Shown: positions 1 to 64,000 of the stretch, in pieces
Layout of the letters: every line of letters begins with the position of its first letter
Numbering within the stretch: the stretch's first letter is position 1
IMG/VR virus record: IMGVR_UViG_3300015263_000627
Strand: one strand, 5' to 3'
Length of the DNA: 64,000 nt
Source of the DNA: a virus
Position numbers and translations under genes: made by a program
The notes under the pieces: model-generated
Told to the model about the DNA's origin: nothing
Databases searched by the model: none
What the model saw: the letters and a program-made list of their open reading frames with translations, nothing else

Positions 1-1
1 T

Positions 2-1030
2 CTAGTTTTTATTGGACGATTTCAACCTTTTCATGCTGGACACCAACATGTTCTCGAAAAGGCTCTTAGTTTATCCGACAATGTAATAGTTTTGGTTGGT
101 TCATCCAACGTTCACCGATCCGTCGAAAATCCATGGTCATTTGAAGAACGCGAAGGCATGATAAAAAATGCCTTGGTTCATAAACTTTCGGCTTATCAGG
201 AATTAGTTATAAAACCTCTTGAAGATTTTCATAACGATACCGCTTGGGTTATGTCCGTTCAAGATATAGTCGATAAAGTCGCAAATGAATGGGAAACCCA
301 TAATACCAAGATTGGTCTAATTGGTTATGATAAGGATTCCACGTCATATTACCTAAAGATGTTTCCGACTTGGGATGTTGTCGAAATCGATACCCAATAT
401 GGAACCATCAACGCTACCCAAATCCGCGAACAGTATTTCCAAGACGCCCCGATCATTTCCGAATTTCTTCCGGATACGGTTAGATCGTTTTTGCGAGAGT
501 TTGCTCTTGGTGACACCTTCAAATGGGTGTTGAAAGAATACAAATACATTCGCGATTATAAAAAGATTTGGGAAAACGCACCCTTCCCGCCGACATTCGT
601 AACAGTTGACCCCGTTGTGGTTCAATCTGGTAATATCCTTTTGGTTACCCGAAAGGAACCTCCCTATGCTGGTTCCTTAGCATTGCCGGGAGGCTTTCTC
701 AATGTAAACGAAACATTGGAAAACGCCGTTGTCCGGGAATTGAAAGAGGAAACCCGTATTAGAGACAATAAGGGCGAAATTCCCCCCGCTATGTTGAAAT
801 CGTTCATCACTAAGCGAGAGGTGTTTGATAACCCGAATAGATCGAAACGGGGTCGAACAATTACCCATGCCTTCCTATTCGATCTTCCCAAAAAGGATGA
901 TCTATATATGGTCAAGGGTGATGATGATGCCGAACATGCCGCATGGTATAGCTTGGCAGAACTAAAGAATGAGGATTTCATGGAAGATCACGCTTTCATA
1001 ATCCAGAAAATGTTAGAGATAAAGTTCTGA
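2..1030 (+). CDS. natV: Bifunctional NMN adenylyltransferase / Nudix ADP-ribose pyrophosphatase (NatV/NadM-Nudix-like), 5' truncated by window edge
   Basis: The frame is open from position 2 (LVFIGRFQPFHAGH, HxGH motif). The C-terminal half has a Nudix box (GGFLNVNETLENAVVRELKEET) and GDDDA. Adjacent to NAMPT. Confidence 0.92.
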   Translation, partial: LVFIGRFQPFHAGHQHVLEKALSLSDNVIVLVGSSNVHRSVENPWSFEEREGMIKNALVHKLSAYQELVIKPLEDFHNDTAWVMSVQDIVDKVANEWETHNTKIGLIGYDKDSTSYYLKMFPTWDVVEIDTQYGTINATQIREQYFQDAPIISEFLPDTVRSFLREFALGDTFKWVLKEYKYIRDYKKIWENAPFPPTFVTVDPVVVQSGNILLVTRKEPPYAGSLALPGGFLNVNETLENAVVRELKEETRIRDNKGEIPPAMLKSFITKREVFDNPNRSKRGRTITHAFLFDLPKKDDLYMVKGDDDAEHAAWYSLAELKNEDFMEDHAFIIQKMLEIKF

Positions 1031-1078
1031 AAGGGGTAGGGGAGTCCTATTCCTAGTAAATGAGAAGGAGAAAATCTC

Positions 1079-2494
1079 ATGATGTATCGTAAAAATCCAA
1101 TCCTAAACACCGATAGCTACAAGGCTTCGCACTATCTGCAATATCCCCCGGGAACAACCAATGTATCATCGTATATTGAAAGCCGGGGCGGGGAATACGA
1201 TGAAGTTGTATTCTTCGGTTTGCAAGCTTGGCTCAAGGAAAATTTGATGAATGAGGCAAGCCTAGTTACTATGGCAGATATTGACGATGCCGAGGCGGTC
1301 TTTACAGCCCATGGTGAACCTTTCAACCGTAAAGGTTGGGAGCGCATTGTAAAAGAACACAAGGGTCGATTGCCCCTAAAAATCGAGGCAGTTGATGAAG
1401 GGACTGTAATGCCCCCGAGCAACGTTTTGGTTCAGGTGTATAATACCGATCCGGAATTGCCTTGGCTAACGTCATATATCGAAACATCCCTGCTACGGGG
1501 AATTTGGTATCCGACTACGGTAGCAACCCGATCCCGATTTATCAAGAAATTGATCAAGCGATATCTTGATGAAACGGCGGATAATTCCGATGGTTTACCA
1601 TTCAAGCTACATGATTTTGGGTTTAGGGGTGTTTCATCCTATGAATCCGGTGTCTTGGGTGGAATGGGACACTTGGTAAACTTCCTTGGCACCGATACTG
1701 TCGGAGCATTAGAAGGGGCAAGAGCCTACTATGATGAACCAATCGCTGGTTTCTCAATTCCAGCGGCGGAACACTCGACAATTACCGCTTGGGGTAAGGA
1801 AAACGAATATAAAGCCTATGAGAATATGATTGATCGATTTGGGGGTCCGGGAAAACTTGTTGCCGTTGTCTCTGACTCTTACAATATCATGAATGCGGTC
1901 AATCAGATTTGGGGTAATGAACTACGGAATAAGATTATGAGATTTGGCGGAACGTTGGTTATCCGTCCGGACTCTGGAACTCCGTGGATTATTGTTCCGG
2001 AAATTCTCAATGCTCTAGGAGAAAAGTTTCCGACTACGGTAAACTCCAAGGGTTATAAAATGCTTCCGGATTATCTCCGTATCATTCAGGGGGATGGTAT
2101 CAATCAGGTATCAATTGGTAAAATTCTTGAAGCCGTCAAGAAAAATGGTTGGTCCACTGATAATGTCGCCTTCGGAATGGGAGGAGCAATGTTGCAGGAT
2201 TTGACTAGAGATACGTTGAGTTTTGCAATGAAAGCAAACGCAATCCTGACGGAAGAATCAATGACCTATGAGGGACATTCCGGATGGATCGATGTTTACA
2301 AAAAGCCGGTTGGAGATAATGGAAAATCTTCGAAGGCAGGTCGATTAGCACTGATCAATCGCAAGGGTAAGTTCGAAACGGTGCCAGTTGAAGTTGCTGA
2401 CGATTATCCAAATCTCTTGAAGGTTCGTTATAATAAGTATCAGCTAGAAAATACCACTACCTTCAAGGAAATCCGCGAAAGAGCGGCATTATAA
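1079..2494 (+). CDS. nadV: Nicotinamide phosphoribosyltransferase (NAMPT)
   Basis: TDSYKASHY, LHDFGFRG, SIPAAEHS, VSDSY, IRPDSG and IIQGDGI motifs. Confidence 0.95.
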   Translation: MMYRKNPILNTDSYKASHYLQYPPGTTNVSSYIESRGGEYDEVVFFGLQAWLKENLMNEASLVTMADIDDAEAVFTAHGEPFNRKGWERIVKEHKGRLPLKIEAVDEGTVMPPSNVLVQVYNTDPELPWLTSYIETSLLRGIWYPTTVATRSRFIKKLIKRYLDETADNSDGLPFKLHDFGFRGVSSYESGVLGGMGHLVNFLGTDTVGALEGARAYYDEPIAGFSIPAAEHSTITAWGKENEYKAYENMIDRFGGPGKLVAVVSDSYNIMNAVNQIWGNELRNKIMRFGGTLVIRPDSGTPWIIVPEILNALGEKFPTTVNSKGYKMLPDYLRIIQGDGINQVSIGKILEAVKKNGWSTDNVAFGMGGAMLQDLTRDTLSFAMKANAILTEESMTYEGHSGWIDVYKKPVGDNGKSSKAGRLALINRKGKFETVPVEVADDYPNLLKVRYNKYQLENTTTFKEIRERAAL

Positions 2495-2506
2495 AATAAC
2501 CAAGAT

Positions 2507-2541
2507 AAATACCCCATGGTAACAACCGTGGGGTATTTTTT
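2507..2541. terminator. Likely bidirectional intrinsic terminator
   Basis: AAATACCCCATGG-TAACAA-CCGTGGGGTATTT hairpin with A/T tails between convergent genes. Confidence 0.7.
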
Positions 2542-3262
2542 ATGTTGTAATCCATGATTTTACGAAGAATGCGTTTTTTCTTTGTTCCCAATACAGTTTT
2601 CGAGCTTTACTCATTTTTTGTTTAGCTTCATCTGTTTGTTGTTTTCCAAACATTGGATTATTTGATCCGAGATTATTTTCTTTATGTAAATTATAAGATT
2701 TTTTTCTTGCATCTCGCATTTTTTGTTTATGTTCTTCAGATTTAGGTCTGCCACGTTGAAAATTACTTATTTTGTTTTTTGTTTCTTCTGAAAGTTTTTT
2801 ACCCAAATTACCTTGTCTGATTTTTTCTATAGTTTCTTTAGAATGATTCCGTCCTGTTGATGCAACAAAAAATCGATTCATTATGTTACGATTATAAAAC
2901 GCTCTTTCTCCATTTGGTAATTTAGCATTGAGAACATCATGGCGAAATTGTTCTGCGACCTCAGTATATGATAATTCTCTTTTAGTTTCACATAATTTTA
3001 GAAATTGAAATCTAAAATTTTCTTTTCCTAATCGTTGAATATCTTCATTCAACTCGTCTGATGAACTAGTATATTCTTTCCAATCGCTATCTTTTATAAT
3101 AACCTTACGATTTTTTTTACCCTTTATTTTTTTTCTTTTTCTAAAACGAAATTGTTTTTTCCCAATATAAGCCTGTCCCGAAAGGATATTTGTAATAATA
3201 TAAACAACCCCAAAATATTTATTTGGGTCAAAATCGGTATCAACTTCCCAATGTCCGTACAT
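2540..3262 (-). CDS. GIY-YIG homing endonuclease (Seg-like) with NUMOD3 repeats
   Basis: GVVYIITN...YIGKK at the N-terminus. HSKETIEKI, LSEETKNKIS and NNPMFGK repeats. Late promoter-like GATAAATA upstream on the minus strand (3286-3293). Confidence 0.8.
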   Translation of the reverse strand: MYGHWEVDTDFDPNKYFGVVYIITNILSGQAYIGKKQFRFRKRKKIKGKKNRKVIIKDSDWKEYTSSSDELNEDIQRLGKENFRFQFLKLCETKRELSYTEVAEQFRHDVLNAKLPNGERAFYNRNIMNRFFVASTGRNHSKETIEKIRQGNLGKKLSEETKNKISNFQRGRPKSEEHKQKMRDARKKSYNLHKENNLGSNNPMFGKQQTDEAKQKMSKARKLYWEQRKNAFFVKSWITT

Positions 3263-3293
3263 AAATAGTTCCTCAGTTTATAATATATTTATC

Positions 3294-3322
3294 TTGACTT
3301 AGAGGGTTTCTTGTGTTACACT
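3294..3322 (+). promoter_or_regulatory. Sigma70-type early promoter
   Basis: TTGACT-N17-TACACT. Confidence 0.7.
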
Positions 3323-3350
3323 TTATCCATACTTAGAAAAGAGAGGAATA

Positions 3351-3689
3351 GTGCGAAAGTTTTTTATAATATTGGCTTCTTTTTTCATATTCTCCCACAC
3401 CGCAAACGCTCTAACATCCAAGTTTGATGGGGAATGGGATTTTACCATTTATAGCGCCTGTGATAAATCCGAAAATAAAATCAGCATTACTATAAAAGCA
3501 CCGCGAGTTAATTCGTCTGAAAAAGTTCTTGACTTGGTGGGCGGAATAAGCGATAATGGTAAGATAGATATCGTTGCTGTTTATAATGGTAAGACCTTTT
3601 ATACAAAAGGGATTATTATGCAAAAGACCGGAAGCGGTGAATGGGTATCCGATAATTGTTCCGGAACATGGAAAGCGGAAAAGAAATAA
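3351..3689 (+). CDS. Hypothetical exported protein
   Basis: Signal-peptide-like N-terminus (MRKFFIILASFFIFSHTANA) and an RBS. Confidence 0.6.
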   Translation: MRKFFIILASFFIFSHTANALTSKFDGEWDFTIYSACDKSENKISITIKAPRVNSSEKVLDLVGGISDNGKIDIVAVYNGKTFYTKGIIMQKTGSGEWVSDNCSGTWKAEKK

Positions 3690-3961
3690 TGGTAATTGAA
3701 ACTATAAAAACTATCAAGGCATTCAAATGTAGTTCAGGACATCTTCATGAATCATTTGAAGAAGCAAAAGATTGTGAATTTGATGAATTGGTTTTTGATG
3801 CTTTTCAATCTTCTCCGTCCGGGTTTTATCGTGATATAGGTGGAGATAAAAGAATTAGAGAATTTGCTCAACTTTTACGAGGAAATGTTTATCCAAATTT
3901 TCGCAAAAAATTGATAAAAGCTTTGGAATATCTTCAAATACATTTTGGATTCAATGAATGA
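3689..3961 (+). CDS. Hypothetical protein
   Basis: ATG overlaps the upstream TAA. Confidence 0.55.
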   Translation: MVIETIKTIKAFKCSSGHLHESFEEAKDCEFDELVFDAFQSSPSGFYRDIGGDKRIREFAQLLRGNVYPNFRKKLIKALEYLQIHFGFNE

Positions 3962-4136
3962 GCAATAAACGCCAAAAATATGCTAATCCCCCCGATTCGG
4001 TAACAATGGTGTTCCGCCCCCGAGGAAAATCTCTCAAAAAAGGTTCTCAAAATCGTCGCGTTATTGCGATTGGTTTGGACGAAAAACGCGAATATTTTTT
4101 ACATTCAACCAAAGGCTACCGTAATAGGAGAAAATA

Positions 4137-4607
4137 ATGCCTTATGTGCCAAGTGAAAAGACCGAAGGAAAACTCGATGATCGTTTTTATCTTGATCCAA
4201 CAATAAAACAATTAGCCGAAGATATTGCTACTGTAAGTGCAAGACACGGTTATGAGGGAGCCTTTGCAGGTGAATTGAATTATTCTCTTACTCGTTTATT
4301 GCAAGAACTTCCCCGGGAACTTATCAAACAAAACCAAATCAAGGAAGAATTGCGTTATTGGATGCAGCCCTTGATGTATGGGGTATTGCTTGATGTTGCC
4401 TTAGAGCATAAGCGTCGGGTAAATGTTGCATACGAAGCCGAACAGATTGTAAAATCCGGTGATTGTTATGATACCCCATATTATACCCGACTTGTTGAAG
4501 TAGTCGATAAGGAAGGGAAACATATCGGTTATCAGGAAATTATGATGAAACGTTCAAATGATACGCTTTTTGAAGATAAACTACCCCAAAAAATGGTAGT
4601 GGAGTGA
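4137..4607 (+). CDS. Hypothetical protein
   Basis: Strong RBS (AGGAG) and a 156-aa ORF coupled to the next gene. Confidence 0.7.
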   Translation: MPYVPSEKTEGKLDDRFYLDPTIKQLAEDIATVSARHGYEGAFAGELNYSLTRLLQELPRELIKQNQIKEELRYWMQPLMYGVLLDVALEHKRRVNVAYEAEQIVKSGDCYDTPYYTRLVEVVDKEGKHIGYQEIMMKRSNDTLFEDKLPQKMVVE

Positions 4608-4615
4608 GGAGAAAA

Positions 4616-5095
4616 ATGACTTATAAGTATGTTTATCTTGCTGGTCCTATTATGGGCTGCACTGAGGGGGAAGCGAAAGATTGGCGAAAATTCGTAGCCG
4701 ACAAGATTGCTCCATATGGAATTGTTGGGGTATCACCTTTACGGTGTGAACCAATTGTTGGCGAACGTTATAATTTGACGTATGATACCGATCCAAAATT
4801 TGGCGCACCCCGAGCAATTGCCGGTAAGAATTATTTCGATGTTCGCAATTGTGATATGACCTTAGCATATCTTCCCAAACCCGAAGCGGGTAAATATCCA
4901 TCCCTTGGAACAGTCGGAGAAATTTTCTGGACCAATGGGGTTGGAAAGCAAACAATTCTAGTTTCAGATGATCCTCTTATCATGAAACATCCGGTTATTG
5001 ATTCGGTTGTGGCATGGAAATTGGAAAAGCTTCAAGATGCCTGTGAAGTTATTGTAGGTGTTATGGGAGCATATACGGGAGGAAAAAATGTTTAG
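4616..5095 (+). CDS. Nucleoside 2-deoxyribosyltransferase / nucleotide N-glycosidase-like protein (copy 1)
   Basis: VYLAGPI...WR...D..D....D....SLGTVGEI motifs of the NDT/Rcl fold. Confidence 0.75.
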   Translation: MTYKYVYLAGPIMGCTEGEAKDWRKFVADKIAPYGIVGVSPLRCEPIVGERYNLTYDTDPKFGAPRAIAGKNYFDVRNCDMTLAYLPKPEAGKYPSLGTVGEIFWTNGVGKQTILVSDDPLIMKHPVIDSVVAWKLEKLQDACEVIVGVMGAYTGGKNV

Positions 5096-5498
5096 GACAA
5101 TTTATCTTTGTGGTCCAATATTTGGATGCACCGATGAAGAATGTAAGGATTGGCGTGATTATGTAACCAATTTGTGGAAAGATGATTTTCCATTATCTGA
5201 ACGAAAAACATTGGACCCAATGCGTCGGGATTATCGGGGTCGCACCGATGATTTTTACGAAGAACTTGTTGAATTGGACAAGATTGATGTTATGAATAGT
5301 GATGTTATTTTGGTCAATTATGATAAGCCTAGCGTTGGCACTAGTATGGAAATTATGTATGCATGGGAACGAGGTAAATTGGTGGTAGTTGTTACCAAGG
5401 AAGGCACCCCGATCAGTCCGTGGATGTTATATCATAGCCATAAAATTGCTCATTCATTTTTAGATGCAATCAATTATATAGAGGGATTGAATAAATGA
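5088..5498 (+). CDS. Nucleoside 2-deoxyribosyltransferase / nucleotide N-glycosidase-like protein (copy 2)
   Basis: IYLCGPI...DKIDVMNSDVILV...SVGTSMEIMYAW. Confidence 0.8.
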   Translation: MFRTIYLCGPIFGCTDEECKDWRDYVTNLWKDDFPLSERKTLDPMRRDYRGRTDDFYEELVELDKIDVMNSDVILVNYDKPSVGTSMEIMYAWERGKLVVVVTKEGTPISPWMLYHSHKIAHSFLDAINYIEGLNK

Positions 5499-5968
5499 CC
5501 AAAATAACCGAGAAATGGGATCGCTTTTATCTGGAATTAGCCGAGTTTGTTGCAACTAAACTATCCAAAGACCCTTCAACTAAAGTGGGGGCAGTTCTAG
5601 TAAATTACGATCATAATAAAGAATTTCTTGGTTATAATGGTTTTCCCCGGGGTGTGGACGACGATCCAGCCCGATATGATAATCGGGAATTGAAATACAA
5701 GATGGTTGTTCATGCCGAAGTGAATGCCATCCTCAAGGCAGGATTTTATTCTAAAGGTGGAACATTATATGTTTATCCAGCTTTTTCCCTTCCTCCAATT
5801 TGCAATGAATGTGTAAAGTATGCAATTCAAAGTGGAGTCAAGGAAATTGTTGGATTTGTTCCGACTCCTGAAGATGCCGAAAGAGCAAAACGTTGGCAGG
5901 AATCAATTGATATTGCCCGAACAATGTGTGATGAAGCCGGGGTTACTTATAGAGGCGTTGTAAGATAA
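5495..5968 (+). CDS. cd: dCMP deaminase
   Basis: SKDPSTKVGAV, GYNGFPRG, HAEVNAI and P.CNEC zinc motifs. Confidence 0.9.
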   Translation: MTKITEKWDRFYLELAEFVATKLSKDPSTKVGAVLVNYDHNKEFLGYNGFPRGVDDDPARYDNRELKYKMVVHAEVNAILKAGFYSKGGTLYVYPAFSLPPICNECVKYAIQSGVKEIVGFVPTPEDAERAKRWQESIDIARTMCDEAGVTYRGVVR

Positions 5969-6012
5969 TGGATTTACGTTACATATCGGAACTAAAAAAG
6001 GAATGAAACCAA

Positions 6013-6501
6013 ATGAACCAAAAATCAGTACAAAAATTCGTCAAAAGAGAGAAGAACTTCAAACAGAACTTAAAACCCTCAATAGTAAAGGGAAAAAATA
6101 TAGCTGATGGAAGTGGTTTAAGATATAATACTGGTAAAAATAAACTTGAATTAATTCCTTCAGAATGGGAATGGGCGTTGGGTATGATCTTGACCCGAGG
6201 TGCAATAAAATATGATGTAAGAAACTGGGAAAAAGGAATGAGTCATTCTTATGTTCTTGGTTCAGGACGCCGCCATTTAGTCAAGTATTTGGCGGGTGAG
6301 AGATATGATCCTGAAACTGGTTGCCATCATCTGGCAATGGTTGCATGGAACATGTTGGCTCTAATGACCTATGACATTCGGGGTATTGGAGAGGATGATC
6401 TAAAGGATGTTGGGAACTTGGAATGGTTGGAAAAAACAGCCGTCGATCCCGGTCCTGCGTTACAGAAACTAATGGAAGAAAAGAATTTGCAACCTAAATA
6501 A
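6013..6501 (+). CDS. dATP/dGTP diphosphohydrolase domain protein (DUF5664-like); start uncertain
   Basis: GLRYNTGK..LELIP...GAIKYDVRNWEKG...RHL...GE.YDPETG.HHLA..AWN signature. Confidence 0.8.
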   Translation: MNQKSVQKFVKREKNFKQNLKPSIVKGKNIADGSGLRYNTGKNKLELIPSEWEWALGMILTRGAIKYDVRNWEKGMSHSYVLGSGRRHLVKYLAGERYDPETGCHHLAMVAWNMLALMTYDIRGIGEDDLKDVGNLEWLEKTAVDPGPALQKLMEEKNLQPK

Positions 6502-6705
6502 ATGCTAAATTTGGAAAAAACAATAGTTATAATTGTTGTGGGATTTATGCTTTCGAATTGTACCATATCAAAAGATTACTCATTGAGTTTGAGTATTCCA
6601 AGCATTCCTCATGATGAAATAGTTCATCCAGATGCATTAGTCTCATTGGATAGTTCGCCAGATTTTTCAGGTTTACAAGTAACAATTACTAGGACATTTC
6701 CATGA
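6502..6705 (+). CDS. Hypothetical small exported/lipoprotein
   Basis: Hydrophobic N-terminus ending in Cys; coupled to its neighbours. Confidence 0.45.
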   Translation: MLNLEKTIVIIVVGFMLSNCTISKDYSLSLSIPSIPHDEIVHPDALVSLDSSPDFSGLQVTITRTFP

Positions 6706-7265
6706 AAAAGATTATAATTTTTTTCTTATTGGGTCTGATTCTTGGAAGCTGTGCAGCTACACCCGAAGAAAGACAATTAGTGCGTCAAACTGCGGGTGAA
6801 AGTACAACCTTCCAATTACAAGGTACTGATGTAGCTTTAAATCGTTTGCATCCAATATTTGCAAAACGGTTGTCGTCTGCAATCAAGGAAGCTCGAAAAC
6901 AAGGATTGAATGTTGGATGTTTTTCAGCATATCGTCCCCCGGGATTCAATATCGGGAAATATATAGACAAATATAATTCCCTTCATGCCTATGGTTTGGC
7001 TTGTGATGTATATGGTTTGGGGGGTCCAGATGATATAAGGGCATTTGTATGGTATCATATTGCCAAGAGACATAATCTTTGGAATCCTTACTATGGAACC
7101 AAATCATGGGCATGGGAATATAACCATTATCAGATGTATAAGAATATAAAGAAAATTCCCGCCAAATATAAACTTCGGGAAACTATCAAAGATGAAGGTC
7201 CTAAAAATATAGTCGATATGTGGCACGAAGGAACTGTGTTATTCTTTACTCAAATCTTTCATTGA
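6702..7265 (+). CDS. Peptidase M15-like cell wall hydrolase with lipoprotein signal
   Basis: Lipobox LILGSC; SAYR...SLHAYGLACD...EYNH zinc-binding pattern. Confidence 0.75.
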   Translation: MKKIIIFFLLGLILGSCAATPEERQLVRQTAGESTTFQLQGTDVALNRLHPIFAKRLSSAIKEARKQGLNVGCFSAYRPPGFNIGKYIDKYNSLHAYGLACDVYGLGGPDDIRAFVWYHIAKRHNLWNPYYGTKSWAWEYNHYQMYKNIKKIPAKYKLRETIKDEGPKNIVDMWHEGTVLFFTQIFH

Positions 7266-7274
7266 GGATATATT

Positions 7275-7550
7275 ATGGTTGTAACTAAAAATCCTGAAAA
7301 ATTTACCTTAGATCAGGTTGTTTTCGATGTTCGTGAAGAATTAGAACGGGCTACATCAATTCATGGTCCGTTCTATTCTCCCCATGAAGGATATGCCGTC
7401 TTATTAGAGGAAGTCGATGAATTATGGGACGAAATTAAAAAAGGAAAGGGTCGTTCTTTATCTTATAAGGGAATGACCGAAGCAATTCAAGTAGCAGCAA
7501 TGGCAATGCGTTTAGCAATGGACTTATATTATGCCAAACCCAAGGAATAA
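7275..7550 (+). CDS. MazG-like NTP pyrophosphohydrolase-fold protein
   Basis: HEGYAVLLEEVDELWDEI...EAIQVAAMA helical EExxE pattern. Confidence 0.6.
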   Translation: MVVTKNPEKFTLDQVVFDVREELERATSIHGPFYSPHEGYAVLLEEVDELWDEIKKGKGRSLSYKGMTEAIQVAAMAMRLAMDLYYAKPKE

Positions 7551-7752
7551 ACCTCAAGCCAGAAACCTATTGGATGGAACGGGGGTCACCTATTCCAATC
7601 TTTTACGGTTCCTTGAAAATGCAACCAAAGATTTGGAAACGGAAGGTAAGGAAGATGCTGCCTTTTATTTCGGTCAGTTTCATGATTGGTTGCGAAATCA
7701 CTACCACCCAAGCAAAAGTTTTATTTATGAATCTCGCATTTTGGGGTTATGA
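7531..7752 (+). CDS. Hypothetical protein
   Basis: ORF overlapping the upstream stop. Confidence 0.55.
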   Translation: MPNPRNKPQARNLLDGTGVTYSNLLRFLENATKDLETEGKEDAAFYFGQFHDWLRNHYHPSKSFIYESRILGL

Positions 7753-7883
7753 TGATTTATCCAATCTATAGGAAAATTTGGGAAGAATTTCATAATAAAA
7801 AAATTCCAAATGGTTGGCATATACATCATGGAGTAAAAAGAATATATAAGGAGAAATCAAGTGCCTTGGCCCCGAAAACATAA
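7749..7883 (+). pseudogene. Truncated HNH homing endonuclease remnant
   Basis: Translates MMIYPIYRKIWEEFHNKKIPNGWHIHH, the typical HNH N-terminus, then stops after 44 aa. Confidence 0.65.
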
Positions 7884-7953
7884 ACCCCGAACTGGACGCC
7901 GCAAGATTGGTTCGAAGAAACGTCGCGCCCGTCATAAGAACAAACATAGGTAA
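7861..7953 (+). CDS. 30-aa highly basic peptide MPWPRKHKPRTGRRKIGSKKRRARHKNKHR
   Basis: AAGGAG RBS, GTG start; fills the gap before the next gene. Below the ORF-track length cutoff. Confidence 0.65.
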   Translation: MPWPRKHKPRTGRRKIGSKKRRARHKNKHR

Positions 7954-7955
7954 AA

Positions 7956-8231
7956 ATGCAAAAGATAGTTTTTTATTGTGATCGATGTGGCACTGATATA
8001 ATGCATAATGGTGTCTATGATCTTCAGCTAAATTTACATTATAGTGGTTTGGCTAACGATATAATTTACTTATCCGGAGATTTTTGTGCAGAATGTTATA
8101 ATATTATCAAACAAAAAATCGGTAAGGAATTAGAATTTAACCGTTTTCAAACTTATGAGAATATAAGAAAAATTATGGAATGGGATGTTACACCCAAGCC
8201 GCCCGAAGATCATCATCCGACAGATTCGTAA
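7956..8231 (+). CDS. Hypothetical protein with CxxC pairs
   Basis: CDRC...CAEC, suggesting a zinc finger. Confidence 0.55.
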   Translation: MQKIVFYCDRCGTDIMHNGVYDLQLNLHYSGLANDIIYLSGDFCAECYNIIKQKIGKELEFNRFQTYENIRKIMEWDVTPKPPEDHHPTDS

Positions 8232-8850
8232 CATTTAGATCAAGACCTTTGTTACCCGGACAACGAATACCGGGAACCCAATGAGGTTCAGGACCTACCC
8301 CATCACCAGTATATTGCCATAAGAAGAAATCATCAAACCCATTCGGGAAACGATAACGCGATCCATATTGGGCAAGCCAAAGCTTATGGGATGTGATGTA
8401 ATCCCGATCCACTCGATTTAGATCATCAATTGTTTCTTTCAGCTTATTACCCGAATAGATAATAGCCTTGCGACCCATCTTTTCTTCGATAAGATGCAAG
8501 AAATCGACGGCTTGATGAATGGTCATATCAGACCTGCGATTTTCTTCATAGTCTAAGGCTAAAAGGGTTCGAGGATCAGGTTGAGATGCATCAAGGAATT
8601 TATTGACTTGAGCAACGACATTTTCGGCGGAATTGAAATGATAGGCTCCCCATTCTAATCCAACCGACAAGGCTCCCTCTCTAAATTCATCATACATGGG
8701 GTCTTTATAATTGGTGCCTTGGCTGGCTTTGCAAATTATTCCGACAATGCCATAATCCTTGACTTTTTGCCAATCTTGACGGTCAATTTCTTCATAATGT
8801 GAAATATCGACCACTTTGGGAATGAAATCGGTCATTTTGTTGTTCTCCAT
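8188..8850 (-). CDS. GH25 muramidase (probable endolysin)
   Basis: VDISHYE, KASQG, GAYHF, LDYE, IYSG, LWLAQY, WQYT and LDLN motifs. Late promoter-like ATAAATA upstream. Confidence 0.88.
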   Translation of the reverse strand: MENNKMTDFIPKVVDISHYEEIDRQDWQKVKDYGIVGIICKASQGTNYKDPMYDEFREGALSVGLEWGAYHFNSAENVVAQVNKFLDASQPDPRTLLALDYEENRRSDMTIHQAVDFLHLIEEKMGRKAIIYSGNKLKETIDDLNRVDRDYITSHKLWLAQYGSRYRFPNGFDDFFLWQYTGDGVGPEPHWVPGIRCPGNKGLDLNVTNLSDDDLRAAWV

Positions 8851-8884
8851 TTTCCTAAATACTATTTATTAGGGGAGGGCTTCT

Positions 8885-9097
8885 ATGGCATCTACAACCG
8901 AGGAACGGAAAGCGAAACGTTTGAAACAATTACAAGAAAATGTCGAAGCCCAAATTCTTATGACGGACGGTCCCGAAGATTTGCTGTTATTAGCCACTAT
9001 ATTCCTAGCTACTGCCAAAAACATCTTTTTATCGAATTTTCCCAAAGAACATACCCGCGACGTTTTGCATAAGTATGTGGACGATGTTACAAAATGA
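8885..9097 (+). CDS. Hypothetical protein
   Basis: GGAGG RBS and a 70-aa ORF. Confidence 0.55.
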   Translation: MASTTEERKAKRLKQLQENVEAQILMTDGPEDLLLLATIFLATAKNIFLSNFPKEHTRDVLHKYVDDVTK

Positions 9098-9157
9098 TAA
9101 CCCATTGATTTTCCACGTTTCTTAGTTCTTGACTCTACCCCTTTTATGTGATAAATT
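9098..9157 (+). promoter_or_regulatory. Repeated early promoter unit 1 (IHF-like box plus sigma70 promoter)
   Basis: TAACCCATTGATTTTCCACGTTTCTTAGTTC-TTGACT-N17-TAAATT. Confidence 0.75.
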
Positions 9158-9163
9158 CTTATC

Positions 9164-9433
9164 ATGACTGAAAAATGCAAATACATAGTATTCGAAGATG
9201 ATCTTGGTTTAGAGGTCATTATAGTCTTTCCAAATGTAGTAAAACATTCGGATATCAAAGTAAATGGCAACATAGTGAGTGCTGGTTTTATTACTAGATG
9301 GGAAAATGGACTTAATTATGACTGTGGCTATACTTGCTATGGTAAGTCGATTAGTTTAGGCGTCGAAAGTCGCCCTGAAAAAGATGCAAAAATAGCTAAA
9401 AGACAGCTTGCCACTATGTTGATTAGTGATTGA
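9164..9433 (+). CDS. Hypothetical early protein
   Basis: ORF directly after an early promoter. Confidence 0.6.
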   Translation: MTEKCKYIVFEDDLGLEVIIVFPNVVKHSDIKVNGNIVSAGFITRWENGLNYDCGYTCYGKSISLGVESRPEKDAKIAKRQLATMLISD

Positions 9434-9436
9434 ATT

Positions 9437-9715
9437 ATGAAGAAAACTCTCAAATTTGGCAAATACCCCGCCGATGGTTTTGTTGCCACCCTTGAAGAAT
9501 ATTACAAGGATGGTTTTGAAACTGGTGCCTCTTGGAAAGAGGATTATATTCCGGGGGGTCCGTGGGTTTGCTCCTATGGTTTCATTTTGACGCATGATGC
9601 CGATTGGCAGGCTTATTGCCAGCATACCAAGGATGGCAACGCCGAATGGCTCCGGGGGTTCAAGGCAGGATTAGATTCTCAATCCTCTAACCCATTGAAA
9701 TCTCACGTTTCTTAG
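9437..9715 (+). CDS. Hypothetical early protein
   Basis: ORF track; coupled to the upstream gene. Confidence 0.6.
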   Translation: MKKTLKFGKYPADGFVATLEEYYKDGFETGASWKEDYIPGGPWVCSYGFILTHDADWQAYCQHTKDGNAEWLRGFKAGLDSQSSNPLKSHVS

Positions 9716-9747
9716 TTCTTGACATCATAAGAACATTCTGCTATGAT
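9688..9747 (+). promoter_or_regulatory. Repeated early promoter unit 2
   Basis: TAACCCATTGAAATCTCACGTTTCTTAGTTC-TTGACA-N17-TATGAT. Confidence 0.75.
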
Positions 9748-9897
9748 TAGCTTATATGTGACGGTGTTACTCCACCTCCCTTGCCCCGGGGGTCGAAGCG
9801 TGGTAGCCGAGAGGGAAAAGAGGGCTAACCGGAAAAAAGTCCTATTTCCGGGGATGGCAGGGGGGACGCAGCCCATTCAAAAGGCTAGGCAAACTTC

Positions 9898-9957
9898 TAA
9901 CCCATTGATTTTCCACGTTTCTTAGTTCTTGACATAGACAAAATCTTGTGCTAGGAT
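9898..9957 (+). promoter_or_regulatory. Repeated early promoter unit 3
   Basis: TAACCCATTGATTTTCCACGTTTCTTAGTTC-TTGACA-N17-TAGGAT. Confidence 0.75.
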
Positions 9958-9962
9958 TAGTT

Positions 9963-10181
9963 ATGATGACAAAAAGCAAGATCAATACCGCAAGGCTCCG
10001 GAACAAGGAACCTTCGACGTATCAGAAAATGCGAGCTATTGTCCGTAAATGGGATGATTTAATACATTTTATGCATTATGATTATCGCCAAGTTGATACA
10101 ATTGACCTAAACAGTCACGCTCGTATTCGTATGTCCAAAACAGCCGAAGGTCACACACTCTTAGAGATTTTGGAAAGCTAA
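9963..10181 (+). CDS. Hypothetical early protein
   Basis: ORF directly after promoter unit 3. Confidence 0.55.
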   Translation: MMTKSKINTARLRNKEPSTYQKMRAIVRKWDDLIHFMHYDYRQVDTIDLNSHARIRMSKTAEGHTLLEILES

Positions 10182-10182
10182 C

Positions 10183-10377
10183 ATGACAAAACGTCAAGGA
10201 TATTACCGCTTTTATAATGCAGGTAAATTCAATGGTCGCGGTGAGGATCATATTATGTTTTGTTTTTATGGTCCTGATAAAACTCCCGGGCAATGTCAAC
10301 TTGTTCCGGCTTCACATGCTGCCGCAGAACTTGCAGCAATAAAGGCAAACCGAGATTATTTACCATTAACGGAATAA
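10183..10377 (+). CDS. Hypothetical early protein
   Basis: ORF track; tightly packed. Confidence 0.5.
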   Translation: MTKRQGYYRFYNAGKFNGRGEDHIMFCFYGPDKTPGQCQLVPASHAAAELAAIKANRDYLPLTE

Positions 10378-10384
10378 TTCACAT

Positions 10385-10696
10385 ATGACAAAAACAGACC
10401 TAATTCGACAAGATGCGCTTGATCACGCCCGTAATGGCGAGTCGATGCGAAATTATGCTCTCATTATTGAGGGCTTCATGGACAAGGGAATCGCGGAAGA
10501 TGACATTCTTCCGCGTGAGAATGTGTTCACCTATAATGCATGGATGGCACAAGGTCGCCGCGTCAAGCGGGGCGAGCATGGTGTGAAGATCACCACGTTT
10601 ATCCCGAAAAAGGATAAAAAGACCGGCGAGAAAAAGGGTGTCCGTCCGTGGATTTCGACAGTGTTCCATGTGACGCAAACGGAGAAGGTAGCGTGA
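10385..10696 (+). CDS. ArdC N-terminal-like ssDNA-binding / antirestriction domain protein
   Basis: FTYNAWMAQGRRVKRGEHGVKI...VFHVTQTE matches the ArdC-N (DUF1738) pattern. Confidence 0.7.
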   Translation: MTKTDLIRQDALDHARNGESMRNYALIIEGFMDKGIAEDDILPRENVFTYNAWMAQGRRVKRGEHGVKITTFIPKKDKKTGEKKGVRPWISTVFHVTQTEKVA

Positions 10697-10962
10697 CAAA
10701 TTTACCGGAACTGTGTTATACGCGCATTCTTGGCGCTGCCCCGGGTCACCGCATGGGCGTGATCAAATGTGATGTATCGGGATATTATCCTTGTGATTAT
10801 GATCAAGCGAAATATTCCGATGAACAAATTGAGGATTGGGTTCGATTGCTGAATGACCGCCTTGGGGTAACCCCGTCGCAACGTTTGGCAATGGAAACTG
10901 GTTCAATGTTTGGTTGGGATGTTCCGGGAGCAAATCCGGATAATTGGAAAGGTCTGAAATGA
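10693..10962 (+). CDS. Conserved MGE-type hypothetical protein
   Basis: LNDRLGVTPSQRLAMETGSMFGWDVPGA motif; GTG overlaps the upstream stop. Confidence 0.6.
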   Translation: MTNLPELCYTRILGAAPGHRMGVIKCDVSGYYPCDYDQAKYSDEQIEDWVRLLNDRLGVTPSQRLAMETGSMFGWDVPGANPDNWKGLK

Positions 10963-11640
10963 CAACGCCTAAGATCAAATGGGTCTGGACAACATCGCGT
11001 AAATTAACCAGTTATGAAAAACGGTTTACCATACTTGAAGATCAGTATGGGGCAAAAGTCGAGTATCATATTACGGATCGTCTGAGTTTTCCGAAAGAAA
11101 AGGAAACGTTCAACGATTTACGCGAGTGTAAAGCATGGGCACAGATGATCGTGGATAGGGATAATTTGATATGAACATACCGAAGGTAAAATGGGTCAAC
11201 CAAAATCCGGGAGCGAGTCCGGATGAAGGTCGTTATTGGGTAAGTTTGGAAGGTCGATTCTCGATTACCCCAAATTTCCGGCATACGATTTACCCGGACT
11301 CTTATACCGTTGTAGATGCTTTACAGCGTCGGGGTCCTGCAATGACTCATGTAACCTTTGATACCATTCGGGATTGTAAGGATTGGGCTAACGATCAGGT
11401 CCGTATAACATTGGAGAATGCACTGTGAAATTTAGTCGTACTTTAAATGATGATGTTATTCGTTTACATAATCTTGAACGAGTATTGGCAGATATGGATT
11501 TTGTAGCGAATGTAAAAAATACTTTTCGAACAGATGCTATAATAGAATCAGTTCGAGAAGAACGAAAATTTGTACAACAATGCTTAGAAGCACAAGTAAA
11601 AGCATTTTACAATGAAGAAACTAAGGATTGGCGATGGTAA
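10959..11640 (+). CDS. Three small coupled hypothetical early ORFs (10959-11174, 11171-11428, 11425-11640)
   Basis: Overlapping stop/start codons. The first two share xPKI/VKW...TF..(L/I)R(E/D)CK.WA, so they are probably paralogues. Confidence 0.55.
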
Positions 11641-11949
11641 AACGGCGAAGCATAATTGCCCGGGATTTAAAAACCCCGAAATATCGTCCACGTATTGTGG
11701 GCAATCGTAAACGGCGAGCTAATAAGCTGGCTTGTCGGGGAAAGGTAACCGATTAAGGAAATGAGACTATGAAGAAAAAATCTATATATCTGCGACATAA
11801 ACCGGTATATCATCCGGATCGTAAACCTTATGTTGTTGACAAGGTGGTAAATAGTATCGAGTACGATCCGGGTCAATTTCTGACAATAGATCAGGTCCAG
11901 AGCCTATGTCGGATGCCGAATTGGACCGTGAACGTAGGGAAAAAATAAA

Positions 11950-12201
11950 ATGCCAGTGAAAGCACAAGAGAATGGACCCTATATTATAATTCCCCGCATT
12001 TCTTATTGGGGTAAGCGGGCAGGTGGTTTCTATAGTCCACTTAGACCCAAAGGTGCGAATTATGAATGGGGTTTGATTGTAAAAATGAAAAAGTGGGGGG
12101 CTGGTTCTCAAAACAACGGTCCTACCGGTAAAAAGAATCGGTGGTATCAAGGTCGTTTTGGACATAGACCAAAACCCGCAAAGAAAACAAGTTCTACATG
12201 A
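11950..12201 (+). CDS. Basic hypothetical protein
   Basis: RBS and an 83-aa Lys/Arg/Gly-rich ORF. Confidence 0.5.
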   Translation: MPVKAQENGPYIIIPRISYWGKRAGGFYSPLRPKGANYEWGLIVKMKKWGAGSQNNGPTGKKNRWYQGRFGHRPKPAKKTSST

Positions 12202-12268
12202 TCCTCATTATTCTAATCGGCACTCTTGCCCTTGGAATAATGATCGATAGGGCAATAGAGAGGCGAAG

Positions 12269-12660
12269 ATGGCGGTATATCCGGAATGGACGGAAGAATT
12301 TACCAATGACCTAAAGCAGATGGTTGTTGGGGATCGTACCCATGTTGTGGTCGAAGCCTTGGCTCCGTTTGACCCGGATGCCCCGGTTGGTTTGGTCATG
12401 GAATGGGATGAAACGCGAGTTATTATCCGGGTGGATGGTAATCAGTGGCAGTTTAGACAAAAGGAAAATGTGTCATGAATGAGACAGTGAACGAGATTGT
12501 GGAAATTCGTCCGGTTTATAAAAAGAAACACGTTTATAAAGACGGTTCGCCGGGGTTCAATCGGGGATTAGCGGAGGTTACCTTGACTCATATCAAGAAA
12601 GAAATCGCCGCTAATTCCAAAAATAGGCGCAAGTATCGAGAGGATAATTTGATAGCCTAA
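12269..12660 (+). CDS. Two small hypothetical ORFs (12269-12478, 12475-12660)
   Basis: ORF track; overlapping stop/start. Confidence 0.5.
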
Positions 12661-12669
12661 AAAAAAGTG

Positions 12670-12698
12670 CTTGACACGATAAAAAAAGTATGATAGGG
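12670..12698 (+). promoter_or_regulatory. Sigma70-type promoter ahead of a non-coding structured region
   Basis: TTGACA-N17-TAGGGT. Confidence 0.55.
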
Positions 12699-12987
12699 TA
12701 AATATTACAGTAAGGAAAGTTGCGATTTTCCTGTTCACTCGAACAAGGGAGAAGCCAATGACCTAGCGGTTAAAAACCGCAATTTTGACGCAGAAAGCAT
12801 GTGAATGCAGGAATATTGGGGTTTAATTCCCCTACCGGTCAAAATAGGAACAAAGAAAAGTCTGTTAAAATTATAATTTTTATAGAGATAAATATAGAGT
12901 ACCCAGTACCGGTTTGCTGGTTCCGGATAAAAAAATCAGCATAAACATAAAGTTAAGAAAAAAGTGAGATAAATAGAAAAAAGGGCT

Positions 12988-13016
12988 TGACACGACTAAA
13001 TAGGTGTGATATAGTC
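12988..13016 (+). promoter_or_regulatory. Sigma70-type promoter
   Basis: TTGACA-N17-TATAGT. Confidence 0.75.
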
Positions 13017-13069
13017 TCTTTCGTAACTGGAAATAGGAACAATGAACACAGGTTGTAAACATAGCAGAA

Positions 13070-13260
13070 TATCACTCACGCAATTGCGTGATCGTGGCAT
13101 TGCGCCATGTTTAGAATCTTGGTATAAGCCCTTCGGGCAAAATACCGAGTAAAATCCAGCAAGGTCCGCCTTGCTGGTTATCCGGCGAGGCTAAAAACGG
13201 ACCAAATCCGTAAAAATCTCGCCAGATAAGTTATACGCAGATTACAATTTGCGTATAATG
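13070..13260 (+). ncRNA. Unassigned multi-hairpin RNA
   Basis: Six consecutive hairpins, including GCCC-TTCG-GGC, CCAGCAAGG-TCCG-CCTTGCTGG and TATACGCA/TGCGTATA. Confidence 0.5.
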
Positions 13261-13271
13261 CATTTTTTCGC

Positions 13272-13300
13272 TTGACATACAGGCGAGAGAATGTTATGAT
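13272..13300 (+). promoter_or_regulatory. Sigma70-type promoter at the head of the tRNA array
   Basis: TTGACA-N17-TATGAT. Confidence 0.75.
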
Positions 13301-13319
13301 GATAGGTTACGGGGTAAGT

Positions 13320-13430
13320 ATAGCCCAACCGCTGGTAGTACGATGGCGATAACTTTGCCATCCGGTAGGATTAGACGATGATCCTATTGTCCTTACGGGG
13401 TAAGTAAGGGGTGGTTTCGCTAGGGGTTAT
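13320..13430 (+). ncRNA. Unassigned four-way-junction RNA
   Basis: ATAGCCC-AACCGC pairs with GTGGTT...GGGGTTAT and encloses three hairpins. Confidence 0.55.
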
Positions 13431-13474
13431 TTTCATCATGGATAAATCTTTATCCAAGGATTGAAAGAGTTTAT

Positions 13475-13600
13475 GGGGATGTAGCTTAAGGTGGTAAAGC
13501 ATCTCAACATTTATTCTTCTAATGATATCGTAGAAGAACCGTCAGATATCGGGCGGTTGTTTAGAAAGATGAGGGTTCGACTCCCTCCATTCTCTGCCCA
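13475..13600 (+). ncRNA. tRNA-like RNA with a bifurcated anticodon arm
   Basis: Acceptor GGGGATG/CATTCTC, D-arm GCTT/AAGC and T-arm GAGGG-TTCGACT-CCCTC. The anticodon arm is replaced by two hairpins. Confidence 0.65.
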
Positions 13601-13657
13601 TAGAGAAAGAACGAGGCGTCAGCACACGCCTACAATTCAATTCTTAGATAAAGATTT

Positions 13658-13732
13658 GCCACCGAAACATTGGTAGTGATGTACCGGTTTCGTAAACTGG
13701 AAAACCAAGTCCGACTCTTGGCGGTGGCTCCA
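13658..13732 (+). tRNA. tRNA-Thr(CGU)
   Basis: Cloverleaf; anticodon loop TTCGTAA; CCA encoded; T-loop TCCGACT. Confidence 0.85.
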
Positions 13733-13733
13733 T

Positions 13734-13808
13734 GCCTCTTAAGCATATGTGGTGATGCAGCCGCCTTGTAAGCGGCAGAATCAGATTCGATTTCTGAAAG
13801 AGGCTCCA
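13734..13808 (+). tRNA. tRNA-Thr(UGU)
   Basis: Loop CTTGTAA; CCA. Confidence 0.9.
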
Positions 13809-13814
13809 ATTCAT

Positions 13815-13889
13815 GCTCCCTTCTTCTATCAGCTAGGAACCCCGGCTTTCAACCGGGAAAAACCGGGGCAGCACCGGTAGGGAGTGCCA
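13815..13889 (+). tRNA. tRNA-Glu(UUC), non-canonical T-loop GGCAGCA
   Basis: Loop CTTTCAA; CCA. Confidence 0.85.
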
Positions 13890-13894
13890 ATAAC

Positions 13895-13968
13895 GTCGCA
13901 ATAGGCTAGTGGCAGACCATATCCTTGGTACGGATAGAACCATGGTTCGATTCCATGTTGCGGCACCA
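13895..13968 (+). tRNA. tRNA-Thr(GGU)
   Basis: Loop TTGGTAC; CCA. Confidence 0.8.
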
Positions 13969-14061
13969 ATTCAAGAAAATATAAACATTGGTTGCAGCCA
14001 ATGTTTCTTATCAGTTGCCTTTTACCTTGACCTAACTCTGCAAAGTTTTTGAGGTAAACTG

Positions 14062-14136
14062 TTTCATATCGTCTAACGGAGAGGACACCGCCCTTTTGCG
14101 GCGGGAATATGGGTTCGAGTCCCATTGTGATCTGCA
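14062..14136 (+). pseudogene. Degenerate tRNA: Glu-type body with UUU anticodon, broken acceptor end, no CCA
   Basis: GGACACCGCC-CTTTTGC-GGCGG; the top two acceptor pairs are mismatched. Confidence 0.6.
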
Positions 14137-14261
14137 ATTGATCGGTTTCAAATTAGGAGTTCCTGTAGCTATTACGTGGAACGAAATGCGGGCAGTTATA
14201 GCTTCCCCGGCTCCTAAAATGCGCTGGACCCGACGCGGTAAAATATCGGGAACAAATTTAT

Positions 14262-14344
14262 GGGCAACTGGCATATGGAAACTGGTACACCTAACGGTTT
14301 TAGAAACCGCGCTTTTGAGAGTTCGAGTCTCTCGTTGCCTACCA
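14262..14344 (+). tRNA. tRNA-Leu(UAG)
   Basis: Loop TTTAGAA; long variable region; CCA. Confidence 0.85.
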
Positions 14345-14348
14345 ATAC

Positions 14349-14433
14349 GTGGCTGTGGGATAAGTTGAAATAGGAACACACAGCGGGCTTAAAATCCGTT
14401 CCTTTGCGAGTTCGAGTCTCGCCAGCCACACCA
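14349..14433 (+). tRNA. tRNA-Leu(UAA)
   Basis: Loop CTTAAAA; CCA. Confidence 0.88.
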
Positions 14434-14438
14434 ATAAT

Positions 14439-14523
14439 GTCGTTGTGGGCTAATTCGAAATAGGCACACGTTACTGCCTCAAAAGCAGCGCCTTTGCGGG
14501 TTCGAATCCCGCCAACGACACCA
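14439..14523 (+). tRNA. tRNA-Leu(CAA)
   Basis: Loop CTCAAAA; CCA. Confidence 0.88.
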
Positions 14524-14527
14524 ATAA

Positions 14528-14601
14528 GGCTCATTAGTTTAAAAGTAGAACGTTGCTTTTACACGGCAATTGAAGCGGGGCAGTACCGTTATGAGCTACC
14601 A
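14528..14601 (+). tRNA. tRNA-Val(UAC), T-loop GGCAGTA
   Basis: Loop TTTACAC; CCA. Confidence 0.85.
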
Positions 14602-14610
14602 ATTAAGTGC

Positions 14611-14662
14611 TTGACATGCTCTCAAGAGCATGTTATAGTGCTTAGTATGCTCGCAAGAGCAT
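14611..14662 (+). promoter_or_regulatory. Sigma70 promoter of the GOLLD-like RNA, with palindromes in the spacer and near +1
   Basis: TTGACA-N17-TATAGT. ACATGCTCT-CA-AGAGCATGT spans the spacer, and ATGCTC-GCAA-GAGCAT lies at 14647-14662. Confidence 0.75.
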
Positions 14663-15570
14663 TATAAAACACAAGTAAACTTTATAACTTTGGCGGTTTA
14701 GCGTCGTCAGGATAGCTTGGAGTGATCCAAGTTAAAGCTGTGTATCCTATTAAACAGCGCCCGCAAGGGTCCATCTAAACAAGCCTAGTCGTCCCCGCGA
14801 GGGGCTATCAGGGATGATGGTAGTATATATGACGACAAGGTGTGGTCCGAAAGGATAGGGGTAAGCCTCTGCGAAAGCAAGCCCAACCTAATATCCCGCA
14901 AGGATAGCCACACATGCAAACTTGTCTAGTAGGTATCGACAATAGGTAGTTACAGTAATCCGATGCTTCGCGGCAAAGGGTGGGTAGCATGATCTTCGGG
15001 AGAACGGACCCCGCTATTCGGAGGGGAGACGTATATCCTAGAGTCAGGTTGAGTAACTCGCAAGGTGAAAAACAGTTGGTGTGTTGTATTTTGTTTCCCA
15101 AAAGGAAGCGAAGCAACCGAACCAGCACATCAAAATAGGTTTAGAAAAAATGATCCATGGCGGATCATCTGCATATGAAGCAGAAAGGATTGGTTCGATT
15201 CCAATTTTTTTCACCAGAGAAAACGCAAAGTCTGGTTCGATGTTGATTGAGAAATGGTCTAAACCAATGGCGGCTTGCCGTAACATTGGCGATGAAGCCC
15301 CGCAAGGGTGAAGTTGTTATTTGATCGAATTATCCTAATGGGTTAGCGCCCATGAATAGCTCGCAAGGCTAAGGGTGAGATGATCGGTGAGTAGATCAAC
15401 ATGACAAGTGAAACGCTACACTTCAAAAAAAGCGACCTTGTTACACTACATGCCGAAACGGTATGTGGATGAAAGGGAACCCTTATAGTGCGCTAGTCGC
15501 CGCACCCGAGCAGGGTGGGGGATAATCCTAGAAGGTGTAACGCTAAACCCTGTAGTCTCAAGGGTCTAAA
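14646..15570 (+). ncRNA. GOLLD-like giant ornate RNA (about 900 nt); ends approximate
   Basis: Many GNRA-capped helices (CCGCAAGG, CTCGCAAGG). The blocks GGTGTGTTGTATT...CAAAAGG...CAGCACATC, CCTAATGGGTTAGCGCCC and CTGTAGTCTCA resemble GOLLD from memory. No credible ORF; sits inside a phage tRNA array. Confidence 0.72.
15144..15216 (+). tRNA. tRNA-like element embedded in GOLLD, anticodon AUG (His-type), acceptor GAAAAAA/UUUUUUC
   Basis: D-arm GATCC/GGATC; TCTGC-ATATGAA-GCAGA; ATTGG-TTCGATT-CCAAT; A73-CCA. Confidence 0.7.
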
Positions 15571-15610
15571 ATATTCTCCAAGCACATTACAATGTGTTTC
15601 GACAATATAA

Positions 15611-15685
15611 GCGTCTTTAATTCATTGGCAGAATGCTTGTTCGACACGCAAGATGTAGAAAGTTCGATTCTTTCAAGACGCACCA
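15611..15685 (+). tRNA. tRNA-Val(GAC), C33
   Basis: Loop TCGACAC; CCA. Confidence 0.8.
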
Positions 15686-15725
15686 TTTCGATAAATATAT
15701 GTAGTTCCATTGTAGGAGAACATAT

Positions 15726-15890
15726 ATGTTAGAAGGATTAATCGGATTTGCTATCGGGGCAATTGTTATTGGTGTTATTGCCAATCGCCGCCCTCAATGG
15801 TTTGCATCTATTGTAACCATGGCAAATAAAATCGATGATAAAGTCAACGCTGGTGTTACCAGTATAGTTGAAAAAGTTCAAAACAAATAA
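15726..15890 (+). CDS. 54-aa small membrane protein
   Basis: AGGAG RBS; MLEGLIGFAIGAIVIGVIANRRP (N-terminal transmembrane helix). Confidence 0.65.
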   Translation: MLEGLIGFAIGAIVIGVIANRRPQWFASIVTMANKIDDKVNAGVTSIVEKVQNK

Positions 15891-15964
15891 TGTAGTGACC
15901 GCAGAAGCGACGAGAGCGCCCGATAAGCGTTTGCAAGAAGGGGCAGTACCTTCCACTACAACCA
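15891..15964 (+). tRNA. tRNA-Ile(GAU), T-loop GGCAGTA, aberrant D-arm
   Basis: Loop CCGATAA; CCA. Confidence 0.75.
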
Positions 15965-15968
15965 ATAT

Positions 15969-16045
15969 GGACCCGTGACCGGAACTGGCTACGGCGCGGA
16001 CTTTTAATCCGTTTTATGAGAGTTCGAGTCTCTCCGGGTCTGCCA
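15969..16045 (+). tRNA. tRNA-Lys(UUU)
   Basis: Loop CTTTTAA; CCA. Confidence 0.88.
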
Positions 16046-16089
16046 ATATAAGGAGAGCATATTATGATAAAAAGAAAGGACAGCATATT

Positions 16090-16368
16090 ATGATAAAAAG
16101 AACAAGAATTCTCACTCAGAGATATCAGTTTGATGACTGGCCTTCAAATAAATCATTCGAAGCAATTGAGTATGATGCATCAGGCCAATTGTTTTGGATT
16201 GCATACGACGAAAGTCCTATTCAAGTAATCTTTGAACAGCGATCAGCAGAATGTTGTTTTCCAATCGATATTAATATGGCAGAACATATATTCGAAACGT
16301 TTGGAAGAAAACTTGATCGATCAAAATTACCAAAAGAAGTTTTACATAGTAAAATGTGTATAAGTTAA
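16090..16368 (+). CDS. Hypothetical protein inside the tRNA array
   Basis: 92-aa ORF preceded by a 21-bp tandem duplication of its start region. Confidence 0.6.
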   Translation: MIKRTRILTQRYQFDDWPSNKSFEAIEYDASGQLFWIAYDESPIQVIFEQRSAECCFPIDINMAEHIFETFGRKLDRSKLPKEVLHSKMCIS

Positions 16369-16369
16369 T

Positions 16370-16444
16370 ACACGCATGGCTTGATGGGGAAGCAATGGAC
16401 TCTTAATCCATGAAATGCGAGTTCGAATCTCGCTGCGTGTACCA
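16370..16444 (+). tRNA. tRNA-Lys(CUU)
   Basis: Loop CTCTTAA; CCA. Confidence 0.9.
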
Positions 16445-16452
16445 TTTCAAAG

Positions 16453-16536
16453 TTTCGGTGCATTGATGTGCGTATCTTGCAAGATCACATTTGATGAAAT
16501 CGTGTAAGGGTAGTCGCGTAACCTCACCGAAAGCCA
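16453..16536 (+). ncRNA. D-armless tRNA-like RNA with CCA end
   Basis: TTTCGGTG/CACCGAAA stem plus G-CCA; long helix capped by TCTTGCAAGA. Confidence 0.45.
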
Positions 16537-16541
16537 TTTAT

Positions 16542-16613
16542 AGGGGAGTAGCTTAAGATAAAAGCGGGACTTCATGAATCCAGTTGGTAGTTCATATCTA
16601 TCCTCCCCTGCCA
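16542..16613 (+). tRNA. Atypical tRNA, probable CAU anticodon, imperfect anticodon stem
   Basis: AGGGGAG/CTCCCCT G-CCA; GGAC-TTCATGA-ATCC. Confidence 0.55.
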
Positions 16614-16620
16614 ACATTAT

Positions 16621-16694
16621 ATCAGCGAGCGCATGGGCGTGGTCCGAACTCCAAATCCGGAAACCCGCAGGTTCGACTCCTGCCGCTGGTGCCA
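16621..16694 (+). tRNA. tRNA-Trp(CCA)
   Basis: Loop CTCCAAA; G73-CCA. Confidence 0.82.
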
Positions 16695-16700
16695 TTTCAA

Positions 16701-16775
16701 GGTGCTTTGGTGAATCAGCTATCATTTCTGTCTGTCGAACAGATGTAACGGGGGCAGCACCCGTAAGCACCGCCA
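16701..16775 (+). tRNA. tRNA-Asp(GUC), T-loop GGCAGCA
   Basis: Loop CTGTCGA; G73-CCA. Confidence 0.85.
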
Positions 16776-16787
16776 ATTCAAATTCAA

Positions 16788-16862
16788 GGCTCATGACGCT
16801 GCTGGTGTGGCGATCCGGTTGTCAACCGGCTGAGAGGGGTTCGAATCCCCTATGAGTCGCCA
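16788..16862 (+). tRNA. tRNA-Asp(GUC), second copy
   Basis: Loop TTGTCAA; G73-CCA. Confidence 0.88.
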
Positions 16863-16866
16863 ATAA

Positions 16867-16943
16867 CAGGGTATGGGAAAGTCTAGTAATCCGCTACTTT
16901 CGGAAAGTAGAGAGCGTTGGAGCGAAGCCAACTGCCCTGACCA
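16867..16943 (+). tRNA. tRNA-Pro(CGG), T-loop AGCGAAG
   Basis: Loop TTCGGAA; C1-G72 and A73. Confidence 0.82.
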
Positions 16944-16947
16944 ATAC

Positions 16948-17035
16948 GCGCCATGGTGTAAGACACGGGAGAGACTTATAAACTCTTTAGCATCAGATGG
17001 GTGTTCTTGACTTGGGGCAGTACCAAGATGGCGCA
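16948..17035 (+). tRNA. tRNA-Ile(UAU) with long variable arm, T-loop GGCAGTA, no encoded CCA
   Basis: GCGCCAT/ATGGCGC; AGAG-A-CTTATAA-A-CTCT. Confidence 0.7.
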
Positions 17036-17097
17036 CATAGACTCCAAATTATGATAAATAGATGTAATAATCTGTCCTCTAACTTGGAGTATAAATA

Positions 17098-17688
17098 ATG
17101 TATTACACCATTTACAAAATAACCAATAAAACCAACAACAAATATTATATAGGCAAACATCAAACCAATAACATTGATGATGGTTATATGGGTTCCGGTA
17201 AATTATTACGCCGCGCTATCAATAAACATGGAATAAACAATTTTGTTAAGGAAATTCTCCATATATTTGATAATGAACAGGATATGAATAATAAGGAAAA
17301 AGAACTTGTTGTTATTGGAGAACAATCATACAACTTATGTGATGGTGGTAAAGGTGGGTTTGGATATATAAACAAACTTCCAAATCAATCTTGGCGTATT
17401 AAAACTGGAAAAATTACTTCGCAAAAATTAAAAAATAAATCGGGGAATGATCATTGGAAAAATATATCCAGATTATCTCATGAAAAATATTCGAATTTAG
17501 GATTTCGTAGTTATTCAAAAAAACAACAAAATAAATGGAAATTATTAGGCAGTAAAAACGCACAAACACCAGAAGCTAAAGAAAAAAGAGCAAATACATG
17601 GAAAATAAAAATACAGAATGGTTGGAAACCCCACAATTGGAAGATGAAGAATGTGAAGTCTGTCGTTATACAGGTCAGAAACCCATAA
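17098..17688 (+). CDS. GIY-YIG homing endonuclease (SegB-like) in the tRNA array
   Basis: YTIYKITN...YYIGKH...YMGSG...YNLCDGGKGG. Late promoter-like GATAAATA at 17053-17060. Confidence 0.88.
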   Translation: MYYTIYKITNKTNNKYYIGKHQTNNIDDGYMGSGKLLRRAINKHGINNFVKEILHIFDNEQDMNNKEKELVVIGEQSYNLCDGGKGGFGYINKLPNQSWRIKTGKITSQKLKNKSGNDHWKNISRLSHEKYSNLGFRSYSKKQQNKWKLLGSKNAQTPEAKEKRANTWKIKIQNGWKPHNWKMKNVKSVVIQVRNP

Positions 17689-17763
17689 AACTGAAAAGAC
17701 AATGGGTCCATTACTTTCCCTTAAAGGGAAGGATTGTGGTATGTAGATCAAAAAGGTATAATC

Positions 17764-18129
17764 ATGAAAGCAATCTTTAGGTATGATGAATTTTCACACC
17801 CACCGCGAATGATGATCAACATTCATGGTGCGCCTCATGAAAGGCAGCATCGTGAAGTTCTTCAAAAGTATCGCGATGATTTGACTGATGCTTTCAAAAG
17901 ACAGTTGCCGAATGTTACAATTCCTATTGACCATCCGGTTGACTTGGAAGTGTTTTTCACTAATCCGGCAAGTCCTGATTTGAACCATGTATTGACGGCA
18001 TTGTTCGCCGCAATGGATGCAAAGTCATTGAAGGGTCCGTCTATTTTGACTGATGATCGCCATATTCAAAAGGTGGTTATGTCGAAATATTATATCGGTA
18101 AGCCAACAAAAAGGGATAGTGTCCGATGA
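17764..18129 (+). CDS. RusA-like fold protein with degenerate catalytic motif
   Basis: PDLNHVLTALFAAMD...LTDDRHI resembles RusA PDxDNxxK...DD, but with substitutions. Confidence 0.5.
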   Translation: MKAIFRYDEFSHPPRMMINIHGAPHERQHREVLQKYRDDLTDAFKRQLPNVTIPIDHPVDLEVFFTNPASPDLNHVLTALFAAMDAKSLKGPSILTDDRHIQKVVMSKYYIGKPTKRDSVR

Positions 18130-18392
18130 CGATTTGCCGAGTATGTACGGGTAGCGGTTCATTTTTTGCCGTTCAACCTCATAATATGACGAAGAAAAAG
18201 GTTTACAAGTGGTTTCCCTGTCCGTCCTGTAATGGACTTGGAACCATTGATGTGGATAGTCCTGCCAAGATTGTAATGCATCCTTTTCCCAAGGGCATTT
18301 CTAATAGGCTAAAAAGAAATCTACAAAAATTAAGGGAAGGTAGCGGGGAAGGTCCCCAAGCGGTCTTGAAAACCGCGCCACCGCAAGGTTGA
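18126..18392 (+). CDS. Small DnaJ-type zinc-finger protein; 3' end overlaps tRNA-Ser
   Basis: CRVCTGSG...CPSCNGLG. Confidence 0.55.
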   Translation: MTICRVCTGSGSFFAVQPHNMTKKKVYKWFPCPSCNGLGTIDVDSPAKIVMHPFPKGISNRLKRNLQKLREGSGEGPQAVLKTAPPQG

Positions 18393-18418
18393 TAGTTCAA
18401 TTCTATTGCCTTCCGCCA
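18335..18418 (+). tRNA. tRNA-Ser(UGA)
   Basis: Loop CTTGAAA; long variable arm; G73-CCA. Confidence 0.88.
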
Positions 18419-18422
18419 ATAT

Positions 18423-18509
18423 GGAAAATTAAATAGCCGGGGAGCTATCCACGCTTGGAAAGCGTGAGGCACTTAAATGTGTGTGGATCAAGACCACAGT
18501 TTTCCGCCA
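18423..18509 (+). tRNA. tRNA-Ser(GGA), T-loop ATCAAGA
   Basis: Loop TTGGAAA; long variable arm; G73-CCA. Confidence 0.85.
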
Positions 18510-18593
18510 ATAACATATCACGCATACCCCAGTCGGGTCGTGTCCGTCAAGGTATTCGCTCACAACGTCAAGGCGGTGATATGTTTCATTTAT

Positions 18594-18681
18594 GGAAAGA
18601 TAACCCATAAGGATATGGGGTGCGCCTCGAAAGCGTAACGATGATTCAGTCATTGGGGATCAAGACCTCATCTTTCCGCCA
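18594..18681 (+). tRNA. tRNA-Ser(CGA), T-loop ATCAAGA
   Basis: Loop CTCGAAA; long variable arm; G73-CCA. Confidence 0.82.
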
Positions 18682-18685
18682 TTAG

Positions 18686-18778
18686 TCTATTGGGATTTCG
18701 CGCAAAAAAACCTGATAGGTGCGACACCTGCCTTGCGAGTGGTGTGACTTTGGGGAGAGTCCTGAGCCAATAGGTCCA
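18686..18778 (+). ncRNA. Aberrant tRNA-like RNA with CCA (possible UGC loop)
   Basis: TCTATTGG/CCAATAGG T-CCA; enlarged D and anticodon arms. Confidence 0.4.
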
Positions 18779-18918
18779 GTTCGATATAGAACATACACAA
18801 TATGTTTCTAATTCTATGTTCTGGCGAAAGTGTTTTGCAAACAGCCTAAATAAAATATCAGCACAAACACGGATGTAATGGAGTGCTAGTCGAGAGTTAG
18901 TAGCTTGACAAAGTTTAT

Positions 18919-18995
18919 AGCAGGTAGGACAAGGTAGATAAGTCGCCACTCTCATAAAGTGGAGAAAGTCGGGGCAGAGCCGACACCTGCAACCA
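18919..18995 (+). tRNA. tRNA-Met(CAU), initiator-like 1:72 mismatch, T-loop GGCAGAG
   Basis: Loop CTCATAA; A1-A72 mismatch; CCA. Confidence 0.8.
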
Positions 18996-19082
18996 ATAAT
19001 CTGGTACTGATCATACGTCACCTAAAGACATAGGACCGATCAGCTAAGAGAAAGTATGCGATACTGCCGGATTTTTAATAAT

Positions 19083-19171
19083 GAGTAGGTATCAAGCTCG
19101 ACGGCAAGGAGCAAGCGGTCTGTAAAACCGATCCCATATGGGCGGGGGTTCGACTCCTCACCTACTCACCA
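19083..19171 (+). tRNA. tRNA-Tyr(GUA)
   Basis: Loop CTGTAAA; long variable arm; CCA. Confidence 0.88.
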
Positions 19172-19175
19172 TTAC

Positions 19176-19249
19176 GCGGGCGAAGGATTACGGCAGTCTT
19201 AGGCGTTGCCAACGCTTCGGCGTGGGTTCGACTCCCACCGTCCGCACCA
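19176..19249 (+). tRNA. tRNA-Gly(GCC)
   Basis: Loop TTGCCAA; CCA. Confidence 0.85.
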
Positions 19250-19254
19250 ATAAA

Positions 19255-19330
19255 GCCTTTTGAGCAAGTATGGTTATTGCACCTGTCTGAAGAACAGTGG
19301 AACTCCGTTCGATTCGGGGAAAAGGCACCA
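19255..19330 (+). tRNA. tRNA-Phe(GAA)
   Basis: Loop CTGAAGA; CCA. Confidence 0.85.
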
Positions 19331-19405
19331 TTAGATAGGATACCGGTATCCTCCATGTAGATATGGTGGCAGTTAAGGCTGTCGAGTAAAGCCGGGGCTA
19401 TAATT

Positions 19406-19483
19406 GGGGTGCGGGATTGCATAGGGTGATCGCCTGCCTTGCAAGCAGGAATCAGCGGGGGGCAGTACCCCGGCACTCCACCA
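19406..19483 (+). tRNA. tRNA-Ala(UGC), G3-U70, T-loop GGCAGTA
   Basis: Loop CTTGCAA; A73-CCA. Confidence 0.88.
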
Positions 19484-19490
19484 ATTTTAT

Positions 19491-19565
19491 TCTATCGTAC
19501 TCAACTGGTAAGAGAAGTGGCTGTTAACCACCGATATGTAGGTTCGAATCCTACCGATAGAGCCA
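19491..19565 (+). tRNA. tRNA-Asn(GUU)
   Basis: Loop CTGTTAA; G73-CCA. Confidence 0.9.
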
Positions 19566-19569
19566 ATAT

Positions 19570-19644
19570 GCTGCTTTCGTCTAACGATCAGGACACCGCC
19601 CTCTCAAGGCGGAAACGTGGGGTGAGTACCCGCAAGCAGCGCCA
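19570..19644 (+). tRNA. tRNA-Glu(CUC), T-loop GTGAGTA
   Basis: Loop CTCTCAA; CCA. Confidence 0.87.
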
Positions 19645-19647
19645 ATT

Positions 19648-19975
19648 TCGGAAGCGTAGATGATCGCGCTACGGTGAGGAAAGTCGGGTCTGCTAATACA
19701 ACCGTAATGGGTAACGCCCATCCACAGTAATGTGAGGATTAGAGCTACAGGGACGATCCTATTAAGTTAGGGATGAAACGAGCAATCTCTACGGGCAGCA
19801 ATCTCAAGTTCTCCGAAGGGTATGTATTCCCATCACTTAAATGTGTGTTAGGTAATGGTAGAGAGCAAAGACCTAAATGGAAACGTTTGGGCAAGTCAAA
19901 TGATCGTCATATATTGATTATAATACGACCATTTCTATAATCAATATGAACAGAAACCCGCTTATTCGCTTCCGA
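19648..19975 (+). ncRNA. rnpB: RNase P RNA (phage-encoded, compact, lacking P13/P14)
   Basis: P1 TCGGAAGCG/CGCTTCCGA. CR-I GAGGAAAGTC and CR-V AACAGAAACCCGCTTA form P4 with a bulged U. P9 TGGGTAACGCCCA, GATGAAACG, GCAGCAA, L15 GGT, GNRA-capped P18 and P19 are present. Confidence 0.9.
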
Positions 19976-20068
19976 GAAATACTTACCGGGATAAATACCA
20001 TGTATATCCCGGCATGGCTCGTCCGGGATTTTTTATTTTAGAGCCATAATAATAAAGAGGTAAAATAC

Positions 20069-20371
20069 ATGGTTCTTCCTATTGTAGTAGCTGCTGTTGT
20101 TGCTGGTTCGCTAGTAACAAGTGGAATTGTTGTTCATGAAAGGAATCCTGTTGTTGGAAATGTTCTAATTGGAGCCGGGGTTGGAACTATTATCGGCGGT
20201 GGTCTTGGAACTGCTGCTGGTGCTGGTTTCAGTGTCGCTACTGGAGCAACAACCGGAGGAGTTATTGGAGGTATTGGCGGCGTTGTCGTTGGTCCTCATG
20301 TTTCTTATGCAAAGACAAGATATGTGGTATCACATTATCCTGATCCGGCGAAAAATATAAGTGGTTACTAA
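20069..20371 (+). CDS. Glycine-zipper membrane protein
   Basis: GAGG RBS; hydrophobic GxxxG repeats. Confidence 0.65.
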   Translation: MVLPIVVAAVVAGSLVTSGIVVHERNPVVGNVLIGAGVGTIIGGGLGTAAGAGFSVATGATTGGVIGGIGGVVVGPHVSYAKTRYVVSHYPDPAKNISGY

Positions 20372-20431
20372 TTTTATCACGTAAAAATTTACTAATACCG
20401 GTTGGGGGGACCACAATCCCCCCAATCATTT

Positions 20432-20507
20432 GGTTCCATAGTTTAACTGGATAAATCACAACCCTGCGAAGGTTGAGTTCCGTGTTCGAGTCACGGTGGA
20501 ACCTCCA
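20432..20507 (+). tRNA. tRNA-Arg(GCG)
   Basis: CAACC-CTGCGAA-GGTTG; CCA. Confidence 0.83.
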
Positions 20508-20511
20508 TTTC

Positions 20512-20593
20512 GCGCATATATCCCCTCACGCTTCGAACGTGAACAAAGGTAACTGGAAGGAAGATACGGGTTCGAATCCTGTTATGCGCTCCA
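20512..20593 (+). tRNA. D-armless tRNA-Arg-like RNA (UCG)
   Basis: GCGCATA/TATGCGC T-CCA; TCACG-CTTCGAA-CGTGA; normal T-arm; no D-arm; D-loop-like GTAACTGG 3' of the anticodon arm. Confidence 0.7.
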
Positions 20594-20926
20594 TTTAAAT
20601 CTGCCAGCATGGAATTTGCGATGGCAATTTGCACAAAAAACAATACACTTAGAAACTTCGTCTAATATACGTTCTTTAGTGCTACCATTAGCTAATAATC
20701 TTGATATGGTATTATCTTTTATTTTTGGGTTCATATGATGAAAATCTAAACAAGAAAAATCATCTTCACCACAACGAACACAATTATATTGAGGCATAAT
20801 TTCTTCTCGAAACCATTTCTTTTTAGCTTGTTTGTTTGTGAAGGAACGTTTATAAACTTTTTTTTTATTTCGTATGTAAGATTCATGAGCAGCTTGTTTC
20901 TGTTTTATAGGGTCTTTATAAGGCAT
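20582..20926 (-). CDS. HNH endonuclease (homing-type) antisense in the tRNA array
   Basis: CVRCG...LDFHH...KCIVFCANCHRKFH; AGGAG RBS; CTAAATA upstream. Confidence 0.85.
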   Translation of the reverse strand: MPYKDPIKQKQAAHESYIRNKKKVYKRSFTNKQAKKKWFREEIMPQYNCVRCGEDDFSCLDFHHMNPKIKDNTISRLLANGSTKERILDEVSKCIVFCANCHRKFHAGRFKWSA

Positions 20927-20997
20927 AGTATCTCCTATCAAATGATACTATCTATTTAGGGTTCAAATTTTCAAAATTTTTTGAACCATCAATTCAA

Positions 20998-21073
20998 CTG
21001 GGTGAATATCGTGCTAGAAGATTACTTGCCTTGGAAGCAAGTGGACGAGGGGCAGAGCCTCGCACCCAGACCA
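20998..21073 (+). tRNA. tRNA-Pro(UGG), T-loop GGCAGAG
   Basis: Loop CTTGGAA; C1-G72 and A73. Confidence 0.87.
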
Positions 21074-21167
21074 ATTCGTGTTATTAAATATGCCCGCTAG
21101 TTAGCGGCTCGTATCAGTCCATGGCTCTGATCGAAACGAGAAAACAACAATAACACGAATGCTATAA

Positions 21168-21242
21168 TGCCGTTTAGTTCAATGATAGAACGTCACGCTC
21201 TGAACGTGAATGTCGGTGGTTTGATTCCATCAACGGCAGCCA
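21168..21242 (+). tRNA. tRNA-Gln(CUG)
   Basis: Loop CTCTGAA; U1-A72 and G73. Confidence 0.88.
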
Positions 21243-21243
21243 A

Positions 21244-21378
21244 TTAGGCGTTGAGAATAGCTTTTCCGCCTAGATATGCCAATGCTCCAATACCAACAAT
21301 CGGCAATGTAGCAATATATACTAAGCCGATGAATGGAGCCGCAAAGAATAAAGCAATATTTTTAATTTTGGTACGCAT
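21244..21378 (-). CDS. Small membrane protein, antisense to the tRNAs
   Basis: MRTKIKNIALFFAAPFIGLVYIATLPIVGIGALAYL; GGAAG RBS. Confidence 0.5.
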   Translation of the reverse strand: MRTKIKNIALFFAAPFIGLVYIATLPIVGIGALAYLGGKAILNA

Positions 21379-21518
21379 AATTTTCTTCCTTTCTACTGGA
21401 CTCGTTGCATAATTTGTGCCAACGAATGTCCTCCAAAATATAGAAGGAATTGACTTACCAAACAACATATGGTATAATAGCGTATAACAAAATTATTCGA
21501 AGTATGAAAAAGATATAT

Positions 21519-21593
21519 GAACTAGTGCCGGAATTGGCTACGGGGCGGTCTGCAAAATCGTTTATAGGGGTTCGAACCCCCTCTAGTTCTCCA
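21519..21593 (+). tRNA. tRNA-Cys(GCA)
   Basis: Loop CTGCAAA; U73-CCA. Confidence 0.88.
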
Positions 21594-21598
21594 ATAGT

Positions 21599-21680
21599 AC
21601 CCATGTAACCGAGTCTGCCTTCTAAGCAGTTAATCGTAGTGGAGTTGAAAACGGGGGTTCAAATCCCTCCATGGGTTCCA
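21599..21680 (+). tRNA. D-armless tRNA-Arg-like RNA (UCU)
   Basis: ACCCATG/CATGGGT T-CCA; CTGC-CTTCTAA-GCAG; TAGTGG bulge 3' of the anticodon arm. Confidence 0.7.
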
Positions 21681-21752
21681 GTTAGAGGTTTTTTATGTAT
21701 CAAAATATCAATGAATATATGCAATATGGTTTTTATTCTGGAAGAACTATTT

Positions 21753-21828
21753 ACTCGCGTAGTTCAGTGGAAAGAACGACAATTTCCTAAATTGTTGGTC
21801 CCCGGTTCGATCCCGGGCGCGAGTTCCA
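21753..21828 (+). tRNA. tRNA-Arg(CCU)
   Basis: Loop TTCCTAA; CCA. Confidence 0.88.
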
Positions 21829-21832
21829 ATTC

Positions 21833-21917
21833 GCCTTAGTATCGGACCTGTTGTTCTAAACAGGCAAATAATAAACCGTAATGGACTATAGGGGTTCGAT
21901 TCCCCTCTAAGGCTCCA
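21833..21917 (+). tRNA. D-armless tRNA-Arg-like RNA (UCU-containing 8-nt loop)
   Basis: GCCTTAG/CTAAGGC T-CCA; CCTGT-TGTTCTAA-ACAGG; TAATGG bulge. Confidence 0.62.
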
Positions 21918-21932
21918 TTAGAAAGGTAAATC

Positions 21933-22547
21933 ATGGTTACGCTAATTGGTGACGTTCACGGCAAATATGGTGAATATAAACAAATTATAAAAAGGCATAA
22001 AAATTCTATTGCCTTGGGAGATATGGGACTTGGATTTTTCCGTTTTGATCATCATGAAGGGAAAATTCCAATGGCTAATCCTCCGTATGATTACATGGTG
22101 AAATATAATGCTCGATTTATTCGAGGCAACCATGATAATCCGGAAGTTTGTAAAAAACATACCCAATGGATACCGGATGGAACTATCGAAGGTGATATGT
22201 TCTTTCTTGGCGGGGCATTTTCAATAGATCATATGTATCGTCTTGAAGGGTATAGCTGGTGGAAAGATGAAGAATTGTCACATGAAGAATTTGACAAGAT
22301 CATCGATCCCTACCGGAAAGCTAAACCAAGAATTGTGATAACTCATGATTGTCCTTTGCGGATGGTTCCTTATGTTGGTTCACACCATATTAGGGACAAT
22401 TCGAGAACTCAACAATTCCTGCAATCATTGTTCGAGTTTCATCAACCCGAATATTGGTATTTTGGTCATCACCATAAGTCATGGAAGATGATTTCAGATA
22501 AAACAACATTCCGATGTTTAGCTGAACTTGAGACATTGGAAATCTAA
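21933..22547 (+). CDS. Calcineurin-like metallophosphoesterase
   Basis: GDVHG, LGDMG, RGNHD, ITHDCP and FGHHH motifs. Confidence 0.9.
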   Translation: MVTLIGDVHGKYGEYKQIIKRHKNSIALGDMGLGFFRFDHHEGKIPMANPPYDYMVKYNARFIRGNHDNPEVCKKHTQWIPDGTIEGDMFFLGGAFSIDHMYRLEGYSWWKDEELSHEEFDKIIDPYRKAKPRIVITHDCPLRMVPYVGSHHIRDNSRTQQFLQSLFEFHQPEYWYFGHHHKSWKMISDKTTFRCLAELETLEI

Positions 22548-22693
22548 CCGTTGTCGGGGCAACGTAAATAATCCCCCCTCAATTGAGGTTCTACCCGAAT
22601 ACGAAGTGCATAGCCACCGTCGCACCAACCAAGGATATCGGGAGACATTCGGTTCAAAGGCGTGAGAACCAGCAATTAGAAATAGAGATAAAA

Positions 22694-22780
22694 GGAATGA
22701 ACAAGCCGAGAGGATCGGCAACTGTTTGCTAAACAGATTGTTCCGAGAGGAATACGGTTCGAATCCGTGTCATTCCGCCA
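22694..22780 (+). tRNA. tRNA-Ser(GCU)
   Basis: Loop TTGCTAA; long variable arm; G73-CCA. Confidence 0.87.
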
Positions 22781-22785
22781 ATAAT

Positions 22786-22860
22786 GCGCGCGTGGGTCAT
22801 TGGTTGATCGTCAGCCTTCCAAGCTGTTCCAAGCGGGTTCGATTCCCGCCGCCCGCTCCA
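22786..22860 (+). tRNA. tRNA-Gly(UCC)
   Basis: Loop CTTCCAA; U73-CCA. Confidence 0.87.
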
Positions 22861-23059
22861 ATTCAGATAATGGGGATAACAATGTTCAAATGGATAAAGT
22901 CGTTCTTTGAACCAAAGAAAAAGGTGCCACATAATGGCATGAGAGCCTATGATAAAGGATTTGATATAAATGATAATCCTTTCTGGAAAAACACGGTTCA
23001 ATATGTAATTTGGCGCAAGGATTACATTTTTGCGTCACAATATCCAAAGGTGAAGAAAG

Positions 23060-23254
23060 ATGTTAACATACAGTCAACTAAACCAAGAGTGTGAACGATG
23101 GCGAAATCGCTATCTATCATCCGATGCTGGTAGTATAGTTGAAGTAAGCAAGGAACAAATTCGATTGATCTATCTTTCGCTTGCTGCTGCTAAGGCGCGG
23201 CATTACAATGATAAGGTTGATCCGGAATTTGTAGAGTTAGATAAGAGTTTATAG
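23060..23254 (+). CDS. Hypothetical protein
   Basis: 64-aa ORF between tRNAs. Confidence 0.5.
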   Translation: MLTYSQLNQECERWRNRYLSSDAGSIVEVSKEQIRLIYLSLAAAKARHYNDKVDPEFVELDKSL

Positions 23255-23326
23255 GGGATTCGTTCAATGGTAGGACGGCAGACTTTGAATCTGCCTACGT
23301 GGGTTCGATTCCTACATCCCCTTCCA
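23253..23326 (+). tRNA. tRNA-Gln(UUG)
   Basis: Loop CTTTGAA; CCA. Confidence 0.9.
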
Positions 23327-23330
23327 ATAT

Positions 23331-23404
23331 GGCGGTAGTTCGCTGGCGAACGGGCATTGCTCATAACGATGCACAGGTGGGATCGTCACCCACAACCGCT
23401 ACCA
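23331..23404 (+). tRNA. tRNA with CAU anticodon (Met or Ile2), T-loop ATCGTCA
   Basis: Loop CTCATAA; A73-CCA. Confidence 0.75.
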
Positions 23405-23408
23405 ATAA

Positions 23409-23485
23409 GCTGGCTATGCTCGATGGCAATGAGCGGCGTGTCTGTGAAACACGAATATTCGGTTCGAATCCGATAGCCAGTACCA
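23409..23485 (+). tRNA. tRNA-His(GUG), alphaproteobacterial type (no G-1, G1-U72, A73)
   Basis: GCTGGCT/AGCCAGT-A-CCA, preceded by A; loop CTGTGAA. Confidence 0.85.
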
Positions 23486-23891
23486 ATTAATGTAGCTTTA
23501 ACGCCATAGCTATCCGCTGCCGATGAACATGATCGTATCGGGCTACATTTGCACAAAACAAAGGGATATCCTTTGTTTCGATAATAGGAGTATCAATATG
23601 GAGCCTTTCTCATAGCTTGCCATCTTTCACTAGATGGTAAGCGGTTATAAGTAAAGATACCCATCTTTCCCGCTTACTAAGAGGGTAAGATGCGAGACTA
23701 CAATAACTATAAACCGTATCGGACAAAGGCTCAAAAAGCCGTTGCCCGCGCTACGGCAAAAAAGGTAAACGGAACTTGGGTGTCGAATGCCCCAAGGTCC
23801 TTTCACGCAAGAAAGGAAAAAACATGTTCCACAATGAGGCTTTCCAATGAAGTAATGAGCCAATCCCGGCTCTTATTCATAGGAGAGCAAA

Positions 23892-24098
23892 ATGCCCGTC
23901 AATCAGCCCATCAAACAGAAGGCTAAGAAGGGTAAAAAACAACGTAAAGTTGGTCGCAACGCCAAGTATTGTCAATTCTATGCGTTGACCCATCGTCGGG
24001 AGAAAAATAAAGTGATTCGTCTTAAAAAACACTTGAAATATTTTCCCACTGATCATTGTGCCATTAATGCCATGGATCGTTACAAGAGCATGGTATGA
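23892..24098 (+). CDS. Small basic hypothetical protein
   Basis: GGAG RBS; K/R-rich. Confidence 0.6.
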   Translation: MPVNQPIKQKAKKGKKQRKVGRNAKYCQFYALTHRREKNKVIRLKKHLKYFPTDHCAINAMDRYKSMV

Positions 24099-24118
24099 GA
24101 GCTATTTGATATAACAAC

Positions 24119-33934: not shown

Positions 33935-34162
33935 ATGCCAACATACACAATTCGCAATTGCAAAACCGGTAAAGAATTTCAAAAAACCATGACTATAAGT
34001 GAAATGGAGGTTTATCAAAAAAAGCATCCAAACCACGAAGTTTTATGTGGATTACCAATTATCGGATACAGGATGCATCGTGCAAAACCGGCTGAATGGT
34101 TCCGGGACAGATTACGAGAAATCAAGAAAAAATTTCCCAAAAATACTATAAACGTGCCTTAA
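33935..34162 (+). CDS. FmdB-like small protein conserved in T4-like phages
   Basis: MPTYTIRNCKTG...F...L..IKK. Confidence 0.6.
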   Translation: MPTYTIRNCKTGKEFQKTMTISEMEVYQKKHPNHEVLCGLPIIGYRMHRAKPAEWFRDRLREIKKKFPKNTINVP

Positions 34163-34845
34163 TGATATTTCCTCATAAATTTTTACCGCGCCAAGAATTG
34201 GTAGCGATTACCGATGAAAACGGACGGCGTTATAAGACTCCAATTGGGGATTTGCCATCCGTAACTACTGTTATTGGTCAATCCATGGATAAAACAGGAT
34301 TGGATCGATGGCGAGAATCCATTGGAGACGAGGAAGCCGATGGAATTGTAAATCAAGCCCGAGTTCGAGGGCGAGAATTACACGATCTAGCCGAAAATTA
34401 TGTCCGAAATAATCCAAATTATGCTGATGAAGCAATGCCAATAAATCTGGATACTTTTCGCCAAGTAAAAGCTTTATTGGATAAAAATCTGGAAACGGTA
34501 TATGGGATCGAATTGCCCTTGTGGTCTAAAGTCCTTCGAACGGCAGGACAAGCTGATATGATAGGGAAATGGCAAGGAAAAAATGCCATTATCGACTATA
34601 AAACATCATTGAAACCCAAGACTGAAGAAAGATGCCTTGGTTATCTATTACAGGGAACCACCTATGCCTGTATGATGTATGAACGTTATAAAATGATTAT
34701 TCCTTTAGTAGTTATTATTCTTACTATTGACCACGAATTAAGACCTGTTGTCTATTCTGTGTCATCTGATAAATACTACGATCAGGTTTATGATATTTTC
34801 GTAGAAAGGCGGCAACATGAAATCATTCAAAAGGCATTTGCTTGA
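34162..34845 (+). CDS. PD-(D/E)XK exonuclease (Cas4/RecB-like)
   Basis: LPSVTTV, RGRELH, IELPL, AGQAD, IIDYKTS and Q...YA motifs. Confidence 0.85.
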   Translation: MIFPHKFLPRQELVAITDENGRRYKTPIGDLPSVTTVIGQSMDKTGLDRWRESIGDEEADGIVNQARVRGRELHDLAENYVRNNPNYADEAMPINLDTFRQVKALLDKNLETVYGIELPLWSKVLRTAGQADMIGKWQGKNAIIDYKTSLKPKTEERCLGYLLQGTTYACMMYERYKMIIPLVVIILTIDHELRPVVYSVSSDKYYDQVYDIFVERRQHEIIQKAFA

Positions 34846-35359
34846 TGAATCGGCAAGGCGTAGCCTTTCACGTATTATGTCTCACCTTGAAGGGGGTAAT
34901 GTTGGAATTATATCCGCTTCCTTGAAGGATCGATCCGCCGCCGAAAATAATAAACATACAAACGAAATGGAGAAGGCAATCAAGTCAAGCGGCTTGGCAT
35001 ATTTCCGTCGCCATGGTCAATATGAGGGTCCAAAAGGTCTGGAAAAGGAACGGTCATTTGTTGTTCTAGGAAAAAAAGGTAATGATCAGGGTCAATTGCT
35101 CAATCTTCTAAAAACCCAAGGTAAGCTACACGGTCAACATTCGATCCTGCATAAATCTTATGATAAAAACGATGCTGAATTACACTTTTTACAAAATGAT
35201 GGAACCAATAAGGAAGGGGATACAATGTCTGTGGGAAAATTCCACCCCAACCATGTAAATCCTTATGGACATACCGTCTTATCCAAAGGGGGAGGCAAAG
35301 CGGGAAAAACACCCGCCGCCTTTAAAACTTTTGCATTTGAGGAAATAACCAATGAGTAA
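34817..35359 (+). CDS. Hypothetical protein with a T4-like head-targeting N-terminus (MKSFK..L.E)
   Basis: N-terminal motif; GIISA...EN...G.YE...E.SF...GQ.SI core (DUF3293-like). Confidence 0.55.
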   Translation: MKSFKRHLLDESARRSLSRIMSHLEGGNVGIISASLKDRSAAENNKHTNEMEKAIKSSGLAYFRRHGQYEGPKGLEKERSFVVLGKKGNDQGQLLNLLKTQGKLHGQHSILHKSYDKNDAELHFLQNDGTNKEGDTMSVGKFHPNHVNPYGHTVLSKGGGKAGKTPAAFKTFAFEEITNE

Positions 35360-36296
35360 ATTTGAGTCTTTTGCCCGAGCAACCATTATAGCCCGTAATA
35401 AAATTCGAAGCCGAAGTGGATTGCCCCTGTTGAATTTTGAAAGTGATTTGGATGAAGAAATAGCAAGTTTAAGACAGGAAGATTATCATAATTTTTATAA
35501 TGATCATCGAAAACAAGCGGAAGCTGTTATTTTATATCGTTATTTTCCTACAGAAAATGTATCAGATAGTTTTATGAAATCGGTTAAATTTGGAGCGGAA
35601 GTTTCGCAAATAGTCAAGCAATGGTGGGAGGAAAAAAATGGAGAGAAATTATAATTTTCCAGTCCCTTATCATTTTTCAGCATTTGAGGTTAGTTTTGCT
35701 CCGGGAAGATTGCAATCAATGGGTATATGGGATTTATTGCCCCGTTACATGCGAACAGAAATAATGGAAGCTTATAATAGAAGGGCTGGTTATACCCTAA
35801 CTCGTGAAGATTTAGACAACATAAACGATGAAGCATGGGAGAAAATTTCCCTATTATTTTCTTGACATATCCTGTTGAACGTGATATGATAATATACTAA
35901 TCATGGAGAATTTATAACGAACTATGTTGTTGGTTTTTAGCAGCGAAATTGGGGAAAAAATATTACATTCAGAACAAGCCAAAGGTGTAATCAATCCATC
36001 CGTTGAATTATTGAAAAACTGGATGGTCTTAGAGAACAAAAAACTTCTCAAAGAATTGAAAAAAGATGACTAACAATCAGATTGTTGTTAGTGATCTATT
36101 TCAAGGTCCTTACGAACATAATAAACGATTAGCCGAGCAAGAAATTCTAATTAGTCGTCTGGATTCTCATAAAGACGATCCGGTTATCGAAAATATTATT
36201 GCGACCTTGCAAGATTTGACTGAAAATAAAATAGCTTCGGTTGTTCATTTTGAATCGGTTGTTGATCGATTGAAAAATCATGTGGAAATTATATGA
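35352..36296 (+). CDS. Several small hypothetical ORFs (35352-35654, 35638-35865, 36066-36296)
   Basis: ORF track. Sigma70 promoter TTGACA-N17-TATGAT at 35862. Confidence 0.5.
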
Positions 36297-36856
36297 GCCA
36301 ACGCAATAGTGGTTATAAGCGTAAAAAGAATGATGAATATTTTACCCCGGAATGGGTAACAAAGGCGCTTATTCCTTATATTCCTTCTCATGTTAAACAT
36401 ATATGGGAACCTGCTGCGGGAAATGGAAAAATTGTAAACGAATTAAGAAAAAATCTTTATGATGTTACTCCAACTGATATTACAAATGGAAAAGAATGGG
36501 ATTTTTTAAAAGCAAAAATTGAATATCCTTTTTGGCATGTACCACCTGATGCTATTATAACGAATCCGCCTTTTAATCAAGCACAAGAATTTATTGAACA
36601 CGCATTAAACTTGATAAGAGTATATAACGGAATGGTCGCAATGTTATTGCGAACTGATTATGATAGTGCAAAAACTCGTCGGCATTTATTTGGAGATAAC
36701 AAAGTATTTACAAGGAAAATAATCCTAACGCGACGAATCATATGGTTTCCAAAAAAGGGTGCTGCACCATCCTACAACCATGCGTGGTATATATGGGATT
36801 ATAATCATATGCCTCAAGGTGCTGCCCCTGTTATGTCTTATTATTATGATCCCTAA
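36293..36856 (+). CDS. Orphan N6-adenine DNA methyltransferase
   Basis: DEYFTP, WEPAAGNG (SAM motif I) and ITNPPF (motif IV). Confidence 0.8.
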   Translation: MSQRNSGYKRKKNDEYFTPEWVTKALIPYIPSHVKHIWEPAAGNGKIVNELRKNLYDVTPTDITNGKEWDFLKAKIEYPFWHVPPDAIITNPPFNQAQEFIEHALNLIRVYNGMVAMLLRTDYDSAKTRRHLFGDNKVFTRKIILTRRIIWFPKKGAAPSYNHAWYIWDYNHMPQGAAPVMSYYYDP

Positions 36857-36913
36857 CCCATTGATTTTCCATGTTTCTTAGTTCTTGACATAGCCCTTGG
36901 GGTGTGTTATTCT
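36854..36913 (+). promoter_or_regulatory. Repeated early promoter unit 4
   Basis: TAACCCATTGATTTTCCATGTTTCTTAGTTC-TTGACA-N17-TATTCT. Confidence 0.75.
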
Positions 36914-36919
36914 CTTATC

Positions 36920-37798
36920 ATGAGAAAAAGAACCGACATTCATCGCCCAAGTGCGATCCGTCCGCTTGAATATGAATATATCGCCATGGACTATATTGGT
37001 CCATCTGCTAACAATGATTGGCGATTCCTAGCGTCGGAAAGACAGGTTTTCCGCGCCCATCAAGCCGATACCAAAGGAAAATTTTCCCACCACGATCATG
37101 GCGGATCATGCCATATCTGTGGTGCGAATGCGTTTTATATTGCCAAGTTTTACCACAAGAAAACCAATTCCTATATCGTTACCGGCACCGATTGTGCCGA
37201 AAAGATGTCAATGGGTGACCCCACCGCTTTCAAGGCTTTCCGTAAGCGGGTGCTGGAACATGCCCGCGCCGAAAAAGGCAAAAAGAAAGCTATCGAATAT
37301 CTTTGCGAGCGTGGCTTGTCGAAAGCTTGGGACATTTATATGAGTCCCGAATATAAAACTGGCTCTGTCCCGCGTGATGTAAATATCCTTAGCGATATTC
37401 TTGCCCGCCTTGTAAAATGGGGCAATTTGTCGGAAGGTCAGGTCAATTTTCTGAAAACGTTGGTCAATCGCATTGAGAATCGCGACAAGATCGAAGCCGA
37501 ACGTGCTGCCAAATATGCTACCGCGAAAGAGGTTCCGGTTAGCGACAAGCGCATAAAGGTTACCGGTGTCGTGCTGGCTGTGAAGCCCCCAAGCGAATGG
37601 GATCGTTTCGGCATGTGGAAAATGCTGGTCGAGTCCACCGATGGCTGGAAAGTATGGGGTTCGCGCCCGCTTGCGTTGAGCGATGTTGAACGGGGTTCCT
37701 TGGTCAGTTTTGAGGCGAAGGTGACTCGCAGCGATAAAGACCCTAAATTCGGTTTCTTCAACCGTCCGTCTAAACCGGAAATAATTCAATCTGTATAA
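36920..37798 (+). CDS. Early protein with a CxxC...C and C-terminal OB-like domain
   Basis: CHICGA...VTGTDCAEK; C-terminal KVTGVVLAVK...F.AKV...FGFF.RP. More GC-rich codon use than its flanks. Confidence 0.65.
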   Translation: MRKRTDIHRPSAIRPLEYEYIAMDYIGPSANNDWRFLASERQVFRAHQADTKGKFSHHDHGGSCHICGANAFYIAKFYHKKTNSYIVTGTDCAEKMSMGDPTAFKAFRKRVLEHARAEKGKKKAIEYLCERGLSKAWDIYMSPEYKTGSVPRDVNILSDILARLVKWGNLSEGQVNFLKTLVNRIENRDKIEAERAAKYATAKEVPVSDKRIKVTGVVLAVKPPSEWDRFGMWKMLVESTDGWKVWGSRPLALSDVERGSLVSFEAKVTRSDKDPKFGFFNRPSKPEIIQSV

Positions 37799-37814
37799 AC
37801 AAAAGGAAAATATC

Positions 37815-40800
37815 ATGCTTCAATTTTTGGCTTTGCATCCTGATGTAACCCCCGATCATGTTGGTCTGATTCCTACATTCCTTGATGTGAATGATCCGGA
37901 ACCGGCTGCAAAACAGATCGATAAAAATTATCAACATGGCGGTGGTTGGCATCCTTCGAAGGGTTTTAAATTGACAAAGAAATTTGCGTTGGTTTATCCG
38001 GGTGATCCCCCACTTGTGCCTTTGGCAATGTCTCAACTCCGGGATGAAACTATTCTTATCTACCCATACGGGTATGTTGCTATTGTGCAACCTAACCACG
38101 ATTTTGAAGCTTCCCGGGTGGACTAAAAATAGTTCTTGACTCCAATCTCCAATCATGGTATGATCTTATTATGATGACAAAATTGAGCTATGAGGAAAAG
38201 GCTAAGTCCCTATGGGAAGCCTTTGATGAAAATGCCAAATGTGGCATTCGTTTCGGTTTATTTCCCGCTGATGTAATGAGGGAAGCTGAAAAAACCGGAT
38301 ATACCGATTCTAAAAAGCTATGTGTAGCTTTGATGGATTGTGCTTCTAACGATGGTGGAATGAGAGCTTAATAATGAAATGCGATTTTTGCCAAGACACC
38401 AAAATGCTCATTCTCGATGCATTGCAAGTTGATGCAGCTAGAAAGCGATGGCAATGGGCGAGGCTTGGTCCGGGAGCCAATGATTGCCCGTATTGCGTAC
38501 AAATACCACTAAATGAGAAAATGGAAAAGGAATATAGGCAATGACTGATGTAGTTTACACATTCGAAGATCGTGCCGTAAAAAATGAGCGCAAGGCGCAA
38601 GAATTAATCAAGACGCAAGCCGTTCATCGTGCCAATGCCGAAGCATGGGAGACCATGGCGGTTTATGGTCCGGAAGAATACCGGGATGCTCGCCTCAAAA
38701 TGGCGGTATATGAATTGAAAAAAGCGGGGATTATGTAATGGCTAAGAAAATTTCCCATATGGATTTGTTGATGGCGATTTCGTCATTAACCGATGAAAAT
38801 CAGCTAAATCAGATAAGCGCAGCGGTCAAGAATCGCAAGGATTCTTTATCACAGATTAGGCTTACAACAATCAAGGTGGGCGATACTGTTAAATTTGCCA
38901 ATATTCGCCCGACATATTTGGCAGGATTAACTGCTAAGGTAGTCGATGTAAAACGGAAAACGGTGGTAGTATCAATGCCGCAAAATCCGCAATATGGGCG
39001 GTTTGCAGGATTGCCGCGAGTCCGGGTTCCTATATCTCTTATTGCGTGAGGAAACATGCCGAATAAAGACAAAGCTGATAAGGTCAATGCTATCATTGCT
39101 GATTTAGCAAATGATCTGCGTCCCCTAGTGGATCGGATTGAAAAAAGACCGCTTCCGACAACCAAAAACAATTATGGCGAATATCTCGCCCTAATTGGCA
39201 AGCTTTCACGCGGCGATCATAATATGGGTAAAATAGTTACCGCCGCTTTGCTTGATGCCGGGGCAAACCATGCCGGGGTTGCTTCCGCTTACAAAATCTC
39301 GTTTGGGGGTTGATATGCGAAGCAAATCATATCTATTTACGCTTGATTTGAATCCTATAGTTCAACCATGGGACGAATATTTTGATAAACTTGGTTGTTA
39401 TAGCAAATTGAAACGACTTGCCAAGCTTCATAATATTGTTCGTCGCGTTGTTGAACCTGATAAACCCGAGAACGATATCCGGGTCAGGGTTTATGGGCGA
39501 CTTGGTAAAAATAGCCCTTATCGGCGTTTATATAGTCGAACACGCGGAAATGTTAGGCTCCGAGATGCTTCCAGATTTGACGTGTATATTCAAGGTGGAT
39601 GGAAATGGTTTCGCGTAAACCAAAAATAACTTATCAGCAATCATTGGCGCTTAATAGTCTTGAATGGCAAAGACAGCAATTAATACGATTGGGACATATT
39701 GAGGCGGCTAAAATTATTACTGAGGTTTATGAAAAAGTTTTGGATGAAATGGTGGAACAAAATGCCAAAAAATGAACAATTAGAACCGGACCTTTACATT
39801 AGTAATGAAGGTTCAATTTTTCTTGTCAATCCTATCTCCGATAAAGGCAGACAATGGTTACAAGAAAATATCGATCCCGAAGCATTAATGTTTCATGATG
39901 CTATCGTGGTTGAACATCGCTTTATCGGCGCTATTGTCGATGGTGCCCAAAATGATGGATTGATGGTCGAATGAAAGAATACCATACTACTGGGGGTCGT
40001 CTTGCGGTTCCGTTTGTTCATATAAATGGAACTAGCAAGGCAAGCTTGCTTGAAGGTTATACAAAGGCTTATGAAAGCCTATTGGATGCTGAAAAAGCTT
40101 TGTGTGCAATGGCACCCCATATGCGGGATTATTACCCATATCCATTAAAAGATGGTCAATGGGAACTAGCCGATGATCAACATGCGGCTCGCTTGAGAAA
40201 AATATCTGAAATTATGTCCGATTTGATCGTGCTTTCGACGGCGGTTATGGAGCAAGGAAAATGAAAAGTAGAGGTGAATTTGTGAATGAAGCGGTAAATC
40301 TGTTAACTAATATAGGGGCTACAGATGTATCACTCAAAAATGTTACCAAATTAGCCGACACATTACAAGCAAATTATAATGCCGGTGTTATGAATAGTAT
40401 GCAAACAATAAGATCAAATGAAGAATTTTACAGTCACCAAATGAGATTGGCAAAATCAAGTCTTTCGAGTGTTTTGCGAATTGTTCTTGATGATATTCAC
40501 AAACTGATGGTGAAGTCATGAACCTATACGAAAAATGTCTAGTGTTTTTCTTTTCGGAAGTCCTGAATGGACTATTCGTTTTGTTGGTTTTAACACCGAT
40601 AATAGCGGCATGGCTGTATTATTGGGGATGGTTATAATGACTGAAACAGTATCGCTACTTGAATTTTGGGGAATGCTTGCTCGCGCCGATTGGTATTATG
40701 AGGCTTCGGACGATCATAGTGTTTGGCAAGCAGGTGTAGAATCTTTTCGAAAACTGGAAGAAATAGCTAAACAATCGTCTAAACATACCAAACTTTATCA

Positions 40801-41133
40801 AAGATTTGGTGACCATTATTTCAGTGGAAAACCTTGGGGAACTAAACAGGCTCCCTTACCAAGAAAGCCAAAATCATGAAGAAACACGGAAAAATATATG
40901 AAGCCATTGCCGAAGATTTGACTAATCTAGGCGGTCCTATGGGCACTGAGGAAGTTTATGAAAAATGGCGACGATTATTTTATCAACCATCAGCCGCTAA
41001 AGAATATTGTGAGCAGGATTATAAAAAATACCATAGAAGCTCATTTAAATGGAAAAAAGATGGGCAAGGATGGTCATCAGGTGATTTATTATTCATTATG
41101 TATTCGGTGCGTCCGGTGAAAATTTATACTTGA
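37815..41133 (+). other. Block of about 10 small coupled early (host-takeover) hypothetical ORFs
   Basis: ORFs 37815-38126, 38171-38371, 38541-38738, 38738-39049, 39056-39313, 39312-39629, 39762-39974, 39971-40264, 40261-40521, 40637-40879 and 40876-41133. Promoter TTGACT-N17-TATGAT at 38136. Confidence 0.6.
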
Positions 41134-41198
41134 CACCGCCCCCTAAATATGTTATGATAATAAAATAAGATTTGCACTTTTAAAATGGAGAAAATAAA

Positions 41199-42173
41199 AT
41201 GTCGCATGATTTAGAATTTATTGGCGGTAAAGCCGCTATGGTATATACCAAGTCCGGGGGTGTTCCTTGGCATGGTTTCGGGTTTCCTATTAAAGATGAT
41301 ATGGCACCCAAGGAAATGCTCAAGGTAGCCAAATTGAATTGGACCGTTGAAAAGGTCCCGGCATATGCCACAATCAACGGTAAAAGAATTAATCTTGATA
41401 CCATGGCACTGGTTCGTTCGTCAGACCACAAAATTCTTGATGAAGTTTCGGGCGATTGGAATCCCCTGCAAAATGAGGAAGCTTTTGACTTTTTCCGCGA
41501 ATATTGCGATGCAGGCAATATGAGCATGGAAACTGCCGGTTCCTTGAAGGGTGGTCGCCTTGTATGGGTTATGGCAAAGATTAAGGGCGACAAATTTGCT
41601 CTATTCAAGGGCAAAGACGTAGTTGAGTCTTATGTCCTACTAACGAATCCATTCATATACGGTATGAGTATTTCGGCAAGCCTTAGCATGATTCGCGTGG
41701 TTTGTGCCAATACCCTAGCCGCTTCGCTAAGTGCTTCTAAGGGTGATAAGATCGTCAGAGTAACACACCGCAAGGAGTTTATCGCTGATGATGTAAAACA
41801 GACCCTTGGCTTGGCGCATGAACGCATGGTGAAATATAAGGAAGCCGCTAATTTCCTTTCCAACAAAAAGGCAACCCCGGAACAGATTTCGGAATATTTG
41901 AAACAAGTGTTCCCGGTAATTACCCAAAAGTCCAAATCCAAAAAGGAATTGAGCAAGAATGCCAAGTCCGTTTTGGCGGTCATGGATACCCAACCCGGAG
42001 TTGAATTTGGGCGTGGAACTTGGTGGCAGGCATTGAATGCGGTAACCTACCATCTTGACCATAGTGCTGGTCGTAATGCCGATACCCGCTTGACTAGTGC
42101 CTACTATGGTCTTGGCAAGAAAACCAAGCTAAAGGCTTTGGAACTTGCTGTCCAGATGGCAGACGCTTCCTAA
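41199..42173 (+). CDS. DUF932 family phage/plasmid protein
   Basis: VPWHG.G, LQNEEAFDF, METAGSLKGGRLVW, RVVCANTL and GTWWQALNAVT. Promoter TTGACA-N17-TATGAT at 41130. Confidence 0.9.
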   Translation: MSHDLEFIGGKAAMVYTKSGGVPWHGFGFPIKDDMAPKEMLKVAKLNWTVEKVPAYATINGKRINLDTMALVRSSDHKILDEVSGDWNPLQNEEAFDFFREYCDAGNMSMETAGSLKGGRLVWVMAKIKGDKFALFKGKDVVESYVLLTNPFIYGMSISASLSMIRVVCANTLAASLSASKGDKIVRVTHRKEFIADDVKQTLGLAHERMVKYKEAANFLSNKKATPEQISEYLKQVFPVITQKSKSKKELSKNAKSVLAVMDTQPGVEFGRGTWWQALNAVTYHLDHSAGRNADTRLTSAYYGLGKKTKLKALELAVQMADAS

Positions 42174-42200
42174 TGCTTTTGACTGCTGAAGAATGGCTAA

Positions 42201-42243
42201 ACCGTCCGGAATATCAGGATTATACAATTCTTGACCCGGACGG
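42201..42243 (+). terminator. Long hairpin after DUF932
   Basis: CCGTCCGG...TCAGGATT-ATAC-AATTCTTGA...CCGGACGG. Confidence 0.45.
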
Positions 42244-42348
42244 TTGGGATAGGGAAAATTTTGACGTTAGTTGGAATGAAAAGATAAGTCGCGAAGAATT
42301 TATCAAACGTCTTTATGAATCCACCGTTATGATTAGAAGGAAATAAAA

Positions 42349-42873
42349 ATGGGTGACCGAGCGCAAAATGTAAAAGCACTTTTGCCTTTAGAATATATTA
42401 CCCTCAAGGCACTCAATCCTGCTTGGAAAAATAGTTGGGCTAAAGATTTGGTTCGAAATCCTATCAAAGTAAAGGGAAAGCAATATGAATTAATTACTGA
42501 GCATTTTTTGACGTATAAAGGATATGATGTTCGTCCCCGCATTCATTCATCACATGATAGAATCATTGATGGGAAAACTGCTGAAATAAAGGGAGCATCA
42601 AGTTCAAATGGGATTTTTTCCTTTATGCAGATTAGACCCAAACAAGGATATCAAAAATTAATTTTTATGGCTGTTCATCCAGATAAGGTTGAATTTTATG
42701 AATTTGACCATAAAAAGGTCAAAAGATTTATCACCAATGGAACTTTCAAACCACAACATGGTGGTAAAGAAAATAATGGAAAATTGAAAGATACATATAT
42801 GTTTATCGGAACATTAGATCGATTTTCACAACAAAAAATGTTTGAAATGCATTCTTCCGAATTTATGCAATGA
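42349..42873 (+). CDS. PD-(D/E)XK restriction-endonuclease-like protein
   Basis: E....L...GYDV...SHDRIIDGKTAEIK...F.QIR..Q.Y..L. Confidence 0.62.
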   Translation: MGDRAQNVKALLPLEYITLKALNPAWKNSWAKDLVRNPIKVKGKQYELITEHFLTYKGYDVRPRIHSSHDRIIDGKTAEIKGASSSNGIFSFMQIRPKQGYQKLIFMAVHPDKVEFYEFDHKKVKRFITNGTFKPQHGGKENNGKLKDTYMFIGTLDRFSQQKMFEMHSSEFMQ

Positions 42874-43940
42874 AACGACACACCAAACAATCAACCAAAC
42901 AAAAATACGGAGCGTTTCATACAGAAAACGTTGATCAACTTTTTTCTGGATTTGAAAGCCTTGTAAAAAATAAACTCATTATCGACCCATTCGTAGGGGG
43001 CGGCGATTTGATTGATTGGGCATTACAACATGGAGCTAAGGATTACGAAGTTTACGATTTATTTCCGGCATTTCCAAAAACATTGCAAAACGATTCCTTA
43101 TTCAATCCCCCGGATTATACCGGTAAATTCTTAGTAACCAATCCCCCTTATCTATCCCGGAATAAATCAAAAAAAGAAAACGTCAAGACGTTTGATAAAT
43201 GGGAACAAGATGATTTATATAAGTGTCATCTGGCGTCCTTGTATCCTACTTGTGATGCTGGTTTGATTATTTTACCGACAAATTTTTTATCAGAATCTCG
43301 ACCAAATGCACGTTATATGTTTTTCAAAAATTATACAATTGGGAAAGCCAAATACTACATGTATCAAGCCTTTCCTAACGTTACTACCGGAATAATGGTA
43401 TTTAATTTTTATAAAAACAATGATCAAATAAAAAAATTTGATATTGAAATTCATCGATCTGCGACGGATATCCAAACCGTAAAAGTGAAATTATCTCCAC
43501 AATATAATTATTTGTGGGGGGATGAATTTTTTGATTATATTGAAGATACCGACCCGATAAAAATCATCAAATATGATACCGCAAGCAAAAAGAAACCTAA
43601 TACAAAAATTGTAATTGGCTTGCTTACTAAAGGAAGCTATGGTTTAGGAGCACACATAAATACAGGAAACCCTTTGTTAGTTAGAAAAACGACATTTACA
43701 ACATATCAGATTTCTATCGATGGATATAACCTATCTAATCAACAACAAACCAAAATTGTTGATTTGTATAATAAAAAACTGAATTACTATATCAAAAAAT
43801 ATCATGGTTTATTTTTGGCAAATTACATGGGAGCCGAACAAAAGATAAAAAGCCGAAAATTCTCGAATCTTTTGTTATCTCGCGTGATAAAAGAAATATT
43901 GAACGAAAAACCATCATCTTTGGAACAATTTTTCAAATAA
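42870..43940 (+). CDS. N6-adenine DNA methyltransferase with C-terminal specificity region
   Basis: IDPFVGGGD (motif I) and VTNPPY (motif IV); overlaps the upstream nuclease gene. Confidence 0.8.
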   Translation: MKRHTKQSTKQKYGAFHTENVDQLFSGFESLVKNKLIIDPFVGGGDLIDWALQHGAKDYEVYDLFPAFPKTLQNDSLFNPPDYTGKFLVTNPPYLSRNKSKKENVKTFDKWEQDDLYKCHLASLYPTCDAGLIILPTNFLSESRPNARYMFFKNYTIGKAKYYMYQAFPNVTTGIMVFNFYKNNDQIKKFDIEIHRSATDIQTVKVKLSPQYNYLWGDEFFDYIEDTDPIKIIKYDTASKKKPNTKIVIGLLTKGSYGLGAHINTGNPLLVRKTTFTTYQISIDGYNLSNQQQTKIVDLYNKKLNYYIKKYHGLFLANYMGAEQKIKSRKFSNLLLSRVIKEILNEKPSSLEQFFK

Positions 43941-43992
43941 TTAGATACTAAAATGGATAAATAAACCGTATAAATCCGGGAGATTATCCATA

Positions 43993-45753
43993 ATGCATCG
44001 ATTCGTAGAATTTTTGGTTGAAAGAGCCTATAAAAAAGGTCCGGATGAACCGACCTTGCCGATGAATCTTCCGCAAGTTCCTAATCCGAAGGCAAAAGCA
44101 TCCAATACGCTCAATAAAAAAGTGGGCGAAATGAATGCTCAAGAAAAAGAACGATATGCGGCTCGCCAAGAAAAGGGTCGCAAATGGATTGCATCCCACC
44201 CTATTTCCGCCAATAATGTCCTTCATACATTCGATACAGCCACAAAAGAGGAACGCCGCAAGGGCATGGGCTGGTATAAACATGCTTCCCAATTCAGTGG
44301 CATTGTAGCTCATGATACCCATCTTCCAAAAAGAACTGTGGCTGGCCTAGTGGGAAATTACAGTCCCCAAAGCGATTGGTTTACTAATATGATAAACGCA
44401 GCGCGAGTTGCCCGAGAAAAAAAGGGAATCGGTGGAAAAGATCAGGAATCATTCCAAGGTCGCAAGATCATGGCATCAACATCCCAAAAGAAAAACGCCG
44501 ATGCTATGCTTGCTGGAAAACACTACTATGATATTCTTCGTGGTTATAAAGTTAGAGATTTTACATCATTGGTGCATCATGGTAAAGACACAAATCCAAC
44601 AAGACCCAAACTGGCAGTTGACCGTCATGCTTATTCAGTCGAAGCCGGGGGACGTATTCCGGATGAAGCATTTGGACAGATTGGATTGCAAAGCCTAAAG
44701 AATTACCGGAAATATTCCGAACCTTATTTACAGGCAACATCAGAAATAAACAAGAGAGGAAAGCGCAAGGTCAATCCTTTCCAAGTCCAAGCTGTTACAT
44801 GGCTGGCTCGCCAACGTAAAAACACTGAACTAGATCGTCGGACAGCATTGCATAACATGGTCAAAAAAGGTGGTTCATGGTTGCCGGGATTGCAACCTAC
44901 CGCAAAAGACTTGCCAAAAGAAATGACTTGGGGTAAGAATAGAAGCGGAACCAAAGAAAGATGGAACGAATATATGAAAAAATATCATCCCAAGGCTTTA
45001 GGCTTGTTTGATGAATATCAATTCTCATCTTTTGCAGATTTCATTATTGAGAAATTTGTTCAACTACGTCCTTCAAAACACGGTGAACACGCTGTTGGAG
45101 CCGGGGGACGACGAAAAGAACATGAATTTGTAAAATCATTACAAACCGACAAAATTGTTGATCGAAGTTTTCATCCGGCTGGTTCATCAAATAAAGCAGA
45201 TGTTATGACTAGTCGTCATTACAATATGGAATATAAAGCTGATAAGGGAGCCAATGCCGGTCAGCTTGAATTGCAATATAACAAAAATCGGTGGGACCTA
45301 TCTCCCCGAACTGTCCGAGAACAACCTGCAACATCTAAATGGTTGCGTGGAACTGGATTTATTCGTCAAATTAATCGTCAATGGGGAAAGCCAAGCACTA
45401 GTTTGAGAAAAAATTATGCAATGGGAAATGTTTATAAAGAAATTCCGGGAACAAAAGGAATTGAAGCCCATTATGGACAAGATCGCAACACCCCCTATAT
45501 GCATATTGGCGGAAAAGGAACCTATCGTGTCGGTAAATCCGATCCGGACCTTTGGGGTGTTCCGCAGCTTTCGGGTAATACACAAATTCGAGCAAGATTT
45601 AAAAATCGGGGACATAAAGCAAAAGCCGGGGCATTGGTCAATATAAGCTTCAAAGGAAATATGAAACCTTCGAATTTAGACCTAGAAAATAAAAAATCCC
45701 GAAAACAATTCTCAATGCGTCGATTTGGGGTTGATTATCCATACGAGTCTTGA
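43993..45753 (+). CDS. Two-domain late protein: HhH-like (DUF7178-type) domain plus PD-(D/E)XK-like domain, each with a head-targeting-like motif
   Basis: MHRFVEFLVE; GMGWY...YSPQ..W..N...KV..F...VDRHA...VQAVTW; FSSFADFIIE; KADV...NMEYK. TAAATA promoter upstream. Confidence 0.6.
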   Translation: MHRFVEFLVERAYKKGPDEPTLPMNLPQVPNPKAKASNTLNKKVGEMNAQEKERYAARQEKGRKWIASHPISANNVLHTFDTATKEERRKGMGWYKHASQFSGIVAHDTHLPKRTVAGLVGNYSPQSDWFTNMINAARVAREKKGIGGKDQESFQGRKIMASTSQKKNADAMLAGKHYYDILRGYKVRDFTSLVHHGKDTNPTRPKLAVDRHAYSVEAGGRIPDEAFGQIGLQSLKNYRKYSEPYLQATSEINKRGKRKVNPFQVQAVTWLARQRKNTELDRRTALHNMVKKGGSWLPGLQPTAKDLPKEMTWGKNRSGTKERWNEYMKKYHPKALGLFDEYQFSSFADFIIEKFVQLRPSKHGEHAVGAGGRRKEHEFVKSLQTDKIVDRSFHPAGSSNKADVMTSRHYNMEYKADKGANAGQLELQYNKNRWDLSPRTVREQPATSKWLRGTGFIRQINRQWGKPSTSLRKNYAMGNVYKEIPGTKGIEAHYGQDRNTPYMHIGGKGTYRVGKSDPDLWGVPQLSGNTQIRARFKNRGHKAKAGALVNISFKGNMKPSNLDLENKKSRKQFSMRRFGVDYPYES

Positions 45754-45783
45754 CTTCATCCCTATATTATGATACTATAAAGC

Positions 45784-46644
45784 ATGAGTGGACATTATCC
45801 GTTTGAATTATTAAAAATGAAATTATCATCTCCTTTGAGATATCCCGGAGGAAAATCCAAAACCATTAAAAAGATGGTTCCATATTTTCCATCCAATTTT
45901 TCGGAATACCGCGAACCATTCCTTGGCGGTGGTTCCGTAGCTCTTTATATTACTCAAAAATATCATCCCACATATATATGGGTTAATGATTTATATGAAC
46001 CATTGATTAATTTCTGGACTCAATTGCAATGTAATGAGCCGGAATTAACTGATATTATAATAAGAGCCAAGTTTTCGGGTGCTAATATGCAGCCGCTTTT
46101 TGCTCTATGTAAAGCTATCATTCATGATGATGAAGTTGCCGATGTTCAAAGAGCCGCATGTTTTTATATAGTGAATCGATGCTCGTTTTCAGGTAGCACC
46201 GAATCAGGGGGTTTTTCCAAGGAAGCCGCCGAAGGGCGATTTACATTGCGGGGCATTCAAAAGCTTGCTGAATATTCCAAGCTGATTCAATCATGGAAAA
46301 TAACTAACCTGCCGTATGAAGAAACATTACTCAATGACAAATCCGCTTTTGTTTATTGCGATCCTCCCTATGAAATTAATCAGTCGCTTTATGGGAAGAA
46401 TGGAAATATGCAGCATGGGTTCGATCATGTGGAATTTGCCAAACGGATGGTAAAGACAAAAAACAAGGTCATGATATCCTATAATTCGGATGATTTTATA
46501 AAAGACCGGTTTATTAATTGGGAAGCCATTACCTTCGATCATTCCTATAGCATGGTATCCAAAGGCACCTATCGCAAGGATCAGAAAAAGCGGCGAGAAA
46601 TGCTATTATTGAACTATAAGCCATTGAAAATGTTTGATTCATAG
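45784..46644 (+). CDS. dam: Dam-family (D12 class) DNA adenine methyltransferase
   Basis: LRYPGGKS, EPFLGGGS, NRCSFSG and YCDPPY motifs. Confidence 0.92.
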   Translation: MSGHYPFELLKMKLSSPLRYPGGKSKTIKKMVPYFPSNFSEYREPFLGGGSVALYITQKYHPTYIWVNDLYEPLINFWTQLQCNEPELTDIIIRAKFSGANMQPLFALCKAIIHDDEVADVQRAACFYIVNRCSFSGSTESGGFSKEAAEGRFTLRGIQKLAEYSKLIQSWKITNLPYEETLLNDKSAFVYCDPPYEINQSLYGKNGNMQHGFDHVEFAKRMVKTKNKVMISYNSDDFIKDRFINWEAITFDHSYSMVSKGTYRKDQKKRREMLLLNYKPLKMFDS

Positions 46645-46682
46645 TCCTTGACTTTCCCTAATGGGTATGATATTATTATATC

Positions 46683-47597
46683 ATGACAAAATCGACAGGT
46701 TTAGAAATCCCCGCTGATTTATCAATTCCGGCATTCTTGAAACGCGGCAAGAATTATAAACGTCCGGAGAATAAAAAAGTAGTCACGGTTCATGAGGATA
46801 GAAATCCTATTGACCGTTTTGTTCCCATTGTTCTGCCGGATAAGAAAAAGAAAAGAAAGGTCACCGTCAAAAGACAGGTATCGGTCCAAGATCATATTCG
46901 CCAAAAAGGTAATTTTGTAATTGGCGAATTGGAAGGTATGATTGACGATGGTATTATAACCCCGGAATGGTCATTATATGACCATCTACGAAAAAAGGAA
47001 ATTTCTAACGTCATTGCCAAGCGAGTTGCCGAACATTTCGAACCAATTGCCAATGAAATATTAGAAGCAATTACCTTGGAAGATGATGAAGATTTGCAAT
47101 ATGCATATCGTCGTTATAGTCCCGAAGAATTGACCAATATGGGCATCATGTATCAGGGTTTGGTTGATGAAGCCAATCGCTATGCCGTGAACATGAAGAA
47201 GGTGCGTAAAATTCGTAAGCGCAAGCTTCCGTCAATGGAAAAGGTGTTGAAGAATTTCGTCTATGCCAAGACAGATAATACCTATAAGCTGGCATCTATC
47301 GATCCGTCTAAGATCATTGGCGCGGCGGCTTTGTGGGTATTTCATCCTAAGTCAAAGGTGTTGACTGTTTATCGCGCATTGGATCGGGGTGGTCTTGGTA
47401 TCAAGCGCACCACTATTACCAATGTGGACGAAAAGGAATCGGTGTCGAAGCGCATGGGTCGAAAAACACAAGAACGTCTGGATACCGTTCTGAATGGTGG
47501 TAAAATTACGTTGCGTAAGCTAATGGATACATTTATTGGGGAAAAGCTGAAACTTACCCGTATCACCAAGAACCATGTTCTATTGAGGGTGGAATAA
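46683..47597 (+). CDS. Conserved T4-like hypothetical protein
   Basis: LASIDPSKIIGA..LWVF..K...L..Y...GL.IK.TTI; own sigma70 promoter at 46649. Confidence 0.7.
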   Translation: MTKSTGLEIPADLSIPAFLKRGKNYKRPENKKVVTVHEDRNPIDRFVPIVLPDKKKKRKVTVKRQVSVQDHIRQKGNFVIGELEGMIDDGIITPEWSLYDHLRKKEISNVIAKRVAEHFEPIANEILEAITLEDDEDLQYAYRRYSPEELTNMGIMYQGLVDEANRYAVNMKKVRKIRKRKLPSMEKVLKNFVYAKTDNTYKLASIDPSKIIGAAALWVFHPKSKVLTVYRALDRGGLGIKRTTITNVDEKESVSKRMGRKTQERLDTVLNGGKITLRKLMDTFIGEKLKLTRITKNHVLLRVE

Positions 47598-48295
47598 TGA
47601 CCAAAAAGCTTGACGAACTATTGAAATTCGACGCTACGCTGGAAGCCGAAAAAATTACCGGCGTCGAATATAAACCGGGAAAAGGATTTGACAAGGAAAC
47701 CTTGGCAACAGCTATTGCTTTATTGCAGGATAACATTGCATCCCGAAATGAAATTCTAATGGATTTGAATGATACTCTTTTAGAGAATGAATTGAGTCGG
47801 TATCTCTTTATCATCGAGAAATATGGATTTGAAAAGGTTCTTGAGGAAGATTTCGGAACGAAGCATTTTATGTCGGATGAAACTACCTATGAAAAGTATT
47901 ACATTTATGTTCACAGAAAGAAAGGATTATTGCTTTCGTTTGATACCTATACATGGACGAAGAAACCCCCGCGCCTGAATGGCGGTAATGTTTATTATCA
48001 ATGGAAACCGTTTGTTGATAATTGGGCTGAATGTATCAGTTCCGGAGGATTTATCCGGGGTGATATTTGGTCAGGTCACCATGATTGCCGTGAGGCTTTA
48101 ATTCATAACCTGACTAAGCTGGATAACCGGGGAGAGTTTGTTGTTCCTTGGGTGGAACGTCCCGCCTTGTGGTTGATCAATTACGGCGATGAAGAAAAAA
48201 AAGACCCGAAATATGATCACAAAAAGCTTGTCAATGAACGTATTGCGCGGCTCCCGGAATGGGTGCAGACAATGATAGGACCGGAAAGGGAATAA
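47597..48295 (+). CDS. Hypothetical protein
   Basis: 232-aa ORF, coupled. Confidence 0.65.
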   Translation: MTKKLDELLKFDATLEAEKITGVEYKPGKGFDKETLATAIALLQDNIASRNEILMDLNDTLLENELSRYLFIIEKYGFEKVLEEDFGTKHFMSDETTYEKYYIYVHRKKGLLLSFDTYTWTKKPPRLNGGNVYYQWKPFVDNWAECISSGGFIRGDIWSGHHDCREALIHNLTKLDNRGEFVVPWVERPALWLINYGDEEKKDPKYDHKKLVNERIARLPEWVQTMIGPERE

Positions 48296-48463
48296 TATTG
48301 AAATGGACGAATTAGATTGTATTTTTCCGGATTGCCAAGTCAAGACCAAATATAGTAAGGCTTGTGAACATTCTTGTCCATACGAAGAAAAACAAAAACT
48401 TTGGCAAGCGCAACATGAACTTTATAAAGAAACAATGGAAACACCTTAAAATAGGAGTATATA

Positions 48464-49402
48464 ATGACTGAAAATGAAGTGAAACGACGCGGATTCAAAC
48501 GCAAGACAATTGAAAAGACAATTCGGGCTAAAATCAATTCGTGGATAAAGACCCTACCCGAAGAAATCCGGGATAAGGTCCGGGATGATTATATTGTAAC
48601 CGGGGGAGCTATTGCATCCATGCTAATGGGCGAGCTACCCAACGATTATGACGTGTATTTCCAGACCCCGGACGTTGCCTTGCTGGTTGCCAGCCATTAT
48701 GTAAGTCAATTGACGACTACCGATAAGGTCAGTAGGATTGAAGCTAAGATTGTGGACAACAATCGTGTATCCATCCTGATCAAAAGCGCAGGCATCTATG
48801 AAGATGGAGTGGATATTGACGATTATCGATATTTCGAGCAATTGTCACCAGAAGAAATGGAGAAATATTTTACCAAGGAACCGGAAGAAGGGGAAGAAAA
48901 GGTAAAGAAAGAGCCTTATCGTCCCGCTCTTATTTCCACCAATGCAATCTCTCTGCACAATGACGTGCAGTTAGTTACAAGGTTCATTGGCACCCCGGAA
49001 TGGATTCATACCAATTATGATTATGTTCATTGCACCAATTGGTTCACCAATAAAGGGGGATTAGTTCTAAGACAAGAGGCGCTTGAAGCAATTCTTACCA
49101 AAGAACTGAAATATGTTGGGTCTTTGTATCCGCTATGTTCCATGTTCCGCCTGAAAAAGTTTATCAAGCGCGGCTGGACAATTACAGCGGGAGAAATGTT
49201 GAAAATCGGATGGGATATCGCCCATCTTGATTTGGACAATCCAACTGTATTGCGTGAACAGCTAGTCGGGGTCGATGCGGCTTATTTCTTCCAATTGTTA
49301 TCAATGTTGAAGGGTAAAGAAAACATTGACCGCACTTACCTATTCGAATGTGTCAATCGAGTTTTTGATGCGGACGAGTTCAATTATGGAGATAGGGAAT
49401 AA
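48464..49402 (+). CDS. Pol-beta-like nucleotidyltransferase-fold protein
   Basis: VTGGAIAS...PNDYDVYF (GG-x-S, DxD) ...TNAISL...YDYVHC...RLKKF.KRGW. Confidence 0.6.
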   Translation: MTENEVKRRGFKRKTIEKTIRAKINSWIKTLPEEIRDKVRDDYIVTGGAIASMLMGELPNDYDVYFQTPDVALLVASHYVSQLTTTDKVSRIEAKIVDNNRVSILIKSAGIYEDGVDIDDYRYFEQLSPEEMEKYFTKEPEEGEEKVKKEPYRPALISTNAISLHNDVQLVTRFIGTPEWIHTNYDYVHCTNWFTNKGGLVLRQEALEAILTKELKYVGSLYPLCSMFRLKKFIKRGWTITAGEMLKIGWDIAHLDLDNPTVLREQLVGVDAAYFFQLLSMLKGKENIDRTYLFECVNRVFDADEFNYGDRE

Positions 49403-49680
49403 ATATGTTTGGATTTTGGTTGGCTTTGTTTCTTGCTGTAGTAGGATTATTTCAGGAACGAGTTCTTCATGTATCCTCAAACTATATGTATGTATTAGCC
49501 ATTATTACAGCTATTTCATTCAAGGATTAGGAACTATGATATACGGTTTAGTAGATATAGACGAAGCGATGAACCAACATCTTGGTCCCAAAACGGGTGA
49601 GTATGATATGGCAGGAGCCGTTCGACGTAAACCCAAGTTTTGGGAAAGGATTTATTATTTTTGGTTTGGAAAGTGGAGAA

Positions 49681-50232
49681 ATGGCTGAATACCCTCTAGC
49701 CGATAAGGCACAACAATTTGCAATTCAAGCGCATGGTGAACAAAAGCGCAAATATACAGGACATCCGTATGTTGTTCATACCCAAGCTGTAGCCAATACC
49801 TTGCGGGGTCTTGGTTATCGGGATGAAGTGGTTGCGGCTGCACACTTGCATGACGTATTGGAAGATACGCCGGTTAAGAAGCATGAAATCGAAAAGCATT
49901 TCGGTGCCGATGTTGCGCGTCTTGTCGATGAAGTTACGGATCGTCACCAAAAGGAATTGACCCGCACCCCCAAGGGAACATGGGTCGATAAAGAGGGCAA
50001 GATGGTCAATCGTGAAGCTCGCAAGGCTATGGATCGCGAACATCTTACCAAATCTTCTCCGGAAGGGGCGAGTATCAAGCTTGCTGACTTGTTGGATAAC
50101 CATAAGGATATCAATCAACACGATCCGGATTTTGCCAAGGTTTATAATAGTGAAGCAAAAATGACTTTGCCGTTGTTGAAGCATGGTCATACTGGCTTAT
50201 TCTTGAAATTGAAAAACAGATTGGGTAATTGA
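49681..50232 (+). CDS. HD-domain (p)ppGpp hydrolase-like protein (Mesh1/SpoT-HD type)
   Basis: AHGEQKRK..G.PY..H, LHDVLEDT, V.EVTD and IKLADLLDN motifs. Confidence 0.88.
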   Translation: MAEYPLADKAQQFAIQAHGEQKRKYTGHPYVVHTQAVANTLRGLGYRDEVVAAAHLHDVLEDTPVKKHEIEKHFGADVARLVDEVTDRHQKELTRTPKGTWVDKEGKMVNREARKAMDREHLTKSSPEGASIKLADLLDNHKDINQHDPDFAKVYNSEAKMTLPLLKHGHTGLFLKLKNRLGN

Positions 50233-50392
50233 TGATGTTGGTAATTGATGCGCCGTATTATTATGCCGCCATTATATTCAAAAATGGCAAAGTTATAAAA
50301 TATCCGGATATTTTGAAATGGACTAAGGGTAAAACAGCCGAAGAACTCATACCATATTTCAAAAGAAAAGGATTTAAGTTAACAGTTATGCC

Positions 50393-50926
50393 TTAAGAAA
50401 TTTTAATCTGATTTATAAGTTCTATTAATTCTTCATCTGAATGATTATTTTTAGCAAGATTAACACCATAGGCAACAAATTGGACATTTCCTTTTACATA
50501 ACCAATTTTAGAATTTTTTCGATCTAATGAAGCTGATAATAATGTAGAATGTTGATAGGTCTTTCGTAAATTAATTGGAATATTAGAAAGCGCACATAAA
50601 CCATTTTGTTTGTTCCATAAGGATTTTAAATATGCTTCATCAATGTTTGAGGTTCCATACTGTCTTTCTCTATCTCTGATTTTTTTAATATAATAATAAA
50701 AATTTACATCAAATTGGCGATTAGCCTTTCCATATGTATTTCCTTTAGATCGTTCACGTAACTTATTTCTTTGATCTTGAGACATATTTTTATTTTTATA
50801 TGTAGCGGTGCAAGATAATGAACAGAAAAAATAATTTCTACCATTTTTTATTTGACGATTATATTCATTGAATGGTTTATAAAAATCTTTTTTACATTCA
50901 GTACAATTTAGCTTGACTTCGGACAT
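50393..50926 (-). CDS. Homing endonuclease (HNH-like) next to the tmRNA
   Basis: C..C...FCS..C at the N-terminus; CALS...ASLDRKNSKIGYVKGNV...NLAK. Confidence 0.75.
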   Translation of the reverse strand: MSEVKLNCTECKKDFYKPFNEYNRQIKNGRNYFFCSLSCTATYKNKNMSQDQRNKLRERSKGNTYGKANRQFDVNFYYYIKKIRDRERQYGTSNIDEAYLKSLWNKQNGLCALSNIPINLRKTYQHSTLLSASLDRKNSKIGYVKGNVQFVAYGVNLAKNNHSDEELIELINQIKIS

Positions 50927-50946
50927 AATATCTCCTATACTAAATA

Positions 50947-51270
50947 GAGTTGCAGATGATGACTTCTGGATGAAATACTTGCGGAACAGGGGGTGCGACT
51001 CCCCCTCACCTCCACCATAAATCCATTAGCTCCATATTTATATATTTTGTGGATTTATGAAGGGGGTGCGTAGGATCGCCCGGGGTAAAGTAAAAAGGAA
51101 CGAGTTTGTCGGTAAGGTCTAAGCCGTAATAGAGACACAAAGTAAAGGACAACGATTATGTTGCTCCATTGTGGGATTTTGCATCCCTTCGTGAACCGGC
51201 GCTTGTCGCCTAATTAGCGGGGATAAATCCTACGGGGTTAGGGGGGAACCTGTCACAAAAATCCCCCCAT
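50947..51270 (+). ncRNA. ssrA: Circularly permuted two-piece tmRNA; tag (A)DNDYVAPLWDFASLREPALVA
   Basis: The acceptor piece ends AGGGGG-TGCGACT-CCCCCT-CACCTCC-A-CCA (51017). An intervening stem TAAATCCA/TGGATTTA follows. The coding piece starts GGGGGTG (51062, G3-U70)-CGTAGGATCG. Tag ORF 51148-51213. Confidence 0.88.
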
Positions 51271-51287
51271 TTATTATTGAGGAAATA

Positions 51288-51795
51288 ATGCCTGACGATC
51301 TAACAAAAAAAGAAAAATGGAATAATCTAGTTGTTGATCTTGCTCGACATCTTTGTGAAGAAAAAGGTGAACAATATCCTTCCGATGTAAAAATATTGAA
51401 CAAATATATAGAAAAAGCCGAACAATATTTGGAACAAAGAACTCTCAACAAATATTTTTGGGAAAATCTTTGTGGATGTATGAATGATGAAGGAAATCAG
51501 TAAACCTTTTATATCTCTATTTGCAACAATAGTATTTTTTGTTGGAGTTGTTCCATTCTTTACAATTGTCCTAATGAAAACAATGGTCGCGATTTTCCGC
51601 TCCGAACCAATACATTTTTATATAACACAATCGGAAATGGGAACTTGGGTATATTCTACTCTGATGGAAACAAGTAACTTTTATATGTCTCTTGGTTTTT
51701 CTGATTATGCCAAATATGTTCTTTTTCCCACCGTTATTATTATAGCATTATGGGCATACTATAAAGATAGAAAAGAAAAAAATGAACGTAAATAA
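51288..51795 (+). CDS. Two small ORFs (51288-51503; 51484-51795 membrane)
   Basis: ORF track; the second has two transmembrane segments. Confidence 0.5.
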
Positions 51796-52030
51796 AAAAA
51801 TAAAATTGCCCGGGGAAGAAGAAACAACATTTTTTGTTGATATCGAAAATCATATCAAATCGTCTAATATTAGTGTAATAGATGCTATCATTGAATGGTG
51901 TTCAAAACGAAACGTTGAAATTGAATATGTTGCTTCACTAGTTGCTAATAATGCCAGCTTGAAAGCAAGGCTACAAATCGAAGCCGAGCAATTAAACTTT
52001 CTCAAAAAGACAATTCGGATACCAATATGA
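51782..52030 (+). CDS. 33: Late transcription coactivator gp33
   Basis: IE......ISVIDAIIEWC...VEIE.VA.L....LK..LQIEAE.LNFLKK. Confidence 0.85.
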   Translation: MNVNKKIKLPGEEETTFFVDIENHIKSSNISVIDAIIEWCSKRNVEIEYVASLVANNASLKARLQIEAEQLNFLKKTIRIPI

Positions 52031-52227
52031 AACTAGAAGACCTAACCTTATACACCCTTACCGATGTTGCCATGTTTGTGCTGGCAACGACAATCGTTCT
52101 GGCTCCATGGATACCGTTTTTCGTCCAAACTTATTATTACAACAAAAAGTTAGAAAATAACGATAAAACGGACTAATTTTTGAAGATTTCTTCCCCAAAA
52201 TAAATATTGAATGGGGAGGGTTAAATT

Positions 52228-52710
52228 ATGGATATAACTCTATCAGGCAATCCGCTTCATACAACAAAAAAGGAAGTTGTTCAGTGTCTCAATTTTTGCG
52301 CTCAAGAATTGATGCATTACAATCTCATACCCAATTTATCAATTGATGTTAAGATTTATAAATTTCCCCCGGAATTGAAAGGTTATTGTGGATTTTGTGA
52401 TTATGAGTTCCCGGAATGGGGTAATCCTCGCGAATTTTCACTTGAAATAGAAAGAGGCATTTCTCGCCGCAATACCCTTCGAACAATCGCCCATGAAATG
52501 AAACACGTCGAACAATATGCAACCGGAAAATTGAAAGATTATGTAAAATATCCCGGAACTATTCGGTGGATGGGTAAAAAGATCAAGATCAATGAATATC
52601 GTTATATGTATGTGGACAAGGATGAAAAATATCAGTTTGAAATGGAAGCAATAAGAGCCGAAGAAAAATTATACCGAGCATATCTGGAATATCAAAGAAA
52701 GACAAAATGA
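52228..52710 (+). CDS. Zinc metallopeptidase-like protein (HExxH)
   Basis: TIAHEMKHVEQYATGKL...EMEA. Confidence 0.75.
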   Translation: MDITLSGNPLHTTKKEVVQCLNFCAQELMHYNLIPNLSIDVKIYKFPPELKGYCGFCDYEFPEWGNPREFSLEIERGISRRNTLRTIAHEMKHVEQYATGKLKDYVKYPGTIRWMGKKIKINEYRYMYVDKDEKYQFEMEAIRAEEKLYRAYLEYQRKTK

Positions 52711-53168
52711 ACCGAGTAGTATTTTTAGACATTGACGGACCAATCATCCCGTTCAGTATGTATTTGGTTAATCGTATGGCATCCCACCACCGGATCATCC
52801 CCAAAATTCCGATTGCGGTAGTAAATGAACTTTGCAAACGGGGAAATGCTAAAGTAGTATTCAATACCACGCACAATAATAATTGGGATGGGGTTCCCGA
52901 TATTGATGTAGCGTGTGTTCGCGCAGGATTGTCTCCTGAAAATATTCATCATGATACAAAAACTAGATACCCTCAGATCAGTCGGGATCAAGCAGTAATA
53001 GATTGGTTAAAAAAACATCCGGAAACTACTGATTGGGTCGCTTTTGATGATGCTAAATTTATCGAAGATGAAAGATTGGTTTGGGTTGACCCGGACGCTG
53101 GATTGCATCTTGGTCATTTGAACCAAGTTCTGGATCGTTGGAATATTCCACAATTTTTGGTGTTGTAA
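52707..53168 (+). CDS. HAD-family Swiss-Army-Knife RNA-repair-like phosphatase
   Basis: VFLDIDGP...WL..HP....WVAFDD. Confidence 0.72.
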   Translation: MNRVVFLDIDGPIIPFSMYLVNRMASHHRIIPKIPIAVVNELCKRGNAKVVFNTTHNNNWDGVPDIDVACVRAGLSPENIHHDTKTRYPQISRDQAVIDWLKKHPETTDWVAFDDAKFIEDERLVWVDPDAGLHLGHLNQVLDRWNIPQFLVL

Positions 53169-53747
53169 TGATTCGATTTCCAATATTACCTTTAGCACAA
53201 TATAATCCACCCCTTCGTCTTACCAAGTATGGAGAACAAGATGAAAATGGTGTAATTTATATTCCATCCAAGGTTAGAAAATATTGGACTTGGGTTTGTC
53301 CTATTACCGATAAAATGACAAGAGAAATAATCAATATAGGAGAATAAAATGCATTGGCAATTTATTATTGGAATAATTGTTGGTTTATCTATAGGTTTAC
53401 CATTTTTTACTTGGCTTTTTAATTGGCTTTTCAAGAATGGATTTATTCGTTTTTTACCTTGGTAAAATAAGAGGAAAATAATGTGTCTTAAATGTAAAGA
53501 TTACGCTGGTAAATGTCCATACTGTGGATCGCCCCGCCCAAAGCCAAAATAGGAGGAAAATAATGCGTTCAATAAGAAAAACACCCCCCGAAAGAAATAT
53601 TCGAGAACTTTATTATGATATCGCTGAAATTTATGATAGTGTGCAGGGTGATGATGTATGGGATGATGGGTTAGTTGCAGAACAAAGTAATCGTCTTTAT
53701 AAACGTCTCAACCAATTTTTCCTGAAAACTATTGATAAGAGTTTATA

Positions 53748-54008
53748 ATGCCCCGGGTATATAACGCTAATAAAGACTTTTATCCAGCCGAAGCTGTCTA
53801 TATCGGGCGACCATCAAAATGGGGCAATCCTTATATTATTGGAAAAGAGGGGGATCGCAAAACAGTTATTGACTTATACGAGAAATGGTTATATACTAGT
53901 GGAAGGATCAACGATATTGAAGAATTACGCGGCAAGGATTTGGTCTGCCATTGTGCGCCGCAAGCCTGCCATGGTGATGTTTTGATCAAACTGGCAAATA
54001 AAATATAA
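53748..54008 (+). CDS. DUF4326 protein
   Basis: YIGRPSKWGNPY...LRGKDLVCHCAPQACHGDVL. Confidence 0.88.
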   Translation: MPRVYNANKDFYPAEAVYIGRPSKWGNPYIIGKEGDRKTVIDLYEKWLYTSGRINDIEELRGKDLVCHCAPQACHGDVLIKLANKI

Positions 54009-54064
54009 TGTGTTATATATATTGGCTTAATTTACCCTATCATACTGACACAAAATTTACAAAA
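54008..54064 (+). pseudogene. Homing endonuclease N-terminal scar in frame with gp59
   Basis: MCYIYWLNLPYHTD matches the YVYWIH..HTD remnant at 33634. Confidence 0.55.
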
Positions 54065-54682
54065 ATGATTACTCCAAACGACACATTACAATTATACACC
54101 GCTCTTAAATTGCATTTCTCAACCGAGCAATACGATTACAATACATATCATGGAGGTTTGAAAAATCCCCCGAAATTTCACAAACGAAAGGATAAACATT
54201 TCTTTTCGTGGCTCTCTCGTAAGCCTGACCCCAAGGGGATTTTAATTGCCAATTTATCAAAAAATCCGAATATGTGGATCGGGGAAATCTTTTCGGACAA
54301 AGGAACCGAAATATATTTGGAATGGAAGAAACGGCAAGAAAGCCTGACCTACATATTCGAGGAAGAATATAATAAAATAGCCGATAAAATTCCCGGAGGA
54401 TTGATTGTGCAAAAAGGACAACATCCTTCGGTATTGAAGGCTTATTTACAAGGTAAAATATCCTTGGATACCCTGACTATTCTGGATATTATATTGGGTT
54501 TTATGAAAAAATGGGATTATCATTTGAATCATGATCCAGTTTGGCATTCAATTCGTGTTCCTTTGTTGAAATATCGTTCATTCATGCAGATTGATGTCAA
54601 GAAATTTACCAAATTATTTTTAAAATTGAGTCGAAAACATCATGATAAAGAATTACAAGAATTTTTCGAAAAAAAGACTTGA
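54065..54682 (+). CDS. 59: Helicase loader gp59
   Basis: Y.ALKLHF...YDY..Y.G...RKDK.FF...W.KR.ESL.Y.F...HP..LK.YL.G.ISL.TL. Confidence 0.88.
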   Translation: MITPNDTLQLYTALKLHFSTEQYDYNTYHGGLKNPPKFHKRKDKHFFSWLSRKPDPKGILIANLSKNPNMWIGEIFSDKGTEIYLEWKKRQESLTYIFEEEYNKIADKIPGGLIVQKGQHPSVLKAYLQGKISLDTLTILDIILGFMKKWDYHLNHDPVWHSIRVPLLKYRSFMQIDVKKFTKLFLKLSRKHHDKELQEFFEKKT

Positions 54683-54784
54683 CATTGATTGAGCCTTATG
54701 ATACACTAAATATTCAATCATAAATTATGTGTTTTTGAGAAGAAATATTGCGTATATTGCACACATAGAAAAAAGGAGAATACA

Positions 54785-55717
54785 ATGTCTTTCGCAGAAC
54801 TAAAAAAAGCATCCAAATCCGGCTCTTATTTCGAGTCTCTCAACCAAAAAATTAATGCTCTAATGAACCCCTCTCGTCAGAACGATGAAAGGGAATGGCA
54901 ACCAACCGCCGACAAGGCAGGTAATGGTTATGCTGTTATTCGTTTTCTTCCGACCCCGGAAAAAGATGAAATTCCGTTTGTTCGAGTATGGGATCATGGT
55001 TTCAAGGGACCGGGAGGTTGGTATATTGAAAAATCGCGGACTTCGCTTGGTCCTGATGAAGCCGATCCGGTAACGGAATATAATGCTATGCTGTGGAATA
55101 CTGGTAACAAAGAAGATCGTGAATTTGTTCAGGGTATTCCCGGTAATAAAGAACGTCCGGGTTCAAAACGCCGTTTGCATTTTTATTCTAACATTCTAGT
55201 TATCAATGATCCGGCAGTTCCGGCAAATAACGGTAAGGTCTTTATTTACCGTTATGGTAAAAAGATTTGGAATAAACTCAATAACATGATGAACCCCAAA
55301 GTTCCGGGATTGGATAAGGTTAATCCGTTCAATCTTTGGACCGGAGCAAACTTCAATCTTGTTATTGAACGAGTTGAAGGTCAACGTAGTTATGATCAAT
55401 CGAACTTTGACAAGCCTTCACCGGTTGCTGATACCGATGCCAAGATCGAAGCAATCTGGAAACAGACTTATTCCCTAAAGGAATTTGTTGATCCGGCAAG
55501 CTTCAAATCATATGATGAACTAAAGCGTAAGCTTGATCGTGTTCTTCGTCTTGGAACAAGAACGACAACAACTGTTGAGGCTGATTCTATTGCTCCGCAA
55601 TCATTCCCGAAAGAGGATGCTCCTACTCAAAAGGAAACAACTCCCCCATGGGATACATCCGATGATGATGACGATGAAAGCGAGTTGGCTAAATTTCGGC
55701 AGCTTGTAAATAAATAA
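54785..55717 (+). CDS. 32: ssDNA-binding protein gp32
   Basis: GNGYAVIRFLP, HGFKGPGGWYIE, GKKI, NPF..W.GANF, SYDELK and an acidic tail. Promoter TTGACA-N17-TACACT at 54680. Confidence 0.96.
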   Translation: MSFAELKKASKSGSYFESLNQKINALMNPSRQNDEREWQPTADKAGNGYAVIRFLPTPEKDEIPFVRVWDHGFKGPGGWYIEKSRTSLGPDEADPVTEYNAMLWNTGNKEDREFVQGIPGNKERPGSKRRLHFYSNILVINDPAVPANNGKVFIYRYGKKIWNKLNNMMNPKVPGLDKVNPFNLWTGANFNLVIERVEGQRSYDQSNFDKPSPVADTDAKIEAIWKQTYSLKEFVDPASFKSYDELKRKLDRVLRLGTRTTTTVEADSIAPQSFPKEDAPTQKETTPPWDTSDDDDDESELAKFRQLVNK

Positions 55718-55769
55718 ATAGTAAGACATATAGAAATGTCATTCCCGGCATGGTAAATATGTCGCGGAT

Positions 55770-55805
55770 CAGGGGCGGGGTCGAAATCCCCGCCCCTATT
55801 TTTAA
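55770..55805. terminator. Intrinsic terminator between gp32 and the convergent late operon
   Basis: AGGGGCGGGG-TCGAAAT-CCCCGCCCCT-ATTTTTT. Confidence 0.75.
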
Positions 55806-56266
55806 TATCGTCTATTATTGTAAGTTGAAAGATTAGCCAGCTTTTCCCTTGTCCGGGACCACGTATAAACTCCAATGATAGCTCCAAGGCTAACATGAAT
55901 TATTCCGCCCCCTTCTAAACTAATTGGGTGCCATTGCACATAAGGGGTATGAGTCAAAAAAGCAAACCAAAAAGTGAATATGGGAGCCGCTATGAAATCG
56001 AAACCGACTATACAGAAGTATAACCATGCCATAGCCGGACGCCAATGGTTAGTAAACCAATGCTCTGTTTGAACTGATGTTTCAGGATTAGAAACAGTTT
56101 CTACATCTGATAAAACAGATTCATATTGTGAACCATAATTGCTTCGTGGATAAGAACGATAATAATCTCCTCCTTCTCGCATATCATTATAACGCCCCGA
56201 AGAAGGGGAATAACGCGAAGAAATAGGACTAACTGATGGGTTTTCTATATCATCAATGCGACCCAT
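55802..56266 (-). CDS. Holin-like 2-3 TM protein
   Basis: WRPAMAWLY...P.F...W.P.SL..GG..H..LGAI.G...W.RT.EK. Confidence 0.6.
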   Translation of the reverse strand: MGRIDDIENPSVSPISSRYSPSSGRYNDMREGGDYYRSYPRSNYGSQYESVLSDVETVSNPETSVQTEHWFTNHWRPAMAWLYFCIVGFDFIAAPIFTFWFAFLTHTPYVQWHPISLEGGGIIHVSLGAIIGVYTWSRTREKLANLSTYNNRRY

Positions 56267-56292
56267 AATTATACCTCATGTTTATATGGTAT

Positions 56293-59200
56293 TTAGATCG
56301 CGCAAATTCCGCCGCCTCCATCCGGATTGCTTTTTTGATCCCCATAACCATCCGAACCCGGGGAAGGTCCCGCTGCTTCGGGATGATTGGTAGGCATTCC
56401 TGATATTGAACCATATCTTTCTGCCAACGATTGAGCATTACGGTCAATATCCTTGAATGGAACCGGATTGGTAACTTGTTTTCCCTGCATAGGAAAACTA
56501 CCATCTGCATTTCTTTGTTGATCAGTTCTTTTCCAAACGTCTTCAGTTTCGGCTTTTTGTTCCGGAGTTGGTTCAAGTTTTTTCCAATCACCTTTTACAT
56601 TTTCTTGTAATATAGCTTGTTCTTCAGGTTTTAAACTTGTTGCAGGTTGAGATGGACTTGGTTGTTGCATTGCATCGAAAACAGAAGCTACCCGTTCATT
56701 TGGAGATGTGAACAATTTAGCAAATGGTGACGGTTTCTGTTCCAATGCTCCAAATGCAGAATCTATACGTTCATTACGAACTGCTGTTGGTTGTTGTATT
56801 TGTTGATATGATGCCCGAGAAAATTCTGCATATGCTACTTGTGGTCTATCTCTCAAACCAAACCATTGAGGTGCCATTTTTCGTCTAGCAATTTCAAATG
56901 CTCTTGGATCACCTGATTTTAGGGCGGCATATTCAGCCGGATATTTTCTACTCAAGTATTCATGCATTGCTAAAGTTTGTTGTTCATACGTAGAAGTTCC
57001 GCCGCGCCCTCCACCGTTTAAATGTTTAGCAATTTCAGGATCAACACCCAATCTAATAGCATCATCAACATCCATAGCATTGGTTTGATAAAAACCATAA
57101 TCTGCCCCTCGTTGTCCATAAGCAGCAACGTTTTTATTATTGTAGGATTGATTCATACGGTCAGAATATGCTTCCCTTCTATTGAAGCTAGATTCTGTTG
57201 CTCCAATACCCCGAACAAAAGCTAATTGATTTGGATTTATATCGGATAATTTTTCAGATTGTTGTCTTGGTTGTGAAGGAGTATAATCTGTTCCTTGTAT
57301 TAAATGTCCCCGAGATTGTTGTTCTCTCCTAATTTCTAAACGTTCTTCCGGACTCATTCTACCTGTTCCGGGTGGAAGACCCAAAATAGATGCTCCTTGA
57401 GCATTTAAACCAGTATTATAATTACCAAATCCTGCTTGACCGGTTGGGTCTTTCCAACTACCCCAATCAGTATGCATCCAATCAAAAGCAACTCCCCCCC
57501 TAAAAAATCCTCCTGATCGAACATTCAAATTAGGATATAATGCTTCTTGAGCAACTTTATTATAATTCTGATATTCCATATACAACTTGGCAATTTCAGG
57601 TGGAATCTTTCCTTTATTGGGTAAAGATTTGCCTGTTTTCTTATCATATATTTGAATATCAACTGCCCCGCCAACCCCCGGTTCTAAACCCATTTTTCTT
57701 CCACTATGTAATTCATAACCCCCGGCTCGATAACCTGAAATAGTTCGAATACCATATTCAGGATGTTTTTCCATAAACATCCGGGAACCTTCAGAAACAA
57801 TTCGTTGAAGTCGAGGATCAACTCGTCCTCCCCCGCTTTTATCCAAATTAATTCCGGGTAATTTTCCTTCGGGTGATTGTTCACCAGTTGGACCTATCCC
57901 GCCCCCTCCTGTTCCCGGTCCTGTATAACCACCAGTTGAGGGTTCACCCATTCTTTCTAAGGGACTAATAGGACGTTTTCCTGATTCATCAAATTGAGGT
58001 AATGGGGCATTCGATGAACCAAATCCAAAATATCCTTTCAATTTTTCCAATAAAGATGGAGATGTTTCAGGTTCACCGCTAGGACGTTGTGTTTGTCGTA
58101 TAGCATCAAAAGTCATTCCGGTAAAGCTAAGAGTTTTAACATCCAAATCAAGTTCATCAGCCGTAATTTTCAAAAATCTTCCTTCCAAAGAAATATTATT
58201 TGTAGCTTTTAATTCTATAGATTCTTGGGATGTTAAATTGATATTACGTTTTTCAATATCAATATCAGGTTGTGATGTCAAGATTGAATCAGGTAGAGCA
58301 TTCTCAGCCGTTGGGGGTTTTGATTGAGCATTCTCCAGATCAAGAATTTTGACCGGCGAATACATAACTGGTTTAGCATGTTGCGGAATAGCATCTTCTT
58401 CTTGTTGTTCCAGACTACCTTTATAAAATGGATTGAGATATTGATACCATGGCTTTTTCTTTTTTTCAGGCGGGGGAGGTTCTGTAACAGGAACAGCATT
58501 AAAACCCTTGCTCCAATCTTCAAGTGATCCAGAGTCCTTTTCTCCCGAAAGGGGTTGTATAACCGGTTTCTCAATAGGTAATGGAATATTCGGTTTCTGA
58601 ATAGAAATTTGTGGTTCAATTGTCTTGGTTTTCGGAGTAATAGGAACAGCATCAGGAATTTTTTCATTATCCATTATCTCTCGTAACTGTTTGGGAGATT
58701 TAGTTAACAAATCCCAATACCCAAAACGTTTTCTCATATCTTCGGGTAATGAAAACATTGTCCCATATTTTTTTTCTTGTTCTTCTTTTTGTTCATTTTT
58801 TTTCTTAAAATTTTCATCATGAACATCATTTCCAGTAACAACATCCCACATTGAAGAAATCATCTTATTATAAGGAGATTTTTTTTCAAAAGCTTGAATT
58901 TCTTCATCAGACCATCCTCTTTTTTTCAAATCTAATGCAGTATCTTTATTTTGAAATTCTTCCCAAGCTTTCTTTCTTTGTTCAGGTGTCATTTTTAGCC
59001 ATTGATCATCCGTAATCTTTTGATCCGATCCAGTTCTAAAATGATAAGGATTTTGTTTTTTTAACCACATAAGAGCAGCAATACTTGCAACAGTAGCTCC
59101 ATTAAGAAGTGATGATGCAAATCCTGCTAATCCTAACCCTGCTCCTGCTAATGCCAATGGTGAAATTCCACCGCCGCTACTCCCCGACATGTTTCTTATT

Positions 59201-59778
59201 TGATCTTCAAGGTCAGCAAGTTTTTTTCTCAATTCAGCCTTATCAATATCATCCTGAAGTGTTTTTTTATCTCCTAATGTCGATTGAACTTCAAGAACTT
59301 TTAGACGATCCTGTAAATCTTCATATTCATGTAACATATGATGAAATTGATTAGTTACATTTTGAGCATGTTCATCAAACTTGATCGCAACTCGATCAAA
59401 TCCCATTTTTACATGGTCAGTCAAAGCAACAAATCCTTGATTTAGTATTTGAATAGCTTCATCTGGATGTTGATCCGGATCAAATCGACTTGACGTTGCT
59501 TGTCGAATAGCATCCTCTAATTGAGGATTGGCGGGAATTTGAAATTCTTCAACCCCGGATGCTTCTCCAAGATTTCCTTTGTTGGAAACTTGGGGTGTTT
59601 TGGGAGATTCGGCGGAAATTTGATGAGGAGATACACTAATATGGGAAGCATCAACTCCCAAGCCTCGCATAAAACCCCCAATGCCTTTGAACAAAACATC
59701 AGCAACCGCCCGGGTCTTCACAAACCGTTCTTTAGGTTCGTTGATTGGATTTCTTGGAGGATTTTTTGGATCAGCCAT
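56293..59778 (-). CDS. Baseplate hub / tape-measure-like protein (gp29 position) with M15-like peptidase and lysozyme-like domains
   Basis: Position after gp26/51. VDPRL...TISGYR...H.GR...AVDI...W.H.D; L..I...ES...YG.YQ...QQ..AM...QW.GL. Confidence 0.7.
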   Translation of the reverse strand: MADPKNPPRNPINEPKERFVKTRAVADVLFKGIGGFMRGLGVDASHISVSPHQISAESPKTPQVSNKGNLGEASGVEEFQIPANPQLEDAIRQATSSRFDPDQHPDEAIQILNQGFVALTDHVKMGFDRVAIKFDEHAQNVTNQFHHMLHEYEDLQDRLKVLEVQSTLGDKKTLQDDIDKAELRKKLADLEDQIRNMSGSSGGGISPLALAGAGLGLAGFASSLLNGATVASIAALMWLKKQNPYHFRTGSDQKITDDQWLKMTPEQRKKAWEEFQNKDTALDLKKRGWSDEEIQAFEKKSPYNKMISSMWDVVTGNDVHDENFKKKNEQKEEQEKKYGTMFSLPEDMRKRFGYWDLLTKSPKQLREIMDNEKIPDAVPITPKTKTIEPQISIQKPNIPLPIEKPVIQPLSGEKDSGSLEDWSKGFNAVPVTEPPPPEKKKKPWYQYLNPFYKGSLEQQEEDAIPQHAKPVMYSPVKILDLENAQSKPPTAENALPDSILTSQPDIDIEKRNINLTSQESIELKATNNISLEGRFLKITADELDLDVKTLSFTGMTFDAIRQTQRPSGEPETSPSLLEKLKGYFGFGSSNAPLPQFDESGKRPISPLERMGEPSTGGYTGPGTGGGGIGPTGEQSPEGKLPGINLDKSGGGRVDPRLQRIVSEGSRMFMEKHPEYGIRTISGYRAGGYELHSGRKMGLEPGVGGAVDIQIYDKKTGKSLPNKGKIPPEIAKLYMEYQNYNKVAQEALYPNLNVRSGGFFRGGVAFDWMHTDWGSWKDPTGQAGFGNYNTGLNAQGASILGLPPGTGRMSPEERLEIRREQQSRGHLIQGTDYTPSQPRQQSEKLSDINPNQLAFVRGIGATESSFNRREAYSDRMNQSYNNKNVAAYGQRGADYGFYQTNAMDVDDAIRLGVDPEIAKHLNGGGRGGTSTYEQQTLAMHEYLSRKYPAEYAALKSGDPRAFEIARRKMAPQWFGLRDRPQVAYAEFSRASYQQIQQPTAVRNERIDSAFGALEQKPSPFAKLFTSPNERVASVFDAMQQPSPSQPATSLKPEEQAILQENVKGDWKKLEPTPEQKAETEDVWKRTDQQRNADGSFPMQGKQVTNPVPFKDIDRNAQSLAERYGSISGMPTNHPEAAGPSPGSDGYGDQKSNPDGGGGICAI

Positions 59779-59956
59779 TATTCTTTCTCTTTTCTTCTTC
59801 TAATTCTGCCAAATATTGTTGCAACATATCGATGTATATTTCACGTTCAAAGGGAATCAAATTCTCCAAAGATTCAATATCCCATTTATGATGTTGTGCC
59901 AATGCAAAATTCCACCTATAATAAGTCTGTAGATTAGTATAGGTTACCGAAGCATA
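59771..59956 (-). CDS. 51: Baseplate hub assembly protein gp51-like (no upstream start; probably reached by -1 frameshift from gp26)
   Basis: YYRWNFALAQHHKWDIESLENLIPFEREIYIDML. Confidence 0.8.
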   Translation of the reverse strand, partial: YASVTYTNLQTYYRWNFALAQHHKWDIESLENLIPFEREIYIDMLQQYLAELEEEKRKNNG

Positions 59957-60672
59957 AAAAAATCATTTAGCGTCGAGAGTGTAATCTTCCTCTGATTTCC
60001 ATTGTCATTTACATAGTCAATTTCATATTTCATAATTGGAAGATGGATGAAAAAATCCCGTATCTGATTATATGCTTCAATTGGTAATTCATTCAACCAT
60101 TCGGCTCTTTTTTCATTAGGTAGAAACTTGGCATCGATTACCCCGGTTCCATTGTGAATTTTAGAAAGACAACGTATTGCCAATTCTTCCAAAGCCTTTT
60201 CACCCGACAAATTCAAGAATGCCTTATCGTCATATAGACTAATGTTAGGATATTTCAAAATCAAACTGATATTATCATCAACGATAATTTTCGAATAATC
60301 CTTATCAGGAAATACAACCTTTACATCATCAAGGTTTATTTCAAATTCCCGACTCTTTCCATCTTCAGTATCTTGGAATGTCAATTTGATCTTGTTTCCA
60401 ATTGATATTGAACGAATACGCAGGAACAGATATTCCAAGTCGAATAACGCCAAAGTATTGAACCGTTCACTATTCACATCAAGCAAACAATTATTGACTA
60501 TTTGTTTTATTGATAGAAGAATTTCTCCGGGATCGCCCCCTTCCTTGGCGATCAACAGTATCTTTTCTTCACGCGCCCGCATAGGACGGACCTTTATTTT
60601 TGTCTTACTTGATGGTATTTCTGCATCAAATATTGGAAGATTTACTTTAGGTAAATTTACTTGAACATTCAT
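59944..60672 (-). CDS. 26: Baseplate hub subunit / tail assembly chaperone gp26-like
   Basis: LPK..LP......PS....I..RP...REEKILL.A...FDLEYLFLRIRS.SIG...L.DFF. Confidence 0.88.
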   Translation of the reverse strand: MNVQVNLPKVNLPIFDAEIPSSKTKIKVRPMRAREEKILLIAKEGGDPGEILLSIKQIVNNCLLDVNSERFNTLALFDLEYLFLRIRSISIGNKIKLTFQDTEDGKSREFEINLDDVKVVFPDKDYSKIIVDDNISLILKYPNISLYDDKAFLNLSGEKALEELAIRCLSKIHNGTGVIDAKFLPNEKRAEWLNELPIEAYNQIRDFFIHLPIMKYEIDYVNDNGNQRKITLSTLNDFFMLR

Positions 60673-60689
60673 TTCATTACTCCATTAAG

Positions 60690-61394
60690 TTAGTCACCGA
60701 TATCTTGTCTCGCTCCCAAGCTTGCTTGCATTGGTAGATTGAATTGATACCAATCGGTAAATTGCATTATTACATTAAATCTAGCCGGTCCTCCTACATC
60801 AGCCCAATCATGACGTTGATCGGATACTGCAACCGGAAATGCTTGTCGCATAATAATTCGAAGAATTTCTTCGCCAGTATCAACAAAGGCACTGACTGTT
60901 GCTGTATCTACTGTATAATCATCCGGATAAGCAACTTCATAGGCTTGTTGATATCCTCCTCCCCCACTAATTCCAGATATTTGGTTTCCCGGAGAATCAA
61001 TACCATCTTTCAAATTGAATGGAATTATCAAATTTATCCATTGATTGAAAAAGGTGCGACTTGCTCCTAAACCATCAGCCGTAAAGGTTATTTGCAAGGG
61101 AGTGAAAGCCGGGGAATAAGGACGTTTGACCGCTACTCCATAACCATAACGCATTGTATCATGGGTAACCAGAATAGCTCCGGGAACAGCCGCCGCCGAA
61201 GCCCAAAATTGCAAGTTTCGAGCAGCATTAGTCGGAAAGGCTCCCCGATTTACCAATCCTTGCGGAACAGTTGTTGAAAACATCCATTTAGTCGGCTTGA
61301 GGATATCCGCTTCCCCAAGAATTGAGCGAAATCGCCCAATATCGAAGCCATATAATTCATCCCGGGATTGAGGGGGTTTGTGATATTCTGCCAT
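60690..61394 (-). CDS. Tail tube-like / baseplate tube initiator (gp54/gp19-like)
   Basis: A.VPG....T...YG.....PY...F..L.ITF...FF..W...I...Y..DY...AFP..V; synteny. Confidence 0.72.
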   Translation of the reverse strand: MAEYHKPPQSRDELYGFDIGRFRSILGEADILKPTKWMFSTTVPQGLVNRGAFPTNAARNLQFWASAAAVPGAILVTHDTMRYGYGVAVKRPYSPAFTPLQITFTADGLGASRTFFNQWINLIIPFNLKDGIDSPGNQISGISGGGGYQQAYEVAYPDDYTVDTATVSAFVDTGEEILRIIMRQAFPVAVSDQRHDWADVGGPARFNVIMQFTDWYQFNLPMQASLGARQDIGD

Positions 61395-61417
61395 TTAGGT
61401 TCCGTTGTTTATTATAT

Positions 61418-62185
61418 TTAGGGTCGTTTTTTGATTCCCCGTATAATATCAAGGGAATCGTTCCAAACTCGAAGCTGGTCAGCCTTGACAAATCGAGCCA
61501 AAGGCAGGGTCAAAACCATATCCCATTGGCTTGGATGAACATTGATTTTGACGCTCCGAATATGGGAAGTTAGATATCGTTTGATGCAAGGTTTGAATGC
61601 CTTGAATTGAGCCGCCCCCTTGAGAATTTCATAGTTGATACGCAAACGAGTTGTGGCGTCCATGGCTTGATTATTCAATGTTGTATATAATTCATCCATC
61701 AACAATGCCCGATGATAAGGCGGAAGATAATGCAGATTGATCCCCAAAAATCCATCTTCCTTGAGAGATATGGGAAATACCAAGGGGAATGTATCATAAT
61801 AGGGAAGTTTTTCCTTGGTTTTTGGATCATAAATGAACATGACCATATCCCCGGCATGAACTGGAGCATTGATAACAGCCGAGGGTAATTTGGATTCGGC
61901 AAGTTCCTTGGTAGTCAAGGTTCGCGAACGAGTCTTGAGAGTTCCTTCGGTAGCTTCCCCAATTACATTGCGAGGTTCCACGGTTGAAATGCCCGATGAC
62001 TTGACCGCTTCGGCGGTTGCCTTTCGGGTTGCCCGAGCTTGTTGCAACAACCATGACATTGACCGAGCCGATGTTTCGAAAGGAATGCCCAAACCCTTGG
62101 CAAACCCCGAAACAGCTTCGGTAGCTATTTTGGCAATACCCCGGGTATTGATTGAATTGAGCAGATCGCGAAATGTTGTTGCCAT
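61418..62185 (-). CDS. 2: DNA end protector gp2
   Basis: MFIYDPKTKEKLPYYDTFPL...GFLGINLHYLP...CIKRYL.SH. Confidence 0.9.
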   Translation of the reverse strand: MATTFRDLLNSINTRGIAKIATEAVSGFAKGLGIPFETSARSMSWLLQQARATRKATAEAVKSSGISTVEPRNVIGEATEGTLKTRSRTLTTKELAESKLPSAVINAPVHAGDMVMFIYDPKTKEKLPYYDTFPLVFPISLKEDGFLGINLHYLPPYHRALLMDELYTTLNNQAMDATTRLRINYEILKGAAQFKAFKPCIKRYLTSHIRSVKINVHPSQWDMVLTLPLARFVKADQLRVWNDSLDIIRGIKKRP

Positions 62186-62231
62186 TGATTGTCCGAATAA
62201 ATAATGATATAATATTTAGAACAGGATAAAA

Positions 62232-62675
62232 ATGCAAGGTTTTTTTCGTCCCAAAAATCCCGACAAATATAAAGGAAATCCAACCACCATAGTATTTCGT
62301 AGCAGTTGGGAGTTCATCGCTATGCGTAGTCTGGATATCAATCCCAAGATCAAAACATGGTCGTCAGAGGAAATAATCATTCCTTATCGATCCCCCTTGG
62401 ATAACCGTATCCATCGTTACTTTCCCGATCTTTATGTAGAAACCATTGATGGCAACAAATATTTGATTGAAATCAAGCCGAATAACCAGCAACAAGCTCC
62501 TGTTCTAACCGAAACCAAGCGGCATAAACCAACCAAGAAATATTTGAGGGAAAATATCGAATGGATAAAAAACAATGCCAAATGGGAAGCCGCCAAGGCT
62601 TATTGTGAAAACCGAGGCTGGAACTTCCGAATATACGGGGAAGACGAGCTAAATATTCAAAGAAAAAGGAAATAA
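62232..62675 (+). CDS. 4: Head completion nuclease gp4
   Basis: G.F.PKNP.KY.G....I..RSSWE...WSSEE..IPY.SP.D...HRYFPD...EIKP. Confidence 0.95.
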   Translation: MQGFFRPKNPDKYKGNPTTIVFRSSWEFIAMRSLDINPKIKTWSSEEIIIPYRSPLDNRIHRYFPDLYVETIDGNKYLIEIKPNNQQQAPVLTETKRHKPTKKYLRENIEWIKNNAKWEAAKAYCENRGWNFRIYGEDELNIQRKRK

Positions 62676-62676
62676 C

Positions 62677-63732
62677 ATGGTTGATCAATCCGCTGTTGAT
62701 ATCTCGTCGGCTCCAAGTCAGCCGGTTGTGAATCAAGCCCCAAGAGTAAGCTTCATCAATCCGGGACCAGCCCCGGCTGATAAAATTGAACGAGCAAAAA
62801 TCAATACAAGTCTAATTACTCAACTTCAATTTCCCGAAGAAAGAATCAAGTATTATATACAATTAGAAATCATGGATTATATTTCGGGTGGGGGAAATGC
62901 TGGTCGTTTCAATCAAGCCTTATCAATTACCGATACAATAGTTCTTCCCCTTCCGGATTCACTTCGGGATCATTTATCGGTTGATTGGTCTGAAGCTAAT
63001 ATTTTGCGTGATGTTTTTCAAGCGGCGGGAGCTATAGCGGGGGGAACCGCAATGATGTTGGCGGGAGGAGCCAAAGACGTTTCAACAGCCATGGCTGGAG
63101 CAACAACATTAGGGGGAGCAGCGGGAGTTGTTGGAGGTCTTACCTATGCGGGTGGTATTCTGGCTAGACTAAGCGGTATTGCTCCGAACCAGTTTCTTAC
63201 AATTCTATTGAACGGTCCCAAATACAAGCAACATGATTATCAATGGACCCTTGCTCCCAAAACACCATCCGAAGCTGAAAAATTGCGGCGCATTATCCAG
63301 ATATTGAATAATCGTATGTCGCCTGCTTTATCTAATATTCATCCATTAGGAGATACCATTGGGGGTCTATGGTGGAATTTTCCAAGTATTTTCAAAATAA
63401 CGTTCATGCCTAATGAGAAATATCTATTCGAACATAAACCCGCTGTATTGGCTAATTTTGCCATTGATTATGCGGGAGGTCATGTTCCGTCATTTTTGCG
63501 AGCCGATTCTCAAACCGAAAATTTGAACCCTCCCGAAGCTGTTCAATTGCATATGCAGTTTCTTGAAATCGAATATTGGAAAAACGGGGATTTTGGTTCC
63601 AAATTCGGAACAGCCGAAGGAACATCAACGGCTCCGGATGTAGGTCAACGAATCCTCAACGATTTGCAAATTTTCCGTGAAAGAAATGAACCAAACGGGA
63701 ACGTTCCTGGCCCAGCCCCAACCATAACGTAA
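62677..63732 (+). CDS. 48: Baseplate tail tube cap gp48
   Basis: I.LPLP..L.D...V.W...N....F.GP..K.H...W.L.PK...E...I...FP..F.I. Confidence 0.8.
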   Translation: MVDQSAVDISSAPSQPVVNQAPRVSFINPGPAPADKIERAKINTSLITQLQFPEERIKYYIQLEIMDYISGGGNAGRFNQALSITDTIVLPLPDSLRDHLSVDWSEANILRDVFQAAGAIAGGTAMMLAGGAKDVSTAMAGATTLGGAAGVVGGLTYAGGILARLSGIAPNQFLTILLNGPKYKQHDYQWTLAPKTPSEAEKLRRIIQILNNRMSPALSNIHPLGDTIGGLWWNFPSIFKITFMPNEKYLFEHKPAVLANFAIDYAGGHVPSFLRADSQTENLNPPEAVQLHMQFLEIEYWKNGDFGSKFGTAEGTSTAPDVGQRILNDLQIFRERNEPNGNVPGPAPTIT

Positions 63733-63835
63733 TAATCCATGGAAACATATTCATTAGGTCCTCAACAATATAAAAGAACTAAAGAACATTCAGCCAAATT
63801 ATGGGAATCAAGACGAAGAAAAAAGGAGTTAATTA

Positions 63836-64000
63836 ATGGGTGAATTATACTTTACGAAATTTCCCACTATAACTTATGCCAACAACAATATGCGGGATTT
63901 ATCTCGTCGGGTAGTTTTGGCTAATAATCTGGCACAAATTCCTACGGCATTTTATCCTTACGATTTGACCGATGAAATGCGAAGCGATGTTGTGGCTCAT
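63836..64000 (+). CDS. 53: Baseplate wedge gp53 (3' truncated by window edge)
   Basis: YFTKFPTITY...D..RR...Y.L.DE.R.D.VA. Confidence 0.8.
   Translation, partial: MGELYFTKFPTITYANNNMRDLSRRVVLANNLAQIPTAFYPYDLTDEMRSDVVAH

Follow-up and report, generated by a model that had tools for sequence, protein, structure and literature searches.

A GOLLD RNA with a CCA-ended tRNA-like element in its linker, encoded by a large uncultured phage

To our knowledge the function of GOLLD RNA has been unknown since 2009, and the cage structures of 2025 left the contents of the cage open. Cage assembly is known for the env-38 (14-mer) and Streptococcus agalactiae (12-mer) GOLLD RNAs only (PMC12286853; PMC12990946), and in the cryo-EM structure of env-38 the 14-mer forms a closed cage with an unresolved linker directed toward the interior (PMC12286853). 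In some cases the linker of GOLLD contains tRNAs (PMC12286853), and a role for them as cargo in the cage is a published hypothesis (PMC12286853; PMC12990946). In Mycolicibacterium the linker holds a tRNA-Phe, for which a 2026 review proposed "inhibited storage" (PMC12990946), and the inner pseudo-tRNA of M. aubagnense produced no Northern signal of its own (PMC6582537). The GOLLD family, its phage setting and the embedding of a tRNA are all already published, and the locus described here leaves that picture unchanged.

We analysed a 64,000 nt stretch of viral DNA (hereafter the window) in which an initial annotation had proposed a GOLLD-like giant ncRNA at 14646-15570 and had named ROOL as the alternative. 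Comparison with the Rfam models using cmscan bore out the GOLLD assignment: RF02032 matched 15074-15564 on the + strand with 180.1 bits, where the gathering score is 150 (E 5e-49), and the alignment was complete, covering model positions 1-416 of 416 with the pseudoknot included (15239-15248 with 15394-15403, 9 of 10 pairs). No ROOL match in the window reached the gathering score of that model. ROOL resembles GOLLD as a large, phage-associated, cage-forming RNA found near tRNA islands and with an interior linker, but its sequence and fold are unrelated. RF02032 covers the conserved 3′ half of GOLLD only, and the 5′ half was assessed by a separate alignment. Relatives were collected with a DNA pattern representing the first 3′-domain hairpin, which returned 85 viral contigs; all 15 of those sampled were GOLLD according to cmscan, at 177-226 bits. 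The 440 nt upstream of this hairpin in 22 other GOLLD loci aligned with window positions 14631-15073, with conservation beginning near 14683. For the resulting 5′ domain of approximately 390 nt RNAalifold predicted 88 pairs, 72 of which exhibited a compensatory double change in at least one sequence. The conserved RNA thus totals 882 nt (14683-15564), and the start given in the initial annotation lies close to the predicted transcription start rather than at the first conserved position.

The region between 14646 and 15570 has a folding energy of -309 kcal/mol (z = -6.2 versus shuffles). Its earlier description as a series of GNRA-capped helices without a credible open reading frame was accurate, as many hairpins are capped by GCAA, GAAA or GCGA and the open reading frames, none longer than 106 aa, overlie covarying helices. 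That the region is ROOL or a chance run of hairpins is refuted by the full-length RF02032 match with its intact pseudoknot, the lack of a ROOL match at gathering score and a 5′ domain that is both homologous to GOLLD and covarying, and we consider this next to impossible. We are confident that the locus encodes a genuine GOLLD RNA, in a phage that is large and uncultured. It shares with the env-38 and S. agalactiae RNAs a conserved 3′ domain with pseudoknot, a variable 5′ domain, a length of about 880 nt, a location in a phage tRNA island and a linker between the first 3′-domain hairpin and the pseudoknot strand. The linker of env-38 is 42 nt long and disordered (PMC12286853), whereas that of the window contains a complete cloverleaf with CCA. 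Identity to other GOLLD members is 60-80% and is confined to short patches. We also noted that the loop of the first 5′-domain hairpin (14695-14704) is a perfect 10-nt complement of the joiner that precedes the last 3′ hairpin (15540-15549), and that loop and joiner co-vary in several relatives (UUUAG/CUAA, AUAG/CUAU and CUUAG/CUAAG), which hints at a tertiary pairing between the 5′ and 3′ domains. Coordinates of the features are given in Table 1.

Table 1. Features of the GOLLD locus and the ordinary tRNA-His gene of the phage, in window coordinates.
Feature	Position	Strand	Basis or remark
Sigma-70-like promoter: TTGACA, 17 nt, TG, TATAGT	14611..14639	+	Predicted; 11/12 matches, TG before -10; predicted start near 14646
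5′ leader hairpin, GCAA loop	14647..14662	+	Stem with exact twin in promoter spacer 14616-14631
GOLLD 5′ domain (variable "cap" domain)	14683..15073	+	Alignment with 22 other GOLLD loci, compensatory changes
First hairpin of conserved 3′ domain	15074..15135	+	Rfam model positions 1-62; P14 in published numbering
UAGGUU motif just 5′ of linker insert	15136..15141	+	Present in nearly all of 88 loci
Embedded tRNA-like element	15144..15216	+	ARAGORN; Rfam tRNA 44.8 bits
Remaining GOLLD 3′ domain with pseudoknot and terminal hairpin 15548-15564	15217..15564	+	RF02032 alignment
Short trailer, up to tRNA-Val (15611-15685)	15565..15610	+	No terminator-like site
Ordinary tRNA-His (GTG)	23409-23485		No G-1, G1-U72, A73, 9-nt D loop

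The initial annotation had assigned the RNA its own promoter, and a matching sigma-70-type site is predicted upstream (Table 1) that probably drives an RNA of about 900 nt. Near-consensus promoter sites number nine in the window, all on the + strand, compared with 0.94 expected by chance. A 6-bp inverted repeat, ATGCTC .. GAGCAT, occurs twice here, once in the promoter spacer (14616-14631) and once from about +2 of the transcript (14647-14662); no further exact copies are present elsewhere in the window, and the hairpin formed by the second copy is not conserved among the relatives in the 22-locus 5′ alignment. The paired repeats could represent an operator pair or a stabilising 5′ hairpin. 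At the other end, no terminator-like site was found on the + strand between the GOLLD RNA and the tRNA-Val gene at 15611, and co-transcription of GOLLD with the downstream tRNAs is possible on this arrangement.

In the window, genes for 24 tRNAs are accompanied by those for an RNase P RNA and a tmRNA, in agreement with the phage tRNA island and nearby phage ribozyme described previously. The RNase P RNA is of bacterial class A (139 bits) and is located at 19648-19979, inside the tRNA island and 4 kb downstream of GOLLD; the tmRNA is a permuted alpha-type molecule (70 bits) at 50909-51271. One protein of the window is also on record on a 181-kb contig. The types of the tmRNA and of the tRNA-His, and these features only, point to an alphaproteobacterial host (Rhizobiales, Caulobacterales or Rhodobacterales-like). 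Just upstream of the GOLLD promoter, at 14250-14598, is a row of odd tRNA-like units, including an 85-nt "tRNA-Gly" called by ARAGORN at 14439-14523 with its anticodon at position 38, and an Rfam tRNA call at 14528-14598 that has no ARAGORN counterpart.

Close relatives of the locus were not found in phage records, viral contigs or a metagenome scan. Megablast of window positions 1-20000 against phage records gave no match, sensitive blastn gave only patches of 73-94 nt in three phages, a metagenome scan for the flanks of the window's linker gave no match, and the best relatives of this GOLLD among viral contigs were at most 80% identical, in patches. The hairpin motif of the subfamily had four hits in about 185,000 species genomes (L091-L094) compared with the 85 viral contigs. 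Given this near absence from species genomes of a motif that is common in viral contigs, the subfamily appears to belong to lytic or unintegrated phages rather than to prophages. Inference of the host from prophages was rejected, as three of the four genome hits were contigs of metagenome-assembled genomes with differing labels. A search with a neighbouring phosphoesterase gave two further loci (L089 and L090), and GOLLD was absent from L089. That viral contig, which is unrelated to the window, carries a c-di-GMP-I riboswitch aptamer at 4607-4692 (69 bits).

The embedded element was called as a tRNA with anticodon atg (AUG) by ARAGORN and scored 44.8 bits against a threshold of 29 with the Rfam tRNA model (RF00005), and every detail of the cloverleaf given in the initial annotation was confirmed by the two methods. 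It occupies the unstructured linker of RF02032 (model positions about 63-128) between the first 3′-domain hairpin and the pseudoknot strand. The acceptor stem comprises 7 bp (GAAAAAA/UUUUUUC, that is, one G-C and six A-U pairs) and is followed by A73 and CCA; the D arm has a 4-bp stem and GG in its loop, the anticodon loop is AUAUGAA with U33 and A37 present, and the T arm is standard with the loop UUCGAUU. According to the model alignment U8 is kept and position 9 is deleted, leaving a one-nucleotide 8/9 connector in place of the two nucleotides that are the norm in tRNAs. The score is low beside the 54-66 bits of other inserts with the Rfam tRNA model, and the minimum-energy fold of the isolated 73 nt lacks the acceptor stem, and hence the cloverleaf, because this stem is weak. 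By blastn the 73 nt gave generic T-arm matches only. Since no close GOLLD relatives were found in these collections, no relative of this particular insert was available for covariation analysis.

The same linker site is occupied in several described GOLLD RNAs, namely by the tRNA-Phe of Mycolicibacterium, the pseudo-tRNA of M. aubagnense and, as we found, by a UCU tRNA or tRNA-like element in Sinorhizobium phage Phosso and in roseophages MD18 and DSS3_MAL1. These inserts differ in anticodon from that of the window (Phe in Mycolicibacterium and UCU in the three phages, as opposed to AUG). The inserts of MD18, DSS3_MAL1 and Phosso also have mismatched acceptor tops and no CCA, in contrast to the fully paired A-U acceptor, A73 and CCA of the window. 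We estimate from base-pairing odds that a full acceptor with A73 and CCA would be expected by chance in about 0.04 of 53 inserts, and because the combination of 7/7 pairs, A73 and CCA is so improbable, the 3′ end of the element looks like that of a live or recently live tRNA.

To place this element among its counterparts we compared 88 related GOLLD loci, which with the window gave 89 sequences. ARAGORN called a tRNA 7-13 nt downstream of the hairpin in 64 of the 89 (the window included), or at least 72% of the subfamily, and several further loci contained a tRNA-like insert with a degenerate T loop. Unrelated short inserts replace the tRNA shape in some relatives, and, judged by the Rfam consensus, no part of GOLLD is less conserved than the linker. 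When 53 distinct inserts were aligned, the paired fraction was 97.6% for the D stem, 99.2% for the anticodon stem and 98.9% for the T stem, with a covariation score of 0.81, where shuffles scored 0.22 and slid controls about 0.1. The acceptor end was different: pairs 1, 2 and 3 were open in 21, 33 and 21 of the 53 distinct inserts, respectively, mean acceptor pairing was 5.3/7 versus 6.6/7 in free-standing tRNAs (Mann-Whitney p = 3e-38), and CCA followed only 3 of 63 inserts compared with 654 of 689 free-standing tRNAs from the same loci. It is in its full acceptor stem and CCA that the insert of the window is unusual.

The anticodon of the inserts was found to be replaced freely. Among pairs with bodies at least 85% identical, which are not phylogenetically independent, it differed in 24 of the 39 pairs of inserts, as compared with 5 of the 358 pairs of free-standing tRNAs. 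Relative to the body, the anticodon loop changes 2-8 times faster in inserts, whereas it changes several times slower in ordinary tRNAs, and at least nine separate anticodon changes are needed within scaffold clusters of inserts. The shape of the loop is nevertheless kept, 21 of 23 loop types having U33 together with a purine at 37, as are the T loop and G18-G19. Comparison of the insert anticodon with the free-standing tRNA set of each partial genome gave 11 duplications against 13.3 expected (pooled Fisher p = 0.39). Across the subfamily the insert therefore behaves, as far as can be read from sequence comparison, as a tRNA body under selection, in which the anticodon loop has the canonical shape, the aminoacylation end is missing and the anticodon can be interchanged. 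We did not find this pattern (body kept, acceptor end lost, anticodon free) stated in the literature covered, to which Morgado et al. 2020 does not belong. Some inserts have an anticodon loop of 8 nt (AUUGAUAA) or an anticodon that corresponds to a stop codon (CUA, UCA), as seen in L019, L064, L081, L083 and L085, at 6491-6565 of L009 and at 5319-5390 of L050.

Exchange of the insert was also evident in public sequencing runs. At least part of the stretch is contained in 17 public runs, which include DNA runs from sediment and soil as well as metatranscriptomic libraries; those compared consisted of contigs, from which transcript ends and levels are not readable, and the RNA-library contigs could partly derive from DNA. 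Parts of 14795-15543 are represented by RNA-library contigs from two studies, for which a DNA origin is possible; some of these contigs have high depth and come from relatives of about 95% identity. Two RNA libraries, from a study other than that of the window-identical contig described below, yielded contigs of 673 and 628 nt that align with 14887-15141 and 15220-15543 at about 95% and have 69 other letters in place of 15142-15219, a replacement known by its length only. The replaced segment is precisely the stretch bounded by the conserved UAGGUU motif and the A-rich run ahead of the pseudoknot strand, and the linker of this relative would by its length be about 84 nt, within the 83-87 nt usual for tRNA-bearing linkers. 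In a soil DNA variant that differs by approximately 1% the insert is unchanged. Because the relative of about 95% identity has the whole insert replaced, the linker insert is, on the contig sequences, a cassette exchanged between close relatives. Contig gaps were considered as transcript limits and rejected, as the runs were chosen for GOLLD words and the contigs show no ends; in runs so chosen, the RNA libraries lack contigs over the tRNA genes and ORFs on either side (13600-14794 and 15620-15922), where a DNA run has them. For the same reasons an RNA-library contig that stops at 15543 and runs on into Illumina adapter sequence was not taken to mark a transcript limit.

The initial annotation had proposed that the AUG anticodon would read histidine codons. 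CAU, which would pair perfectly with this anticodon, accounts for 210 of the 251 His codons of the phage (84%; the remaining codons number 41). The ordinary tRNA-His of the phage (Table 1) is of the rare G-1-less type known from alphaproteobacteria, for which HisRS reads the anticodon and U72, and with that type of HisRS the changes G34A and U72C each cost 91-fold (PMC3064791). In comparison with the G-1-less tRNA-His of Caulobacter crescentus, the insert likewise has no G-1 and shares A73, U35 and G36, but it has A34 in place of G34, C72 (in a G1-C72 pair) in place of U72, and a shorter D region; A73, U35 and G36 are thus its only matches to the identity set. The G-1/C73 pair of standard bacterial tRNA-His is absent as well, position -1 being A (15143) and the discriminator A. 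As A34 and C72 are both present and each implies a loss of about 91-fold with the HisRS type concerned, efficient histidylation and histidine decoding by the element, as put forward in the earlier reading, are unlikely under known identity rules. Of the 970 tRNA calls from all loci only 2 have anticodon AUG, and both are GOLLD inserts. In view of the free replacement of insert anticodons, the AUG of the window would be one of many variants and no designed reader of histidine codons. The second such call (L039, 4956-5026) belongs to a GOLLD insert whose scaffold is found elsewhere with CUU, UAG or UAU.

We think it somewhat more probable than not that the insert serves the GOLLD chain as a tRNA-shaped module, tethered and exchangeable, instead of acting as a histidine-decoding tRNA. 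A sigma-70-type promoter would give rise to an RNA of about 900 nt with a variable 5′ domain and a conserved 3′ domain, and by homology with the solved GOLLD structures we infer that this RNA self-assembles into a closed homo-oligomeric cage. The insert, lying in the variable linker, would point into the interior and would remain tethered to the chain. Inserts of the subfamily would keep the tRNA body and the shape of the anticodon loop while the aminoacylation end is generally lost and the anticodon is freely replaced; the copy in the window would be a rare variant with a full acceptor stem and CCA, for which some release by RNase P is conceivable. RNase P needs an acceptor of 7 bp, A73 and CCA, which the insert of the window has and most of its relatives lack.

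A working tRNA gene nested in GOLLD is the most probable of the alternatives, although we regard it as unlikely. Here the RNase P of host or phage would cut at 15143/15144 and 3′ processing would expose the CCA, GOLLD would be divided into two parts, perhaps still capable of assembly, and the freed tRNA would read CAU by Watson-Crick pairing through an unmodified A34. The complete acceptor end, of the kind found in 16 of 17 parsed free-standing tRNAs of the phage, together with the phage RNase P RNA downstream, keeps excision alive, and U8, the GG of the D loop, the UUCGAUU T loop, U33, A37 and the prevalence of CAU among His codons fit as well. A34 is moreover found in free-standing phage tRNAs of related loci, with anticodons AGU, AGA, AUA and AAA. 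The element is nevertheless a poor histidine tRNA for the identity reasons above, its AUG anticodon is seen in no call other than GOLLD inserts, it lacks nucleotide 9, its A-U acceptor does not form in the minimum-energy fold, its score falls below those of other inserts, and relatives with an insert at the same site have no usable acceptor end. An RNA-library contig identical to the window over 15037-15210 is also uncut across the 5′ border of the insert, with the reservation that such contigs may come from DNA.

The low conservation of the linker, the unrelated short inserts in some relatives, and the ease with which the insert is swapped whole and its anticodon and acceptor top vary would all suit a remnant without function, left by a piece of a tRNA gene that entered a tolerant linker through recombination and is now in decay. 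Decay would not, however, spare the stems, the loops and the conserved site: the three stems are 98-99% paired by way of many compensatory changes, the T loop and G18-G19 persist, as do U33 and the purine at 37, and a tRNA shape stands at the same place in most of the subfamily. We consider a remnant quite improbable on these grounds. The comparative pattern also suggests, as speculation, that the inserts are no spare tRNAs but anticodon-diversifying displays within the cage, which would serve as baits or decoys for host factors reading anticodon loops, such as the anticodon nucleases of phage defence, or synthetases, with the anticodon replaced under selection and the body and loop geometry kept. 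This reading is rather improbable; were it true, the AUG loop of the window would be one such variant, still with a releasable end. A complete, CCA-ended insert in a phage that encodes its own RNase P RNA makes this locus well suited for asking if a linker tRNA is shielded by the cage against processing or is set free from it. The comparison of 88 loci, which provides testable constraints on the function of GOLLD inserts, is a more interesting product of this work than the locus itself.

Follow-up and report, generated by a model that had tools for sequence, protein, structure and literature searches.

RNase P RNA is, to our knowledge, regarded as the product of a universal, single-copy cellular gene, and a copy embedded in viral DNA raises the questions of whether it is genuine, whether it belongs to the virus and what it might do there. 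The window considered here, a 64-kb stretch (64,000 nt) of the IMG/VR virus record IMGVR_UViG_3300015263_000627, had been annotated from the sequence alone as carrying such a ribozyme at positions 19648 to 19975. A cmscan search of Rfam 15 identified 19648-19979 on the plus strand as a full-length bacterial class A RNase P RNA (RF00010, RNaseP_bact_a), covering the entire model (1-367 of 367 positions) with a score of 139.1 bits and an E-value of 1.2e-42. The covariance-model search suggested in the preliminary description has therefore returned a match above the gathering score of 100, and within the RNase P clan the bacterial model scores highest. There is hardly any doubt that this stretch is an RNase P RNA gene. 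The start and strand originally given stand, whereas the end, 19975, marks the final P1 pair, with the model match extending to 19979. The gene is 332 nt long and has a GC content of 43%, compared to 39% for the window. It has the lowest RF00010 score of all the viral copies described below, and the z-score of its minimum free energy (MFE) is only -2.06.

The carrier is an uncultured T4-like phage, in which the ribozyme gene lies within a cluster of ~30 tRNA genes, confirming both the phage origin and the placement within a tRNA array that had been proposed. The window encodes a T4-type gp32 single-stranded DNA-binding protein, a baseplate tail tube cap and NAMPT, and phage genes are present on both sides of the ribozyme. 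The gp32 is ~50% identical to homologues from Sinorhizobium phiM12-type phages and cyanomyoviruses; the phiM12 group includes the nearest cultured phages, which, along with the type of the tmRNA, suggests that the phage may infect an alphaproteobacterial host. Besides the ribozyme, Rfam recognized GOLLD (15074-15564), a permuted tmRNA (50909-51271) and 23 tRNAs, and ARAGORN predicted 24 tRNAs, all on the plus strand. The array is interrupted by genes for a GIY-YIG homing endonuclease, a metallophosphoesterase and a methionine aminopeptidase. Tandem tRNA genes are separated by CCA plus 4 nt, and the CCA, the partner of the GGU motif in L15 of RNase P RNA, is encoded by 28 of the ~30 phage tRNA genes. 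Immediately upstream of the ribozyme is a tRNA-Glu(CUC)-like gene (19570..19644, plus strand; RF00005, 45.3 bits) with an encoded CCA and a GUGAGUA T-loop, and P1 of the ribozyme begins 3 nt past this CCA. Two Logan runs contained an exact protein match. In one of them, SRR29850985, a contig encoding an identical metallophosphoesterase carries a PDDEXK_5 gene approximately where the window has its upstream tRNAs, which may point to a strain variant in which a nuclease gene has been inserted.

Could the gene be a cellular rnpB introduced by misassembly or by host DNA at the edge of a provirus? To place it among other viral copies, IMG/VR was scanned for the two universal sequence blocks at the spacing seen in the window, yielding 33 loci (loci outside the window, such as L024 and L029 of IMG/VR, carry L numbers; the window copy is denoted WIN). 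Around 15 of these indeed resemble host rnpB at provirus edges, with 0-3 tRNAs nearby, several located at the end of the locus, and an RNA far richer in GC than its flanks. The other 18 reside in dense tRNA arrays (5-36 tRNAs per 2-13 kb) in genomes with GC contents of 41-70% and on contigs of up to 279 kb, and 16 of these 18 yield full-length RF00010 matches of 324-367 nt. L017, L024, L030 and L038 likewise combine the ribozyme with a tmRNA. No RNase P core was found in L034-L036, loci anchored on the methionine aminopeptidase and metallophosphoesterase, and a search of plasmids for relatives of the RNA returned no match. Similarly, blastn against 50,697 GenBank phage records produced nothing for WIN, L005, L006 or L029, and the matches to L001 and L014 were confined to unannotated faecal-metagenome records, a misfiled Salmonella genome, contigs of Acinetobacter phage MD-2021a on which nothing is annotated at the matching position, and 'Microcystis phage MaAM05'. 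We rejected the latter as a cultured-phage example: its rnpB-like stretch lies in a region (L075; MW495066.1, 111320-119472) with fabI, engB, mtgA and glyS, so the match appears cellular and the record is bacterial-looking at least in this region. Such records illustrate how a cellular gene can come to be filed as viral, but for the window copy we consider this explanation to have almost no chance of being correct, given the phage genes on both flanks, the similar GC contents of RNA and window, the position of the RNA in register with phage tRNAs and its synteny with a second phage contig.

We then asked whether the RNA retains the architecture of an RNase P ribozyme. Helices were taken from the RF00010 alignment and checked for pairing with a script; all 100 drawn pairs, including those of P4 and P6, are standard. 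The helices that had been sketched by eye, namely P1, P2, an 8-bp P4 with a bulged U, P9, P12, P18 and P19, together with the L15 GGU, are thus all sound. P1 (19648-19658/19965-19975; 9+1 bp) closes the molecule and is followed by the 7-bp P2 (19659-19665/19902-19908), whose pairing is 100% across 15 viral RNAs and whose 7 pairs include 6 that co-vary. P3 (19667..19676) is minimal, consisting of 3 bp (CGC/GUG) capped by a UACG tetraloop, with 14 model positions deleted, and is longer in relatives. The invariant CR-I block, GAGGAAAGUC, with the 5' strand of P4 spans 19676..19689, and the CR-V block, AACAGAAACCCGCUUA, identified from the model alignment and the P4 comparison, spans 19949..19964 with the 3' strand; P4 itself (19681-19689/19956-19963) comprises 8 bp with the bulged U19684 and is 100% paired, with 2-3 co-varying pairs. 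The P6 pseudoknot, unmentioned in the preliminary description, is also present: its 5' strand, AAUACA (19695-19700), lies in J5/7 and pairs with UGUAUU (19823-19828), which is part of the P17 hairpin loop.

The specificity domain (19702..19798), closed by the 3' strands of P7 and P5, contains P7, P8 (loop UAACG), P9 (loop GUAA), P10/11, CR-II (19747-19756), a short P12 of 5 bp (19757-19772) and CR-III (19770-19780; GGGAUGAAAC), which is joined directly to the 3' strand of P11. CR-II reads ACAGGGACGA compared to the consensus ACAGAAAacAgA, with ACAGGGA in place of ACAGAAA. The stacked helices P13 and P14 are typical of class A RNAs, whereas class B RNAs carry P10.1 in their place. As had been noticed, the window RNA is compact and lacks both helices, devoting 0 nt to a segment that occupies 43 model positions; no class B elements were seen. 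We treat P13/P14 as typical rather than defining of class A because their loss has been published as tolerated (PMC8172020). The following region (19802..19864) includes P15 (UCUC/GAGA, 95-100% paired), the P16/P17 hairpin (19815-19834), the loop of which holds the 3' strand of P6, a candidate extra hairpin (19835-19853) with a poor fit to the model and a putative register, and the L15 GGU at 19857-19859 (within UGGUA, 19856-19860), placed by the model alignment. An alternative register of P15 in the MFE fold, GUUCUC/GAGAGC, was ruled out because L006 has an identical UCUC/GAGA P15. In RNase P, the L15 GGU pairs with the 3'-RCCA of the substrate. The CAA of J5/15 is kept, P18 (19872..19891; 8 bp, GAAA tetraloop) is 75-86% paired with 5-6 co-varying pairs, and P19 (19911..19947) is a 12-bp A/U-rich hairpin with a 13-nt loop that recurs and co-varies in the lineage described below.

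To assess selection on this fold, the window structure was laid on a MAFFT alignment of 15 array-borne viral RNAs, an alignment not fitted to the structure. Overall, 78.5% of cells were paired, compared to 28-44% when the partners were slid, and none of 500 shuffles matched this value. P2, P5 and P15 are paired in 94-100% of cells among the viral relatives. P4 occurs as CCGGG/CCCGG, CGGGG/CCCCG, CCGGA/UCCGG and CAGGA/UCCUG, and as CGGGU/ACCCG in the window, a variant for which exact searches of viral and metagenome contigs returned 0 matches each. The complementarity of P6 at a fixed offset co-varies in 13 of the 15 RNAs. As judged from these pairing patterns, the fold of the phage RNase P RNA is shown to be under selection. 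The same result bears on the reading of the RNA as a decoy or competitor, which would titrate host RnpA or pre-tRNAs and thereby redirect or shut down host tRNA maturation. T4-like phages do remodel host RNA metabolism, and an RNA that comes without a cognate protein gene is bound to be a competitor for host RnpA, provided that it binds the protein at all; however, a decoy has no need of an intact active site, and yet P4 with its bulged U, J5/15, the L15 GGU, P6 and the elbow modules are all kept under selection, which makes this role improbable.

Trimming of the fold differs among the viral copies. P13/P14 are missing from the L005, L006 and L009 RNAs; the L024 and L029 RNAs keep P13/P14 but have P16/P17 and P6 replaced by a closed P15 hairpin, and those of L001 and L033 lack P18. 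WIN, L005 and L006 further have in common a 21-nt signature, CAAUCUCUACGGGnnGCAAUC, extending over the 3' strands of P10/11, P7 and P5 and J5/15. The signature was found in 6 viral contigs and 34 metagenome contigs, ~22 of the latter with the full RNA and nearly all with 8-16 tRNAs. Among 185,579 GTDB species genomes there was 1 match, in Methylobacterium longum, which we discarded because there is no RNase P hit at the site and ~4 matches would be expected by chance. All 13 unique lineage members lack P13/P14 and have a CR-II of the form ACAGnGACGA, and most have a short P12 capped by UUnAGU, with CR-III directly joined to the 3' strand of P11. Pairing within the lineage reaches 83% of cells, compared to 37-42% with partners slid; P4, P5, P7, P8, P9, P10 and P15 are 100% paired, P7-P11 80-100%, and P19 co-varies. 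The window RNA fits the lineage in its signature, CR-II form, UUnAGU P12 loop, absence of P13/P14 and tRNA-dense location, and constitutes a deep branch, with at most 68% identity to any other member. It is a genuine and conserved RNase P RNA, encoded by a phage and belonging to the P13/P14-less lineage. That the lineage is phage-specific we offer as a hypothesis, because an exact signature is a narrow test. More tentatively, and with doubts outweighing our confidence, the lineage might be truly virus-borne, inherited and exchanged among phages with genome GC contents from 39% to ~63% and untraceable to any sampled cellular rnpB, and might free phage tRNA maturation from the host catalytic RNA. 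If so, such independence could be useful, for instance, when the host's rnpB is switched off, broken down or targeted, and the varied trimming (no P13/P14, no P16/P17 or no P18) would represent natural experiments on the minimal ribozyme.

A positional orthologue of the gene was identified in a related phage, G003, on a 113-kb contig with 41% GC whose gp32 is 58% identical to that of the window. In both phages, GOLLD, the RNase P RNA, the permuted tmRNA and gp32 follow in like order on one strand, and the ribozyme is flanked by tRNA-Glu(CUC) and tRNA-Arg(GCG). The common order is Ser, Ser, Gly(GCC), Glu(CUC), RNase P RNA, Arg(GCG), Gln(CUG), Cys(GCA), Arg(CCU) and Gly(UCC); Gly(UCC) is followed by Met(CAU) in G003, and in the window an additional tRNA-Gln(UUG) precedes Met(CAU). 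The two RNase P RNAs are ~56-62% identical, differing in P3, P9, P12 and P19 with the core kept. Among the neighbouring elements, GOLLD scores 180 bits in the window, contains an embedded tRNA (15144-15216) and has a counterpart at G003:C1:59461-59955; the permuted tmRNA, which is in two pieces, has its counterpart at 91545-91787 of G003, with its order relative to gp32 conserved. Retention of the locus across the divergence of the two phages argues that the gene has a function. It also weighs against a hitch-hiking or decaying copy that is currently functionless. Such a fate might be read from the lowest model score among the viral copies, the remodelled P16/P17 region and the lack of close relatives; but every drawn pair is standard, changes on both sides of a pair found solely in the window copy affect P4, P8, P9, P12 and P18, and the position is maintained in G003 despite the modest conservation of gp32. 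We regard decay as very unlikely, somewhat more so than the decoy role.

Which protein would such an RNA work with? Searches of five carrier contigs, including one that is 95% complete, gave no match to RnpA (PF00825), whereas a control search recovered it in 10 bacterial genomes. It was also not among the Pfam families matched by 62 ORFs of 85-204 aa from the window, and a scan of the 64 kb for the RNR motif yielded nothing convincing, in agreement with the preliminary description, which had noted no rnpA gene. Since neither the window nor the five carrier contigs yielded an rnpA gene, host RnpA is plausibly, and in our view most likely, the partner of the phage RNA. The same absence could be taken to mean that the RNA forms an active RNase P without host RnpA, either alone or with an unrecognized phage protein: in vitro, bacterial RNase P RNAs are catalytic on their own, and the shortened P3 could signify an altered protein interface. 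Yet bacterial RNase P RNAs require the protein in vivo, and loss of the bracing P13/P14 should increase rather than relieve protein dependence. A 131-aa ORF at 17734-18129, the sole uncharacterized ORF that the two arrays share, was considered as a protein cofactor and ruled out, having no similarity to RnpA. An RnpA-free enzyme accordingly appears unlikely, though less so than a decoy. The ORF itself is unassigned to a family; its counterpart in L074 (6079-6480) is 41% identical, each of the two lies just upstream of the Ser-Ser tRNA pair of its phage, and the PDLNHV...DDRHI motif presumably recalls RusA-type resolvases.

The preliminary description had further proposed that the ribozyme may be tuned to odd substrates of the phage itself. 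The window does encode a set of tRNA-like genes in which the T-loop reads GGCAGUA or GUGAGUA instead of UUCGAAU (14528-14601, ~15890-15962, ~16960-17035, 19405-19483 and 19570-19644), all with an encoded CCA. No fewer than three (14528, 15890 and 19570) are packed tightly against a canonical tRNA, and three were overlooked by Rfam and ARAGORN alike. However, G003 keeps the ribozyme with an array in which the T-loops are almost all canonical, with one odd element in the stretch examined, and the window RNA retains CR-II and CR-III, the modules that read the tRNA elbow. Moreover, the GGCAGUA loop resembles the T-loop of the alphaproteobacterial tmRNA consensus, GGCgGUA, so that ordinary cellular RNase P would need to cope with such loops already. 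As far as these comparisons go, special tuning of the ribozyme to the odd tRNAs is not supported.

With regard to expression, the promoter scan detected no promoter-like site directly upstream of the ribozyme. Promoter-like sites inside the gene occur only in P19, on both strands, and in the P18/J18-2 region; the P19 matches were dismissed as arising from the palindromic sequence of this helix. Copies of the T4 late-promoter motif, TATAAATA, are not enriched, and none lies before the RNase P RNA; a copy directly precedes the GIY-YIG endonuclease gene (17090-17688) within the array. Given that the ribozyme and the tRNAs are on the same strand, that P1 starts 3 nt after a CCA and that no promoter-like site lies just upstream, the simplest reading is that the ribozyme is most likely co-transcribed with the tRNA array. 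The 3' flank (19986..20039, plus strand) contains an 8-bp hairpin (19986-20012) followed by a U-rich tract, with a fold z-score of -3.2, and is possibly a terminator or processing site; the promoter/terminator scan, in which this flank was unscored for terminators, identified neither a canonical terminator nor a promoter of the ribozyme's own. Within 19986-20039, CCGGGAU/AUCCCGG is present three times, so that two mutually exclusive hairpins are possible, with a run of six U after the second, an arrangement just 3' of the ribozyme that resembles a terminator/antiterminator pair.

Taken together, we consider it likely, with reasonable confidence, that the phage RNA acts with host RnpA on phage tRNA precursors. 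According to this model, built from comparative evidence, the RNase P RNA would be transcribed along with the tRNA array and would fold into a standard catalytic core with a trimmed specificity domain. It would then most likely combine with host RnpA into an additional RNase P, and this hybrid enzyme would trim the 5' leaders off the ~30 phage pre-tRNAs and probably off the phage pre-tmRNA as well, the benefit being that tRNA maturation is kept from limiting infection. If the function is as proposed, a phage with its own catalytic subunit, but without the protein, adds a ribozyme to the viral genes supporting translation and raises the question of hybrid enzymes made of phage RNA and host protein. 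The phage copies also provide structure-function studies with a set of naturally trimmed ribozymes, and for annotation they mean that rnpB matches in viral contigs should not automatically be treated as host contamination. Consistent with the earlier remark that RNase P RNA is rarely reported in phages, no virus- or phage-encoded RNase P RNA was found in the full-text literature, a body that excludes most subscription journals, and a survey of huge phages does not mention one (PMC7162821).

Compared to the class A RNase P RNAs of Escherichia coli (M1, rnpB) and Thermotoga maritima, the window RNA is alike in P1-P5, the bulged U of P4, CR-I, CR-IV and CR-V, as well as in P6, P7-P12 with CR-II and CR-III, the L15 GGU of P15 and the GNRA loop of P18. 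It differs in being viral, in residing in a tRNA array with no rnpA found alongside and in its structural details: no P13/P14, a 3-bp P3, a 5-bp P12, a candidate extra hairpin after P17 and a 12-bp P19. The signature of its lineage was, moreover, not found in any cellular rnpB among the 185,579 species genomes. Archaeal type A RNAs also have a specificity domain without P13/P14, but they lack P18 and function with several proteins; the window RNA shares the first of these traits, has P18 and is best matched by the bacterial model. Loss of P13, P14 and P18 is not uncommon in bacterial RNase P RNAs (Lui et al. 2021, PMC8172020), and because loss of P13/P14 is already known from bacteria, the compact shape as such is not new. 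It is common to the window RNA and those of CPR bacteria, but the latter are single essential cellular copies, two-thirds of which lack the CCA-binding motif (PMC8172020), whereas the window RNA is an accessory viral copy that has kept the GGU, P16/P17 and P18. Among viruses, the ribozyme shares its location with translation-related RNA genes of the kind carried by large phages, namely GOLLD, a permuted tmRNA and ~30 tRNAs. The role of RNase P was worked out in part with pre-tRNAs of phage T4. The T4 tRNA cluster offers a functional parallel: RNase P processes the T4 pre-tRNAs and pre-tmRNA (PMC11143913), and both T4 and the T4-like phage described here would produce multi-tRNA precursors needing this enzyme. 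Whereas T4 depends wholly on the enzyme of its host, however, the window phage carries its own predicted catalytic RNA.

What the first reader, a model, noticed from the sequence alone, without database searches (positions are those of the whole stretch)
20512..21917. Family of D-armless tRNA-Arg-like RNAs with a D-loop-like bulge moved to the 3' side of the anticodon helix
Seen in three copies (20512-20593 UCG, 21599-21680 UCU, 21833-21917 UCU-containing 8-nt loop). Each has a perfect 7-bp acceptor, U73-CCA and a canonical T-arm but no D-arm. The 5' linker instead pairs with the variable region (CCU/AGG, CGA/UCG, CGG/CCG) around a GUAACUGG, UAGUGG or UAAUGG bulge resembling the D-loop GG motif. 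The sequences differ but the architecture is shared, and all are Arg-type, which implies selection on structure. Inference: a rearranged L-shape in which the bulge supplies the D-T elbow contact, acting as a functional tRNA or as a decoy for anticodon nucleases or tRNA sensors.
Basis: partly seen in the sequence, partly recalled or inferred. Interest (0 to 1): 0.75.

Follow-up and report, generated by a model that had tools for sequence, protein, structure and literature searches.

The report
Rewired non-cloverleaf phage arginine tRNAs
Three genes in this phage's tRNA cluster are very probably working arginine tRNAs whose D-arm is not a hairpin but is rebuilt from strands lying on either side of the anticodon arm, a non-cloverleaf design shared by hundreds of phages, mostly missed by gene finders, and not found in any paper I could search.

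Summary
Windows 20512-20593 (UCG), 21599-21680 (UCU) and 21833-21917 (UCU in an 8-nt loop) each have a perfect 7-bp acceptor stem, U73-CCA, a normal T-arm and anticodon arm, and no D hairpin.

They belong to a large family: about 170 distinct genes were fetched from viral contigs and cultured phages, including phiCbK, PAK_P2, Atu_ph04, Vibrio, Streptomyces and Microbacterium phages.

- **Helix:** three bases of the 5' linker pair with three bases just 5' of a D-loop-like UARYUGGA motif. Covariation supports the two core pairs: 127/127 and 126/127 are Watson-Crick, with four pair types.
- **Tertiary pair:** a Levitt-like 15:48 pair covaries (A15 with U48; G15 mostly with C48).
- **Identity:** the base after GG is A in arginine members, matching the ArgRS determinant A20. 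It is U in a small isoleucine sub-family.
- **Anticodons:** they are almost all arginine types and complement the canonical arginine tRNAs in the same arrays.

Best reading: functional elongator tRNA-Arg with a re-threaded core. Pseudogene and pure-decoy readings are disfavoured. Expression and charging are untested. Copy 3's 8-nt loop has no counterpart elsewhere, so its role is open.

Earlier agents of this scan found the same family many times on other DNA.

The parts
20512..20593 (+). Copy 1: rewired tRNA-Arg(UCG), 82 nt including CCA. It starts 4 nt after canonical tRNA-Arg(GCG).
   Evidence: Family model R1 gives 76.9 bits, E 2e-18. Parts are laid out. ARAGORN and Rfam (gathering threshold) do not call it.
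20522..20524 (+). Copy 1, strand a (CCC, in the role of nt 23-25). It pairs with 20547-20549 (AGG) as two C-G pairs plus one C.A mismatch.
   Evidence: Register comes from the model alignment. C.A at this third pair recurs in 21 of 79 family members with a 7-nt 5' linker.
20547..20557 (+). Copy 1, strand b (AGG) followed by the D-loop-like motif UAACUGGA (U13, A14, A15, G18 G19, A20 equivalents).
   Evidence: It contains the same AACUGGA as the D loop of the neighbouring canonical tRNA-Arg(GCG) at 20432-20507. The last base before the T stem is U, fitting A15:U48.
21599..21680 (+). Copy 2: rewired tRNA-Arg(UCU), 82 nt including CCA. It starts 5 nt after tRNA-Cys and lies downstream of a strong sigma-70-like promoter at 21450-21478.
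   Evidence: R1 gives 71.5 bits. Rfam tRNA gives 35.6 bits with the D-arm deleted. Promoter match is 11 of 12 with a TG extension.
21608..21612 (+). Copy 2, 5-nt strand AC-CGA. CGA pairs with UCG (21634-21636) and AC pairs with GU (21644-21645).
   Evidence: Helix a/b and helix c both covary across the family (39/42 and 41/42 paired for helix c, with several different pair types).
21634..21645 (+). Copy 2: strand b (UCG), the 7-nt D-loop-like bulge UAGUGGA, and strand c' (GU).
   Evidence: G15 goes with C48 here: the linker ends in C at 21652. AGUGGA is also the D loop of canonical tRNA-Arg(CCU) at 21753-21828.
21833..21917 (+). Copy 3: rewired tRNA-Arg-like gene, 85 nt. It has UCU in an 8-nt loop (UGUUCUAA, 21852-21859) and an 11-nt A-rich bulge (21865-21875). 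It starts 4 nt after tRNA-Arg(CCU).
   Evidence: R1 gives 54.9 bits, E 2e-12. Acceptor stem, T-arm, CGG/CCG helix (21843-21845 with 21876-21878) and UAAUGGA motif are intact. No other member has an 8-nt loop.
20582..20941 (-). HNH homing-endonuclease gene converging on copy 1 and overlapping its 3' end by 12 nt. This is context, not part of the tRNA.
   Evidence: PHROGs HNH endonuclease families, E 1.5e-23; no Pfam hit at E 0.01 or better.

Best explanation
The three elements are genes for elongator arginine tRNAs of a phage-borne family whose core is wired differently from the cloverleaf.

**Layout.** After the acceptor stem and U8-A9, the chain runs straight into a short strand that plays the part of the 3' strand of the D stem (nt 22-25). 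It then forms the anticodon arm. Only after that come the partner strand (role of nt 10-12/13) and a D-loop-like segment U-A-R-Y-U-G-G-A (roles of 13-20). A linker ending in Y48 leads into the T stem. In copy 2's sub-type the two bases after GGA pair back to the 5' linker, so the D-loop-like segment is a bulge in a 5-bp helix stacked on the anticodon stem.

**Shown here.** The layout, its conservation, the covariation of the helices and of the 15:48 positions, the amino-acid-specific base after GG, and the complementary anticodon sets are all shown.

**Inferred.**
- G18-G19 dock on the T loop and U8-A14 and 15:48 form, so the usual L-shape results.
- The transcripts are cut out of the polycistronic array by RNase P.
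- Host ArgRS charges them through A20, C35 and U/G36.
- They read CGA/CGG (copy 1) and AGA/AGG (copy 2).

Copy 3 is a divergent paralogue. Its extra loop base leaves its decoding behaviour open: normal AGA reading, +1 or four-base reading, or loss of function.
For: **1. Family size.**
- A1 holds 73 distinct members. A2 holds 99 model hits (84 distinct), scoring 47-82 bits.
- Cultured carriers that I read or scored with the family model are PAK_P2, Atu_ph04, Vibrio D260, Streptomyces Mildred21, Microbacterium A3Wally and phiCbK.
- BLAST alone also points to phiPsa397, SOVA965, DC31 and Brevundimonas jumbo phages.

**2. Helix a/b, counted at positions fixed by anchors rather than fitted.**
- a1:b3 is Watson-Crick in 127/127 members.
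- a2:b2 is Watson-Crick in 126/127 (GC 74, CG 26, AU 13, UA 12).
- In the 7-nt-linker group 78/79 are paired at a2:b2, against a shuffle mean of 32 and maximum of 46.
- On the MAFFT alignment 0/500 shuffles reach the observed score, and slid controls collapse from 88% to 37-46% paired. The second set gives the same result.
- a2:b2 has the third-highest mutual information of all column pairs.

**3. Helix c in copy 2's sub-type.** 39/42 and 41/42 are paired, with GC/GC, AC/GU, GA/UC, GU/AC and UC/GA combinations.

**4. The 15:48 pair.**
- A15 goes with U48 in about 119 of 120 parsed members.
- G15 goes with C48 in 9 of 12 members and with G48 in the other 3.
- A15 with C48 does not occur in any real member.

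**5. Identity positions.**
- The base after GG is A in 128/135 parsed genes. A20 is the main bacterial ArgRS determinant (PMC9976931).
- The six isoleucine-anticodon members have U there in 5/6 and A73 in 6/6. Both are listed as bacterial Ile determinants in the same table.

**6. Anticodons.**
- An anticodon-free scan gave UCU, ACG, CCU and UCG almost exclusively; GCG also occurs.
- Only 11 of 123 rewired genes share an anticodon with a canonical tRNA-Arg in the same locus. Some arrays (L074) have four rewired arginine tRNAs and no canonical one.
- In this window GCG and CCU (canonical) plus UCG and UCU (rewired) cover all six Arg codons. CGA and AGA make up 41% of Arg codons in the long ORFs.

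**7. Gene context.** The genes sit 4-5 nt after canonical tRNAs, carry an encoded CCA like their neighbours, and follow a strong promoter.
Against: - No expression, processing or aminoacylation data exist for any member. No RNA run holds the window.
- The a/b helix is only 2-3 bp. Its third pair is unpaired in about 40% of members.
- RNAalifold does not predict the a/b helix, and the minimum-free-energy folds of copies 1 and 2 are no better than shuffles.
- The 15:48 signal rests on about a dozen G15 sequences from perhaps six lineages, and three of them have G48.
- No 3D model could be made, so the elbow contact is inferred.
- Copy 3 has an 8-nt anticodon loop and an 11-nt bulge seen in no other member, and it scores lower.
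- An earlier check of the same claim on other DNA reportedly made 'part of it fall'. I could not see which part.
Confidence: 0.8

Rival explanations
1. Pure decoys or mimics: RNAs that look enough like tRNA-Arg to soak up host anticodon nucleases or tRNA sensors, but are neither charged nor used in decoding.
For: - Phage tRNAs are known to counter tRNA-cleaving defences (PMC10264068, PMC11464382 and PMC11555353, listed).
- The odd core could escape or trap such enzymes.
- A3Wally carries both a canonical and a rewired tRNA-Arg(ACG).
Against: - A decoy for an anticodon nuclease needs only the anticodon arm. Here the acceptor stem, CCA, T-arm, U8, A14, GG, the 15:48 pair and the synthetase determinant A20 are all conserved, and the latter switches to U20 plus A73 in the Ile sub-family.
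- Anticodons complement rather than duplicate the canonical arginine tRNAs in 112 of 123 cases.
- I found no arginine-specific anti-phage tRNA nuclease in the papers searched.
Confidence: 0.06
2. A functional tRNA whose rewiring was selected as an escape. It would escape either host nucleases that recognise the D-arm, elbow or variable loop of tRNA-Arg, or homing endonucleases that cut the DNA of canonical tRNA-Arg genes. In the second case the rewired gene is the cleavage-immune allele carried by the endonuclease cassette. This concerns why the design exists and is compatible with the best explanation of what it does.
For: - HNH endonuclease genes abut the rewired gene in this window (it overlaps copy 1), and in PAK_P2, Mildred21 and A3Wally, and lie near it in D260.
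- Across all loci, 8/172 rewired genes lie within 50 nt of a detected HNH-like ORF, against 28/1426 canonical tRNAs.
- Earlier agents' notes on other genomes describe cassettes that split the ordinary tRNA-Arg gene. These are unchecked leads.
Against: - The enrichment is weak (about 2.4-fold, small numbers) and vanishes at 600 nt. Most members have no detected endonuclease nearby.
- No remnant of a broken canonical tRNA-Arg was seen at 20400-22000.
- No nuclease with the required specificity is known from what I read.
Confidence: 0.2
3. Decayed pseudogenes of ordinary tRNA-Arg genes that lost the D-arm.
For: - ARAGORN ignores them, and Rfam scores two of the three below threshold.
- Copy 3 has an irregular anticodon loop and a long bulge.
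Against: - The same layout is kept in about 170 distinct sequences from phages of Proteobacteria and Actinobacteria, with compensatory changes in every helix.
- Acceptor and T stems are perfect in all three copies.
- For copy 3 alone this reading keeps perhaps a one-in-four chance.
Confidence: 0.03

Closest known systems
Canonical class I bacterial and phage tRNA-Arg (Rfam RF00005; for example the window's own tRNA-Arg(GCG) 20432-20507 and tRNA-Arg(CCU) 21753-21828; from general knowledge, E. coli argU and T4 tRNA-Arg)
   Same: It has the same 7-bp acceptor stem, 5-bp T stem with UUCRANY loop, 5-bp anticodon stem with C32-U33-NNN-A37-A38 loop, and Arg anticodons. U8, A14, G18 G19, A20 and an R15:Y48 relation are all present. 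CCA is encoded, and the genes sit in the same arrays.
   Different: There is no D hairpin between nt 9 and 26. The two strands of the D-stem equivalent lie on opposite sides of the anticodon arm. The D-loop-like segment follows the anticodon arm and leads into the T stem, so the molecule cannot be drawn as a cloverleaf.
D-armless mitochondrial tRNA-Ser(AGY) of animals, and the engineered D-arm-less mini HisT of E. coli (PMC9427863; PMC11551756)
   Same: A short linker joins the acceptor stem to the anticodon stem. Both show that translation can accept tRNAs without a D hairpin.
   Different: Those RNAs have lost the D loop altogether and lack the D/T elbow contact, giving a Y-shape according to PMC11551756. 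The phage family keeps a GG-containing D-loop equivalent, U8/A14 and 15:48 covariation. It occurs in phages of bacteria, not in mitochondria.
Class II tRNAs (Leu, Ser, bacterial Tyr, Sec) with a long variable arm
   Same: There are 15-25 nt between the anticodon stem and the T stem.
   Different: Class II tRNAs keep a normal D-arm, and their extra region is a self-contained hairpin. Here the extra region pairs with the 5' linker and carries the D-loop motif. Two class II tRNAs matched my motif by chance, and their normal layout set them apart at once.
allo-tRNAs and other tRNAs with novel cloverleaves (8/4 and 9/3 acceptor/T branches; PMC5389517)
   Same: They are unusual tRNA shapes found by mining genomes and metagenomes, some of them in phages.
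   Different: allo-tRNAs change stem lengths but remain cloverleaves. This family keeps the 7/5 stem lengths and changes the order of the strands.
Permuted and split tRNA genes (Cyanidioschyzon merolae, Nanoarchaeum; from general knowledge)
   Same: tRNA segments are encoded in a non-standard order.
   Different: In those cases processing restores a canonical cloverleaf. Here the 5' and 3' acceptor strands are in normal order, and nothing suggests re-joining. The mature RNA itself would have the new topology.

Membership tests
Canonical cloverleaf tRNA (Rfam RF00005) | 7-bp acceptor stem, discriminator base and 3' CCA | tested here: met
   All three copies have 7/7 Watson-Crick pairs, U73 and an encoded CCA.
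Canonical cloverleaf tRNA (Rfam RF00005) | T-arm: 5-bp stem with a 7-nt UUCRANY loop | tested here: met
   The T-arms are ACGGG/CCUGU, GGGGG/CCCUC and AGGGG/CCCCU, with UUCGAAU, UUCAAAU and UUCGAUU loops.
Canonical cloverleaf tRNA (Rfam RF00005) | Anticodon arm: 5-bp stem with a 7-nt loop and U33 | tested here: inconclusive
   Copy 1 meets it. Copy 2 meets it with a U.U at the 27:43 position. Copy 3 has an 8-nt loop, or alternatively a 6-bp stem with a 6-nt loop.
Canonical cloverleaf tRNA (Rfam RF00005) | D-arm hairpin (nt 10-25) between nt 9 and nt 26 | tested here: not met
   Only 7-8 nt lie between the acceptor and anticodon stems. Rfam aligns copy 2 by deleting the 15 D-arm positions. RNAalifold on 73 members predicts no D-arm.
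Canonical cloverleaf tRNA (Rfam RF00005) | Score at or above the family's gathering threshold (29 bits); called by tRNA finders | tested here: inconclusive
   Copy 2 scores 35.6 bits. Copies 1 and 3 are not reported, even at E up to 10. ARAGORN calls none of them here or in five carrier loci.
Canonical cloverleaf tRNA (Rfam RF00005) | Aminoacylation and decoding on the ribosome | not testable with these tools
   Support is indirect only: A20/C35 identity positions and complementary anticodon sets.
Rewired phage tRNA-Arg family (model R1, built here) | Helix between the 5' linker (3 nt before nt 26) and the 3 nt just 5' of the D-loop-like motif | tested here: met
   The pairings are CC(C)/(A)GG, CGA/UCG and CGG/CCG. 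Family covariation is shown.
Rewired phage tRNA-Arg family (model R1, built here) | D-loop-like motif U-A-R-Y(0-2)-U/N-G-G-A after the anticodon arm | tested here: met
   The motifs are UAACUGGA, UAGUGGA and UAAUGGA.
Rewired phage tRNA-Arg family (model R1, built here) | R15:Y48-type relation between the third motif base and the last base before the T stem | tested here: met
   Copy 1 has A/U, copy 2 has G/C and copy 3 has A/U.
Rewired phage tRNA-Arg family (model R1, built here) | Model score well above that of canonical tRNAs | tested here: met
   The copies score 76.9, 71.5 and 54.9 bits, against 33.2 bits or less for canonical tRNAs in the window. Copies 1-3 were in the seed alignment, so they match partly by construction. 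Independent members score 47-82 bits.
D-armless mitochondrial-type tRNA | Loss of the D stem and D loop, with no D/T-loop contact | tested here: not met
   The GG motif, A14 and the covarying stem equivalent are retained.
Class II tRNA (long variable arm) | Normal D-arm plus a self-paired variable hairpin | tested here: not met
   There is no D-arm, and the extra region pairs with the 5' linker rather than with itself.

The most novel reading that the evidence does not exclude
The re-threaded core is an adaptation in phage-host or phage-phage conflict. It would give a fully functional tRNA-Arg that is invisible to nucleases recognising the canonical D-arm or elbow of tRNA-Arg, or to homing endonucleases that cut canonical tRNA-Arg genes. 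In this phage the scaffold has additionally been turned, in copy 3, into an expanded-loop decoder that reads AGA plus a neighbouring base or shifts frame. This is in a genome where another agent reports a separate four-base-codon tRNA switch.
Probability: 0.2. Interest if true: 0.92.

Novelty: new variant of a known kind. Interest (0 to 1): 0.85.

Why it matters
- **Textbook rule.** Textbooks and recent papers state that all bacterial-type tRNAs are cloverleaves and that arm length is the only structural variable outside mitochondria (PMC11551756; the review PMC7609411 lists no such case). This is a natural, widespread tRNA family that keeps the tertiary contacts but changes the order of the strands. 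It would show that the L-shape can be reached through a different secondary structure.
- **Annotation.** Phage tRNA inventories miss or mislabel these genes. Mildred21's copy is annotated tRNA-Phe(gaa), and the copies in phiCbK, D260 and A3Wally carry no annotation although neighbouring tRNAs do. Studies of phage codon usage against tRNA content therefore undercount arginine tRNAs.
- **Use.** The family offers a ready-made alternative scaffold for tRNA engineering. It also provides a test case for how ArgRS, RNase P, EF-Tu, modification enzymes and the ribosome read tRNA shape.
- **Testability.** Cultured carriers such as phiCbK/Caulobacter and PAK_P2/Pseudomonas make it directly testable.

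Tried and rejected
- **Whole genome:** none is held for this window.
- **Relatives through the neighbouring phosphatase gene:** one partial locus only, with no rewired tRNA examined there.
- **Look-alike stretches in other scanned genomes by place:** none.
- **BLAST of the 1.6-kb region against cultured phages at E 1e-5:** it hit only canonical tRNAs. Short queries were needed.
- **Bacillus phage FADO:** the hit was an ordinary class II tRNA-Ser, not a member.
- **RNA evidence:** no RNA holder was listed for the window. Laying four DNA runs showed no variant inside the three genes, so there was no micro-diversity to use.
- **Thermodynamic folding:** single sequences of copies 1 and 2 fold no better than shuffles. 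RNAalifold does not recover the short a/b helix.
- **Search for relatives of copy 3's 8-nt loop:** three contigs matched, and all have 7-nt loops starting with G32.
- **Homing-endonuclease association:** it turned out weak.
- **Pfam:** it gave nothing for the HNH-like ORF. PHROGs did.
- **Literature:** seven full-text searches and four papers read found no description of this layout. The library lacks most subscription journals, so absence is not proven.
- **Rejected readings:**
  - an intron in the variable region, because the insert carries conserved, covarying, identity-bearing positions;
  - a class II variable arm, because it does not self-pair;
  - a permuted gene restored by processing, because the acceptor strands are in normal order.
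Full report
**Setting.** The window comes from an uncultured T4-like phage. Positions 13.4-23.5 kb hold a dense array of about 30 tRNA genes, a GOLLD RNA, an RNase P RNA and few proteins. The finding concerns three elements in this array that ARAGORN does not call.

**Observation.** Reading the sequence and running a simple descriptor (7-bp acceptor stem, T-arm) confirmed the three elements. Each has these features:
- a perfect acceptor stem, U73 and an encoded CCA;
- a normal T-arm;
- an anticodon arm with a UCG, UCU or UCU anticodon;
- only 7-8 nt between the acceptor and anticodon stems;
- 15-25 nt between the anticodon stem and the T stem.

No other element in the 64 kb has this layout. 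Rfam's tRNA model reaches threshold only for copy 2, and does so by deleting the D-arm and inserting 19 nt in the variable region. Exact parts are listed. Each element starts 4-5 nt after the CCA of a canonical tRNA, which is the usual spacing in this array. Copy 2 lies downstream of a near-consensus promoter.

**Relatives.**
Nearly all matches were complete tRNA-like genes of the same layout.
- BLAST with members found the layout in cultured phages of Pseudomonas (PAK_P2, phiPsa397, P. putida phages), Agrobacterium (Atu_ph04), Stenotrophomonas, Limnohabitans, about 290 Vibrio phages, Caulobacter (phiCbK and relatives), Brevundimonas, Streptomyces and Microbacterium.
- I read or scored the copies in PAK_P2, Atu_ph04, D260, Mildred21, A3Wally and phiCbK.
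- ARAGORN misses all of these.
- Records that annotate neighbouring tRNAs leave the genes blank. Mildred21 calls its UCG gene tRNA-Phe(gaa), a misreading of the CUUCGAA loop.
- In one genome for each of 185,579 prokaryote species, a specific UCU-type pattern matched only nine times. All nine were on MAG contigs, and the five I examined carry large tRNA arrays. The family is therefore essentially phage-borne or carried on mobile arrays.

**Structure.**
- *Helix a/b.* On a plain MAFFT alignment of 73 distinct members (A1), the three bases before nt 26 pair with the three bases just 5' of the motif U-A-R-Y-U-G-G-A. The two outer pairs are paired in 72/73 and 71/73 sequences with four pair types each, and the third in 47/73. 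No shuffle reaches the observed covariation, and sliding the partner by one to three columns drops pairing from 88% to 37-46%.
- *Unfitted count.* Counting at positions fixed by anchors rather than fitted to pairing gave 127/127 and 126/127 Watson-Crick pairs. The middle pair has the third-highest mutual information of all column pairs.
- *Second set.* Another 84 distinct sequences, aligned with model R1, behave the same way.
- *Helix c.* In the sub-type of copy 2 (8-nt 5' linker, 9-nt 3' linker), the two bases after U8-A9 pair with the two bases after GGA. These are paired in 39/42 and 41/42 members, with several different pair types.
- *15:48.* The third base of the motif and the last base before the T stem behave like the Levitt pair. 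A goes with U throughout. G goes with C in 9 of 12 members and with G in three. A with C never occurs in a real member. All three window copies obey this rule (A/U, G/C, A/U).
- *Invariant positions.* U8 and A14 equivalents are invariant or nearly so.
- *Limits.* RNAalifold recovers the acceptor, anticodon and T arms and no D-arm. It does not predict the short a/b helix, which therefore rests on covariation rather than predicted energy.

**Topology (inference).** The chain order is 1-9, then the equivalents of 22-26, then 27-43, a short A-rich bulge, then 10-13, 14-20, a linker, 48, and the T-arm. Relative to a cloverleaf this re-joins 9 to 22, 43/44 to 10 and 20/21 to the variable region. From general knowledge of tRNA crystal structures, these three junctions connect residues that are neighbours in the L-shape. 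This makes the design geometrically plausible, but I could not model it.

**Function.**
- *Anticodons.* The anticodon-free scan gave almost only Arg anticodons: UCU about 46, ACG 29, CCU 6 and UCG 5. GCG also occurs.
- *Arg identity.* The base after GG is A in 128/135 parsed genes. A20 is the main determinant of bacterial ArgRS, together with C35 and U/G36 (PMC9976931).
- *Ile sub-family.* Members with GAU, UAU and CAU anticodons, in loci L053, L156, L184, L200 and L204, have U at that position in 5/6 and A73 in 6/6. Both are listed as bacterial Ile determinants in the same table. The segment therefore behaves as position 20 of a real D loop.
- *Anticodon sets.* Rewired and canonical arginine tRNAs in one locus share an anticodon in only 11 of 123 cases. 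Some arrays carry only rewired arginine tRNAs.
- *This phage.* Canonical GCG and CCU plus rewired UCG and UCU cover all six Arg codons, and CGA plus AGA make up 41% of Arg codons in the long ORFs.

This fits working isoacceptors better than decoys. Expression and charging remain untested: no RNA run holds the window, and four DNA runs show no variation in the genes.

**Copy 3.** Everything but the anticodon loop and the bulge is intact. The loop UGUUCUAA has one base too many, or else forms a 6-bp stem with a 6-nt loop. None of about 170 other members shows this. A targeted scan found only 7-nt GUUCUAA loops. Copy 3 may be a recently altered paralogue or a frameshift or four-base reader; I cannot tell which.

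**Why the design exists.** This is open.
- HNH endonuclease genes abut the rewired gene here (PHROGs E 1.5e-23, overlapping copy 1) and in four cultured phages.
- Across all loci the enrichment is weak: 8/172 against 28/1426 within 50 nt.
- Escape from tRNA-directed defences is conceivable, but nothing I found supports it directly.

**Literature and earlier notes.**
- Seven full-text searches and four papers read gave no description of such a tRNA.
- A 2024 paper states that all known bacterial tRNAs are cloverleaves (PMC11551756).
- The 2020 review of non-canonical tRNAs lists no such case (PMC7609411).
- Earlier agents of this scan reached the same reading on more than thirty other stretches. 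Those are unchecked AI notes, and one carries the remark that part of the claim fell in a later check, without saying which part.

Noticed in passing
window 14262-14344, 14349-14433, 14439-14523 (+): Three tandem 83-85-nt tRNA-like genes have Leu-type anticodon loops (UAG, UAA, CAA by my reading) and A73. They lack the long variable arm of tRNA-Leu and have 21-23 nt where the D-arm should be. In two of them a 5' GGAAC/GGC segment can pair with GUUCC/GCC just after the anticodon arm. ARAGORN calls only the third, as tRNA-Gly(gcc). This may be a second rewired design.
   Followed up: partly
L014, L062, L068 and about 20 other loci; Nitrincola phage 1M3-16 (4490-4554), Salicola phage SCTP-2 (331422-331481): A second, GC-rich arginine layout has a 5-6-bp helix (for example CCUGAC/GUUAGG) enclosing the anticodon arm. 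It has a UCCUUAGA-type bulge, then UGGAUGG directly before the T stem, and no U8/A14. It is unannotated in the two cultured phages.
   Followed up: partly
L156:7511-7591 and 5764-5853, L204:6041-6121, L200:7359-7439, L184:692-772, L053:4321-4400: An isoleucine sub-family of the same rewired layout carries anticodons GAU, UAU and CAU. It has GGU instead of GGA in 5 of 6 members and A73 in all six, and it co-occurs with rewired arginine tRNAs on the same contigs.
   Followed up: partly
window 20582-20941 (-): An HNH homing-endonuclease gene converges on copy 1 and overlaps its last 12 nt. The same convergent overlap is seen at L118:10585-10659 with 10657-11022.
   Followed up: partly
L124:1495-1570 (Streptomyces phage Mildred21, NC_042008 91367-91442): The deposited record annotates a rewired tRNA-Arg(UCG) as tRNA-Phe(gaa). 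Escherichia phage KookSpook labels a weaker relative (40 bits) as tRNA-OTHER.
   Followed up: yes
window 13475-13595 (+): Rfam's tRNA model matches a 121-nt stretch end to end (42.6 bits) that ARAGORN does not call. It may be a tRNA with a long insert.
   Followed up: no
window 15074-15564, 19648-19979, 50909-51271 (+): Rfam matches above threshold to GOLLD RNA (180 bits, with a tRNA-His(aug)-like call inside it), bacterial RNase P RNA class A (139 bits) and a permuted/alpha-type tmRNA (70 bits), all in a phage.
   Followed up: no
window 20945-21165 (+): About 220 nt between the HNH gene and tRNA-Gln contain no called gene. They hold a 6-bp hairpin ACUUGC/GCAAGU with an anticodon-loop-like CUUGGAA loop. 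No Rfam match.
   Followed up: no
L209, L210, L212, L216 (Acidobacteriota MAG contigs of 45-307 kb): The few 'genome' hits lie in arrays of 15-25 tRNA genes within a few kb. In the two I checked (L209, L212) the rewired tRNA-Arg(UCU) fills the gap between two called tRNAs. I did not determine whether these contigs are bacterial, prophage or mis-binned phage.
   Followed up: partly
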